A stretch of 64,000 bases of DNA from Leucoraja erinacea (taxonomy: Eukaryota). The notes beneath the pieces were generated by a model, which saw nothing but the letters and a program-made list of their open reading frames with translations, was not told the origin of the DNA and made no database searches. The position numbers were made by a program, and so were the translations under genes. The stretch is from the NCBI RefSeq assembly GCF_028641065.1, contig NC_073380.1, positions 35,030,001-35,094,000 of the forward strand. Reading direction: 5' to 3'. Below, piece by piece: positions 1-64,000 of this stretch (the stretch's first letter is position 1; each line of letters begins with the position of its first letter).

Positions 1-1120
1 GAAACCATCGGGCCAGACTGTTAAGCTTCAATGGTGCCGATTTCTATGGGGAAGTTACATCAAGCGTTATTTTTTTGCCTAGACTCTTTCTCTGAAGGTA
101 GCTTTTTATCCTGCTTGTCAATTTCCAGTGGTTCTCCAAATCCCAATCGAAATTGTGAAATAATTAATTTAGTCCATATAATAGACATTGTATTCCCTAA
201 TTCATTCGCATTATGTCCAATTACCAATAGGGAAACATTCATTCTAGCACAACTGACTGCAGTACTACAGCAAACAAATTGACAGAAAATGACACTTTAT
301 TACAAAATCATACCAAGTTTGGCAATCTATTTCTGAAAAGCATTTTATAAAAATAAGGTTAATTTATCATGAAGGATTTAACAAGACATTTCAATATCCA
401 ATCTTATAATATTGAAGGTTCATTGATTCCCTCACCAAAGATTCCCATACTGTTCAATATCAGTAGCGGGAACTTTTGAGACAAAGTGTGCACATTAAGT
501 CCTATAGGAAACAGCACTTCAATATAGCCAACATGTGCTATTTACTGACCGCTATTGGTGTAAGATTTCAGTTTCCTGTATTGTGCAAAAGTCTAAACTG
601 TCCAAATATTTTCTTGCCATTTCACAGACTCAAACAGAACCTCTATACAATACTGAATAACCCAAGACAGATCGCCAGGCCCTGCCATTTAGGATCATGG
701 CAGCACTCACCAGGAAGTCAATGACAGAAATCAGTTTTACCACATATATCAGTGAGATATAATGCTAGTTTGCTACTGATGTCATGGTCTGACCCAAAGG
801 ATCATTCTGAATACAATTACCATCGCATAATACAAGAATGCGTGCAACCAAATTACCTACATAAACCTATCCTAGGCAGTCCCTTGAAGGCAAGATCCAC
901 CTTCTTCCACTGCAGTTTTTCAGGTTCTGAAATGATTGGAGAGGTCAATGCAAGACCCATAGATTCTTCCACACAAGGGAGATGGTGTTTGAAAAGATGG
1001 CATGTGAGTGGTGTAGGAATTGGTGCTCCCCTCCTGTGAGTTGTGCAGGATATCTGCATTCTCATAAAATAGGTCTTTGGGTTCTCATGGCTATCTGAAT
1101 ATTGCTCCTACATGTTAAAC

Positions 1121-1628
1121 CAGCGGTCATCAATCTACGGCCCCCTGGCCGAATGCGGCCCTTAACCTGAAATCGTCCGGCCCGCAGGGGTATTTTTTTT
1201 TTGTTAGTCATCCGGCCTGCAGACTTCCTTCATCTCCAGTACCTCCCGGGCCCCGAGGAGTGGTGACGCAAGGACACCTGCGCTGGCGCCGCAATTGAGG
1301 AGCCGGCGATCGTCTGAGCGCCAAGCTCTGGCTGTATCGCATCTTGCGCAAAGCCGCCGGCACGGCTGCGCACCTTTTGTGTCTGGGCTTCACTGTCAGG
1401 ATCAAGGGTGTCAATAGGCCGGGGCAAGAGAGTGTGAGTGTTTGACCCACCGCCTTCAGGACAGAGCCAAGGCAATGGTCTGCAGGTGCGCCATGTTCGT
1501 GAGTGCCCGTAACTAGGGGTGGCATCCTCGAAGGGGCGGGATCTATGTGAACACGTGGTAGATGTGGCCCGCCATCCACTCACAGACATGCGTCCTGGCC
1601 CCTGTGCAGAACAAGGTTGCTGACCCAG
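1121..1628. mobile_element. Non-autonomous hAT (Charlie-like) DNA transposon
   Basis: Ends CAGCGGTCA.../...TGACCCAG, subterminal GGCCC motifs, 8-bp TSD TGTTAAAC (1113-1120, 1629-1636), GC-rich interior. Confidence 0.8.
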
Positions 1629-1659
1629 TGTTAAACTGTCTTGGGCCAGGTAGATTTAT

Positions 1660-2100
1660 ACTTTTTACATGGCGGCTCTGAGAACATCCTTGCACTTCAC
1701 CTCTTTAGTTGTTCCTTGTTGTGACGGGCCTTGAAAGAATGTCAGCTTCAGTTTAGCATCAGGCCTGCAAATGATATGGCCTGTAAATCGGAGCTGGTCA
1801 AACTGTAACTGGAGATTTAATGCTGTGGAGGTTGGCCTTGGACAGGGTGCTGACATTAGCTGTGATAGGTGAATGTAATCACCTACACTGAGCTTTGCAA
1901 GAAGGAAGACGATGAGATATAGAAAGTGGTCCACATTTTCCGGGTTCTCAGAGGCAGTGCGGCAGGAGTAATACTGACAAATGACATTAGCTTTGCAGAG
2001 TGGAAGGGCCTTCCCCGATATACTGCAGTGAACAAGTCACACAAACTAAAAATAGATGCACGCTCCATGATGCAACATAATCATAGCTGATCAGCTATTC
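1660..2100 (-). mobile_element. Decayed RTE-clade LINE fragment (C-terminus)
   Basis: QLRFTGHIICRPDAKL...KCKDVLRAAM resembles the RTE motif QLRWAGHVxRMPDxRLPK...RFKDTLKASL. Confidence 0.55.
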
Positions 2101-2217
2101 AGTACCTCATTCCTATCTTTTCCAGCATTCCTCTGGCATCAAGGAACAACTCAATGACTTGTAACTCAGTTTTCAAAGTTGTACATGCACTCATCTGTGC
2201 GCTGCAGCTTAGTGAGA

Positions 2218-2690
2218 GACTTTAGACTTTAACGATACAACACGGAAACAGGCCCTTCAGCCCACCCGAGTCCGCGCCGACCACCCCGTACACTAGCACT
2301 ATCGTACACATTAGGGGTAATTTACAATTTTATTTTATACAGAAGCCAATTAAAACACAAACCTGCACTTCTTTGGAGTGTGAGAGGAAACTGGAACACC
2401 CAGAGATAACTCTCGTGGTCACAGGGAGAAAGTACAAACTCCATACAGGAAGGTAGACAAAAATGATGGAAAAACTCGGCGGGTGAGGCAGCATCTATAG
2501 AGCGAAGAAATAGGCGACTTTTCGGGTCGACCAGAAATGTCACCTATTCCTTCGCTCCATAGATGCTGCCTCACCCGCTGAGTTTCTCCAGCATTTTTGT
2601 CTACCTTCAATTTTTCCAGCATCTGCAGTTCCTTCTTAAATAAAACTCCATACAGGAAGCACCTGGTGTCAGGATCGAACCAAGATTGGA
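2218..2690 (-). mobile_element. HE1-like tRNA-derived V-SINE, interrupted by a Penelope-derived insert
   Basis: B-box GGTTCGATCC, V-domain (GAGTTTGTAC..TTCTCCC..GTTTCCTC), CR1-like tail with (TAAAGTC)n. Confidence 0.8.
2449..2642 (+). mobile_element. Penelope-derived fold-back element
   Basis: ~80-bp inverted arms centred on GGGTCGACC (~2524-2532); 17-bp duplication AAACTCCATACAGGAAG at 2436-2452 and 2643-2659. Confidence 0.8.
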
Positions 2691-3729
2691 GTAACCTTGG
2701 TCCTGAAGTAGAGGCTACAGATTTCCATTTATCCTGCAGGCCAATATGCTTCCCAACAGAGTTGAGTTACCAGGGGTGCTGCATTCACACAAGAAAGGTT
2801 ACGAATTTGTACAATGATGCAGCCTTGCATGATACCAAACTCTATTCCCATTGGACCTGCTACATTCCTGTGATTAAAATCACAGAATGCATAAAATGTA
2901 ACAATCACAGAATTAAAATTTGACTCTCAGGGCAGTCAAATAGAAGGGTATTCCAGCATTCCTGCTCAATTGTTGGGAGTGAATGGTTTTAAAATGAAAA
3001 AAAACTCACTAAAAGTTATTACACCATGAAAACATCGTGTTTGTCTCAAAATAGAATATTTGGCCACAGATGGGAGGGTCCTTAGGATGTCACAGCGTGA
3101 ATGTAAGACAGTAAGAATCAGTGCAGACAAGATGACCCTGCCGCTAACACAATCTAATTCCTCGCATTTTGCAAAGATGTTCACAATTACAGCATCTGTT
3201 GACCCCTAGCATTTTCCTCTTCTCAGACATGGGAAAATGAGGACATGAACCCCTGTCCCTAATTTACCTATTCCATTTCTCAGAACTTCAACATGGCCTC
3301 TGTAGAGAGACTGCTTTCGTGACTGTTTTCAGCTGACATGGCCCTTTTAATCTTGTCAGCAAGTCAGGACTTTATCTTTGATTCCATTCTCCAGCAAAAT
3401 ATCATCAAGAAAAAACTCACAATAGAAGAATTCTTTGAACTGCTCCTTCCAGCAAGCATGAACTGGCCCTTTATTCTACATAGCCCTGCTGTGTTCTTGG
3501 CTCTCAGCAGGAGTGACGCACAAGCATTTACGTCATAGATGATCATGAAAACGTTAAAGAATGTCCATGCCATAATTAGGAGTTGCTGGATTTCCTGCGC
3601 TTTTCCACTCACCAGCTGCTCTTCAGGTCACGAGTTAGCCATCATCCACAATAATTCTCAACAATGGTGCCACACAAGGATGCATTCTCAGCCCATTACT
3701 ATGCTCCCTATACCCAGGACCTAAATTGG

Positions 3730-4460
3730 AAAGAGTTGCAGACAGCGTGGATGGCTGTCAAAGGAAATAGCATAGGATAGATCAATAACAAAAATGGGCA
3801 GATGGAGTTTAATCTGAGCAAATGTGAGGTGTTGCACTTTGGGAAGTCGAACGCAAGGGGAACGTACAGAGTTAATGGTAAGAGACTTAAAAGCATTGAT
3901 ATACAGAAGGATCCTGGGGTCTATGCCCATAGCTCACTGAAAGTGGCAACTCAAGTAGATACACTTGTAAAGACAGCATGATATGCTTGCTTTTATTGGT
4001 CGGGACATTGAGTAGAAGAGTTAGGAAGTCATGTTGCAGCTTTATAGGACTTTGTTAACCTGCATATGGACTACTGCTCGCAGTGCTGTTCAGCTTATTA
4101 CAGCTAGGATGTGGAGGCTTTGGAAAGGGTTCAAAAGTAGGTTATCAGAATGCTGCTTGGATTATAGGGCATTATCTACAAGAAGGGGTTGGTCAAACCT
4201 GGACTATTTTCTCTGGAATGTTAGATGCGAAGGGGTGACCTGATAGAAGAATATAAAATCATCAGCATCTTGGTGGTTGGTTCTTGTTTCTTGGTCCTCC
4301 AAAATATTCCAAATGGAATTTAAACTGGAGGTGGCAGAAGGTACACTTAAGCAAAAAATCAATAGGCTAGACAGTCGGATCCTTTCTGCCAGGTGGAAAT
4401 TTCAAGGACTAGTGGGCATAGTTTTAAGGTAGGAGAGGGAATGTTTAAAGGAGATGTGCA
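3730..4460 (+). mobile_element. Decayed CR1/HER1-like LINE 3' fragment containing a short antisense LINE-tail insert (4266-4340)
   Basis: WQMEFNLSKCEVLHFG-like and MLQLYRTL motifs; insert matches the tail at 15201-15262. Confidence 0.8.
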
Positions 4461-4519
4461 GAGATGCCTGGTATGCACTGGCAGGGGATGATGGTGGTAG
4501 AGGCAGATATGGAAGTGGG

Positions 4520-4790
4520 ATTTGAGGCATTGGCTACTTTTCTGAGGCAGCATAAAATGTAGATAGAATCAATGACGGAAGTCTGGACTGCAGTGGACAG
4601 GGCTACGACTACAACACCCTGCAATTTATTGGGGAGAGTTGTTCCCAAACAAGCTGTGATGCAACCCGACAATGTGTTTTCTATGGTTTAATAGTTTGTT
4701 TATTATCATGTGCACCAAGGTACAATGATTCAATTTTTGCATACAAATCAGTAAGATTATTGCCATACACAAGCACAATCCCCAGTTAAG
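4520..4790 (-). mobile_element. Decayed Rex1/Babar-like 3' fragment
   Basis: SGCITACLG...KLQGVV...DSIY...CLRKVAN. Confidence 0.6.
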
Positions 4791-5099
4791 TACATAATGC
4801 CCAGAGTCAGCCCACTGAGTCTCCATGTAAGTTACTAGGTTTTGCCGCCATTTCACAGTTCCAACTGCAACTAGAGTTCCAATTGGCCTGTGACAATCAT
4901 CATGTCCATCTGGTTGTCCTTTGAACCATTGTACCTTGTTGCCCAGCCATCTTCAACCTACATGCCTCAGGGCGCCTCCTGCAGCCAACCATTTTGAGCG
5001 TGGAAGGAAATACTCCCACCCTATAGTGTATCTTTAGGAGTTTGTCAGTCAGAGATGTGCTGAATTTCCTCAATCTTCTGAGGAGTTTTCACCACCTTG

Positions 5100-5290
5100 T
5101 CCACCTCTAACACCATCTTTAAGATATATGTATTTTTACCTCCGTCTCTAAGCTATGACCCCCTCCAGGGCCCTGCTACTTATTCTGCAGTCCTGTCCTT
5201 TAACTTACCAAACTTGTCCAAGTTAAATTCCATTAGCCATTCCTCAGCCCACTTTCTCAGTTGATCTAGATGATTTTCCATAATCCCCTC
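5100..5290 (-). mobile_element. CR1-like fragment
   Basis: LDQLRKWAEEWLMEFNLDK. Confidence 0.65.
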
Positions 5291-6618
5291 ACTGTGCCAA
5301 GGCATTTGTCTTAACGGAGGATGAGTTGGCTGAAATTGTCTTCCTTTATTCCTTAATACTCCAATAAAGCTCTGAAACTCAAACCCCAATTTCAAACAGT
5401 AATGCGATGGAGAACAGGAGGAAAATAGAGCGCCAAACCAATGGCAAATGACAACAACCCTTAATGCCAGCAAGATGTAGCTAATTATTGACCTCAGGAA
5501 GCAAAATGGTATACACAGCCCAATACATCGAGTGGAGGTGGTTGAGAACCGAGTTTCACACTTGATTAATGGTGCACTGACAGAATGTTCTCGTTTACCT
5601 GATTTAATCAAGGTACAGGAAAGAAACAAACAAATTTGCAATTATGCCACAGAATTTGAAATTTGGCTGTTTAACAAAGAATTATGGTGATTTAGAATCT
5701 GTTCTAAAGATTTTGCAACATTGTCCAGAAATATGAATTAATAGGGTGCAAAGAAATATTAACTCAATACCACTTGGCACAAATCATACCTAATATTTTG
5801 GACTCAAGCAGTTTTAATAGCATTCTCTGACTCTCGATATGGTTTTCAATTGGGATGAATGCCAAATGACAAACTCCCATTAAACCTTCAGACAATATTT
5901 TATTCTGCTAACATTGAGATTACAAGACAAAGTCAGTTCCATCTTCAGAAGACAGAAAGTTACAATTATTTGAAAATAGTAAGTCTTTTTCTGACAGTGT
6001 GGTTATATAGCCCATAGCTTAACTATCAGAGTAATCAAAATGATCAATATCAGACATTTCTACCTGTAAAGGATATGGCTATTAAATCTGTCAGATTATG
6101 TTACATTTTTTGTATAATGTGTATAAATACAACTTGACTTAAGTAGAACATCTCATGTGACTTGCTTCTAAAACAAAAACCTTTAGAGAACAGTAAATTA
6201 GTACTTAACTAATCAGTAATAGTGTGACAACTTCTTAATGATCAGCTAAACGAAGCACACCCACCAGCCTTCCAGTTTCCAACATTTAGAAAAACTAATA
6301 ATCTAACCAAGTTGGGAAGCATTGAAAATCTTGCTCCGAATAAAAAACAAGATCCAAGTGTCTTGCAAATAATTAAGTGCTCATTAACAAATGCAATTTT
6401 GTACTCGAGTACACTGAAATACACCATGAAAAAGGAACAATGATCGATCACCTTTAATTTATAGAAAAAATGGAGATATTAGTTCAGTTATTTCAAAATG
6501 CACGTGACACTTGCAGTCATAAGATTATGCAAATCTATAGATCAGAAACAAGTTTTAAAATTTAAATATTAACACCAGCTCAAAATTTTCTCCCACTCAC
6601 AACATCACTTCAAGTATT

Positions 6619-6745
6619 AGACAATAGGTGCAGGAGTAGGCCATACGGCCCTTCCAGCCAGCACCGCCATTCACTGTGATCATGGCTGATCATCCACAAT
6701 CAGTACCCCGTTCCTGCCTTCTCCCCATAACCCTTGACTATCTTT
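6619..6745 (-). mobile_element. CR1/HER1-like 3' tail
   Basis: Same terminal sequence (GGCCTACTCCTGCACCTATTGTCT) as the larger copies. Confidence 0.8.
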
Positions 6746-7099
6746 AACAGTTTGGTAACCATTACAGGGGAAATACTTAGTTTTCGATTTCACTTAATAG
6801 AAGACTGAACGATTTGCTAGGAAAAGAGAGCATCCTTACTACATTGTTGCACTAAAGGCAGCATCTTGCTAAGGAAAACCAGGTTAGAATCTGGAGAGGA
6901 CTATTTAACTAAATTTGTCAGAATTCAACATATATAGTGTGCCATCTAGTGTTTTTGCCTAACCGAAGTATTCAAGAGAGAAATGGATCAATTCTGGAGT
7001 TGAGAGAATAGTCACCAGAAATACAATACAGGTAGTTTTCACATGAGATATAAACCAAAAGTTTTCCTAATAGCTCATTATATATTCAAGACATTTTAA

Positions 7100-7290
7100 T
7101 ACTATTCAAAGAGTAAAATCTCTCAATGGCTTGCAGATTCATCATTTGCTGTGACTGAGACAATTGTGGCAATTCATAAGAACTGTGACTGAGATTAAGC
7201 AGTTTTCAAAATGGCTGCTCTATTTCTCTACATCAGTCACAGCCCTTTAAAGTGATTAACAGCATGTGAAGTGCTTTATGGGAATATTAT
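7100..7290 (+). mobile_element. Old DeuSINE (SacSINE1-like) 3' remnant
   Basis: AAAATGGCTGC..TTTC.CTACAT..CAGTCAC..GTGAAGTGCTTT pattern, similar to the copy at 50.3-50.7 kb. Confidence 0.45.
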
Positions 7291-7429
7291 GCAGGATTTA
7301 TTATGCGATTCAATCAGGTTCCAAAACAAGCAGTGTGGATAATCTTTTCCCATAGCTATATTCTACAATGATAGGTGGATCCAAGTGAAGCGGCTTTGAT
7401 TGGCAGATGAGTCAGTTAGTAGAGAGAAA

Positions 7430-7690
7430 CCCGACACTGGAGAATCTAATGTTCAACCCATTGGTTTTAGGCTGCTCAAAACAGAACATGGGGTGCTGTT
7501 CTACTAGTCTGTAGTGGAGGCAGCCATGGTCAGTGCAGGAATGGAAAGAGAGTTACAATGGCCAGCAACTGGCAGTTCCACAGATCCTGGAACACAAAAG
7601 AAAAGTGTTCGCCAAAGCAATCGTCTAATCTATGCTCATGAGGTTTATTTCTCAAGATTCTCGCATCTGTAGTCTTGTGTATTTAAATCG
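7430..7690 (-). mobile_element. Old Penelope-like endonuclease C-terminal remnant
   Basis: Reverse complement GAACAGCACCCCATGTTC...GGGTTGAACATTAGATTCTCC parallels 13558-13625. Confidence 0.55.
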
Positions 7691-8440
7691 TCTGGTGGGT
7701 AAAACAACCAGCTGGTAAGAATAGCAACCTCTGCACCCATGGGTGGTGGCAGCTAGCAAGAATGACTACACATCTGAGGAAATAAAATCTTGCTCGCCAC
7801 ACTTCTGAAGTGAGCTTTCAGGAGTGCTTGGAAGAGATCGGACGAGTTCAATTTTCTTTTCTCCTCTGGCTTGCAAGTTCACCAAAAAGATTAATTTGCC
7901 GATTTGTGCAACAGACAACGGGTGCTATTGCCACATGAACGTTATCTTCCATGAATTGACTGGGAGGAAATTGGTAGCAGTGGCTCACCTGGAAGAGTTT
8001 TATATTAAACATATTTGTGAGAAATAATTACATGATGCATTTAATTTGCAGCCAAATCTCTGGGAACAGTAAACTTTTTACATTGGAATGCCGTACGATG
8101 GAAGGCAAAATTCCTTGCACTTGAGTGTTTAATTTTACCTGTACCATTTTGGGGAGGAGCAGCAATGTAGATTAAGTTTCTTTCCAAAAACAGTTCTTAG
8201 ACACATCTAGCAAGTAGCTTATGACCAAGTTTGGCTGCAATGAAAGACTTTGGGCATGCACAGTCAAGAATAAAATCAAATCAAAATTAATTTTCTCCTA
8301 TTTTAACACCACTCTCGCCTCTAAATAAAACAAATTTGTCCTTGTATTTTTGCAGTGTCTTTGACAGGTCCATTTGGCTGTCATGTAAACCTTCTATACA
8401 GCTATTGGAGGAGAATTGCATATCTAGTCATTTACAGTAA

Positions 8441-11020
8441 TAAACATAGAAAATAGGTGCAGGTGGAGGTCCTTCTTTATATTCCTGGCCACCTTCCCTT
8501 CAGCCCATATTGCCCGATTTGTTTCCTTCTGTTGTCCTATGAAAGTTTCCCAATCCTCTGGCATCCGGCTGCTCTTTGCTGGGTTATACATCTTTTCTTT
8601 TAGTTTTATTCTATTCCTAACTTCTCTTGTCAGCCACGGTTGCCTCCTACTCCCCTTAGAATCGTTCTTCCTTTTTGGAATGAAATGATCCTGAGTCTTC
8701 CGGATTATGCCCAGAAATTCCTGCCATTGCTGTTCCACCGTCATTCCTGCTAGGTTCACTTTCCAGTCTACTTTGGCCAGCTCCCCTCTCATGCCTTCAT
8801 AGTCCCCTTTGTTCAACTGCATCACTGCCATTTCCGATTTAACGTTCTCCTTCTCAAATTGCAGACTAAAACTAATCATATTATGATCACTACCTCCAAG
8901 CGGTTCCTTTACCTCGAGTTCTCTTATCATATCTGGTTCATTGGACAACACTAAATCCAGAATTGCCTTTTCTCTGGTCAGCTCCATTACAAGCTGCTCT
9001 AAGAATCCATCTCGGAGGCATTCTACAAACTCTCTTTCTTGGGGTCCTGAACCAACTCGATTTTCCCAGTCTACCTGCATATTGAAATCCCCCATCACCA
9101 TTGTGGCATTACCTTTGTTGCATGCCAGTTTTAACTCCTGCTGCAACATACACCCTACATCCGGGCTACTATTTGGGGGTCTGTAGATAACACCAATTAT
9201 TGTCTTCTTGCCTTTGCAATTCCTCAACTCAATCCACAGTGACTCTACCTCGTCAGTCCCTATGTCTTCCCTCGCAAGGGACTAAATTTCATCCCTCACC
9301 AGCAGAGCTACCTCCCCCTCCTCTGCCCACCTGCCTGTCCTTTCTATAGGATGTATAACCCTGAATATTAAGTTCCCAGGCTTGATCCTTCTGCAGCCAC
9401 GTCTCAGTAATCCCCACAATGTCATATCTACCAACCTCTAACTGAGCCTCAAGCTCATCTACTTTACTTCTTATACTTCGCGCATTCATATACAATACTT
9501 TTAATTCCTTACGCGTCTCACCTTTCACATCGATCCCTATTACACTTGGCCGTACTCCTTTGTGAGCTTCCTTTCCCATTAATTCTGGGGTCATTAACCA
9601 TCCCTTTACTCCCTTTCCCTTTAACTCCATCCTCGACGATCCCATTTGACACCCCACCCTCCTTATTCAGTTTAAAACCACCCGTGAAGCAGTGGCAAAC
9701 CTGCCTGCCAGAATGCTGGTCCCCCACCTGTTAAGATGCCATCTGTCCTTTTTGTACAGTTCCCCCTTACTCCAAAACAGATTCCAGTGATCTAAGAATC
9801 TAAATCCCTGCCCCCGTTCCTCAGCCACATCCAGGTCCCGTATCTCCCTGTTCCTGCTCTCGCCAGCACGAGGAACTGGAAACAAACCGGAGATAACAAC
9901 CCTGGAGGTCCTGCTTTTCTGCATTTTCCCGAGCTCTCGAAAGTCACGCTGCAGAATATTCATCCCCTTCTATCCGACATCGTTTGTGCCGACATGCACT
10001 ATGATTTTCTGCACTCTGTCCCCGACACCCTGGATCCTGGCACCAGGAAGGCAGCACACCATTCTCGAATCCCATCTGTTGCCGCAGAAACCCCTGTCCG
10101 TACCTCTCACAATGGAGTCTCCAACTACAATGGCGTTGCCTGACGTTGGCCTCTTTGGTTTTGGCTTAACAGCCTTTTTTGCTTTGCATGCCAGTCCGCC
10201 GCTCAGTGTGATAACGACTTCTGTCCCGACAGCTTCTAAGTGGGTGAACCTGTTCTCAAGAGGTACAACACCCGGTGACCTGTGCATTCCAAGTTTCCCA
10301 CCTATTCTCACCGTCACCCACCTTCTCTCTTCCAGTACCTTAGGTGTAATAATCTTACTGCAGGACTTGTCGAGGAACGACTCAGCTTCTCGGACAAACC
10401 AGAGGTCATCCACTTGCTTCTCCAGTTCCCCAACACGGCCCTTCAGGAGCTGTACCTGGATGCACTTCTCACATTTGTAGCAGCCAGAGGCACCAGCAGT
10501 GTCATTGACCTCCCACATACTGCAAGCATCACATTGAATCAGCTTGGACGATAGATGGCGCAATGGGCTAAGTGTTCGGCTGGCAACCTGAAGGTGGCCG
10601 GTTCGAATCCTGCTTGGAGTGTGTACTGTCGTTGCGTCCTTGGGCAAGACACTTCACCTACCTTTGCCTGGGACTAGAGACGGAAATTAGCTACTGATTA
10701 GCTACAATCTCGCATATTTACATGCAAATGTTAATTAATATGCACTGTCCCTATAAACAAAACATTATTATTATTATTATTATTATTGACATCTCCTTCT
10801 GTCGTCTCTTCCTCTACAGCGTTTTAAGTAGCCTCCTCGCCAAAGACTCTCGAGCCAAAGACTCGCACTTTTCTCACAGGGCACTTCCCTCGCAAGGCCG
10901 CTCCCTAAGAGCCGTCCTGCTTATATTGACTGATAAATTGCCTAATTTACAAACCAAAATTCCTCAGTTTTAAACTGTTTTCCCCCTCTGACTCACTTCT
11001 AACTCTCCTCCCACTTGGGC
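8441..11020 (-). mobile_element. CR1-clade LINE with 5'UTR, ORF1 (Cys finger, coiled coil, SGNH esterase) and APE endonuclease; RT deleted, 3' tail retained
   Basis: ORF1 CDAC..CEKC, VVGDSIVRG, CLPGARI, VHVGTND; ORF2 YMNARSI, GITETWL, VIYRPP, MGDFN, LDLVL, GSDHN; frameshifted; tail CCTGCACCTATTTTCTATGTTT at 8463-8442. 5' boundary approximate. Confidence 0.92.
10552..10787 (+). mobile_element. tRNA-derived CORE-like SINE with (ATT)n tail inserted into LINE ORF1
   Basis: A-box TGGCGCAATGG, B-box GGTTCGAATCC, GTCCTTGGGCAAGACACTTCACCT core-like block, ATT repeat tail. Confidence 0.75.
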
Positions 11021-11183
11021 TAGAGCCAATCAGTGTAGCTGCAAATCAGTAGCTGCAAGCAACTTAAACTCAAGACTATTCTGAAAAAAATAAATGTTGG
11101 GATTTCCTGTCTGTTCACGCCTCTCAATATTTACCTCCAAAACTGCCATTTCCTGTCAGGCAGCAGTTATAGTTTCTTAATTA

Positions 11184-11296
11184 TTGTTTAAGAAGGAACT
11201 GCAGATGCTGGAAAATAGAAGCTAGACAAAAATGCTGGAGAAACTCAGGGGGTGAGGCCTCACCCGCTGAGTTTCTCCAGCATTTTTGTCTACCTT
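11184..11296 (-). mobile_element. Penelope-derived fold-back element
   Basis: ~39-bp arms centred on AGG|CCT (11255-11260); TSD AG(T/C)TTCTTAATTA at 11171-11183 and 11297-11309. Confidence 0.8.
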
Positions 11297-11813
11297 AGCT
11301 TCTTAATTAAATCACTTTCACAAAGATGTGAATGTTAATATAGAAAAGTAACCCCTTTCAAAAAAATGAACAGGGGAATCTTTCCTCCAGTCATATTTTC
11401 ATATCCAGGATTAAGGACTAGCCCAAAATATATCTTATAATTTTGTTCCCATTGTACATGCAGTTTTCATTGGAGTATGTAGAGTCAATGGGGAAAGGCA
11501 CAGCACATCATCAAATAGTTGTGGAAAAAATATTTTAAAATCACTGAACGATTTGGTTTCCAACATGACTAATGACGGCTAACAGCAGTTAGCATAATCC
11601 AGTTACCTGATCAACAGAAAATGTTGACTGGCTGCATTTTATGTTTACTGTTTCCAAAAGTACATATATGTAGGCTCAAGGGATGGACTTTGTGATGACT
11701 TTCATGCAGTACAAGTTTGTCATATCAGTACATTGTATTTTGAAAATGTTTAAGAAACTAATTTTCTTCACCAATTTTAAGTTGAAATTATATTATTAAA
11801 TAATTATTAATAA

Positions 11814-13010
11814 CTGGACGAACCAGGTGGCTATGTGAGGATTATGTTCTTCGACTTTTCAAGTGCGTTCAACACCATCCAACCCCCGATTCTGAAAGGC
11901 AAGCTTAAGAATAAGATGGGGGTGGACTCCACCTTTATCTCCTGGAATACAACTACCTGATGGGTTGACCACAGTTTGTTAAACTGCGGGACTGTGTTTC
12001 CGGGACAGTGGTGTGCAATGTTGGAGCCCCACAGGGAACGGTTCTGGCCCCATTCCTCTTCACCCGGTATACTGCAGACTTCAATTATACGTCTGACACA
12101 TGCCACGCACAGAAATATTCAGATGACACAGCGATTGTGGCATGTGTAAGGAACGGGCAGGAGGAGGAATACAGGGACTTGACCAGTGCCTTCTGTGCCT
12201 GGAGTGAAGAGAACTGTCTCATCCTGAATACAGCCAAGACTAAAGAGATGGTGGTTAACTTTGGCAGGACCAAGCTCCCCCTTCAGCCGGTCAACGCTGC
12301 AGGGGCTGACATTGAGGTGGTGCAGACATATAAATACCTTGGAGTGCACCTTGATAACAAACCAGACTAGTCTGCCAACTCTGACGCCCTCTACAAAAAA
12401 GGCCAGAGCAAACTCTTTTTCCTCAGAAGGCTCAAATCCTTCAATGTGTGTAATGATATGCTGTACATGTTTTACAATACTGTGGTTGCAAGTGTCATTT
12501 TTTACGCTGTTGTCTGCTGGGGCAACAGCATCACTGCGAAAAACAACAAGAAGCTTGACAAACTGGTAAAACAGGCTAGCTCAGTGCTGGAGGAGAGAGT
12601 GGACTCTGGGATGGATGTGCTTGAGAGGCGTATGAGGCGCAAGGTGCAGGTCATCCTGGAAAACCCCAGGCACCCCCTCCATGTAATTCTGGAGAGTCAA
12701 AAAAGCACTCGGAACAACAACCGGCTCCTCTCCCTGCGTTGTAGAACGGATCGGTCCAGGAGATCCTTCACCCCTGCAGCCATTAGATTTTATAATACAG
12801 ACCGGTAGCCTGTAGGGGGATGCGTTTTTGCATTGTTAATTATTGTTTTTTTTAAGTATTTATTGCTCTCAGGTATTGTCCACATTGTATTTTATGGATT
12901 TTCTGTCTGCTTTCGTTTAGAATGTGCGGGTTAGTTGGTTGGGGACTTATGGACATCTGAATTTCCCCGAGGGGATCAATAAAGTATTTATTATTATTAT
13001 TATTATTATT
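11814..13010 (+). mobile_element. 5'-truncated Rex1/Babar LINE (RT and C-terminus)
   Basis: VRIMFFDFSSAFNTIQP, GAPQGTVLAPFLF, KYSDD, YKYLGVHLDNK, RSFTPAAIRFYN; tail GGGATCAATAAAGT-(ATT)n; few disruptions. Confidence 0.92.
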
Positions 13011-13391
13011 ATTAATAAAACTCACAACATACAGATATTCTTCGAATGGAGAAAAATATATAAAACAGAGCTCTCACAACTTTTTTTCTCTGATGCCAGC
13101 CGGGCAACCTAGGCAACTTCTACGGTTGCCAAATGACGGCGTGCGATAATGTGCTCGAATGAAGTGCGTAGTACCAGTCGGAATTATGCTCAATGAAGCA
13201 TTCACATATTATCTCTGCTTCAAATAAAGTCAAACTAAACATATTCACCAATCAAGACATGATATACCACAATGACATGCAGCAAAATTACAAAACAGTA
13301 TCTCAACTCTTTTTACATGTTGCAATGAATGCAATATCTATTATTTCTTTCCACTTCCAAACAAAAATGTGGTTGGATTATTCAGCGTATG

Positions 13392-13835
13392 ATCAACCTC
13401 GGTGAGACCAAACGCAGGCTTGGCAATTGCTTCGCACAACAACACGCTGATCAATCACACGGGTGGCTCAGCATTTCAACTCCCCCTCCCATTCCGAATC
13501 TGACCTTTCTGTCCTAGGCCTCCTACATGGCCAGAGTGAGGCCCACCGTAAATTCGAGAAACAGCACCTCATATTTCGTTTGGGTAGCTTACATCCCAGC
13601 GATATGAACATTGGCTTCTCCAATTTCAGGTAGTCCTTGCTTTCTCCCTCCTTCCACTCCCATTCCCAGCTCTGCCACAGCCTACCGTCTTAGCCTCTTC
13701 CTTTCTTTCCCCCCCCCCCCCCCCCCCTGCCGCCGACATCAGTCTGAAGAAGGGTCTCGACCCGAAACATCGACCTATTCCTTTGCTCCATTGATGCTGG
13801 GTCACCCGCTGATTTTCTCCAGTTTTGTCTACCAC
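13392..13835 (+). mobile_element. Penelope-like element 3' end: GIY-YIG endonuclease C-terminus plus terminal repeat
   Basis: LGETKRRLG..FA, VAQHFNSPSHS, EKQHLIFRLGSLHP..MNI.FSNFR*; followed by pyrimidine tract and the repeat shared with the fold-back elements. Confidence 0.88.
13741..13776 (+). ncRNA. Minimal hammerhead-ribozyme-like motif in the Penelope terminal repeat
   Basis: CUGAAGA (13744-13750), A, GGGUC/GACCC stem II, GAAAC, AUC (GUC in the copy at ~18929). Stem I is very short; activity unproven. Confidence 0.65.
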
Positions 13836-14062
13836 CATTCACACAAGTTCTGTTATCCCACTATCCTCACCCACTCCCTGCACATTGGGGGCAATTTTAC
13901 AGAGACAAGTTAACCTACAAAGCCAATGCGTCTTTGGGATGTGGGAGGAAACCCACATGCTTGCCGAGGGAATGTGCAAATTCAACACAGATAATGCCCG
14001 AGGACAGGATCAAACACAGATCTCTGTTGTGTAAAACAGCAAGTCTACCAGTTGTGCCACTA
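13836..14062 (-). mobile_element. Decayed HE1-like V-SINE
   Basis: GTTTCCTCCCACATCCCAAAGAC V-domain remnant. Confidence 0.65.
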
Positions 14063-14199
14063 TATTTAGTTTTCCAACACACAATTATAGGTTGATAACT
14101 TTGGTTACTAAAAAAAACGATCCATTTTCAGTCTTAAATCTCGAAGTCACGCTATGTCCCCCTTTAAAGCTACTGTATATTTTAATTCAGTTCAAGACA

Positions 14200-14985
14200 A
14201 TGGGGCAGTACATTGGACATAAAGTTGCTGCCTAAAAGTGCCAGAGACCCGGAATTGATCCTGAATATGTGTGCTGTCTGTATGGTTTGCTCATTTTCCC
14301 TTTGATCGCATGGGTTTTCTCCGGGTGCTCTTGTTTCCTTCCACATTCCAAAGATGTGCAGGAACCTTTTTCAGACCCAACCTAAAACGTTATATTTTCC
14401 TTTTGTCCAGAAATTGTCTGACCAGTTCAGTTACTCCAGATTTGTGTGTCTATCTTTGGTTTCAACCAGCATCTGCAGTTCCTTCCTACACACACACACG
14501 ATACTATACGATAGAACTTTATTAATCCCATGAGAGTGTGTGCATGTGCGTGTGTATATACAGTGCCAGTGTCCAGGGAAGAGCGTATTGAAGAGGCTAA
14601 TGAGAGGAAATGCTCAAAGTACCAGGAACTGGTCTCCACCATGTGCCAGGACAACGGCTGAGCCCATAGAGGTGGGCTATAGAGGCTTTGCAAGACGCTC
14701 ATTCTGCAAAGTCCTCAACCAGTTGGGCATTACGGGGCTGGCAAAGAAGAGGGCCATTCAATCCGCAAGCAAAGCCGCAGAAAAAGCCACTAGGTGCCTT
14801 TGGATTAAAAGAGCTGATCCGTGAGCGGTTGCTGCTGGGACGCAAGTCGGGCTCCCTGAAATATATAAAGAATAAAACACTCTTGACTCACGTCACTAAT
14901 GTGTGGGATAGAACGAGTGTACGGGTGATCGGCATGGAATCACCGAAGGGCCTGTTTCTGCGCTGTATCTTAAAATTAAACTAAA
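14200..14985 (+). mobile_element. HE1-like V-SINE interrupted by a Penelope-derived piece (14365-14490) and a HERO fragment
   Basis: tRNA-like head, GGGTTTTCTCCGGGTGCTC V-domain, tail GAAGGGCCTGTTTCTGCGCTGTATCT-TAAA. Confidence 0.7.
14562..14855 (+). mobile_element. HERO-like (RLE-type non-LTR retrotransposon) 3' fragment
   Basis: EERIEEANERKCSKYQEL...EPIEVGYRGFARRSFCKVLNQLGITG.AKKRAIQSAS.AAEKATR.LWIKRADP, typical of the HERO restriction-like endonuclease end. Confidence 0.8.
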
Positions 14986-15004
14986 TACACTACAACCAGA
15001 GGGA

Positions 15005-15068
15005 GTCTAAAGAAGGGTCTCTACCCAAAATGTCACCCAATTTATTCTATCCAGAGATGCTGGCTGCT
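15005..15068 (+). mobile_element. Penelope terminal-repeat remnant with decayed hammerhead motif
   Basis: GTCTAAAGAAGGGTCTCTACCCAAAATGTCACC. Confidence 0.6.
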
Positions 15069-15077
15069 CCATGCAGT

Positions 15078-15262
15078 GCCCCCACACAATTAAAGCATGG
15101 AATAGTCTTCACCCTGTCATAGTTATCCAACCAGACGAAACTAAATTTAAGGTCGCTCTTTTTTCCCTAAGAACCCTTTTTTGCTTAAATCCACCCTACA
15201 CCACCTCCAGTTTAAATTCCATTCGGAATATATTTGGAGAATTAGGAAACCAAGAAGCAAGA
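15078..15262 (+). mobile_element. CR1/L2-group LINE 3' end
   Basis: PHTIKAWNSLHP..FKVAL C-terminus and (CCAAGAA)-type tail; second copy at 4266-4340. Confidence 0.6.
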
Positions 15263-17453
15263 GTTACTCCAGGGAGTTACTCCAGCTCGAGGGAGTGATT
15301 CTGTGTTGGGTTTCAGCGGTCGCGGCGAGGCAGCGACCGGGCAGCAATGGGGGCCAGATCTCCCACAATGCAAAGGGAGGGAGAAAGTGCCCGCCGCCGA
15401 CCAGTGGCCGTGGCAGTGTGCATGTGCAGGGTGGCCGCTAATGTGCTGGCCGTGGTTGTGCGCATGTGCAGGGGAGGATGTGCTGGCCGTGCTAGTGCGC
15501 ATGTGCAGGCCATGCCAGCGGATGAGGAGCGGCCAGAGAGGGGACACTCGGACACGGATGCCGGGCGGACAGAGAGTGACAGAGAGAGGGATAGAGAGGG
15601 GGGCCAAGCCGGGCAAAATGACAGGCTTTTAGGTTGCCCGGCGGGACTTTAGGTGGCCATTGGAAACCGGGCAACCGTTCATTTTGAGCCCTGTAAAAGA
15701 GAATTAGGTCTAAACCATTTTAAAAATAGGATAATTTCAAAAACCCATTCTGCAACAGATTCACAAAACGAAACAAACTACTAAACTACTTAAAAAAAAC
15801 AGACACCCAATACTGCTCATTCTGAGCGTGCATAGGCATCACTAAAGTAAAAGATTAGAAAATAAAATATATAAATTCAGAATTTTACCATATTATAGGA
15901 TTATAATATCTCAAATTCATTAAGTGCCTCACTTCACTTATCATTGAAATAGGACATTTCAATGCACAACATTAATTAAAATTAACATATTGTTGAATTG
16001 TAAAATGGAAGTTACTCTCGACAGTATAACAAAACTGTTAACATTTAATTATTAGAAAGATTGTAAATTTTTTCAATTAAGAAACTTTTTGAAGACAGTG
16101 AGAAATTAGCACATGCCTAAACCAGTCACACCAATAACCTGCACCAAAATAAGAAATCCCACATGCAGAAGAAAATAACGGTCAGAAAACATCTGTCCTA
16201 CCGACAGGTTTAATATGACTTTCTATTGATTTTAAATTAAGCTGCATGCACGTGCACACCTTTCCTGTTTCGTTGATGTTTGAACTTTGAGATTCAAATG
16301 TGTTTTAGACAATAGACAATAGGAGCAGGAGTAGGCCATTTGGCACCTCGAGCCAGCACCACCACTCATAGTGATCATGGCTGATCATCCACCTTCAGTA
16401 CCCAACATCCTGCCTCCAGCGTTTCCACTCCCTGAATGATCTTACGTTTCAATAAGATCCCCTCTCAGCCTTCTAAATTCCAGAATACACAAGTCCAGCC
16501 GCTACATTCTATCAACATATAACAGTCCCGCCACCTTGGGAATTAACCTCGTGGACCTACGCTGCACTCCCTCATAGCAAGAATGTCCTTCCAACTGCAG
16601 AAGGACCTTTTTGCTCCTATACTCAACTCCTCTTGTTATACAGGCCAACATGCCATTAGCTTTCTTCACTGCCTGCTGTACCCGCATGCTTACTTTCAGT
16701 GACTGATGAACAAGGATACCCAGATCTCATTGTACTTTCCTTTTTCCTAACTTGACACCATTCAGATAATAATCTGCCTTCCTGTTCTTGCCTCACATTT
16801 ATCCACATTAAACTGCATCTGCCATGCATCTGCCCACTCACCAAACCTGTCCAAGTCACCCTGCATCCTCATAGCAGCCTCCTCACAGTTCACAATGCCA
16901 CCCAGCTTTGTGTCATCTGCAATTTTGCTAATGGCACTTTTTATCCCTTCATCTAAATCATTAATGTATATTGTAAATAGCTACGGTCCCAGCACGGAGC
17001 TTTGCCGGACCCCACTAGTCACTGCCTGCCATTCTGAAAAGGACCGTTAATCCCTACTCTGTTTCCCATCTGCTAACCAATTTTCTATCCAGGTCAAAAC
17101 CCTTCCACCAATACGATGTGCTCTAATTTTGCCCACTAATCTCCTATGTGGGACCTTATCAAATGTTTTCTGAAAGTCCAGGTACACTACATCCACTGGC
17201 TTCTCCCATGCCCATTTTCCTAGTTACACCCTCAAAAAAATCCAGAAGATTAGTCGAGCATGATTTCCCCCTCATAAATCCATGCTGACTCGAACCGATC
17301 CTGATACTGCTATCCAAATATGCCGCTGTTTCATCTTTTATAAATGACTCCAGCATCTTCCCCACCACCGATGTCTGACTAACTGGTCTATAATTCCATT
17401 TTCTCTCTCCCACTTTCCTTAAAATGTGGGATAACATTAGCTACCCTCCAATC

Positions 17454-18503
17454 ATACAGTATTGTGTACAGTTTTGGTCTCCTAAGTTGAGGAAGGACCA
17501 CCTTGTGATTGAGGCAGTGCAGCGTAGGTTCACGAGATTGATCCCTGGGATGGTTGGACTGTCATACGAGGAAAGATTGAAAAGACTAGGCTTGTATTCA
17601 CTGGAGTTTAGAAGGATGAGGGGAGATCTTATAGAAACATATAAAATTATAAAAGGACTGGACAAGCTAGTTGCAGGAAAAATGTTCCCAATGTTGGGTG
17701 AGTCCAGAACCAGGGGCCACAGTCTTAGAATAAAGGGGAGGTAATTTAAGACTGAGGTGAGAAAAAAACATTTCACCCAGAGAGTTGTGAATTTATGGAA
17801 TTCCCTGCCACCGAGGGCAGTGGAGGCCAAATCACTGGATGGATTTAAGAGAGACTTACAATACAATACGGTTTATTTGTCACATTGCACATAAGTGCAA
17901 GTGAAATGAATATGTCAGCAGCGGTACAATTATAAAGAACACACACAAAAACACAATAAAAATTGAACATAAACATCCACCACAGCATTCATCACTGTGG
18001 TGGAAGGCACACAATTTGGCCAGTCCTCCTCCATTTTCCCCCGTGGTCGGGACCTCAACCCTCGGCAGCCGTTGCTGCGGGCGTCCAGATGGTAAAAGGA
18101 CAAGGTACAAGTCCAGGTAAGTCCAGAGTCGGCTCTTCCCCACCGGAGACCGCGGCTTTAAGTTGGTGTAGGCCGCAGGCCGGCGGCCGAAGATTTAAAG
18201 TCCCCGCCGCGCTGCAGCCAGAAGCACCGCAGACCGCAGGGTCGGTGGTCGAAGCTCCCCTCCAGGGGCGATGGTAAGTTCACGCCGGGCCCATGGTAGA
18301 AGTTGGCCGCAGGCCGGCAGCGATGGCTTCTTCTTCCCCCGGGTCCCCCACAAGCTCTAGGGGCTAGTGGAATTAAGGGACATGGGGAGAAGGCAGGCAC
18401 GGGTTATTGATAGGGGACAATCAGCCATTGATCACAATGAATGGCGGTGCTGGCTCGAAGGCCTCGCTGGCCTCCTCCTGCACCTATTTTCTATGTTTCT
18501 ATG
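17454..18503 (+). mobile_element. CR1/HER1-like 3' fragment nested in opposite orientation
   Basis: YCVQFWSP..VQRRFTRLIPGM..RMRGDLIETYKI..RTRGHSLRI; tail (TTTCTATG)n. Confidence 0.9.
17857..18352 (-). mobile_element. GC-rich non-autonomous retroposon with Rex-like tail
   Basis: Tail TGACAAATAAACC(GTATT)n; interrupts the CR1 fragment. Confidence 0.6.
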
Positions 18504-18626
18504 AACTGTTCCTGAATTTACATAACATTGGAAAATGATCACCAATGCATCCACAATTTCTAGACCCACTTCCTTAAGTACCCTGGGATGCAGACCATCA
18601 GGCCCTGGGGATTTACCAGCCTTCAA

Positions 18627-18732
18627 TCACGGGGAGAACATACAAACTCTGTACAGTCAGCACCCGTAGTCATGATCGAACCTTATCTCTGGTGTTGTAA
18701 AGCAGCAACTCAACCGCTGTGCCACCGTGCCA
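18627..18732 (-). mobile_element. HE1-like SINE head
   Basis: GGCACGGTGGCACAGCGGTTGAG...GGTTCGATC...GAGTTTGTATGTTCTCCCCGTG. Confidence 0.75.
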
Positions 18733-18849
18733 TTAATGAACACACCAAGAAAGCTGTCAAATAACAATTTTAAGCCTTTGACATAAAATTGAGTGAAATC
18801 CAGATTCAATTTATTAACAGATTTTAATATTAAAAACAACAAATTTAAG

Positions 18850-19345
18850 TTGCTTGAAATCTGAAACAGAAAATGCTCGAAATATTCAACAGGTCCATTG
18901 AGAGAGAAGAATCGCCTCGACCCGAAACGTCACCCATTCATTCTCTCCAGAGATGCTGCCTGTCCTGCTGAGTCACTCCAGCTTTTTGTGCCTATCTTCA
19001 ACCTAATTAACATTACAGGTTGCATAGGAACAGACTAGTTCTGGTACAAACCGGAAAGATAGCCTATTCAATGGCCTTTCTTACATCATGAAAGCTGAAT
19101 TCTAATGGAGACACAAGGAACTGCAGTTGTGGCTTTAAAAAAAAAAAACACAAAATGCTGATGTAACTCAGTGGATCAGGCAACGTCTGGAAAACATGGA
19201 CAGGCAACATTTTGGGTCGGGACCCTTATTCAATTTGGTTCTAATACAAGGTCATCAACCTGTAATGTTAAATCAATTTCCTTCCCCCACTGATGCTGCA
19301 TGATTTTCTGAGCATTTCTAGTACTTGTTAGATTTTCATTCACTA
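18850..19345. mobile_element. Cluster of Penelope terminal-repeat remnants on both strands
   Basis: CTCGACCCGAAACGTCACC at ~18916-18934 (+); copy at 19108-19232 (-). Confidence 0.7.
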
Positions 19346-20842
19346 CTGTTCTGAAATGTTCAGTGTTCCAACATTTCTTTGTCCACATTCATCTCCATTT
19401 ATATTTTTTCCAGAGACCACCTGCAATCAATATATTTCATGTCTTCACCAATGCATCTAAAATGGCACCAATAGCATTTATGTCACTCAAGAACCCACTC
19501 TATTACTGTTGTGACCTCTAATGTCTTCAACCCTCCCTCTTCTCAGCATGAGAAACTTCCTTTGACTTTTAACTCTTCATGGATCCAATAGAACATCATC
19601 ACTGGCTGTATTTCCAGAATGTTCTGCTACTATTGCAAAGCTTTTCTTAAAAACAGCATCTAACACAACAGCAAAAAAATTACAAAAACAGCCAAATATT
19701 TAATGTTGCCATTAAAGTTCTAACATTCATGTCCAATGATATTTGTGTAACGGTAAAATATTAATGAAACGGGTCACAACGTTAAAATAAGTATTTAGCA
19801 TTATATAAAATTACAATTAGATTATGGCAATACAACTAACGTATTTTAATTAGAACAAAGCCACTGAAAATCAAATTCAGTTAAGTCCATACTGCAAAAC
19901 AGCATTAGAAACAGTGATAAACAAGAGGAGCCCATTGCACCTTCTTAAAAAAAGGTTCAATGATATCCAAAGCTAACCAAATCTCAAAGAACAAAGGCAT
20001 TGGATTAAGTAGTTATTATGCTTAACAGATGCACAAGTAACTCATTGTTTGGAAAACAAATACCAAAAATGTACAGTATATCATAAATGGATTTGAGTTT
20101 TCAACCAATTATGAGAGGGCATTTTTCTTTCTATGGGGTGTTTTCTTAAAACAACTCACCAAATTATGCTCTGAACATTCAAGTGAAAGTACTACATGTC
20201 AGGAAAATATTCACTACAGCAGATTGCATTTGTGCAATGTGGTTTTTGCAGGCACCACTAATACTTAATTTTATTTTTGCATCAAGACGATCAATGAATG
20301 TTGTTTAAAATACAAAGATTTTTGTACAATACAAAATACAAACCTTTTCAAAGCATATTCAACAATTTATTTTAAACGGCAATGTTCCTCATAAAGTTTT
20401 AGGCAACAATAACTCCCAAACATTCAAGAACATTGCAGTATTCCAAGAACTAAAATTGACATTTTGTCGTCCAAATAAAGCCAAGAGAAGCTGCCCATTC
20501 TAGTTATTCCTCCCACAGTATTGGAAAAATAAAATAAGAAGCTTCTCAATAGTTTAAGTCCTAACAAGAAGCCAAAGAGGTTACTCTGGAGACAATTTTA
20601 TAAAACTAGCAGAGAGAAGGTATAACAAATTAATTTGATAGGAAGTTTCAGGCAAGGTAAAACAGAGCTGGTATCTGAATAAGCTATTAAATAACGACAT
20701 AAAAAGAGCATTATTTGAAAGCAGGTAAAGGAGCGAACAAGTTCTCTTTATGGCATAAAAGTGCTAAATGCCATGAAACGCAAGATTGGAAGAGACCAAT
20801 TGCTAAGTATGGAATGTAGCACAAAAAATCCACCGCGTGGTG

Positions 20843-23029
20843 CAGTGCCCTCCATAATATTCGGGACAAAGACCCATCATTTATTTATTTGCCTCCATAA
20901 TGTTTGGGACAAAGCCATCATTTATTTATTTGCCTCTGTACTCCACAATTTGAGATCTGTAATATAAAAAAATGATCTTCATTGACGATAAAACTGCTGA
21001 TGGTAGTAGCATAATGAATTCTGAACTGTGTAGACACATCCGATCTGCTCAAGTTCAAACAAATGCCTCAAAACTCATTGGCCGGCGGTTCATTCTACTG
21101 AAGAGACAATGATCCCAAACATACTGCTAAAGCAACAAAGGAATTTTTCAAAGCTAAAATATGGTAAATTCATGAGTGGCCGTCTGAACACAATTGAGCA
21201 TGCCTTTTATATGCTGAAGAGAAAACTGAAGGTGACTAGCCCCCAAAACAAGCATAAGTGATAGATGGCTGCAATACAGGCCTGGCAGAGCATCACCAGA
21301 GAAGACACCCAGCAACTGGTGATGTCCATGAATCAGACTCCAAGCAGTCATTGCATGCAAAGGATATGCAACAAAATACTAAACATGCCTACTTTCGTAG
21401 AAACATAGAACATAGAAATTAGGTGCAGGAGTAGGCCATTCGGCCCTTCGAGCCTGCACCGCCTTTCAATATGATCATGGCTGATCATCCAACTCAATAT
21501 CCCATACCTGCCTTCTCTCCATACCCCCTGATCCCCTTAGCCACATCTAACTCCCTCTTAAATATAGCCAATGAACTGGCCTCAACTACCCTCCGTGGCA
21601 GAGAGTTCCAGAGATTCACCACTCTCTGCGGTTTTAAAGGATTTCCCCCTTATCCTTAAGCTGTGACCCCTTGTCCTGGACTTCCCAAACATCCGGAACA
21701 ATCTTCCTGCATCTAGTCTGTCCAACCCCTTAAGAATTTTGTAAGTTTCTATAAGATCCCCTTTCAATCTCCTAAATTCTAGAGAGTACAAACCAAGTCT
21801 ATCCATTCTTTCTTCATAAGACAGTCCTGACATCCCATGAATCAGTCTGGTGAACCTTCTCTGCACTCCCTCTATGGCAATAATGTCCTTCCTCAGATTT
21901 GGAGACCAAAACTGTACTCAATACTCCAGGTGTGGTCTCACCAAGACCCTGTACAACTGCAGTAGAACCTCCCTGCTCCTATACTCAAATCCTTTTGCTA
22001 TGAAAGCTAACATACCATTTGCTTTCTTCACTGCCTGCTGCACCTGCATGCCTACATTCAATGACTGGCGTATCATGACACCCAGGTCTCGCTGCATCTC
22101 CCCTTTTCCTAATCGGCCACCATTTAGATAATAGTCTGCTTTCCTGTTTTTGCCACCAAAATGGATAACCTCACATTTATCCACATTATACTGCATCTGC
22201 CAAACATTTGCCCACTCACCCAGCCTATCCAAGTCACCTTGCAGTCTCCTAGCATCCTCCTCACAGCTAACACTGCCCCCAACCTTCGTGTCATCCGCAA
22301 ACTTGGGGATATTGACTTCAATTCCTTCATCCAGATCATTAATATATATTGTAAATAGCTGGGGATCCCAACACTCAGCCTTGCGGTACCCCACTAGTCA
22401 CTGCCTGCCATTGTGAAAAGGACCCGTTTACTCCTACTCTTTGCTTCCTGTTTGCCAGCCAGTTCTCTATCCACATCAATACTGAACCCCCAATGCCGTG
22501 TGCTTTAAGTGTGTATACTACTCTCTTATGTGGGACCTTGTCGAAAGCCTTCTGGAAGTCTAGATACACCACATCCACTGGTTCTCCCCTATCCACACCA
22601 CTAGTTATATCCTCGAAAAATTCTATAAGATTCGTCAGACATGATTTACCTTTCGTAAATCCATGCTGACTTTGTCCAATGATTTCACCACTTTCCAAAT
22701 GTGCTGCTATCCCATCTTTAATAACTGACTCTAGCAGTTTCCCCACTACCAATGTTAGACTAACTGGTCTGTAATTCCCCGTTTTCATTTACATGGCATT
22801 GCTGTGTCCCAAACATTATGGTGCCCTGAAATGGGGGGGAACTATGTATAAACACTGCTGTAATTTCTTCATGGTGAAACCAAAATGTATAAAAATGGCC
22901 TTTATTAAAATCTGGCAATTTGCACTTTAAACACATGTGATTTATTTCTATTACAAATCTCAAATTGTGGAGCACAGAGGCAAATAAACAAATGATGGGT
23001 CTTTGTCCTAAACATTACGGAGGGCACTA
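20843..23029 (+). mobile_element. Tc1-family DNA transposon (IR/DR type), internally deleted, interrupted by CR1
   Basis: TIR CAGTGCCCTCCATAATATTCGGGACAAAGACCCATCATTT / inverse at 22978-23029; inner direct repeat ~22806; transposase remnant DNDPKHTAK..EWP..IEH..LKRKL..AWQSI..RLQAVIACKGYATKY*. Confidence 0.9.
21398..22786 (-). mobile_element. CR1/HER1-like LINE, RT to 3' tail
   Basis: NYRPVSLT, YLDFQKAFDKVPH, SGVPQG, KFADDTK, LVRPHLEY; tail (TTTCTATG)n. Confidence 0.95.
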
Positions 23030-24092
23030 CGTTCTGCACAGATTGCACCTTCTTATTCAGCCAAACTCCTGTTGACAGTTCACTCGACACCAAGGCAATA
23101 AGCCTTAGACTATTGCAAGTTAGTAAAAAATATACAAATACAACCCTTGAGGTATCTTGAGTAATAATGTGATTCTTATGCTGCATCATGTGTTAGATGA
23201 AGAAGCTGCAGATTGAAACAACCAATTTGTTGAAGAGATAGGGCAAATTAAAATGAGAATGACTGGGCATGGGAAAAATAATGTCATTGATGACATTGAC
23301 AAATGGAACATTGGTAATATAGGTGATACAAACCCAAACAGATGGAATAGGTGGGATAATCTAACAGAAGGTCATTGAACCCTGCTCATGGATTATGATG
23401 CTCAGAAATGTTTCAAAGGACAGGGAATATTGTAATGGGAGTAATTATCAATCTATTTCTGGGGAAAATAAGCACCAAAGATACCTACAGGAATAATGAA
23501 ATTGAAGTACAACCAGAAACCGAGATGGGAAAGAAATTAAGGGAACAAATAACAGGCTCCGTAGCAAAATAGAAATAAATTTCAGAATTGGTTGAGCAAG
23601 GGATAATTGCCAGGAAAGCTAAAAATGAAGTTCAGTAAAGAGGATTCAACAGTCAATTAGTAAAACATCTATTATGAACTACAATTTTAAGCCTTAAAAG
23701 GCTAGCTTTACTTCTGGCCATAAAAGAGACACGAGCAATGAGACAATTGCATGAATACAAAATACAGACCAAGAATATTGTTGAATACCGCTGCAGGTGA
23801 AGCCAACTTCCTTATTGTCTGTCCTAATTAATGGAGCATTGGATTCCAGGCAGAAATAAATATTCTCCATTTCAACAAAATATTAACGTAGAGTTTCTTT
23901 AATCATTCTTAAACACATGAATGCCAACAGCATGGGAAAAGAAAATCTCAAGCAGCAAAGTTTGAAATTGTGTTAATTCATTATAAATTCCATGCCGTTA
24001 CATCCATGGAAATGTTGGTAAGCTACTATACTTTATCAGCAAGGAGCATATTTTGGTCACTCAAAACCATCGTAATTAATTAGAACACTCAC

Positions 24093-25733
24093 CTGTTGGG
24101 CAGACACTTGCTGCGAAGCGGCCTTGGGTGATGAATGCTGTGACTGTGCCCATGGCTGATGCTGATGAGGTGAAGGAGAAGTTTGATGATGCACCGTTGG
24201 ATGCTGTTTCACAGGTGGACAAGTTGGCAACTGAGGCTGAAAAGGCTGATTTGGGTGCTGTTGGCCAGACATAATGCGTTCTTGCATCACTTGATCTGCA
24301 TGATTCCCACTGGGTCCCAGTGCGCCGACTGGTCTTGGAAGACTCCCAATATCCCTTGGCACAGAAGGGTTCATGTACTGTGGTGTCTGCATGCTTCTGG
24401 GACCCATGCTCCTCTGTCCAAGTCCCATGGTACCTGGGGATTGATGTGGCTGTTGCGGCAGGGGCATGTTTGGATAGCTTCCAACTTCAAGCTGCATTCC
24501 AGCACTGCCTGGCCTAACCTGGGGTGGAGGGGTACCTGCTGGGTTATTTATAGCTTTCATGGGTGACATGGGAGATGGAGAAGCATATGTTCCCTGAGAC
24601 TGCGTTGGGTGCATAGTTTGTGCATTAATTTGGTTAAGTGGACCACTTGGATGTATAGGCTGCTGGTGCATTAATCCTTGGCTAGTTCCAGCTGGGAATC
24701 CCACTGTATTTGGATAGCGGGGTATTGCCTGATTCACAGATGGGTTATTATTAAGGCCTAGGTTTTGATTGATCCCTGTATTACTGTTAACTAATCCCTG
24801 ATTAATGTTACTATAAGGATATTGTGAATACTGCCCTGAGCTACTTACAGACTGTGAAGGTACTGCCTGGCTACGTGAAGTAAAATTTAAGTTTTGCTGC
24901 CTGCTACTGGCTTGCTGAGAAGGACTGGGGGAGAATCTAGGACTGTGAGCAATGGAATCTCCATGGAGAGTATTAGGCAGAGGGGGGTGGGGATGGTATT
25001 GCTGTGATGGAGTGTGACGTAAAGAAGGGCCCATGTTGGGGGTTTGCTGCGGCATGCGGGATAAGTGACCTGGCCCTGAAGTACCCATGAAAGGATTTCC
25101 CTGACTGAGGGCCTCTTGTGCCTGAGTGAATTGGTTCACCCGCTGTTGTTGAGACTGGTTGTGCTGTTGCAAAGAGTAATCACTACGTGTCAGGTAATTC
25201 CCCATCTGTTGCATATGCTGAGCATGCCCCTGAGGTGGTGGCTGTTGTTGCTGCTGTTGCTGGAAGGCAGGTCGGGTCTGGTCTGGCACCTGGACTGCAC
25301 GTGGTCCCCACATGGAGCTGCTGTCCACAAACTGCTGTCCACATCTTTCATTCTGCATAGCTGGGTATACACCCATCTGAGCTCCACTGTGAGGGACTGG
25401 TGGAACTGAGGGATTATGGTATTGTGAATGAGGCGATGCCATGCCATTCCCAGGAGTATTACCAATCATTCGGTTAGGCTGATCTACCAGATGAATTTTC
25501 TGTTGTTCAAACGGACCAAAATGATCATAATGAGTCAGCTTAGTTTGCGTCTGAGTAGGTGGGGGGTGATGGAGGGGAGACTGCATGGAGCCAAATCCTT
25601 GATCCATGGGTAGTTGTTGCCCAAGGGCATTCACTGGATTCTCTGAAAAACCACATTCGCCCAGACCTTCAAGCCCTTCACTGAAAATGTTCCCATCATC
25701 ACCAAACAAACTCAGCATACCAGGATCTGCCAT
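24093..25733 (-). CDS. CHD7: CHD7 first coding exon (exon 2), 547 codons of the Q/P-rich N-terminus; continues by splicing beyond the window
   Basis: Translation [28 protein letters not shown]...[11 protein letters not shown]...HSPRFSP...[15 protein letters not shown] matches the vertebrate CHD7 N-terminus as I recall it. Kozak-like GAAGATGG start. Phase-0 donor CAG|GTGAGT (plus strand actcac 24087-24092); the last 11 aa of the ORF-track entry are intronic read-through. Confidence 0.97.
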
Positions 25734-25920
25734 CTTCCTCGAGTCAGTAGCTCTCCTACTGGCAAAAAAAGTGTACTATTCTCTGTTTCACCTCACTCGC
25801 TTCCCTTCGAGGTGTAAGTCTTGAAATCCTTAAATCCTATGTCTAATCTCCTGCATGTCACTCCATATTTCCTTAATTCTTTTGGGCAATTCAGTGTCAG
25901 GCAAAGTCTGGATAGAGGTC
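25734..25920 (-). other. CHD7: 5'UTR part of CHD7 exon 2 (187 nt)
   Basis: Acceptor ttttattttcattttctccctag|GACCTCTATCCAGACTTTGCCTGACACTG (AG at 25922-25921) with a long polypyrimidine tract; resembles the start of human exon 2 as recalled. Confidence 0.88.
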
Positions 25921-28179
25921 CTAGGGAGAAAATGAAAATAAAATAAAATTGGGGGACAAATGGAATGAATAACGTGATACAAACATAGACAATCATTAAG
26001 GCAGCGTTTAAAATGATCCTTTCCTCAGTATGGCCTGACATAAAGCAGCACTAAAAATGAAAAACTTTCTAAAATGATAACTAGAGTACCAAGCAGCTTT
26101 CATTCTTTTGCTTACAAACTCCCAGGCTCATACTACACAATATATTATTCAAAGCCAATGAAAACTCTAACCTGGCCCATTAATTAATTCTTCATTATAC
26201 TCAGTTCTACATTCTTGGTTGCAAAACAACAAAAGAACAGAAATTGCAGCAACAGCAGCTGCCACCACACCAGGCAAGCAGCTGTATGAATACAGCAGAG
26301 GCCTCCATCTGCTACAGTAATGCCTACAAAATGTCCCAACCTCTTCCAGTGTCTTTAACCTTATCGTCCCCAAGAGCAACATGTTCAGATATTCAAGCAG
26401 AACTATAGGTGATAACATTCAATTTCTCTACAGTAATACACTTTTGATAAATGTTTAAAGAATATATGCCATACGTATAAAAGCGGGGACAGCATTTATC
26501 CATAATCCACACCAAGTTTAGAATGCTAACCACACCAAAATATTTATCTAAATTAATCCTTGGTTAAATTCTTATACTTAGTTGTAATTGAGTTTATTTA
26601 AACACAACTGCTGCTAACACCACAAATAGATTTAGCATATTTCATTTGTAGACATTTGACAGGAATACCTGAAGTTATACAAGTATAAGAAACAAGCAAT
26701 TTTGCCTTTCCATACAAACAATTTAATAACTATTCAATACAATGCATTTACAAATTCCAGGCCATATTTTTGAAGTGATCCTGACAAAGGAAGCACAGCC
26801 ACAGGGTTCATCACTCACCTCGAGGCAAACAGATTACCAGTGATGTAACAAGCTCCATTTGTGACTAAGTGCAAGCGTACTCCATCTGGAGTCTCTAGCC
26901 GATTATTCTTTAACTACTACTTTACCATTCAGATGAATGCAAACAGGATGTAAACAGGTTAAATTAGTGAATGCTAACCTCCATGGAGTCAGAACTATAA
27001 CTGTCCACGCTGAACTAGCATGAATTGAAAACAGTGTTCGAATTACTCTTAGTTGTGTTTTAACAAAACATTCACAGCCTCATAGCCTTCAATGGATCTC
27101 AAATAAACAATTTCTTGAGCAGAACCAAATATTTATTCTACACTTCACTAATTATTATCACCCCCCCCCCCCCTTAAAAAAAAAGGAGTTGAATAACACA
27201 CTGGTTTTCTACTTTACCAATAGTTTGAACAAATAGCAATCTTTCAATTTGACACTGTACATTGCTCAACATCATTTCAGAATATTCTGGTCCTCTCTGA
27301 CATTCACAAGTACAATTACACAGCATGAAACAAAACAGCTTCAGAACCATCTGCCCCCACTGACCCATTTCTTTATATTCAAGTGCAATTATCCTTAATC
27401 ACATACTGAAGTGGAATGCCGACGCATAAAAAAAAATGAGCACAAATCTGGAAAATACACATTTTTGGAACACTCCAATTAAAAGGGGAAGAATTAACTA
27501 AAAAACAAAAAGTCTTTCAACTTATTATTTAGCCACCAACCTAATTACAATGTATTTTAATATGTCAGTGCAATACATGAAGTGGATAGAGGGAAGGGTG
27601 GAATAAATATTGAGGCAATTTAACTACCAATATTCTAGTGACAGCACTGACCAAGTGATCTCTAGGCAATTATATTTGCTTAAACCAGAGACTAAATTTC
27701 CAGGGCACCAAGGGGTGGATCCCAACATCTACAGGCTGAGGAATAGGGGAAATATCCACAATTGACAATTAATATTTTTTCCAAGTTTGTGCAACAGATA
27801 AACCAATCCTTTCAGTGCACCAACAGGATGTTTCAAGGAGTTTTAATTTATGCAAAAGGGCCATTCCACTATCTCATGGGGCCAAACTCAAATAAGCTTC
27901 CCTTAAACTCATCAACACATTCCACTTTATTTCCTCTCAAAGTGCCAACTGCAGTTGAAAATAAATTATCTGCTTACTTTCCCGAAGAATACAGCTTACG
28001 TGACAGAGCGTTACTTATCCGCCACGAATAAATGGCAGTACAAAGACCAGCTGAGTGCCAAATGACACAGGTGGACAAAGGTCATCACAGTAAACTGGCT
28101 TTGCATTCGCCTGGCTTATGAGCATATGGCAGCCTCTTTCTGGCCAGTTATGTTATAACAGATCAAAAAACAAGTTTAA

Positions 28180-29537
28180 TCTATCTATCTCTATATTGCT
28201 AAAACTCTCATCTTGTATCTAGTCTCTAGATTACTAACACTCTCATCTTGTTTGTGTGACCGCTTGTTTGCCTTGTGTGTATTTGTGGGGGGGGGGGGGG
28301 GGGGGGGGGGGGGGGAGAAAGGAGGAGGTTATGGAGGGGAGATGTGAATAGAGGGGAAAGGGGGATATGGAGGGGAGAGGAGTTAGAGGGAGGGATGGGA
28401 CTAAGAGTAGGGGAAAGGAAAGTAAGGGAGAGGTGAGGGAGGGAGTGGGGGAGGGGATGAGGACAGGGGAAAGAAGAGGAGAGGGAGTTCTGGGGGTTGA
28501 GTGGGAATGGAGGATAGGGATAGGAATAAGGATGGCGAGGTGCTGTTGGGGGAGGGTTGCCGTGATGACGAGGCGCAGTTGGGGGACTCATGGCACAATG
28601 GGGATTTCTGGCGTCACAACGGGAACCCACCAACCGCGCAGTTGGGGGCTCTGGATGAGTGGTGGAATATTGCGTTGGGGAACAGGACCCAACGGGTCCC
28701 ATTTGATCTTATATCTCTATACTTATCAAACTGATTGTGTCCGTGACTGTCTGTATCTGTGATGTTCGTGTGCGTTTCACATCTCCTCGAAAACACGACA
28801 CGCTAACGGTGAAATATTTACATGTTCTGATGGATTTACCCCGTGATGTCAACCCCGTGATACGATTTACCCCGTGATGTCGCCTTACATGAAAATGTCA
28901 TGCATTATTTCTCGAGCTATTTATGAAAATATTCACAAATCTCAAATAACATAGAAAATAAATGAGATGGTCTCGCTGTTGACGTCACAATGGATCTGAC
29001 TACCTGCCTCTGCTCGCGCTGCGAGTGACGTCACCTCTGTTCTATCTTCTGTACTTCTTGGCTTAATTTTCACTTCTTGAAATTTGTCACTTAGCGTTTT
29101 TAAACTGCTGCTCAGGTCGTGTTGTGCGCTCCGCTGTGCTCCTTGAAGTTCTAGAACATGATGGCAGTCATTATCGGCACGCGGGCGCGGGCCAGCGCGG
29201 TGGGAAGGTGACCTGCGATTCCTCCGTCGATCGCAGGGACTCGGGGAATCGTGAAGCCTTTTCCTCGCTGGTGATCCCGATCCCACCTGGCGATCTCTGG
29301 ATGTCACAGGGTGTGACCTCCTCTCCGTCTCGATCGTCTGTCACGCGGGTGGGTGGGCTTCCCCTCGCGAAAGCCACGATCGGCCGGCCCTCCGCTGCTT
29401 ATGACCGTCCTTAGATTGCTCCAGACCTCGCTCTAGTCCACGCCAGCCGCAGCCTCGCTCGGGCCGGGCATCTGGTGGGGAGGGTGCTGCTCTACGACCT
29501 AGGTAGGTGCTGCGTCTACCCACTCCCACACTCTTTC

Positions 29538-29571
<34 letters not shown>

Positions 29572-30300
29572 TCTAGGGGAGAGGTGAATATTGGGACCTA
29601 TGGGGGAATGGTGTATCCGTGCGTGTTCGGGNNNNNNNNNNNNNNNNNNNNNNNNNNNNNNNNNNNNNNNNNNNNNNNNNNNNNNNNNNNNNNNNNNNNN
29701 NNNNNNNNNNNNNNNNNNNNNNNNNNNNNNNNNNNNNNNNNNNNNNNNNNNNNNNNNNNNNNNNNCCCCACCGCAACTGTGCGTTGCGAGGACTTGGTCT
29801 AGTATATTACTATAAAATCTCATCTTGTTTGCGTTTCTATGTGCGTGTATCCGTGCGTGATCATGGAACTACGCCAAAACAGTACAAGATAGTGCTACAA
29901 TGTTTGCACCACCTTACTCACAATTGTCCTGCGGTGTCTCAAGTTTCATTCAGATTGATGTTATATTTTATAAGTTATTCACATTTTTTAATTTACAAAA
30001 TCCTAATTTGAGAAAGATTTCTTCCCTGTGCACTGGCAATTACAATTATGACTTCACAATGGGATTGTAGCCATCGTCGCTACAATGTTGCTATCCCAGG
30101 ACACCGAGTCCTGCCAGCCCTAGCAAGCATTTTAAAAAAGCGTTTAAAATGAGAGAGGGTGAATAAAGGGAAATGAGTTGCCCCTGTGCAGTTGGGTGCT
30201 ATGGGTGAATGGTGGAATATTGCATTGGGGGGGGGAAGGGTTGCATTGGGGGACCAGGTCTCCCGTGTGACAGGGACCCAACGCGTCCCACTTGGTCTAG
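28180..30300 (+). mobile_element. Tandem non-autonomous Helitron-like units (at least 3)
   Basis: 5' TC(T)ATATT(G/A)CTAAAACTCTCATCTTG starts; 3' hairpin GGGACCCAACG(G/C)GTCCC (28685-28699, 30273-30289) followed by CTAG (29799-29802, 30297-30300); flanked by A and T. Confidence 0.75.
29632..29765. other. Assembly gap
   Basis: Run of N. Confidence 1.
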
Positions 30301-31589
30301 TCTACCTTAAAACTCAACTGGATACTGGGATGCCTTTTTGACCGTTAATTGTATATAAAATGCAGCGATTACATTGTGGAATTTACACAACTACATTCTC
30401 TTCATCATCCCCAAGTCCCCTCTTATTACTCAACTAATCCTGGGCCTCAGCTTCTATCACAAGGTAAAGCATTCAACAAGTTCAGACAATGGAGCTTTCT
30501 TGGAAATCTCAATCCTTCCCATTTTCTGCCTGATGCCTACCAGAAATATTCAAGTACTAAAACATATGCAGCCTTGGCTCAACATTAAAACTCACTCACC
30601 CACTTCAACATTAAATGATATTTATGACATTTCTTGTCCTTGAACCAACCCAATAAAACCAAATGGAAACTACACACAGCCCATTAATAGACAAAAATAT
30701 CAGTACCCGTAACAAACGGTAGTCAACATTCATGTCGCCGAGAATTTTTTTTTTCTCTTAAATCATATTGAAAACTTACTTTCAATGTCATCAACAGTTT
30801 CATATGAAAAGTATATTCTAGAAGCTTCAAGCTTAAAATATTGTAAATGTCAAATTCATATAAATCTATCAAAGACGATGACAAATCACATGATACCCAA
30901 TGTTCATATTACAAACTATTACATGAATATATACTCACGTAGAATGCTTTTTTAAACATTTCCAAAATGAGCTGTGTAAATCTTGTGCCGAAGAAACTCA
31001 GTAGGTTAGGCAACTGATGCTATCTGACCCACTGAATTCCTCCAGAACTTTGTGTATTGCTCAAGACTAGCATCTGCAGTTCATGTATCACCTTGTCAAA
31101 ATTTGTGGGAAAATAAGCCAACAAACAGTATGCAATTTCAGGAACCAAAACGGAACAATGTTAAGTTACCACAATGATGCATTTGGCTTAAATTCTGCAG
31201 AAAATAGAATATTTACATTTGACATTTGCCAGTTTGATCAACCTTTTTTGTTCACACACTCAAATCAAGTTAGCGAATAGGTTAACAGATTAACATTTTT
31301 AAACTCAAATTAAATATTTTCAGTGCAATGATTCATCACAATTGAAATGCAACCAATTAAAAAAAAATCTGGATCTATTTCTTAAAACTGAAAAAAAAAA
31401 ATGCATACAATTTTAATTGAATACACCGCTGACACCAAATTCCCCCCCCAAAAAAAGGTGGGGAGTTCTTTTGCAAGTACAGCTAAATATGAAAAGCCAA
31501 CATCAATTTATTAACTGATGACCGAAGCCTATAACTTCAAATTCATTATTTCTTGTCATTTAATGTCACGTTCTTCTTTTCTGAGTGTA

Positions 31590-31730
31590 GATATAAAGCC
31601 TGGAAATGGGCTCTTTGACCCACCGAGTACACGCCAATCATCAATCATCTGTATCTAGTTCTACATTATTCAATTTTCGCATCCTACACATCAGGGGAAA
31701 TGTACAGGTCAATTTCCCTACAAACCCCCT
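31590..31730 (-). mobile_element. Decayed HE1-like SINE tail
   Basis: GGAAATGGGCTCTTTGACCCACCGAGT...CCTACAAACC. Confidence 0.55.
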
Positions 31731-32199
31731 CTCATCATACTGATATGGCCTTATGCCATTCAGCATCCAGGCAAAGCAATGTTTAAAAAAAAAAACACAA
31801 TTCCTTCCTTAAACTGTGACGTTACATGCAATTTTTCCAGTAGTCAAATCAAGATCTTTAGAACAGTGGTGACTGGTAATGTTCTCACCAACTTCTTTTA
31901 AAATGCAAGGGTAGAAACCAACGGGCCTTGGGGATTTGTCCTTTTTTTGCACCAACATAGCTTTGCCCCTTATTCAGAAGTAGATTCTATGAGCTACCAG
32001 TCATTCTTTACTATTGAAAACACAGGTGTTTAATATGTCTGCCATTTTACTATTTATCTATTCTTGAGTATAGAAGGAAAAAGAAAGCAATGGAAATACA
32101 TCATATAGCCCACCATCTGTCATCAGGTGTTTATTTAGGCCTATAATTAAAGATGAAATGACTGAATGCCTTTAAGTAGTCTCAACTAAACAAAGACGC

Positions 32200-33600
32200 C
32201 CAGAGTAGATTTGGAGAGGATAGGGCATGCATAAAAACTAATTAATTTTTTTAGAACTGTGTAAAGTGCTAGACAGCGGCAGAACAACAAATGTTTATGG
32301 AACTTAAAAGGAATTCCGAAGGACATTAGATACGTTCTTTATCAACGAGTCAACTTATTTAACGTACCATCATTAAGTCCTTTTAACGATGGTACGTTAT
32401 TGCCTTGTTTAGGAAATTAGCTGAATAACAGGAGGAAGAATAAAGATAACAGGCAGCAACTCAAGATATCAGAATATGACACATGGGTGGCTTGCAAGAA
32501 TTTGCCTTGCTCTCTCAAATTCTGACTAGTTATAAACAAGATAGGCACTGTGGAACTCTATGCTTCCTAAGAGAGAAATCGGGAGATTTGATATTTATGA
32601 ACATAGATTAAAATGTCATGGACAGGTACAAAGGAAAAGGGCAGTGATGATAAGTTATACAATGCAAAACCTAGGTTTAATGATTCATTCGAGTGACCAC
32701 ACCAGATGATACAATTTGCCTTGGAAAGTATACAATATAGATTTATCAGACACCTGGACTCTTGGGAGTTAAATTATGAGGAGATTAAAAAGATTATTGC
32801 TTAATATCCAGGTATTAAGAGAAACTGCCGATGAAAAGACAACATGCCCTTGGGGCAAGTGTGAAACTCCGAAATACTTATTGAAAGGAAATTTATACAT
32901 GGTCAATTATTAAATGTAATAATGAGGTTGGAAGGTTGGCTATAGTTTTACAAATTTCTGATTAGGATTATCTAGATCAGCATTCAGACAAAATTAGAGG
33001 TAGTCGATTTAGAGGTGATGCTAGGAACAGCTCTTCACAACAGTAGTAGAATAAATCAAACATTCTCTCCAGGTTGCCACAAATGTATAATCTCACACTT
33101 AGTAACTTTGGTGGAAAAGATTCATGTAAAGGGCCTGTCCCACTTTCCCAAAATGCTCACAAATTCTCCTGAGTTTTCCCCTTGATTCAAACTCAGAGAA
33201 TGTTCATAAGGGGTCCGTAGATATATTGCAGCGGCTCGTTATGTCAGCCGTAGATAGCCGGGGCATTAAATGTCGCAATTATTCTCCTCCCGACTATCTT
33301 TTTACTCGTGGACATTTTTTGTCATGCTCGAAAAAATGTCCCAACTTACCCGATGCCCCGAGTACATATGGCTGACATAACCAGCCGCTACGATATATCT
33401 ACGGACTCCTACCGACCCGTTACGAACATTCTCCAAGTTTGAATCAAGGGGAAAACTCAGGAGAATTTGTAAGCAGCCCAGGAAAGTGGGACAGGCCCTT
33501 AAGTATTATGGAACCATGGCAGATAGAATGGAGAGATTAGCTACAATCCAATTGGACAGCAGAGTAGTCATGGGACCAACTGATTAGGAACTGAGGGGGA
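32200..33600 (+). mobile_element. Very old CR1-like remnants
   Basis: Degenerate CR1 RT/3' phrases (CCTTGGAAAGTATACAATATAGATTTATCAGA, TTATGAGGAGATTA). Confidence 0.45.
33130..33499. mobile_element. PIF/Harbinger-like MITE
   Basis: TIR AGGGCCTGTCCCACTTTCC, ~140-bp imperfect inverted arms, TAA TSD (33127-33129, 33500-33502). Confidence 0.85.
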
Positions 33601-35577
33601 ATGACTAGGTTGATAAGTTTAGAGATAACTGTAGATTGATGATGCATGTGAACCAATCACACACAAGCCAGCATCACTAACTCCACCCCACTATAACACT
33701 TATACTAACACTCATTCCCGGAACTGCCAGTTAGGGCAGTTAGGATGCACTGACAACCTGTTGTCCTCAATGCTGTTAAGTTTCTAGTGCTCATTAAAGA
33801 TGCGTTTAAATCACACACTGTCTCTGGCACTTGTTTACATGGTGACAATCCTGAACAAGCCTCTCCATGCCGCGCCAGTTCGCTTGCAGCACATGATGCT
33901 GCAGCGGTACGACTTCACCATTACCTACACAAAGGGCAAGGACATGCATGTCGCTGACACTCTCTCTCATGCACCTCGGGCATCTTGCGAACAACACCCC
34001 CATGAACAGGAAGATTTCACGGTCCTCGGTGTCGACCTCGTCCCCATTAAGCAACTGCACACCCTGGCCGCGCACACTACGACTGACGATATGCTTCAAA
34101 CCCTCTCGTCCATCATCAAAACAGGCTGGCCAGACAAACAATCGGACATGCCCACAGAGGTACAGCCGTTCTTCCTGGTACGTGATGAACTGGTGGTTCA
34201 GAATGGTGTTGTGGTCAAGGGTCACAAGGTGGTGATACCCTCATCGCTACGAGACGAATACTTCAAAGAGGCACACAGCGGTCAACCAGGAGCCGACTCC
34301 ACACTGGCACGCGCTCGTGGTCTGTTCTACTGGCCGGGGATGGCCAAGCACATCCGGGACCGCATAGCCTCCCGCCCCACTTGCAACAACCTTGCGCCTC
34401 ATCAGCAGCGGCAGCCCCTTCTGCAACAACCGCCACCAGCACTGCCCTGGACGTCTCTGGCGGCAGACATTTTCGAATGGTGCGGAAAGCACTACCTTGT
34501 TCTGATCGATTCCTATTCTAACTGGTTTGAACTAGCCCAACTGAGCTCCCTCACGTCTGAGTTGGTCATCAAGCTGAAAAAGCACTTCTCCACCTATGGC
34601 ATTCCTGTCTGCCTGAGAACCGACAACGGGCGGCAGCTCACCAGCCATATGTTCAAGCTTTTCGCAGACCGATGGAACTTCCAGCACGTCACGAGTAGTC
34701 CCGAGTATCCACAGAGTAATGGACTCGCTGAACGCACTGTCAGAAGTGCCAAGCACTTGCTGGATGGAGCGCGCATTTCAAAGTCGGACGTCTACCTCCA
34801 TCTCATCACTCTCCTGAATCTCAGGCAGGCGCGGGCACACCATTGTGTCAAGGGAGATGCTAAAAATGCATTTCCTCTGGACGTACACTGCCGTCAATTA
34901 ATTGAATCATTTCATTTCATTTTTTCCTGAATCTCAGAAACATTGCCAGAGACGGTACCCTGGGATCGCCGTCACAGCGCCTAATGTTGAGATTGACGAG
35001 GTCTCCAGTCCCCACCGCACAACAGCAGCTGGTTCCTCGGGTGTCGAAGCCTGCCACTATCCAGAAACGTCTCCAAGAGAAGCATGACATCCAGAAACGG
35101 TCATACGACAGTTCCAGCAGACCAATCAAGCCTCTACTTCCGGGCCAGGTCGTCCGTCTACGAGCTTCGACTGGACATTCCCGTCTGGGCAATGTTGTCA
35201 GCCCGACTGACGAGCCACGATCCTACATGGTGGACTCTGAGGGAGCGGTTTACCAGAGAAGTCGACAACACCTGCTTGCTGTGAGGGAGCCCCGGCCACT
35301 GCCTGCTGGCTCCTATGCTCAGCCGTTCCAGCTGCCTTCTGCGATGTCTCCTACCCGTGCCCGCATGCCTTACACCCCTCCTCGTCCCATGGTCTCCACT
35401 AACCACGGGGCCTCACCTACCGCATGTTTCCCCTTTCGGTCCCCACAAACCTCTCCCGCGCCATTCTCGCCTCCTGGCTCTCCATCCCATCTTTCAGGAG
35501 AGGGAGGGGAGGGTTCGGTCCGCACGCGCTCGGGCCGTGTTAGCAGACCACCAGACAGATATGGCGAGTATGTTTAA
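33590..35577 (+). mobile_element. Gypsy (Mag-like) LTR retrotransposon remnant: LTR, PBS, integrase
   Basis: LTR with ATTAAA ending ACA (33839), PBS-like TGGTGACA; then RLQ.MML..YDFTITY.KGK.M.VADTLS, FYWPGM, AADIF, IDSYS, TDNG, PQSNGLAER, TRSGRVSRPPDRY*. LTR 5' edge approximate; no 3' LTR seen. Confidence 0.9.
34825..34924 (+). mobile_element. 100-bp retroposon 3' end inserted in the integrase
   Basis: 13-bp TSD TCCTGAATCTCAG (34812-34824, 34925-34937); (CATTT)n tail. Confidence 0.8.
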
Positions 35578-36989
35578 CTCCATGTAAACATACTCGCCAT
35601 TCAAGTTTTGTATGTAAACATACCAAACCATTCAAGTTTTCTTCAAAACCATTTGCCAGTTATTTTCTTCAGTTGTGGCATCGTGATGTGGGGACTCACG
35701 ACTCTCCTTCATTAAGTTTCTAAAAACTGCTGCAACCTTGATAGAGCATCCTAAAAGATTTCCCCCAAAATCATGTTATGCAGATAGTAAGCTAAATGCT
35801 TAAGAAACAATCCCCTCCTGCAACACAAACTAATGGGAACTTATCAGTTTAAATGTGTGTTTAAGCAGGTAGGCTCAAAATAGATTTTGAAATCTGCAGA
35901 CATGACAAATAGAAGCAGGGAGCTCAATGCAGGCCAATAGACGATGAAATAGTATTTTAGGTAGTATCAGGTATGCAACGGGTGCAACAGCAGAGTTTAG
36001 ATTGGTGCACAGGGAAATGCTGATCAAGTACATCTGACTGATCAGCTGAAGCTGCTTCAACCAATTCTATTGGCAAGACAACCATGCTTTCACAAAAATT
36101 CTAATAACCCGTTCCCAATTATTGTAATTTATGGGGTTGCAGATGTCACTGGAAAAGGTAACATTTATAACTAATTCCAAAATTTCCTCAGTGATTTGAC
36201 AGGCCTTTTTAATTAAGTGTTCACCATATTTATTTTTCTGGAGTCAGAGATCAAGGACAAAATTTCCTTCCCAAAAATATGGAATTCAATCAATCTGCAA
36301 AGGGTTCAATTTATCTTTATGCTGTGGAGCTTGCTTTTCAACATGGGTGAAAGCACTGGCTGTTGCCTGTTTTTCCAGCTAAGACCACTAACTGCTCTAG
36401 ACACCTTATAGAAAATGCTCCATTTTGTTATCCTTCCTAAAAAGAAATATTTCGAAGATAACAATGGTCACTAGCTTTTTGTTCCAATTTAACTCCCCCC
36501 CACCACACCAAAGGATGGGATTTAAACAGTTTCCAGACCACTAGTCCTGGTCTTAATTAACTAGCTCACTAACTTAAATACTACAATAAGAAATTACTTA
36601 TTATTTGGTGAGGAAGATAAGTGCATTGTGATAGGTTAATAATTTAATTTTACACAATTTGCAAGAAATGGCAAATTTGAAGTTTTAGAGAAATCACGTT
36701 TTAAACATCTTTTGTTCCTTCTACATCAAGATGATTGTAATGCAGAAACTGAAGATGGCAACATTTAATATTAACTGACATATCAATTTGACATGTAATT
36801 CACCAAGTTATAAAACAACCAAATTTCTGATGTACTATCAGATATTGACTTTGTTTTAATACTTGTTCTGATCCACGTACAGAAATTGGAATGAACTTTG
36901 CAGGCAGGCTAGTTTGATACTGCTAATTTTTGCAGATGATAGCATCAGGCATTGTCACAGAATAAACAAACCTTGCAAGTTGCACAGGG

Positions 36990-37450
36990 GTGGTAGCATT
37001 GAGTAAAAGAGTAAGGAAGTCATATAGCAACTTTCAGTAGGCTGAATTTGTATGCAGTTCTGGTCACCCCGTGTTGCCTGCAGTAGAGGGTATTAGCTGG
37101 CTACAAGTAGAGTTTGGACAAACATGGATCGTTTCATCTGGAACGGAGATTGAGGGGAGACCCAACCAAAGTATATAAAATGAGTGGCATTGATATGGTA
37201 AACAGTCAGAACCATTTTCTCCCAGGGTGGAAATGTCAAAGACTAGAAGGCATGGCTATAAGGTCGGGAGTCAGGAGGCAGATAAGATTGTGGCATTTAA
37301 GCGGCTTCAGGATGGGCACATGGATATGCATGGAATGGAAGGCTATGGATCAAATGCAGGCAGAGGAGATTAGTGTGACTTCCCATCATGTCGGACCAGA
37401 CATTGTGGGCCAAAGTGCCTGTTCTTCTTTCTGTACAGTTCTGTTCTATA
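36990..37450 (+). mobile_element. Decayed CR1 3' fragment
   Basis: LERRLRGDPTKVYK. Confidence 0.7.
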
Positions 37451-37703
37451 TGCATTTTAATGGGAAACAGATATTTAGTGGTAAATACGACAGGATTCAG
37501 TTTATGCTAATATTAATTGCACTTTATTCCAAATCTATAAAAGTACAAATTTTCCCTTATTTGTTGAAGTCATAGATGTAATAAAACATACACAGCTTTG
37601 GAAATGAAAGTACACGGGTACAATAAAAAATTTAAAATAGGGTAAAGAGATGGAGCAGCCAGCTTTAGCAACACAAAAGGCAAACCTCAAGTGTCAGCAA
37701 CAT

Positions 37704-37992
37704 TTAGTTTAAAGATACTGCGTGGAAACAGGTCCCTCGGCCCATCGAGTCCGCATCGACCAGTCATCCCCGCACACTAACCTCCGCACACTAGCGACAA
37801 TTTACATTTACACCAAGCCAATTAACCTACCGACCTGTACGTCTTGAGTGTGGGAGGAAACTGAAGATCTCAGAGAAAACCCATGCGGTCATGGGGAGAA
37901 CATACAAACTCCATACAGACAGCACCGGTAGTCAGGATCGAACCCGGGTCTCCAGACCTGCAAGCGCTGTTAGGCAGCAACTCTACCCAGGC
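37704..37992 (-). mobile_element. HE1-like V-SINE, near full length
   Basis: GGTAGAGTTGCTGCC..GACCCGGGTTCGATCC head, V-domain, CR1-like tail. Confidence 0.85.
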
Positions 37993-37994
37993 AC

Positions 37995-38490
37995 CCCTAT
38001 CAAAACATGGGAGGGGGAACATAATTTCTTGATGGCCGCATGCACACACGCGAGGCTTCGGCCGTGGGCCCTGTGGATGGTAACATCTGAAGCTGACCTG
38101 GTTGGTGACCGACATCCGAACTCCAGCAACAGCAGCTTCATCCGCCCCGAATCGCGGGGCCTTTCGTTGGCCGGCTGGGGCTTCAACATCGGGAGCCTCG
38201 ATCGTCTCGATGCAGCAGTGTGATTTTAAGCCGCGCGGGGTGCTGAAAGGCCCCACGAACGCCTTAGACAGTGTCCGATAAAGTCCGGAATACAAAACGG
38301 GGTGGGGGGGGAGAAAGAGATTGTCCCCCACCTCTCAAAGCATGGGGGAGGGGGGAGAAAACATGCGTCCCGTCCCCCAGGATTTCTGCCCATGGCTCTA
38401 CCACTGCACCATTGTGCTGTGGGAGGAAACCGAAGATCTTGGCGAAAACCCACACAGGTCACGGGGAGAACATACAAAGCTCTATCAAAC
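37995..38490. mobile_element. GC-rich retroposon-like segment plus HE1 fragment (38412-38490)
   Basis: CpG-rich body resembling 17857-18352 and 61430-61965; V-domain at right end. Confidence 0.5.
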
Positions 38491-39234
38491 ACATGAGAAA
38501 ACACCTTTCTGTTCTAATCTACCCGAACAAAGCAGGATTTTTTTTGCTAATTAAGTGCTTCAGACCCAATTATCTCCCTACCAAATTTCCTTTGTTCTCT
38601 CTGTACTTTCGGCCCTGCAAGCAAGAACAGGCTAACCAGTAATTTAGACATTCACCGTCCCCGAGAATTGACTGGTCATAGCTTCTTCCTCGGTCCTGCC
38701 CCCAAAACCTAGTGGTAGGCATTCACCTTCAAGAGGAAGAACAAATAAATGCATTGACACACCGTTAAAACCAGACTTGGTATTTTAAACGTGTCAATCC
38801 TTAATATTTGTAAATAGAAATTTATAAAATGTCTCGACTTCAATTTACTTAAAAGGATGTTGAACCACAGATGGAAAGACTAAAGTTAAACTCAAAACAC
38901 TTGCCGCAGCATGGGTGCCAAGGTCAGGCATTTTAAGGTGAAAGATGGAAAATGGTACTAGTTGGCTGATGGAAGCAAGGATAAAATGTACAGATGCAGC
39001 TCTTGCACACCTGGCAACAAGTGCAGATTGATTTTGGTGAAAGATAGAGGAGCTCACTTGGCCTCAGGTAAGCTGCTGAGATGCTACAGAGCAAGCAGAA
39101 TTTATTTTCAAAGAACGTGTTTTTTTAAGAAATGGTTTTCATTTACATATTTTCTTTTTGTTCAAAATAGCTAGTCAAATTATAGCTAGTCAAACCCCAC
39201 TTCTGGCACTTGATCTTCAATTGTCAAAGTCTTG

Positions 39235-39507
39235 NNNNNNNNNNNNNNNNNNNNNNNNNNNNNNNNNNNNNNNNNNNNNNNNNNNNNNNNNNNNNNNNNN
39301 NNNNNNNNNNNNNNNNNNNNNNNNNNNNNNNNNNNNNNNNNNNNNNNNNNNNNNNNNNNNNNNNNNNNNNNNNNNNNNNNNNNNNNNNNNNNNNNNNNNN
39401 NNNNNNNNNNNNNNNNNNNNNNNNNNNNNNNNNNNNNNNNNNNNNNNNNNNNNNNNNNNNNNNNNNNNNNNNNNNNNNNNNNNNNNNNNNNNNNNNNNNN
39501 NNNNNNN
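39235..39507. other. Assembly gap
   Basis: Run of N. Confidence 1.
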
Positions 39508-39972
39508 GCCTACTGCGCAGGTTTCTTGGCGGGTTTTTCAAAGATGGTTTGTGATTACCTGAAGAGTTTCTCGAAGCAAACTTACGAGGAAAAGACCAAA
39601 ATAATTAAAAATGGCAGACCAACGTTGGAACTTAAGAACTTCAACAGCGCAAAGGAACAAAAATAATTAGAACATTTTAAACAGCTTGGTACACCAAGAA
39701 ACAAAGAGAGAAGAATGGATTTTGTGTACAAATATGGTAAGTAAATTTCTTTGAGCGATATGTTTTTAAATACTTTATTAAGAGATAGGACCTATTGAAG
39801 ACAAATTACTTGATAAAAGTCGAGAGAACAATCTGCGCATGCACGGTTTCCAAGTTTTATTTTTAAAGCCGACTGACAGCTCGCCGGGGAGAGAATAATC
39901 TGCGCATGCGCGGTTTTCAAGATTTTTAATAGCCACTGCCTACCCTGACTATTTACTCACGGCACGTGCCTG
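39508..39972 (+). mobile_element. hAT (Tip100-like) non-autonomous element, right part
   Basis: End CGGCACGTGCCTG shared with 48748-49333; FSKQTYEEK..IIKNGRPT resembles a Tip100/ZMYM1-type transposase N-terminus. Confidence 0.75.
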
Positions 39973-40319
39973 AAGCAAAGTGAGCTAGCAATATGGATAC
40001 AAGAGTCAAGGGTGTTTTATTGTCATATCCTTAAATGGAACAATGAAATTCTTACTTGCAACAGCACAATAGATATGTAAACATAGTATTGTGTAAACAC
40101 AATAGTAAACAAAATAAGTATATATTTAAAAAAAAACACAATAATAGTGCAGACAAAAACAACACTCCCAAGTCTATGTACTTCAGAGCTTATTTGGAGG
40201 GTGTTCTGTTTAATAGCCTAATGGTAATGGTTGAGGAGGCTGCTCCTGAACCTGGACGTTACAGTTTTAACTTCTGGTACCAATGGTAATGGTTCAGAAG
40301 GCTCCTATACCTTCCTGAA

Positions 40320-40593
40320 ACGAGTGTGCGATCTTCCAGAGAGTGACCGACTCATGTCCAGGTATCCCGGAGTTTATAGTTCCCCCCCCCCCAAATCAGC
40401 TGATCACAAGATCTTTTAAACACCCATAACTTTTTTATTTTTCATCGGTCGGAAAAATCCTTGGGGCTACCTCAGCGGAGGAGGACTGTGTAAGATGGCC
40501 AAAAATCATAGCGATATAGGGTAGCGTTTTTTTCTAAAATTAATGTCCAGCGCAGACAGGAAGTGGTCAAGATGAGACTTTTAGTTATATAGA
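40320..40593 (-). mobile_element. Helitron-like 5' fragment
   Basis: TCTATATAACTAAAAGTCTCATCTTG matches unit starts at 28190 and 29803. Confidence 0.65.
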
Positions 40594-40864
40594 TTCTAGC
40601 TAATCTATCTAACATGTTACAGAAACCAAAGTGCAATCAAACAGATGCAAAGTAAGAGTAAGGTTAGTTTAGCTGACACCACAAATAGAAAATGCTGTTA
40701 GAAATAAAGCTACCAATTAGTGAAATGATTAAGAAAATGATGAAAGTGCAAGGGAGGACAAAAGCAGAGAAGAAAATATTTCAAAATTGGAAGCACCAGA
40801 GGATTAAAGTTATTTACACAAGTTACTTGATTCTTTAGCACTCACTGCCTTGGGAAAGCAACCA

Positions 40865-41195
40865 ACATAACCAAGGACTACTCACACCCACGGCAGTCAT
40901 CCTCTTTCCCCCTACCCCATCAAGCACGAGATACAAAAGCTTGAAAGCACATACCACCAGATTCAAGAAGAGCTTCTTGATGGCTGTTAACAGGCTACTC
41001 AAACACTAAAGATGTATTCCTACTCTTCCAGACAACCTCGTGGCACCCCTTGCATTTTTTTTCTCAAATCTGCACGTTTTGTCTGTGTGCAATGTCTCCT
41101 TTCTCATTTTGCACTTCCTGGTGTATAGAATAAATCGCCAGGATAACACACAAAACAAATGTTTTCACTGTCTCAGTACACATGACAATAGTTAA
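40865..41195 (+). mobile_element. Old Rex1/Babar-like 3' end
   Basis: P.PSS.RYKSLKAHTTRFKKSF; tail TTTTCACTGT..GTACACATGACAATA. Confidence 0.6.
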
Positions 41196-41799
41196 ACCTA
41201 TGCCAAATCGCTTTCACAGCCAAACAATTACTTGAGAAATGCAATGTCCATTCGGTGGGAAATTACAACAATATTTATGTAGGATGATAACCATCGAGGT
41301 ATAAATCAGTGATTGCTTTGGGAGTTATGGTTCAGGATGAAGGTCATACTTCTTTACAAATATGATTTTGATATGAACCCGAATAGACTGCTTAAACTAA
41401 AAATGGTACTAAAAAAGTAAATTTCTCAGTTGTCCCGTTACAAAGAAAGGAATGTAATTTAATGATAAAGCTCAGCCCTAAGGCCTCCAGTCCATCCATC
41501 AGCCAAGCAGTCCAAAACAGCCACAAAACCTGTACCCTCCATTTGCCATAAATGACAAAAAATAATCAAATTTGCCACCTCTATATTACTCCAAGCGATT
41601 CAGTATCTAACTTGCATTGCTAGCAGGTACTCTAGTACAAATGAAGAACATCACTGCTTGACAAAGAATGCCTGTATACGAGATAGTTTTAAAGTCAGCA
41701 GGCACCATAACTTTTGACCGTCTACATATTATGCACGAGAACTATGCCATTTGATCACAAGAACATGGCTATTCCTCCACTTAGCAGCACCAACCAAAT

Positions 41800-42350
41800 T
41801 TATCTCCATTGCCTTAATATTTCAATATATATTAACTTTGAATAAACTCAGCAACTAGGCTTCAACCGCCCTCCAGGGTGGAGAATCCCCCTGCCTCAAT
41901 GTTTCTTCGGGTGACAAAACTTCACACTGTCCTAAATAGCTGATCCTTTATTTTGATATTGTGATCCTTAGTTCCACTCCAAGCAGTGTAAACAAATTCT
42001 ACATTCATCTTGTCAAATCCTTAAAGAATTGTGTGTGCCACTATAATACCATTTCTCATTCTTCTAAACTCAAGTTATAGGCCCAGTTCAATCTCTCCTC
42101 ATACAATATACCCGTTAACTCAGGAATCAATCTGGTAAACATCCACAGGTAGAATGACATATTTAGATTATATTGCAAGTATATCTTTCCTTGGGTAGGT
42201 TAACCAGCTCTGTACACAATGCCACAGGGGCAGCCTCAACAGGTCTTTATATAACTGGAGCATGACTGCTCTTTTCTTGCATTCAGTAGAGACCAATCGT
42301 CCATTTGTTTTCTAACTGATTGCTAAAACCTGCACAAGAACAACCAGTGA
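41800..42350 (-). mobile_element. Old CR1 3' fragment
   Basis: CTCATTCTTCTAAACTC, GGAATCAATCTGGTAAAC phrases shared with younger CR1 copies. Confidence 0.6.
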
Positions 42351-42829
42351 TTCCGGTCTAAGAAAAACACTGCCTTTCTAAACTTTTGAAAATAGTTTCT
42401 GAGGTGCCTAATGGCATATCATACACATGTAAATTATAATATTTTAAGATACTGTTCATCAAAAAAAAATCTATGGGACCATGCACCAATATGTCTAACT
42501 GCTCTGGGAGATAGGAAAGACAGGTATGAATAATACTGCCAGTCACAAGAGAGAACACATAATTCATACTACAGCTCATGTCATTATGTTTGGGAGGCAG
42601 ATGATAATGAAGGACAAAGCATGATAATTAAAAGGAAATATCCAAGGATAATGATTTTATCTACATAGAAGGAAAAATATTTAAAACTGAATATTACCTA
42701 TTGATTGGTCGAGATCAAGCATATTTTAATACACAAAGTTTGCTTCATTAAACAGCATGGAGAAAATCCTGTTTAAATTAATGACGAATAAGATGCTCAG
42801 ATCATCTTGCACCATCTAGCCAATAAGAT

Positions 42830-43470
42830 TTTTTGGAATGGGACAGTCATTGTGAATTTCATGCCTTTAAAGGTTGAGGTTTTGACATTTGCTTTTGAAT
42901 ATGTATACTGGATTTACTATCCTGAAGGTGGCAGTATAAATGGACATATTATGCTGATATTCATTTGGGTTTTCTGCAATGAAATGAACTACGCAGCACT
43001 TTAATATGCTTGGCAAAAACTAAGTGTTCATCTCCAATTTTCCTCTTTTCTTCAGTCCTTTCCTATGGTGTTAAGAGACAGTGGACAGGGCAAACTAAAG
43101 CCACAAAGCTAACCTTTGTCATCACGATTAAACAACAATGAAGAAACAGCAGAAAACTTTTGGCCTTTAAAAACAGCAACTGAAGACTGTATTCAAATAT
43201 ATTGCAGTACCTTTCGGAAAGGAATCAAGAATGAAATGAAGGAAAAATTGAGACGAATACACATTTAGCTCTTGCCAACCATTTTAATGAGCTTTGTACG
43301 TCTCTTTATTCCAAAGAGTCCAAACACGCATTGTGAAAATCAGCACAATATGTCCATTTATACTGCCACCTTCAGGGTAGTAAATCCAGCATACACATTC
43401 AGATGCAAATTTCAAAGCCTTAACCCTCAAGAGAATGAAATGTTTACCAATATTGCTGACCCAATCCAAG
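42830..43470. repeat. Long degenerate inverted repeat (arms ~42830-43115 and ~43155-43470)
   Basis: Core CTGGATTTACTA(T/C)CCTGAAGGTGGCAGTATAAATGGACATATT(A/G)TGCTGAT present on both strands. Confidence 0.9.
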
Positions 43471-45149
43471 TAAATTCAGATTGAACCTTCCTGTAAAATG
43501 TCATGATCAGCACTTTCTGAATTAATGCGATTGCAATTAATTAATTCATACTTTGTGGAAAATTTCTGCTGTTGGGTTACACACCTGAATGTAAACGTGG
43601 TACTTGTTTATTTTCCACAATTAACCTTTCTGGTGGCAGAAGCACTAAAGAGGACCGCTCATATTTTCAGCATTTAACAATATCCTTTTCTGCAACAAAT
43701 ATTCTAGAAACTGTATCCCATATTTTTATTAGAATTAATATACAAAATTACCTTTAAGACTTTCTACATTTTCTCACATTTACAAATTTAGTATTTTACT
43801 GAACCCAGAAATATTCTATTTGTAACTTTTGATAATGACACAAAGATCAGGAACTGCTGAGATTTGCTGGAAGATGTAATGGTAAACATCCATTAAGCAT
43901 TTTGCTGACAGGTCTCAATATAAAAAGTTAACTTTTCCCAGAGATACAGCCACACCTAGGAGTATTCCCAGCAGTTCATTTCAAATTATCCATTACACCA
44001 CATGCTCCTGCTGCTACACAGCCATATTTTCACACAACTTGGTACACAATTCATCTAAGATCAAGAAAGTAATTATATTCAGACACCCAAGTTGGAGAAA
44101 TGAATGGTGCCAAAATTCTTACATTAGATCACATCCAATAACTTAATGGAGGTATACTTCCAGATATCATTGCAGGAACTGTACCAACCTTGCTAGTATT
44201 GTTATCTCTCACCCTTCCCGATGACGAATGACCTGCCACTTCCAATGTTTAAAGTGGGAATTATTTGTTATCCCAAATTGGAATACAATAATATCTTGCG
44301 TTAAATAATACTAAGTATAAAACAAAGCTCAAATTCATTAACTGTCAACACAAACAATTTATTTAGATACCTGGTTGAAGCAGGAATAGTCGAGAGTAGG
44401 GAGGAGCTGTCACCTGCCTCCAATAAACGGTTTGTTTAAACTACAAAATATTAAAACCTTTCCTAGTGTTGTAGTGCTTAGTGGAAACTAGTGGTTTAAT
44501 AAAAATTAAATAACTTTAAAAAGTCAGATTTTTAATCGTTATTTGACAAATCCTACTCCCCATCTTTTTCCATATCCCTGTAAACTACTCCACATCATCT
44601 ACATCCAGGTATGCAAGTCTGAGGATTAGCATTTCAACCAGTGAATTAAGTAATATGTTAAACACTACACATGTCAAAACCACTCTCGCTAACTTACTGT
44701 CCTCTATGCCAAGGGAAACTGTTCCAAACAACCTGCCTGGTTAATTCTTTCTCATGGTCTTGTATTCCACATCATAAACAAAGCACGGGGTGCGGCCCAA
44801 CCCACCCAAACAAGCCTATTGCACCCTGCGGGCACGAGGGCACCTGGCTCCAGGTTTAATAACAGCAGTCTTAAACCTCTTGACAATCTCATTAAGCTGA
44901 AACCACATCTAGCAAAATTGTCTCTAGGTTTCAAAATTTACACAAGACTTTGATAACTTGCACAGGGATGCAGGGTCAGAATGAGTTCACACGACTGATA
45001 CAAATGGACCAAGGACAATCCAAAGAGAGGACCTGCAGAAACATCTCCCGGGCAAAACAAACAATGCACTTACCAATTGGGGACAGGATATTTCTGTAAA
45101 AGTATTATCAGAGTAGGGGTCTGCCCAAAGGATTGGTCAAGATGGGGGG

Positions 45150-45474
45150 GAAACATATAAGATTGTTAAGGGCTTGGACACGCTAGAGGCAGGAAACATG
45201 TTCCCGATGTTGGGGGAGTCCAGAACCAGGGGCCACAGTTTAAGAATAAGGGGTAAGCCATTTAGAACGGAGACAAGGAAACACTTTTTCTCAGAGAGTT
45301 GTGAGTCTGTGGAATTCTCTGCCTCAGAGGGCGGTGGAGACCGGTTCTCTGGATACTTTCAAGAGAGCTAGATATGGCTCTTAAAGATATACTGATTGGG
45401 GATGATCAGCCATGATCACATTAAATGGCTGTGCTGGCTCGAAGGGCCTACTCCTGCACCTATTGTCTATTGTC
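45150..45474 (+). mobile_element. CR1/HER1-like 3' end
   Basis: MFPMLGESRTRGHSLRIRG; tail CTATTGT. Confidence 0.9.
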
Positions 45475-45994
45475 AAAAACATAAAATTTTCATGTACTAG
45501 TAGCAAAATAAACAATCTCAAAAATTATGATCTCTTGATTAATATACAAATCACATGAATATTAGCATAGCTTTACACAGATTAAGGAGAAAAGAGGTGA
45601 AAGGATTCAGTGGAAAGAAGCAGCATTTCTTAAACAATGTCACTAGAACATTATTCAAAGGATAGAGACTGATGCCCAATTTGGAATGGAGGAACATCGT
45701 AATTGCAATGATTCAGAGTTACTCTGGTTCAGTCTTGAATTGGGTTGGGTTGTGGAATGAAGGCACAGGACCACAAAGAAATCCTGAGGAGATAGTATTA
45801 ACATTTTTGAACAAATGAAACAGTTGGTTCAATTTGGTTGAACAATTTCCCCAACCAAAAAAACAAGGATGGAAAGCAACAACAAAAACAGGTGAGAGAC
45901 CTAACAAAATAAAAAACAGAAATAAACTAACTAAACAGAAGGGCCAAATGGAGAGTGCGTCCCACCCCCCAAAAAAAATCCTTAGTCACACAAT

Positions 45995-46262
45995 GGGGAG
46001 GGGCGGCAGTGTGGCGCCCTTACACACTAGAGACCCTGGCTCAATGCGATTTGTACCGAGTTTTTATGTTCTCCCTGTAACCGTGTGGGTTTTTCCAGGT
46101 ACACCAGTTTTCTCCCACATCCTGGATGTGCAGGCTTGAGGGTTAATCGGCTTCTGTAAGTGGTCCCTAGTGTGTAGGATAGAACAGGTGCACGGGTGAA
46201 CGCTGGTTCGTGTGGACTCAGTAGGCCGAACGGCTGCTTCCATGCTGTATCTTTGTACTTAA
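45995..46262 (+). mobile_element. Decayed HE1-like V-SINE
   Basis: GAGTTTTTATGTTCTCCCTG..GTTTTCTCCCACATCC; tail CCATGCTGTATCT. Confidence 0.7.
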
Positions 46263-47019
46263 AAGTATAAGGAACAAACTAAATTGCAAGCACAAATTCA
46301 ACCAAGGCAGCCACATTCTGACAGCTACACCTGGGACTGTAGGAAGTCGATCACGACCGAGGCTCAAATATACCTGGCTATAAAGTCCACAGGATAAAAG
46401 GAAAACGGTTGGGGGCGGGTGCCTGTAAAGACAGCTAGTAAGAATTTCATTGTTCTGGTCCTGGTACATATAACAATGAAACGCTCTCAACTCTCAAGTT
46501 CCTTCAACAATGATAGATGACATTTTAAGCAATATACAGGAAATAAAGACCATGGGTAGAATGGATCAAGAAATTAGACAAGCACATAGCTAAGGGTAGT
46601 TAATAATTGAGATAAACAGACCAGCTTATCTCTGAAAGACAGTGATTTTCAGGAGTGTGCTGCAGTTTCCTGCAACAATATGCCATAGAATAATACACAG
46701 AATAGTCACCATACATCTTGGATTGTAATGATCCATATATTGTTAACACACCAGTACACAACCATTTTGCTAATGGAGACAATGGGAATGTATTTTTAAA
46801 ACAATCTGAAAATCTTTACAAAGATTCAATAGTTGGGTTTGGTCGACTTCATGGGAAAGGTACAAGCAAATTTATTTGCAGGCAAAAAACCAAGAGTAGA
46901 TACAGAACCAGCTTGTGCCAAAAATGACAAATACTCAACATACCATGATAATAGAGAAAATATGGGGCAAAATATTGTACAAACACTGATGATTGGGCAA
47001 GATACCAAAAGGAATCAAA

Positions 47020-47459
47020 AAGATTGAAAAGACTAGGCTTGTATTCACTGGAGTTTAGAAGGATGAGGGGATATCTTATAGAAACATATAAACATTATAA
47101 AGGGACTGGACAAGCTAAATGCAGGAAAGTTGTTCCCAATGTTGGGTGAGTCCAGAACCAGGGGCCACAGTCTTAGAATAAAGGGGAGGTCATTTAAGAC
47201 AGAGGTGGGAAAAAATGTTTTCACCCAGAGAGTTGTGAATTTATGGAATTCCCTGCCACAGAGGGCAGTGGAGGCCAAATCACTTGATGGATTTAAGAGA
47301 GAGTTAGATAGAGTTCTAGGGGCTAGTGCAGTCAAGGGATATGGGGAGAAGGGAGGCACGGGTTATTGATAGGGGACGATCGGCCATGATCACAATGAAT
47401 GGCGGTGCTGACTCGAAGGGCCGAATGGCTTCCTCCTGCACCTATTTTCTATGTTTCTA
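47020..47459 (+). mobile_element. CR1/HER1-like 3' end
   Basis: FTQRVVNLWNSLPQRAVEA; tail TTTCTATGTTTCTA. Confidence 0.92.
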
Positions 47460-47683
47460 AAATGGAGACCAAAGACTACAAAGAAACTTGCAAAACTCGA
47501 ATATCAAAATGTTTACCAAAGCAAAGGGATAATACACTTTGGACCTGCAATAAATGATTAGTCATGTTGTAAATGAAATAAGGAAATGACAAATGTTGAA
47601 TAATGGCTTTGCTTCATCACTTACAGTAAAAAGGTGAGAACAGCACCACAGACATTGAAAAATACTGAACAAGGAACTGTGAT

Positions 47684-48538
47684 AAGACAATAGGTGCAGG
47701 AGTAGGCCATTCGGCCCTTCAAGCCAGCACCGCCATTCAATGTGATCGTGGCTGATCATCCACAATCAGTACCGCGTTCCTGCCTTCTCCCCATATCCAA
47801 CAATCTCTCTCTTGAAAGTATCCAGAGAACCGTCCTCCTAGGCAGAGAATTTGACAGACTCACAACTATGTGAAAAAGTGTTTCCTCATCTCCGTTCTAA
47901 ATGCCTTACCCCTAATTCTTAAACTGTGGCCCCTGGTTCTGGACTACCCCAACATTGGGAACACGTTTCCTGCCTCTAGCATGTCCAAACCCTTAATAAT
48001 CGTATGTTTCAATAAGATCCCCTCTAATCCTTATAAATTCCAGAGTATACAAGCCCAGTCGCTCCATTCTCTCAGCATATGAGAGTTCCGCCATCCCGGG
48101 GATTAACCTTGTGAACCTACGCTGCACTCCCTCAATGGCAAGAATGTCCTTCCTCAAATTAGGGGACCAAAACTGCACACAATACTCCAGGTGTGGTCTC
48201 ACTAGGGCCCTGTACAGCTGCAGAAAGACCTCTTTGCTCCTATACTCAACTTCTCTTGTTATGAAGGCCAACATGCCATTCGCTTTCTTCACTTCCTGCT
48301 GTACCTACATGCTTACTTTCATTGACTGATGAACAAGGACCCCCCAGATCCCTTTGTACATCCCCTTTTCCCAACTTGACACCATTTAGATAATAATCTG
48401 CCTTCCTACATTTTGCTACCAAAGTGGATAACCTCACATTTATCCACATTAAACTGCATCTGCCCATTCACCCAAGTCACCCTGCATTCTCATAGCAACC
48501 TGCTCACAGTTCACACTGCCACCCAGCTTCGTGATTCA
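47684..48538 (-). mobile_element. CR1/HER1-like 3' region
   Basis: LYRALVRPHLEYCVQFWSP..VQRRFTRLIPGM. Confidence 0.92.
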
Positions 48539-48715
48539 TCAAAAGTCAATAAAGGGACAGAATGGTTAATACTCAATGGCAAATTTTCATCCTAGCATTT
48601 TAAGATGGGCAAAAACATTACAGATGTAAATTTCAAAACATTTAATTCGCCAAGACTGGTCAATTTAGAACTATTAAGAGAAGAGAGATGGGGAAATAGA
48701 GGAATTAGTCCATAA

Positions 48716-49550
48716 TTTAGTTTAGTTTAGAGATTCAGCGTGGAAACCAGGCATGTGCCGTCAAGGTAGGCAAGGTGGGCAGTGCCTACCATGAAAAATT
48801 ATAAAATGGTAATTATTAAATTTAAATATTAAAGGCACGGGAGAATTATGCCTACCTAAGAGACTGTTCTCTTAGGTAGGCATAATTCTCCCGTGTCTTT
48901 CTTCCGCAGTACATGTAACACACAAAAGTATGTGCAACTCACGTGCCGTCAACGTTGCTTCAAGCCTTCAATGAAGCCTTCGAAATAGGCAGCTGAAATT
49001 CTGCCTTTACACCGTGGACTGCGCGCACGTACTGCGCATGCGCAGCGCAAGTTTCTTGCCGGGTTTTTCAAACATGGATTGTCATTATCTTAAGAGCATC
49101 TTAAGAAACAAAGAGAGAAGAATGGAGTTCGTGTACAAATAATGTGGTACGTAAATTTCTTTGAGTTAAACATTTTTTATTACTTTATTGAGAGATAAGG
49201 CTTGAAGACAAAATACTTTATAAAAGTCAACTGACTGCCCATCGGAGAGAACAATCTCCACATGCGCGTTTTTAAAGATTTTTAAAAACCGACTGACTGC
49301 CTACCCCGAGTAATTACTCGCGGCACGTGCCTGGTGGAAACAGGCCCTTTGGCCCACTGAGTCCGTGCTGGCCTATTAACTTACGAACCTGTAAGTCTTG
49401 AATGTGGGAGGAAACCGAAGATCTCAGAGAAAACCCAGGCGGACACATGGAGAACGTACAAACTCTGTACAGACAGCACCCGTAGTCGGGATCAAAACCG
49501 GGTCTCTGGCGCTGCAAGGCAGCAACTCTACCGATGAGCCACCGTGCCGC
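48716..49550 (-). mobile_element. HE1-like V-SINE interrupted by a hAT element
   Basis: Head GCGGCACGGTGGCTCATCGGTAGAG, V-domain, (CTAAA)n tail at 48716-48730. Confidence 0.85.
48748..49333 (+). mobile_element. Non-autonomous hAT element
   Basis: TIR CAGGCATGTGCCG / CGGCACGTGCCTG; perfect 8-bp TSD GTGGAAAC (48740-48747, 49334-49341). Confidence 0.92.
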
Positions 49551-50334
49551 TCCAATTACTTGATGTAATAATTATTACAAACACCTTAATTTTCAGTTGA
49601 TCAGAGTCACATGAAGTCTCTGGATGATATACATAGATTTCCAGAAGGCCTTCAGGAAATCCAAATTTAAAACTTATGCCATGAGGACACCTTATTGACC
49701 ATATCTGCACAAATAATGGAATTGCAATCAGAATTTGGAATTGTTAATCAACTTCCTACAAGTCCTAGTTGCCTACATGGCATTCGATTGAGTAAATCCC
49801 TAATTTTAGATCAGAAAATTATGATAGTTAGGAGGAATTGCCTCTTCCTGTTCCAAGGTTCAGACAAGACGAGTATGATTTAAGAGTCTATCATTATTGT
49901 ATCTCCATTAGATATCAACACCATCTTTTAAAGTGCACACAAAAAAATCCCCAAATGTACCAAATTCAGGTCTAGTCATTTTCTATTGTATTTCAAATTC
50001 CAACCAACCAACAAATTAAAGATTAATGTACCATAAATAATGCACATATAAACACTGGTGCCAAAGTTATACTGCACAAATCTTAACTAATCCTGCATTA
50101 AATACCTATGGAGCTTGAAGTATCTATTTTTACTTTTACCAATTAAAACACAAACATCTCCAGTATAACTTAAAACCTATTTAAATTATTCCCTAAAACA
50201 ATCACACTTATAAAAAGCATTTTTTTTAAATAAAAAGGACCCCAAGTCCCTCACAGGTCCTGAAAAATCAATAGCAAAAGACAGCATCTTTCCCCAACTG
50301 AAGGCGACACAAAACATTTTAATCACCAATGAAG

Positions 50335-50705
50335 CACAATCATTGTTGTAATCGAGGAAATGCAACGATCAATTTGTGAATAGTAAGCTCCAGCAAACAG
50401 CAATGTGATAATGACAAGACAATCTATTTTAGTGATGTTGATTGAAGGATAATTATTGGTTAGGATACAAAGGACAACTTCCTGCTCTTCAATGCAGTAC
50501 CATGTGGTCATTTGCATCCAGTTGAGAAAGCAGATGTGGGCTTGGTTTCACACCTCAGATAAAATTCCACATTGTCAACAATGCTGCATTCCCCTAATAT
50601 ATATTACTAGTATCATCCTACATTTTTGCGCTTCGATCTTTGGAGCAGATATTGAACTCAGACGAGAATGTCTACAAATAAGCCACAGCCAATGTTGACC
50701 AGGAG
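50335..50705 (-). mobile_element. DeuSINE (SacSINE1/AmnSINE1-related)
   Basis: AAACAGCAATGTGATAATGAC..TGATGTTGATTGAAGGATAA..CCTGCTCTTC..GAGAAAGCAGATG.GGGCTTGGTTT matches the Deu-domain consensus as recalled. Confidence 0.75.
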
Positions 50706-51005
50706 CAATAGGAAATCAAGTGGAATTAGCAGAGCTTGTGACAAATGCTGTAGCAGAAAAACAAATGGTGTAAAAAAAAAAAAAAAAAAAAAGGGGGGGG
50801 GGGGGGGGGGGGGGGGTGTGATGGCCAAATACGGATCAACAATTTTACAGCTGTATTAACTGAAAGCGATCTAGTAAAAATTCTTAATGTGATATGATCC
50901 TGCAAAGCTTTTAGGAGAATGTAGTAATGGAGCAAGCTACAAGTATGCATAACTTACCAAGTGGCAAAACAAAAAGATGAATAGATACAAAAAAGGTCAT
51001 AGACT

Positions 51006-51260
51006 TATGGGCCTGCCCCACTTACGCAACTTTTTAGGCTACTGCAGGAGACCATGCAGTCGTCACATGTTCGCAGGTGGTTGCTGGGCAGTCACCTTTA
51101 TGGTCGTGAGGAGTTCCCACATTCTGGGAACTAGTCGTGGCCTTATTATGGTCACCACGAATTTTTCAAATTGTTGAAAAATTAGCGGCGACTAGAATGA
51201 AGTCGCCGTGGAGAGAAGCGAGAATTCTCGTGCCGTAGGTGGGTCGCCAGGAGGTCTTAA
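51006..51260. mobile_element. Partial Harbinger-like MITE
   Basis: GGGCCTGCCCCACTT end similar to 33130; CpG-rich body. Confidence 0.55.
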
Positions 51261-52009
51261 AATCAGAAAGCAATACAAAATCTCCTAAGTACCTTTACTT
51301 GATTAGGTTCTCCAATACTTGAATTTTATTTGAATTCAGCACATTCTGCAACTGTAAGTGCACATGTCACCGATTATTTTTAGGTCAAAAGCAAATCTGA
51401 ATAACTTCACAAAGTAGCTTTATACTCCAGTTGTAATCCACGTTAACACAAACAGAGATCAGATATGCCAACATTTCTACTCTACACAAATAACCCACCC
51501 CCAATAATTTTTCTGAATGTATTCCTTCCTGTCACTTCTATACATTTCGCTGACTTCTTCTGTGCAACCTTGAAGTGGAGATCAGAAAAGAGAAGTTAGA
51601 ATGGTGAAGACAGCCAAGGACCTTATCTTCTTTTTTTGTCCATTACCTTAATCATTGCCATTCATATTTCTGAAACATCTGCCATAATAGAACACCCACC
51701 TCAGAAGATTGTGCGTCTGCTCTACTTCAGAAACATGAGCACTAAACCCGCGACATTACAATATAGCCCAAACCAAGTCTGCAAAGGCTGTCTTTTGAAT
51801 GAGATTATATCAAAAAAAGGTCCATGTGCTCACCAGTTGAACTAAAGAATCCAGAGCACCACTGCAAAGAACAGTAAGATGCTTCATTTCACTGCACATC
51901 TCATATGTGTATGTGACGAATAAACTTGACGACTTGAAAACTACTTACTCTCAAATCAACTCCACATAATCATTCACTGTTCATTATGATATTGCTGTTT
52001 ATGAGAGAT

Positions 52010-52116
52010 TATAGGCAATAGCAGGAGTAGGCCATTCAGCCCTTCAATGTGATCATCCCAAATCAGTACCCCATTCCTGCCTTCTCCCCATATCCCCCGA
52101 CTCCGCTATCTTTAAG
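52010..52116 (-). mobile_element. CR1/HER1-like 3' tail
   Basis: GCAGGAGTAGGCCATTCAGCCCTTC..CCTGCCTTCTCCCCATATCCCC. Confidence 0.75.
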
Positions 52117-55100
52117 ATTGGTGTGTGCAAAATGCCATTTTCTAATCACAATGTTTACTGCACTTGGAAATAGTAGCATTACTATTTAATGCTACGATAT
52201 CCCACAACTCTGAATTGCACTACACCAATAAGACTTTCAGCATAAAAAAGAAAATAATTTGAGATTTTAATTGACACAGGTATATAAAATATTATGATTA
52301 ATTACACAGAAAAATACACCAATTAATCCTCTTTTTCTGGGACTGATGCTTCAAGTGTAATGCAGATTGACCAATGCATCAATAACATCAGTCATAAACT
52401 GGTTAACAAAAAATGGCACATGCAATCCACATAAACTATAATCGACCCAAATATAATCCATTAACCCTACAAATCTTTAATAACTCCTTAAACCAGGCTT
52501 TGCCTGGATCACTCAACCTCAGTTTAAATATTAGTCTCGATGGAAACAGCGGGACTTTGGCAGAGATTTCATTTGATTACAAAGATTTTGCATGGACAAA
52601 AAATATAATCAAATCTCCCGTAACAGGTAACATTTTAATGGTGCTTTAACTTTGATACCCAGCATGAATAATACTAAACTCTAAATAGAATGGGTATATC
52701 ACAGTCTTTTGAGAAATTGTTCATTAAATTCATTTCTTAAAAACTATGCTTCTAACAACATCCTATTTAAAATTTATCTTGTCAATTAGAACATGCAAAC
52801 CAAGGTTTATACATAGCTAACAAAAATAGACTTAAAGTTCCCAAACTGCTGTACCACACCAGAAGACTGAAATCAAGTTCTAAATGTAGATCACCAATAC
52901 ATGACAAACATTGCTCACTTAATACTTCACAAACACCAAGCACATTTATAAAACGCCAGTCACACTCCCAATGTCAGCTGCCTGTAACTAATACAATTCT
53001 TGTAGTATCACTTTAAACGCCAAAGCATTTCAGAAAGTTTAATATTTTGAATTGTATATCAACATCCAATTTATCATTTGGTAACTTATTCTAAAGCACG
53101 ACCCATGATTTACCAGGATTTAATACAAGTTTCCAAATCTGTTATGGATATAACATTCATAGTGAATCATTTTCAGATTACTTAATGTAATTTATTATAC
53201 AGGTTTCCACACATCAAACACTATGCTACATATCTATATTTCTAAATATAGAGTAAAAACTTGAAATACAAAGTAACAAGCAAGACAAAAACATTTTCAA
53301 ATCTTAAATCTAGACATTGTCTATAAAAAATCCAAAAGGTTTTCTTTTAAAAACTTTAAACTACAAATATTCCCTATCAGGACCACTAAATATTGAGGAT
53401 ATTTCCAAATGTTCGTTCTTTATACACATGGATCCATCTAGTTGTCAGATAATAAATTCCACTTGGTCAAGTTTATCTAACCCAGCATTACGATTAAAGT
53501 CAATTCCACTTCCATTTCACAATTCGGATATTACATTATTCTCAACTTCCATAGATGGAAGCGAGGCACCTACAGCTTTGCACAGAAGCTAGTTAGGCAG
53601 GTAGATTTCTCCAAGAATGCCACATTCAATACGTTAATAGATTATTTCCAGTTCACAAAATCACTTTCATAAAACAAAGGATGTTTTTTTTTTAAATTCG
53701 CTGATTATTACACCGCTATAAGAAAAATGACGCCCCCCTCCCAAAAATATCATCCAGTCTTAAATTCACCAGGACGGTGGGGGCTTGACGGAACCCATGG
53801 ACGGGATAGCTTCAGTCTTTCTTATAATTACTGTCAATGACCGGAGTCAAATTAAGCTGCCATCTTAGGTTAAGAGCGATTCTTTGTGTACAGCCTGTCC
53901 AGAGAGAAAACGCTGACCAAACAAACGACTGGAGAGCTCCCATCCTCCTCATGGTAAAAAGTTAGCTTGCTGAGAAAGCTATGGGAATAGTTTGATAAAT
54001 CATTTAACATAGTGGATGAAAAAAATCTGAAACCTAACCTGCAAGTTTTTTTTAATTTTAAGTCTGCGCGCATGTTTGTGCCCCCCCGTCCCGAACAAAG
54101 AGGTTTTACAATGTGTGAATGTGTGTGTCCTTGCCGCCGAAGACAACGACAAACATGGATGATTAAGCCTTGATGATTGTGAAATGTTGTGCGAGTGCTC
54201 GAGTGCCCAGTGGGATCTACCCCTCCCCTTACAATCCCTATTGCCCCCTTTCCTCTTGATTTTCTCCTCCTCACGCTTTCACAAATGCACGTGTTTTCAG
54301 TTCTCCTGAACTCAGTTTTGAAATATACACAAACACACGCGCACACTGAAGGATTTTAAAAGAAACAATCGGCTTATATCGAACACGGTGCAAGCGAATG
54401 AATGAAAAAAGTCCATCTACAGTTTCACGCCTGGCTTGGGCTTTACAGTAGCGCAAAGTGTCTTTCAATCCCAACACACCGACAACACGCACTCGATTAT
54501 GTTGCTAAAGACCCGAGGTCTTCTTTCAGACCACATTCTTCTTCAGACAAATCACAGGCTGGTCCAAGAGACAGCGACAACTAACCAGGACTGAAACCGA
54601 CCACAAAGAGAAGCGCCTTTTTAATCTCAGCCTTTTGGTGGTTGTTACTCAAATACGACTGGCAAAGGAAACAGTAACGGAAACATTAAAGACGCCGTTT
54701 GAGCTTGAAGTTGAACAGTTCACTCTCCACCAAAAAGAAAGCTAGAATTATTTTTAAAGCCTCTTCCGACCTTATCTCAGAGCTGCCAAGCCCCATTATC
54801 TCGCAGTCTCTGGCCCTCTCGGTGACCAGCGTCTCCCCCACCCCCGACCTTCAGTGGCGGCAGCGGTGAGTATGTGTGAGAAACTAGTTCAAACCATTCG
54901 CGTCCACTACGGTGACCTGTGGGAACCACGAGCGCCCAAACCACCACACACACACACACACACACAGCGAGAGAAAGAGAGAGAAACTTAAACTAAACCC
55001 ACAATCAGAGCACACAGAACAGGACGGGACACAGACACTCAGTCATTACAAGAAAGAGGGACAGTAAACTCACTGCTGGCTGTGATGAGGACAGCGCTGC

Positions 55101-55286
55101 TCTATTAATGAAATGTTAATGGCTGCTTTTGCCAGCGGCAACGCACTCTCTCCAGTAGTGGTAGTTAGTAATCTCGCTGACCGCCTGCCCTCACCTCCTC
55201 CTCCCCGTCCTTTCATGTTTATTTACAGTCAAATTTCCTCTAACTCGACCCAACCGCCGACTCTCACACTTACTCTCCGTACTTAC

Positions 55287-55650
55287 TTTGTTGGTGTTCC
55301 TTTTTTTTAAACAAACAATTAAATTGTTTTTTCCACACTCTTCTTTCGCTCGTGCCTTTTTTTTTTTTTAATGAAATCGTTAATTAAATTTGTTTTTATT
55401 TTTTAATTTTTTTTTTTCAAGCAGTTTATTATAGTCTTTTCCCCAGCGGCGCTTCACTCGTGTTTTATAGTTGTGATAATCTTCTCGCTCGCCGCCTGTC
55501 CTCACTCACTCACTCCTTTGTGTTATTTCTCTCTCACCAGAAGTTGGAGCCCCGGCTTCCCCCGCGCGTTCTCGTCGCTCTTCTCCTCCTCCTCCGCCTC
55601 CTCTTCTCCCCAGCAACGCGCTCCACGCTCTGCGTGCGTGCGTGCGCGCC
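55287..55650 (-). other. CHD7: Probable non-coding exon 1 of CHD7 (boundaries approximate)
   Basis: Lies in a CpG-rich tract. Candidate donors AAA|GTAAGT (55286-55281) and AGA|GTAAGT (55273-55268), also GCA|GTGAGT (55073-55068). GAAATAACACAAAGGAG (~55513-55529) resembles human exon 1 as recalled. TSS not determinable from sequence. Confidence 0.6.
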
Positions 55651-55900
55651 CCCGACGCCACGTGCTCAACGCCGTCGCATCAACGAATTTTATTTGCATA
55701 TTTCTCTCCCGCCTCCCGATTGGACGGCCACCTCCCCCATCCCCCACCCCAGCACGCGGCCGTCAAACGGGGGGAAACGGCCCGAGACTAAACTGATTCA
55801 AACGTCAAAGGTCTGGACTCTTAATGGCCCCGCTCAGCCGCCCAACGTGGAAAGTGCTTTCGCTTCTTTCCATCTCTGGGCCTCGGAGCTTGAGACTTTT
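55440..55900 (-). promoter_or_regulatory. CpG-island promoter of CHD7
   Basis: High GC/CpG, TE-free. CACGTG 55659-55664, octamer ATGCAAAT 55699-55692, GC-box-like sites, CCAAT 55723-55719. Confidence 0.72.
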
Positions 55901-55965
55901 GTTTACAAAAATCTTTCGCTCTTCAATGGGTAGGAGGAGGGGGAGGATACAACATAGAAATGTGT

Positions 55966-56181
55966 AGGAAGGAACTGTGCAGATGCTGGTTTACACTGAA
56001 GATAGACACGAAAAATGCTGGAGTAACTCAGCGGGACAGGCAGCATCTCTGGATGGGAAGGAGTGGGTGACGCTTTGGGTTTTCGACCCTTCTGCAGTCA
56101 CTCCAGCATTAATGTCTATATTGGTGTAACCCAGCATCTGCAATTCCCGCCTCAACATCACCCATTCTGTCTGTCCAGAAA
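55966..56181 (-). mobile_element. Penelope-derived fold-back element upstream of the CHD7 promoter
   Basis: Terminal repeat with decayed hammerhead (56066-56097) followed by inverted partial copies; 12-bp TSD ATAGAAATGTGT (55954-55965, 56182-56193). Confidence 0.8.
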
Positions 56182-56204
56182 ATAGAAATGTGTCCTGTGC
56201 GACG

Positions 56205-56775
56205 TTTGCTGACGGGGCGGATGGTCAGTGAGGTGAAGGGAGGGCGGGCGGACGGACGATCAGTGAGGTGACTGGAGGGCGGATGGTGTAAGGGGAAGGG
56301 AGGGCGGACGGTGTGTGAGGGGACGGACGATCAGTGAGGTGACTGGAGGGCGGATGGTGTAAGGGGACGGTGTGTAAGGGGACGGACGATCAGTGAGGTG
56401 ACTGGAGCACTGCAGGGCGGATGGTGTAAGGGGACGGTGTGTGAGGGGACGGTGTGTGAGGGGACGGACGATCAGTGAGGTGACTGGAGGGCGGATGGTG
56501 TAAGGGGACGGTGTGTGAGGGGACGAACGACCAGTGAGGTGACTGGAGCACTGCAGGGCGGATGGTGTAAGGGGACGGTGTGTAAGGGGACGGTGTGTGA
56601 GGGGACGGTGTGTGAGGGGACGGTGTGTGAGGGGACGGTGTGTGAGGGGACGGTGTGTAAGGGGACGGTGTGTGAGGGGCCGGACGATCAGTGACGTGAC
56701 TGGAGGGCGGACGGTGTAAGGGGACGGTGTGTAAGGGGACGGTGTGTAAGGGGACGGTGTGTGAGGGGACGGACG
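56205..56775 (+). repeat. G-rich minisatellite, 15-bp unit GGGGACGGTGTGT(G/A)A with higher-order blocks
   Basis: Directly visible tandem copies interspersed with GATCAGTGAGGTGACTGGAG(CACTGCAG)GGCGGATGGTGTAA blocks. Confidence 0.95.
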
Positions 56776-57480
56776 AGCTGACGCGAGTCCCCGATGGCTT
56801 TGTGCCAATCGGCCCTGACGTATGTCCACGCGCGCATCAAGGGCCCGGATCTGCCCCCGTGCCCGTTATGTTACGTAGATGAGTGCGAGGGGATCCTGAG
56901 GTGCGGCCCTCGCTCCCCCGTGTTACGCAAACCATCCGGGCGTCCATTACAGCCTCACCCCCGCGCTTACGCGAAACAACAAAAACAGCACAGCAGCAGT
57001 GCCGTCAAGGTCGCGCACGTCGCTTTTTTTTTCACACAAAAATCCGGTGTTTGAAAGCGCTCCCACTTTGTGTTGTGTGACCATTATTGTTTGTTTCGGC
57101 TACTGACTGACGCAAGTGAACAATAAAATGGATCCGCTCCCTCCCCCCGTCGCTCCGCACTGGGAGCCGGAGGCGCGCCTTGTGCGGTGCCGCCACCACC
57201 ATCCCTCCTCCTCAACTGCACTTTAATCCGAGCTGGTTGATTTATTTGCGCGCAGTCAAGTGCGTTTGAATTAAACTACGAGTTGAATGTGGAAGGCAAA
57301 AAAAAGTGTTGGCTTTCTCGACAGATGCGGAGCACTCCTTCGCCGCCTCCTGCTGCCGCTTTCTCCCAAGGACAGTCCAACAAGAGACGCGGCATCCGTT
57401 TTAAACCCACCTTTTTTTAAATTTGACGTAAGTTAACGTGGCACAAGGTGCAATAACCTATCGTGCAGCAGGTGCATGGT
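56775..57480. promoter_or_regulatory. Second CpG-rich upstream regulatory block
   Basis: Dense CpG; CCAAT ~56806, TGACG/TTACG CRE- and C/EBP-like sites, SOX-like ATTGTT/AACAAT, PBX-HOX-like TGATTTAT 57238-57245. Confidence 0.55.
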
Positions 57481-57949
57481 ACGCCTTGGGGCAGCCATTT
57501 CTAAATATGCGCAGTACAAAATATTCTTAAACGACACTTACTCGGTTTTATTTACAGACTAAGCAATCTTTTTTTTAACTGCTATAATTTATAAGTAGGA
57601 TTCTGTAAACTTGCGCTTAAGATGAATTTAAGTAGAAAGTTACGGAAAATGTTTCTGTTCAAGCAGCTTCTGTGGAGAAAGAAAATTAGATTCGAGAAGA
57701 ATGATATTCGCAAAAATCATCCAGCCAAAAAGTTATTATTTCCAGCATTTTCGGGTTTTATTTCTGACTTTCAACAGCTACGGTATATTTGATGGGGTTT
57801 TTTAAACTTTATCGAAACTACTGTAGAATCAAAATGTATTCTGGTGAAAGTTGTGTATGATCATGTAAAATAAAGTTTCAAAACGAATAAGCTTTATATC
57901 TTTTATTTGGCTTTGTGATAATATTTACATGAATGTGAATGGAGCAGAT

Positions 57950-59010
57950 GAAAGGGTAGTTGGAGATTGTTGGTAGTGGGAGGGCTACAAATTTCTGAAC
58001 ATTGAGAGCAATGTGTGAAACATTCCCCTTGGTTGATGGCATCCTACATTTTATTCTGAGGCATTAGGACTGTTTCTGGAGTAAGTATACCCAGAACACT
58101 TGTACGGGATACATCAGCTGAACTGGGACCAACATACTCTTGGTGGAATGTGCTAGTCTTATTGGTAAAGGGTTAATTTAGCATACCAGTGGATGGGAAT
58201 TCCAAAGGGAATTCTGATACAGGTACAATGGAAACAAAGAGGGAATTAACCTACAAGTGAACATTGATTTCTCCAACTTTAGGTAACTACCCGACAAATC
58301 AGTTAGGATGTCAGATTTATAGGAATATCGTGGATGGCAAATTCATGGGATGATTTTGTGCTCATCGAAAGAGGACCAAGAAAGGCAAGAGAGAATATGA
58401 GTTTAAAAGTCAAGAAAGATAAAATAGTTGTTTAGATTTGCTATAGCTGAGTATTAAGGAAAAGAAAAAAACAAAGATAAATGTGGTTACCTTGCAAACT
58501 GACAGCAGAAAGAAAATGAGAGTGGAATTTAGCAAGTACTTTGTGTATGTCTTCATGCTAAAAAGCATGAAAAATGTCCACAATTAATTGAGAACCAAAG
58601 GCCTGATAAGAATGGGGAATTGAAGGAAAGAAATACGTGGAAAAAAAGAGGTTGGTGCCAGAAGCTGATGAAATCTAGTGAGAAATTTTGAAAGATTTGC
58701 CAAAGGAATTGGTGAATGTTCTGGGTATCATTTTACAAAATGTTATAGATTCTGAAATTATTCTTGTGGATTGAACGATAGGAACTGAACCAGCTATTTA
58801 AGAAGAGAGAGAGAAAAAATGAAGTTACAGCTAGCCTACTGCCCGTGGGAAAGGTGTCTGTCCATAGTGAAGCATGTATAATACACCATGAACAGATTTT
58901 TTAAATTGAACAATCAACATGGATTTATGAAAGAAGAATTATTTATGACTAATCTACTGGTGTTCTTTGAGACAAGGGGGAATGAGTGGATGTGGCATAT
59001 GCCGATACCC
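57950..59010 (+). mobile_element. Very old CR1-like remnants (ORF1 end to RT start)
   Basis: TTTAGCAAGTACTTTGTGTATGTCTTCA, CAACATGGATTTATGAAAG, GTGGATGTGGCATAT phrases. Confidence 0.55.
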
Positions 59011-59699
59011 CACTTAGTGCCTTCTCTAAAAAGTAATTTGTTCTAATGTTGTTAGACCTAAGTCTGAACTTTCAGCATTACCTACTCGACTGAATGCATC
59101 TCCTTGGGTTATACTCCACTGAGCCAGGAATCTGGAGCAATTTTCCCTACTGCTCTGCGATTTAAAAAAAAGTCTGCTGGGAAAGGTTGAACAGCCAAAG
59201 AAATGGTGAGATAGCCACTATAATCGCATCCAAGAAATTCCCCCACTTGTCATATTGGCCAGTTCTACTTGGCTGCTCTGTTTGCTTCATCCTTGCCAAT
59301 GCCCACTCCCACAGACACCTTACCTTGGTGATTCACTTCACACTGAGCCATGTGTAGATTAGAACACTTTCTCTGTATTCTATAAGAACACCAGTAGAGT
59401 GTTCTTATAGAGGGATCCTTGCGGATTGATGCAAGGATCACAGCATTCACCTCTACAGTTACAATGACCACTTGTATTCCACTAGCATTCTAATTCCTGG
59501 GAATGCATCCTGAAAGCCAGACAGGGTGTGCAATATACTTGTATTTTCACACAAGATAGAACACATGGAATTCAGGTTAATATACTACCAAGGATCGAGA
59601 ATTCTTCATATATCAGGGTGTTCATCGACTGGGTCTCTGCTCATCCCTTGCAATTGGATCTTTGACTTCAACCTCAATCAGTCCAAATTGGCAGCAACA

Positions 59700-60600
59700 C
59701 TTCTCAATGATCATCAACACAGGATCACCTCAAGGCTGTGTGCTCAGTATCCAGTTCTACTCTATATGTATGACTGTAGTCAGACATGACCCAACACCAT
59801 CTTTAAATTTGCCCACAATAACTTTGTTATTGGAGGAATAACAGGTAATAATGAGTTGAGTACAAGAGGGAGATCGATAATCTGATTGAATATAATTGAT
59901 TGACTATAACACCAATTTTGCTCTCAATGTTAACAATGCCAAGGAGGTGGTTGTTGACTTCATTACAGGCAATCCAAGGATCCTTGAACCTGTCTTCATC
60001 AGCAGGACATCGAAGAAGAGAGTTAACAGCTTCAAGTTCTGGGTGTTCATTTCTCTGAAGATCTGTCCTGGGCAAGCATGTTGATGCAATCACAATGTTC
60101 ACTTATGCCTCCACTTCCTTGGAAAAGTGAAGAGATCCGTTGTGTTGCTGAATACTCTACCAAATTTCTACAGGTTTACAATAGAGACCATACTGACTGG
60201 TTGCATAACAGCCTGGTTCAGTAACTCGAACACACAGGAGCAAAAGAGACTGCAGAAAACAGTAGACGTTGCCTGGTCCATAATGAGTAATGATCTTCCA
60301 ACCAGCAAAGGAATCTACAGGAGGCTCTGCCTCAAAAAAGCAGCTAATAACATCAAAGACCCCCACTACCCTGTCACTCATCCCGCTGCTACCATCTGGA
60401 AGAAGATACGGGAACCTGAGAAACATGCCCACCAGGTGCAAGAACAGTTTCTTCCCAGCAACCATCAGATTCATGAACCACATTGCACAACGATCCTACC
60501 TCAGAAATGATCTGCTATGGACTTTATTTCTGTTGCTCTGCGCTCTGCGGGGTCACACTGTTGTGGCCCGTTTAACGTATTGCTGATTATTAATATATTG
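59700..60600 (+). mobile_element. Older Rex1/Babar-like LINE, RT and C-terminus
   Basis: NTGSPQGCVLS, LNVNNAKEVVVDF, FYRFTIETILTGCITAWF, LLPSGRRY..KNSFFPATIRFMN. Confidence 0.82.
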
Positions 60601-60769
60601 TAAAATTTATTTGTAGTTTATTTTCTTAATATGCTGTCCTGAGAATTTTCACCATTTGCGGTTACATTTTCAGCATTTGTAGTTTTTTTTATTTGATTTT
60701 CATGGATTGAGTATTGGAATTGTTTAGAAAGTATTAAAATAAATAAATCATCCTCGGGTGGACGAGCTG

Positions 60770-62260
60770 TGTCCTGGTAGGTTCAGTACCTGGACCCCAG
60801 CTATTTGCAATCTATATAAATGATTTGACTATGGGGACAAATAATATATTTTCAAAACTAGATGCGATTGGGAGTAGGAGGCAAATGTAAAGAAATTTCA
60901 AGAGGATACATATGCTGAGTAAGTGGGAAAGAATGTTGCAGATGTACACAGGCGCAACAGAAATGTGTTTTTCACTTATCGGACACAACATAAAAACAGA
61001 ATATTTTTTATAATAGAGAGTGATTGCATATCATTGATGTTCAAAGATCCCCTTGTCCTTGCACTCCTGTAACTCAAAACTAGAATGCAGACACAACAAT
61101 CAAATAAGAAATGAAATGGTGCTCTGGTCTTTATTACAAGATGATGTATGTACAGGAATAAAGATACTTTACTACAGTTATACCAAGGGGACATGAGACT
61201 AGATACTGGAATCTTGAGCAGTTTTTTTTTGTAATTATATAAAACCATGGCGAGATTGCACTGAGAGTATTGTGTATACATTTTTTGTCTCTATAACTGA
61301 AATAATGTACTTATAGTGCAGTGGAGGTAGACTGGACTAGTTGTAACGATGTTGGCTTTACTCGGCAATTAGAAATCGAACATACAAGGCCTATATCTCA
61401 AGAAGTCCAAGAGAAACTAGATGCAATTGGGTGGCGCGGCGCGGCAGCCGCGCCAGCAGTCTGTTCGTCCTTTCACCCTTTTTGTTATTTTTAGTCTGTT
61501 CAAAGTATGTTCCTGGAGGTTTCTTAGTCTTCTTTATGTGGGGGAGGTGGGGAGGGGAGACCAGTCACTTCCTGGTCGGGATGCATCTATTCCCGAGTTG
61601 CATCCTCCCGAGTTTCCAGCTCGGCATGTGGACTTCGGGAGCCGCAGTCTCCGGTAGGAAGTGGCCAATTCGGAACTCCAAGCCGTCGAGAGTGTTCTTC
61701 CGTTCCGAGCTCCGATCATCCCGGCGAGAGGGCCTGAAACATCGGGCCGCCGTAGCGGCAAACGCAGAGGTCCCAAAGGCCCTGGCCACGGGTGAACAAA
61801 GAGGAAGAGGACTGAACTTTATTGCCTTCCCTCACAGTGTGAAACGTTGATTCTTCATGTTAAATTCTATTGTGTATTGTGTTCTTTTTATTCGTATGTA
61901 TGGTAATTCAAATCTCACTGTACCAATTGGTGCAGGTGATAATAAATGTCTCTTGACCTCTTGAGAATATCTCTGAAACATAGAAAGTTCTTACATGGTT
62001 CACAAGAAACTTAGTTTAGACCAGTCTCAGTATAAGGAATAGACCATTAGGGTGGAGATGAGGAATATTTTCTACACACGGTAATTAGTGAATCTTGCAA
62101 TTTTCTGCCATGGAGTCTCAATTATTGAATGCATTTTCATATGGGAAGGGAATCAAATGAGATGGGTAGAATGCAAAAAAAAAATGGTATTGAATAGAAA
62201 ATCAATCATGATTTTGATAAAAACTGAAGCAGGCTCCAAAGCAAATTTGCTGCCATCATT
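60770..62260 (+). mobile_element. Old CR1-like remnants interrupted by a GC-rich element
   Basis: GSVPGPQLFAIYINDL-like motif, CTGAGAGTATTGTGTATAC. Confidence 0.6.
61430..61965 (+). mobile_element. GC-rich non-autonomous retroposon with Rex-like tail
   Basis: CpG-rich body; tail TCACTGTACC..GGTGCAGGTGATAATAAA-(TCTCTTG)n. Confidence 0.6.
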
Positions 62261-62834
62261 TGTTTTAATCATATGTTCTAAAATGTTAGATGCAGTACCC
62301 AGCATATATTCTCTAAGAACAGAAATAGTTCAACATCTCAAAGGCAATTATGGATGAATATTAAATGTAAATCTTGCTACTAATGCCCAAATTCCACCTG
62401 GGAATTTAAAGCAAAATGATAAAAAAATTAATTCACTCTTTAGATTCTGACACAGATGATAAATTTGTAGATCACGTTGTCAAATCAAAAATCTTATTCA
62501 ATGTTTCATTTGAACTTCCTAAATCCAACATATGTTTTAAGTTTTATTCGATAATGAAATCGAGTGATACTTTATTTCTGAGGCATGAATCGGGGTTTAC
62601 CCTCAGAACAAATTGTGCTTTGGCCTGGATGCCAGCACTGAGGGAAACATCCACTCTTATCATTTAATCACATTCAGAATCTTTATTTCAAGAAAGCAAA
62701 TTCACTTTGCTAACTTCCAAGAGTATAGGTCCAATCTGCTCACCTTCATCTCATGTCAACTCTTTTATCCCAGAGAATTAACCTGGAATTGCCTCCAATT
62801 CCTTATTGCATCCTTAAATATGCATCCTTAAATA

Positions 62835-63635
62835 TCTATCATATCTATATACTTTTAAAACTCTGTGTGGTGCGTGTCATTTTGTCTGCGAAAACGTATC
62901 TCCTCGAAAACCAGACACCGAAACAGGAAAATTATTACATATTTCAGTAAGAGATTTTCCTTGTGATTTTAGAAACCTACTCCTCTGTACATTTGGTACA
63001 TTATTTTCACGACTTTTTAATTAAAATTGTTGACCAATCTGACCTTTTTTTAAAATCTGATCGCTGCCCAGCTGCTGACATTACAAAAACAGTGAATTTT
63101 TCCTTATGATTTCAAAAATCCAATCCTCTATAAATTTGGTCAATTATTTCCCGAGATATTTACTAAAATTTATCACCAAACCAGCATTTAAAAAAAATAT
63201 AACGGTTGCCCAACCTCTGACCTCACAATGCCTTTGCACTTGGCCACCTGCCTCCTGCACCCTCCTCCTCCGTTCCCCCCCCCACCCGCTGTGGATTAAT
63301 GCATTGTTTATTTCTTTTTTCACTGCATTGAATTTTATTGTTTCTCATTTACACATTAACTTTTAATTTCAAAGAGTTTAAAAAAAAAAAAATTGCTGTC
63401 TTCATTAGATCGGACCCGCTGTGTGTGTGTGTGTGGGGGGGGGGGTGGTTAGTTTTTGTGCGACGCATCAGGCTCCTCCCCTGAATTCCATAGAGCTGCC
63501 GACAGCTTTCGTGCATGAGATGCGCGCGCTTCATTTCCAGAACATTCTGAATGCGTGACGCACAGTTGCATTTCGCTCTCTCTGTCTCTCCCCCTCTCTC
63601 TCTCTCCCCATCTCTCTCTCTCCCCCATCTCTCTC
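62835..63635 (+). mobile_element. Helitron-like fragment
   Basis: TCTATATACTTTTAAAACTCTG start; ATCTCCTCGAAAAC shared with 28781. Confidence 0.55.
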
Positions 63636-63637
63636 TC

Positions 63638-64000
63638 ACGGGAAGCTCATTCCACACAGCTACCACTCTCTTGAGTAAAGAAGTTTCGCCTCATGTTCCC
63701 CCTAAACTTTTGTCCCTTAATTCTCAAATCATGTCCTCTTGTTTGAATCTTCCCTACTCTTAATGGAAAAAGCTTATCCACGTCAACTCTGTCTATCCCT
63801 CTCATCATTTTAAAGACCTCTATCAAGTCCCCTCTTAACCTTCTGCGCTCCAAAGAATAAAGACCTAACTTGTTCAACCTTTCTCTGTAACTTAGATGCT
63901 GAAACCCAGGCAACATTATAGTAAATCTCCTCTGTACTCTCTCTATTTTGTTGACATCGTTCCTATAATTTGGCGACCAAAATTGTACACCATACTCCAG
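63638..64000 (-). mobile_element. CR1-like LINE fragment of a second subfamily, runs off the window
   Basis: LSYRERLNKLGLYSLERRRLRGDLIEVFKMMRG..TRGHDLRI. Confidence 0.92.

What the first reader, a model, noticed from the sequence alone, without database searches (positions are those of the whole stretch)
13392..13835. Hammerhead-ribozyme motif in a Penelope terminal repeat that recurs across the locus
Seen: CTGAAGA-A-GGGTC-TC-GACCC-GAAAC-ATC directly after a GIY-YIG C-terminus; related, more decayed copies near 2521, 14375, 15007, 18916, 19205 (-) and 56066 (-). The copies together give CUGAAGA..GAAACGUC with a palindromic ACGU. Known: Penelope-like elements carry minimal type I hammerheads thought to cleave as dimers. 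Inference: a protein-free, ribozyme-bearing derivative family has amplified in this genome (retrozyme-like); minus-strand copies would be sense within CHD7 pre-mRNA.
Basis: partly seen in the sequence, partly recalled or inferred. Interest (0 to 1): 0.7.

Follow-up and report, generated by a model that had tools for sequence, protein, structure and literature searches.

The report
Dead Penelope hammerhead riding DNA transposon
This is a broken copy of a known self-cutting RNA motif from the end of a Penelope jumping gene; it sits, with about a thousand siblings, as a passenger inside a cut-and-paste DNA transposon, so it likely does not cut RNA and is likely not a ribozyme-driven element of its own.

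Summary
The motif is real and belongs to a huge family: 16,121 exact 28-base cores (control 0) and roughly 800,000 relatives, in the 3' end repeat of a Neptune-type Penelope element that encodes RT and GIY-YIG. Such minimal hammerheads are published, and this scan already reported the family on other DNA of this genome. The copy named in the finding is broken (ACGU reads ACAU; helix I is shifted), and none of 11 window matches has an intact core. New here: this copy and the 14375 and 15007 copies are cargo of one non-autonomous DNA transposon (13066-15693) with terminal inverted repeats and 5-bp target duplications (18 of 23 within one mismatch; 0.45 expected), likely hAT5. The cargo junction occurs 1,058 times, the empty form 1,191 times, and the cargo decays neutrally. 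Longer members hold two hammerheads about 715 bases apart, but that junction stays inside the transposon (28 of 30). No tandem array with complete cores was found in 600 kb, so the retrozyme reading fails. The copy is antisense to CHD7. Ordinary, with a modest twist.

The parts
13061..13065 (+). Left 5-bp target-site duplication (TAAAA)
   Evidence: Same 5 bases at 15694-15698; 5-bp TSD in 11 of 23 complete members exactly, 18 of 23 within one mismatch
13066..13399 (+). Arm of the non-autonomous DNA transposon, with terminal inverted repeat at 13066-13073; likely the 3' end of a hAT transposase unit on the minus strand
   Evidence: Sharp shared boundary in genomic matches; covered by 12-14 of 14 members without this cargo; found beside a hAT C-terminal remnant in 14 of 20 loci
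13400..13633 (+). Frameshifted C-terminal remnant of a Penelope GIY-YIG endonuclease, starting inside the YIG motif; stop codon at 13631-13633
   Evidence: Translations; junction counted 1,058 times; codon positions decay equally
13634..13743 (+). Pyrimidine-rich 3' UTR of the Penelope element, ending in TCAGT (13739-13743), where short solo copies begin
13744..13771 (+). Minimal type I hammerhead motif, broken in this copy: core 13744-13750, stem II 13752-13763, GAAA 13764-13767, A in place of G at 13769, presumptive cut after 13771
13772..13834 (+). Rest of the Penelope end repeat; here a recombinant of two tandem stubs (solo form)
   Evidence: Diagnostic sites switch from stub 1 to stub 2 at differing places in 11 solo members
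13836..14370 (+). Shared cargo: two SINE-like repeat pieces and AT-rich spacer (SINE family name not tested)
   Evidence: 13836-14050 present in 16 of 22 other complete members; pieces are genome-wide repeats
14380..14485 (+).
   Evidence: present with its left flank in 8 of 22 other members
14590..14860 (+). Later insertion private to this copy
   Evidence: 0 of 22 other complete members hold it
15004..15084 (+). Penelope stub with core position G5 changed to A (the 15007 copy); cargo, already broken in the founder
   Evidence: All 22 members in which the script's pattern found this stub read A at that place; present with flank in 17 of 22 complete members
15600..15693 (+). Other end of the DNA transposon, with terminal inverted repeat
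   Evidence: shared with 14 of 14 members without this cargo
15694..15698 (+). Right 5-bp target-site duplication (TAAAA)
2453..2642 (.). Head-to-head pair of Penelope end stubs joined inside stem II (no CUGAAGA), with a 17-bp target duplication; independent retro-insertion (the 2521 copy)
11185..11310 (.). Second head-to-head pair, joined downstream of the hammerhead; no core
18906..19013 (+). Solo stub lacking CUGA
19117..19232 (-). Solo stub, sense in CHD7 intron, core broken at positions 3, 8 and 12
31016..31083 (+). Old stub, downstream part only
55973..56099 (-). Solo stub with broken core, upstream of the likely CHD7 first exon
24093..25733 (-). Context: first coding exon of CHD7; the transposon lies in the following intron
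   Evidence: 68-71% identity to named CHD7 proteins; no later exon found in the window

Best explanation
The stretch is the broken 3' end of a Penelope retrotransposon with its minimal hammerhead motif, and it sits as a passenger inside a 2.6-kb non-autonomous DNA transposon (13066-15693, likely hAT5) that spread this cargo to about a thousand sites, where it is likely inert. Steps. (1, shown) The motif is the end repeat of Penelope elements with RT and GIY-YIG. (2, inferred) One member of the DNA-transposon family swapped its interior for a piece of ordinary repeat-rich DNA that held two tandem Penelope stubs, SINE-like pieces and two further stubs, probably by template switching during gap repair. 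(3, shown by inverted repeats and distinct 5-bp duplications; enzyme inferred) A hAT transposase then moved the composite as DNA. (4, shown) Recombination between the two stubs repeatedly gave solo forms such as this one. (5, shown) Core and coding remnant decayed at the neutral rate. (6, inferred) The other 99% or so of the family are retro-inserted stubs, mostly 90-130 bases, solo or head to head, made by the Penelope enzyme from uncut RNA. (7, inferred) In the parent element the hammerhead would cut weakly, as a dimer or with help from the element's protein.
For: Shared left boundary in the best genomic matches. Both ends found in 23 of 40 elements examined; TSD of 5 bases exact in 11, within one mismatch in 18; cross-pair expectation 0.00 and 0.45; no signal at 7-10 bases. 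In a second set chosen by the left end alone, 15 of 20 were complete and 9 had an exact 5-bp TSD. Left end 2,002 matches, control 5; cargo junction 1,058, control 2; empty junction 1,191, control 0. hAT dimerisation remnant: Pfam match in 8 of 10 aligned copies, arm beside it in 14 of 20 loci, best named relatives ZNF862-like. hAT5 is defined by 5-bp TSDs (PMC12730594 and PMC9004415, passages). Neutral decay in 40 carriers: codon positions 0.031, 0.031, 0.032; core 9 of 395 against 279 of 8,859 non-CpG sites, Fisher P 0.46. Penelope bodies: 105,490 first-look candidates, 601-aa frame with RVT_1 and a CX4CX2C linker, relatives in sharks and rays at 59-67%. Solo stubs: sequence falls to background 5-6 bases before the core in 69 copies; 16 of 69 have an exact duplication of 8 or more bases, 2.0 when shuffled; no excess of starts at the cut site (8 of 218 at HMM positions 31-35). 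In the anole Penelope, uncut RNA is the main template and the ribozyme needs the protein (PMC11167929, parts 1-2 read).
Against: No autonomous element with these ends was found, so the hAT5 label rests on TSD length and a C-terminal remnant that could itself be captured. 5 of 23 and 4 of 15 complete members do not show the 5-bp TSD within one mismatch; 2 of 23 and 1 of 15 fit 6 bases exactly. 17 of 40 elements lacked one or both ends within the DNA fetched. The 40 carriers were the best matches to the window copy, so their low divergence (3.1% against 11.7% for the window copy) is biased. The source locus of the cargo was not identified, so capture against nested insertion with deletion is open. 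No full-length Penelope (5' repeat plus whole frame) was seen among 20 loci. About 84,000 cores genome-wide still look intact (23 in 600 kb), so cutting elsewhere is not excluded. The 'unique upstream' class may include old subfamilies whose upstream part was not sampled.
Confidence: 0.88

Rival explanations
1. Retrozyme: a protein-free family that multiplies through hammerhead-processed RNA circles, for instance the 715-base unit between the two hammerheads of the longer carriers.
For: Most copies carry no coding sequence (25 of 30 exact-core copies have under 10 bases of this Penelope body upstream). 24 of 40 carriers keep the junction between two tandem stubs, counted 378 times. Retrozymes were reported in one cartilaginous fish and tied to Penelope end repeats (bioRxiv 10.64898/2026.07.22.740005, parts 1-2 and passages).
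Against: 0 of 306 tandem arrays in 600 kb contain a complete core. The tandem junction has the transposon arm upstream in 28 of 30 loci, so it did not spread on its own; both cores are intact in 0 of 30 (13 first only, 4 second only). Solo stubs keep the part upstream of the cut site, which a cut RNA would lose.
Confidence: 0.04
2. The Penelope stub inserted into the DNA transposon by retrotransposition (nested insertion with loss of the interior), not by capture of a genomic segment. The later history is the same.
For: Other Penelope stubs did insert into this backbone and were then multiplied: one head-to-head pair at backbone base 183 is shared by 4 of 30 left-end loci, with a short duplication.
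Against: The backbone does not resume after the stub; everything between 13400 and about 15600 is foreign to the empty members and looks like a patchwork of several repeat types.
Confidence: 0.25
3. The motif has been kept for a job in CHD7 RNA processing.
For: Intronic hammerheads conserved in amniote genes are known (PMC6155905, passages). One stub (19117-19232) is sense in the intron.
Against: The finding's copy is antisense; no window copy has an intact core; the window copy is more decayed than its siblings.
Confidence: 0.01
4. The family motif is a ribozyme in appearance only: in this lineage it no longer cuts and is kept as promoter or priming sequence of the Penelope repeat.
For: Helix I has only two adjacent pairs (U-A or U.G, then G-C), then two mismatches. 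Predicted folds prefer other pairings, and two copies are predicted to pair through stem II (-16.9 kcal/mol) far more than through ACGU (-3.1). Core mutants do not impair insertion in the anole element (PMC11167929).
Against: All core positions and stem II pairing are kept across subfamilies (U-A to U.G at the loop-closing pair in 20 of 298). Two-pair helices I occur in published Penelope hammerheads (PMC4209133 supplement). The anole motif cuts when protein is present.
Confidence: 0.35

Closest known systems
Minimal type I hammerheads in end repeats of metazoan Penelope-like elements (Cervera and De la Pena 2014, PMC4209133; read: main text parts 1-2 of 4, supplement parts 1-2 of 3)
   Same: CUGANGA, an extra base, G-C opening stem II, GAAA, palindromic two bases, UH; place in the end repeat; mostly single dispersed motifs; some pairs on opposite strands
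   Different: No shark or ray is in that alignment; helix I here is two weak pairs; copy number is far higher (about 84,000 intact-looking cores against 4,000-9,000 in coelacanth and frog, by different methods)
Endonuclease-bearing Penelope-like elements, Neptune type (PMC8557442 and PMC3846280, passages; PMC11167929, parts 1-2 of 4)
   Same: RT followed by GIY-YIG, cysteine linker, partial tandems, head-to-head inverted repeats, solo repeats, two 3' end points about 30 bases apart
   Different: No full-length copy recovered here; no tree built, so Neptune against Nematis is not settled
hAT5 DNA transposons (PMC12730594 and PMC9004415, passages; the Repbase reports were not read)
   Same: Short terminal inverted repeats, 5-bp target duplications, hAT dimerisation remnant
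   Different: Only non-autonomous copies were found; no sequence comparison with named hAT5 families was possible
Multicopy Pack-TIRs of animals (Tan et al. 2021, PMC8277862, passages)
   Same: Foreign DNA between the ends of a DNA transposon, multiplied with distinct target duplications
   Different: The cargo is other transposons' debris, not a host gene piece; about 1,000 copies against a few; source locus not found
Non-LTR retrozymes (bioRxiv 10.64898/2026.07.22.740005, parts 1-2 of 5; PMC7229834, search listing only)
   Same: Type I hammerhead related to Penelope end repeats, no protein in most copies
   Different: No tandem arrays of complete motifs; copies include the sequence before the cut site; ends match Penelope by-products

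Membership tests
Minimal type I hammerhead (family majority) | Core CUGANGA, GAAA and NUH | tested here: met
   Column profile of 298 anchored copies (the anchor allows 4 changes, so it favours the core); 16,121 exact cores
Minimal type I hammerhead (family majority) | Stem II opened by G-C after an extra base | tested here: met
   Four pairs kept in 91-94% of 298 copies; only one-sided changes, no compensatory pair
Minimal type I hammerhead (family majority) | Palindromic positions 15.2-16.2 for dimer helix III | tested here: met
   ACGU is the majority
Minimal type I hammerhead (family majority) | Helix I next to the cut site | tested here: inconclusive
   Two pairs only: 83 of 120 descriptor hits have exactly 2, 10 have 3-4; published cases with 2 pairs are G-C pairs
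Minimal type I hammerhead (window copy) | Intact palindrome and helix I | tested here: not met
   ACAU, and an extra base after the cut site breaks the second pair; fails the descriptor
Minimal type I hammerhead | Self-cleavage | not testable with these tools
   Needs an in vitro assay
Non-LTR retrozyme | Tandem array with at least two consecutive units holding complete motifs | tested here: not met
   0 of 306 arrays in 600 kb; 0 of 30 two-stub carriers have both cores intact. Only 0.03% of the genome was scanned, so rare arrays elsewhere are not excluded
Non-LTR retrozyme | Spreads as its own unit | tested here: not met
   Two-stub junction lies beside the transposon arm in 28 of 30 loci
Non-LTR retrozyme | Circular RNA intermediate | not testable with these tools
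   Only a poly(A) run of another organism was available
EN+ Penelope-like element, Neptune type | RT followed by C-terminal GIY-YIG in one frame | tested here: met
   601-aa frame in L112, RVT_1 E 1.4e-4, GIY-YIG E 2.5e-4 in L011, both below the curated cut-offs; relatives carry both domains
EN+ Penelope-like element, Neptune type | CX2-5CxxC linker between RT and endonuclease | tested here: met
   CX4CX2C in the frames; definition in PMC8557442
EN+ Penelope-like element, Neptune type | Partial tandems, inverted and solo end repeats | tested here: met
   Random sample of 74 anchored copies: 27 solo, 23 inverted arms, 24 with shared or pyrimidine-rich upstream
EN+ Penelope-like element, Neptune type | Placement in an RT tree | not tested
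   No named reference set on hand
hAT5 DNA transposon | Terminal inverted repeats | tested here: met
   8-base inverted ends in 23 of 40 and 15 of 20 elements
hAT5 DNA transposon | 5-bp target-site duplication | tested here: met
   11 of 23 exact, 18 within one mismatch; 9 of 15 exact
hAT5 DNA transposon | hAT transposase encoded within these ends | tested here: inconclusive
   C-terminal remnant about 1 kb inside the arm in 14 of 20 loci; no full transposase with these ends
hAT5 DNA transposon | Sequence kinship with named hAT5 families | not testable with these tools
   Repbase and Dfam not available
Multicopy Pack-TIR | Foreign interior multiplied with distinct TSDs | tested here: met
Multicopy Pack-TIR | Identifiable parent locus without transposon ends | not tested
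   Searches return only the 40 best of about 1,000 copies

The most novel reading that the evidence does not exclude
A DNA transposon captured a pair of intact hammerheads about 715 bases apart and planted the pair at several hundred sites; where host transcription reads through the pair, the two motifs fold together and release a short RNA or circle, so that a cut-and-paste element became a vehicle for retrozyme precursors.
Probability: 0.04. Interest if true: 0.6.

Novelty: new member of a known kind. Interest (0 to 1): 0.24.

Why it matters
Little for biology of CHD7 or ribozymes: the copy is broken. Two modest uses. First, it shows that counting hammerhead motifs mixes routes: about 1,000 carriers (up to four stubs each, near 0.5% of the family) were multiplied as DNA, which can mimic a conserved 'retrozyme' subfamily with a tandem. 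Second, these carriers are a neutral control: a founder sequence copied without any RNA step, against which decay of hammerhead cores in retro-inserted copies can be measured to ask whether cutting is selected in the Penelope cycle, a question left open in the papers read.

Tried and rejected
Rfam scan of the window to E 10: no hammerhead. Pfam on the window remnant in three frames: nothing. Search for an autonomous partner: none of 30 top hAT-domain loci and none of 17 further loci carried these ends; a word-based search with the remnant found nothing, the profile search did. Sequencing runs: no RNA holder listed. A poly(A) run of another organism laid on 12800-16200 shows reads on both strands at the motif, 92% running on into unlike sequence, and no pile of ends at the cut site; it reports the whole family, not this locus, and is no evidence either way. 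The same run on 44001-58000 was too thin to place the CHD7 start. Pattern scan of metagenome contigs: 0. A subfamily with a longer helix I was sought in 1.83 Mb of fetched DNA and not found. TCAGT before the core could be an initiator or a splice acceptor (the initiator match is recalled; Penelope initiators and an intron near the motif are described in PMC2377424 and PMC3846280, passages, and PMC4209133); no spliced joint was listed, and the two were not told apart. Paper searches for this family in sharks, rays or skates, and for Penelope pieces carried by non-autonomous DNA transposons, gave no listing that describes it (listings only, open-access library only; Repbase and Dfam not searched). 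The anole paper's sequence file and figures could not be read, so its helix I was not compared. PMC6004678 had no passage on hAT5.

Full report
Observation. The motif is at 13744-13771, 110 bases after the stop codon of a frameshifted GIY-YIG remnant. The family is far beyond chance: 16,121 exact 28-base cores against 0 for the reversed pattern, and 218 hits in 600 kb taken at round positions on large chromosomes against 0 in the reversed control. That scales to roughly 800,000, with the two arms of a palindrome counted apart. Rfam has no model that finds it.

What the motif is. Upstream of many copies lies a Penelope body: 105,490 first-look candidates for the endonuclease region, variable 5' truncation in 20 loci chosen for long frames, and a 601-aa frame with RT, a CX4CX2C linker and GIY-YIG. 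Its named relatives are shark and ray proteins at 59-67% identity. The linker points to the Neptune type (PMC8557442, passages); no tree was built and no full-length copy was seen. The majority sequence fits the published minimal hammerhead (PMC4209133): full core, four-pair stem II round a four-base loop, palindromic ACGU. Helix I has two adjacent pairs only (83 of 120 descriptor hits), and folding predicts that other pairings win. Activity is therefore uncertain even for perfect copies. About 84,000 cores look intact (23 in 600 kb, 1 in the reversed control); none of them is in the window. The finding's copy reads ACAU and has an extra base after the cut site.

The surprise: the copy is cargo. 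The 29 best genomic matches fetched share the flank upstream of the Penelope part, most of them back to one sharp end, and the window has a matching inverted end at 15693 with TAAAA on both sides. Of 40 elements examined, 23 had both ends within the DNA fetched; 11 had an exact 5-base duplication and 18 were within one mismatch, against 0.00 and 0.45 for mismatched pairs; 2 fit 6 bases, none 7-10. A second set picked by the left end alone gave 9 exact of 15 complete, from 20 fetched. The left end occurs 2,002 times (control 5). Members without this cargo show where the backbone stops: the Penelope part starts at 13400. The cargo junction occurs 1,058 times (control 2) and the empty junction 1,191 times (control 0); 7 of the first 30 exact left ends on one chromosome carry the junction. 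The interior from 13400 to about 15600 is foreign to the empty members and includes the 14375 and 15007 stubs, found with their flanks in 8 and 17 of 22 other complete members. The 15007 stub has the same core change in all 22 members in which it was picked up, so it was multiplied broken.

Which transposon. Some members keep the C-terminal end of a hAT transposase on the opposite strand about 1 kb inside the arm: Pfam dimerisation domain in 8 of 10 aligned copies, arm present in 14 of 20 such loci, nearest named proteins ZNF862-like. Five-base duplications define hAT5 (PMC12730594; PMC9004415; passages). No autonomous copy with these ends turned up, so the label is likely, not shown.

Tandem and solo forms. 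Of 40 carriers, 24 keep a junction into a second, longer Penelope stub, which puts two hammerheads about 715 bases apart; 11, including the window, are solo; 5 are rearranged. Diagnostic sites switch from stub 1 to stub 2 at different places in the solo forms, so the collapse happened more than once. The tandem is the only retrozyme-like feature. Its junction occurs 378 times, has the transposon arm upstream in 28 of 30 loci, and has both cores intact in 0 of 30. Decay is neutral: codon positions 0.031, 0.031, 0.032; core 9 of 395 against 279 of 8,859 non-CpG sites, P 0.46. These carriers were the best matches to the window copy, so absolute divergence is biased low.

The rest of the family. 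Carriers account for perhaps 0.5% of copies. In the evenly chosen sample, 27 of 74 anchored copies are solo, 23 are arms of head-to-head pairs and 24 have shared or pyrimidine-rich upstream sequence. Solo copies lose similarity 5-6 bases before the core, end near 90 or 124 bases after it, and 16 of 69 have an exact duplication of 8 or more bases against 2.0 when shuffled. Starts do not pile up at the cut site, so the templates were likely uncut. Head-to-head centres cluster on a short palindrome at the start of the core (11 of 29 resolved, of 51). Inverted, solo and tailed repeats are described for Penelope elements (PMC3846280, passages), and the anole element starts reverse transcription inside its RNA, extends both strands and uses uncut RNA (PMC11167929). 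None of 306 tandem arrays held a complete core; three held a 64-66-base unit without the first half. Earlier notes of this scan reach the same reading on other DNA; I had formed it before looking and count them as leads only. The listings I saw did not mention this cargo family.

CHD7. The first coding exon is on the minus strand, so the finding's copy is antisense in the next intron. The sense stub at 19117-19232 has a broken core. The 56066 stub lies about 250 bases upstream of a CCAAT box and candidate first exon ending at 55286; this start site is inferred from sequence.

Verdict. A real, known kind of motif; this copy is inert cargo of a likely hAT5 element. New member of known kinds; interest 0.24. 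Supplements that could not be read (anole sequence file and figures, bioRxiv tables) may bear on helix I and on which cartilaginous fish was screened.

Noticed in passing
L228, L236, L239, L246 (left-end loci, backbone base about 183): A second Penelope cargo on the same transposon: one head-to-head hammerhead pair shared by 4 of 30 loci; a further stub at backbone base 242 in L230.
   Followed up: partly
window 14590-14860: Insertion private to this copy (0 of 22 others); looks like the C-terminal end of an R2/Hero-type retrotransposon frame (recalled likeness, untested).
   Followed up: no
window 11960-13014: Decayed non-LTR reverse-transcriptase frame ending in (TTA)n just left of the transposon; Rex1-like by recall.
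   Followed up: no
window 33129-35574: LTR-type integrase remnant and a 92-base inverted repeat pair at 33129-33500.
   Followed up: no
L191:5580-5778, L191:9780-9971, L192:6810-6998: 64-66-base tandem units that begin at GAAAC and lack the first half of the core.
   Followed up: partly
family-wide, 5 bases before the core: TCAG-T-CTGA is itself a palindrome and the commonest centre of head-to-head pairs; it also resembles an initiator and a splice acceptor (recalled).
   Followed up: partly
family-wide: The purine run after CUGA can pair with the pyrimidine run after the cut site, a predicted inactive fold in 2 of 3 exact-core copies tested.
   Followed up: no
window 55286-55720 (minus strand): CpG-rich candidate promoter and first exon of CHD7 with CCAAT box and a strong splice donor.
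   Followed up: partly
window 48831-48900: 33-base near-perfect inverted repeat, possibly a small transposon.
   Followed up: no
protein records P0003, P0049: Ray gene models named after host genes match this Penelope frame at 66%, suggesting exonised or mis-annotated copies.
   Followed up: no
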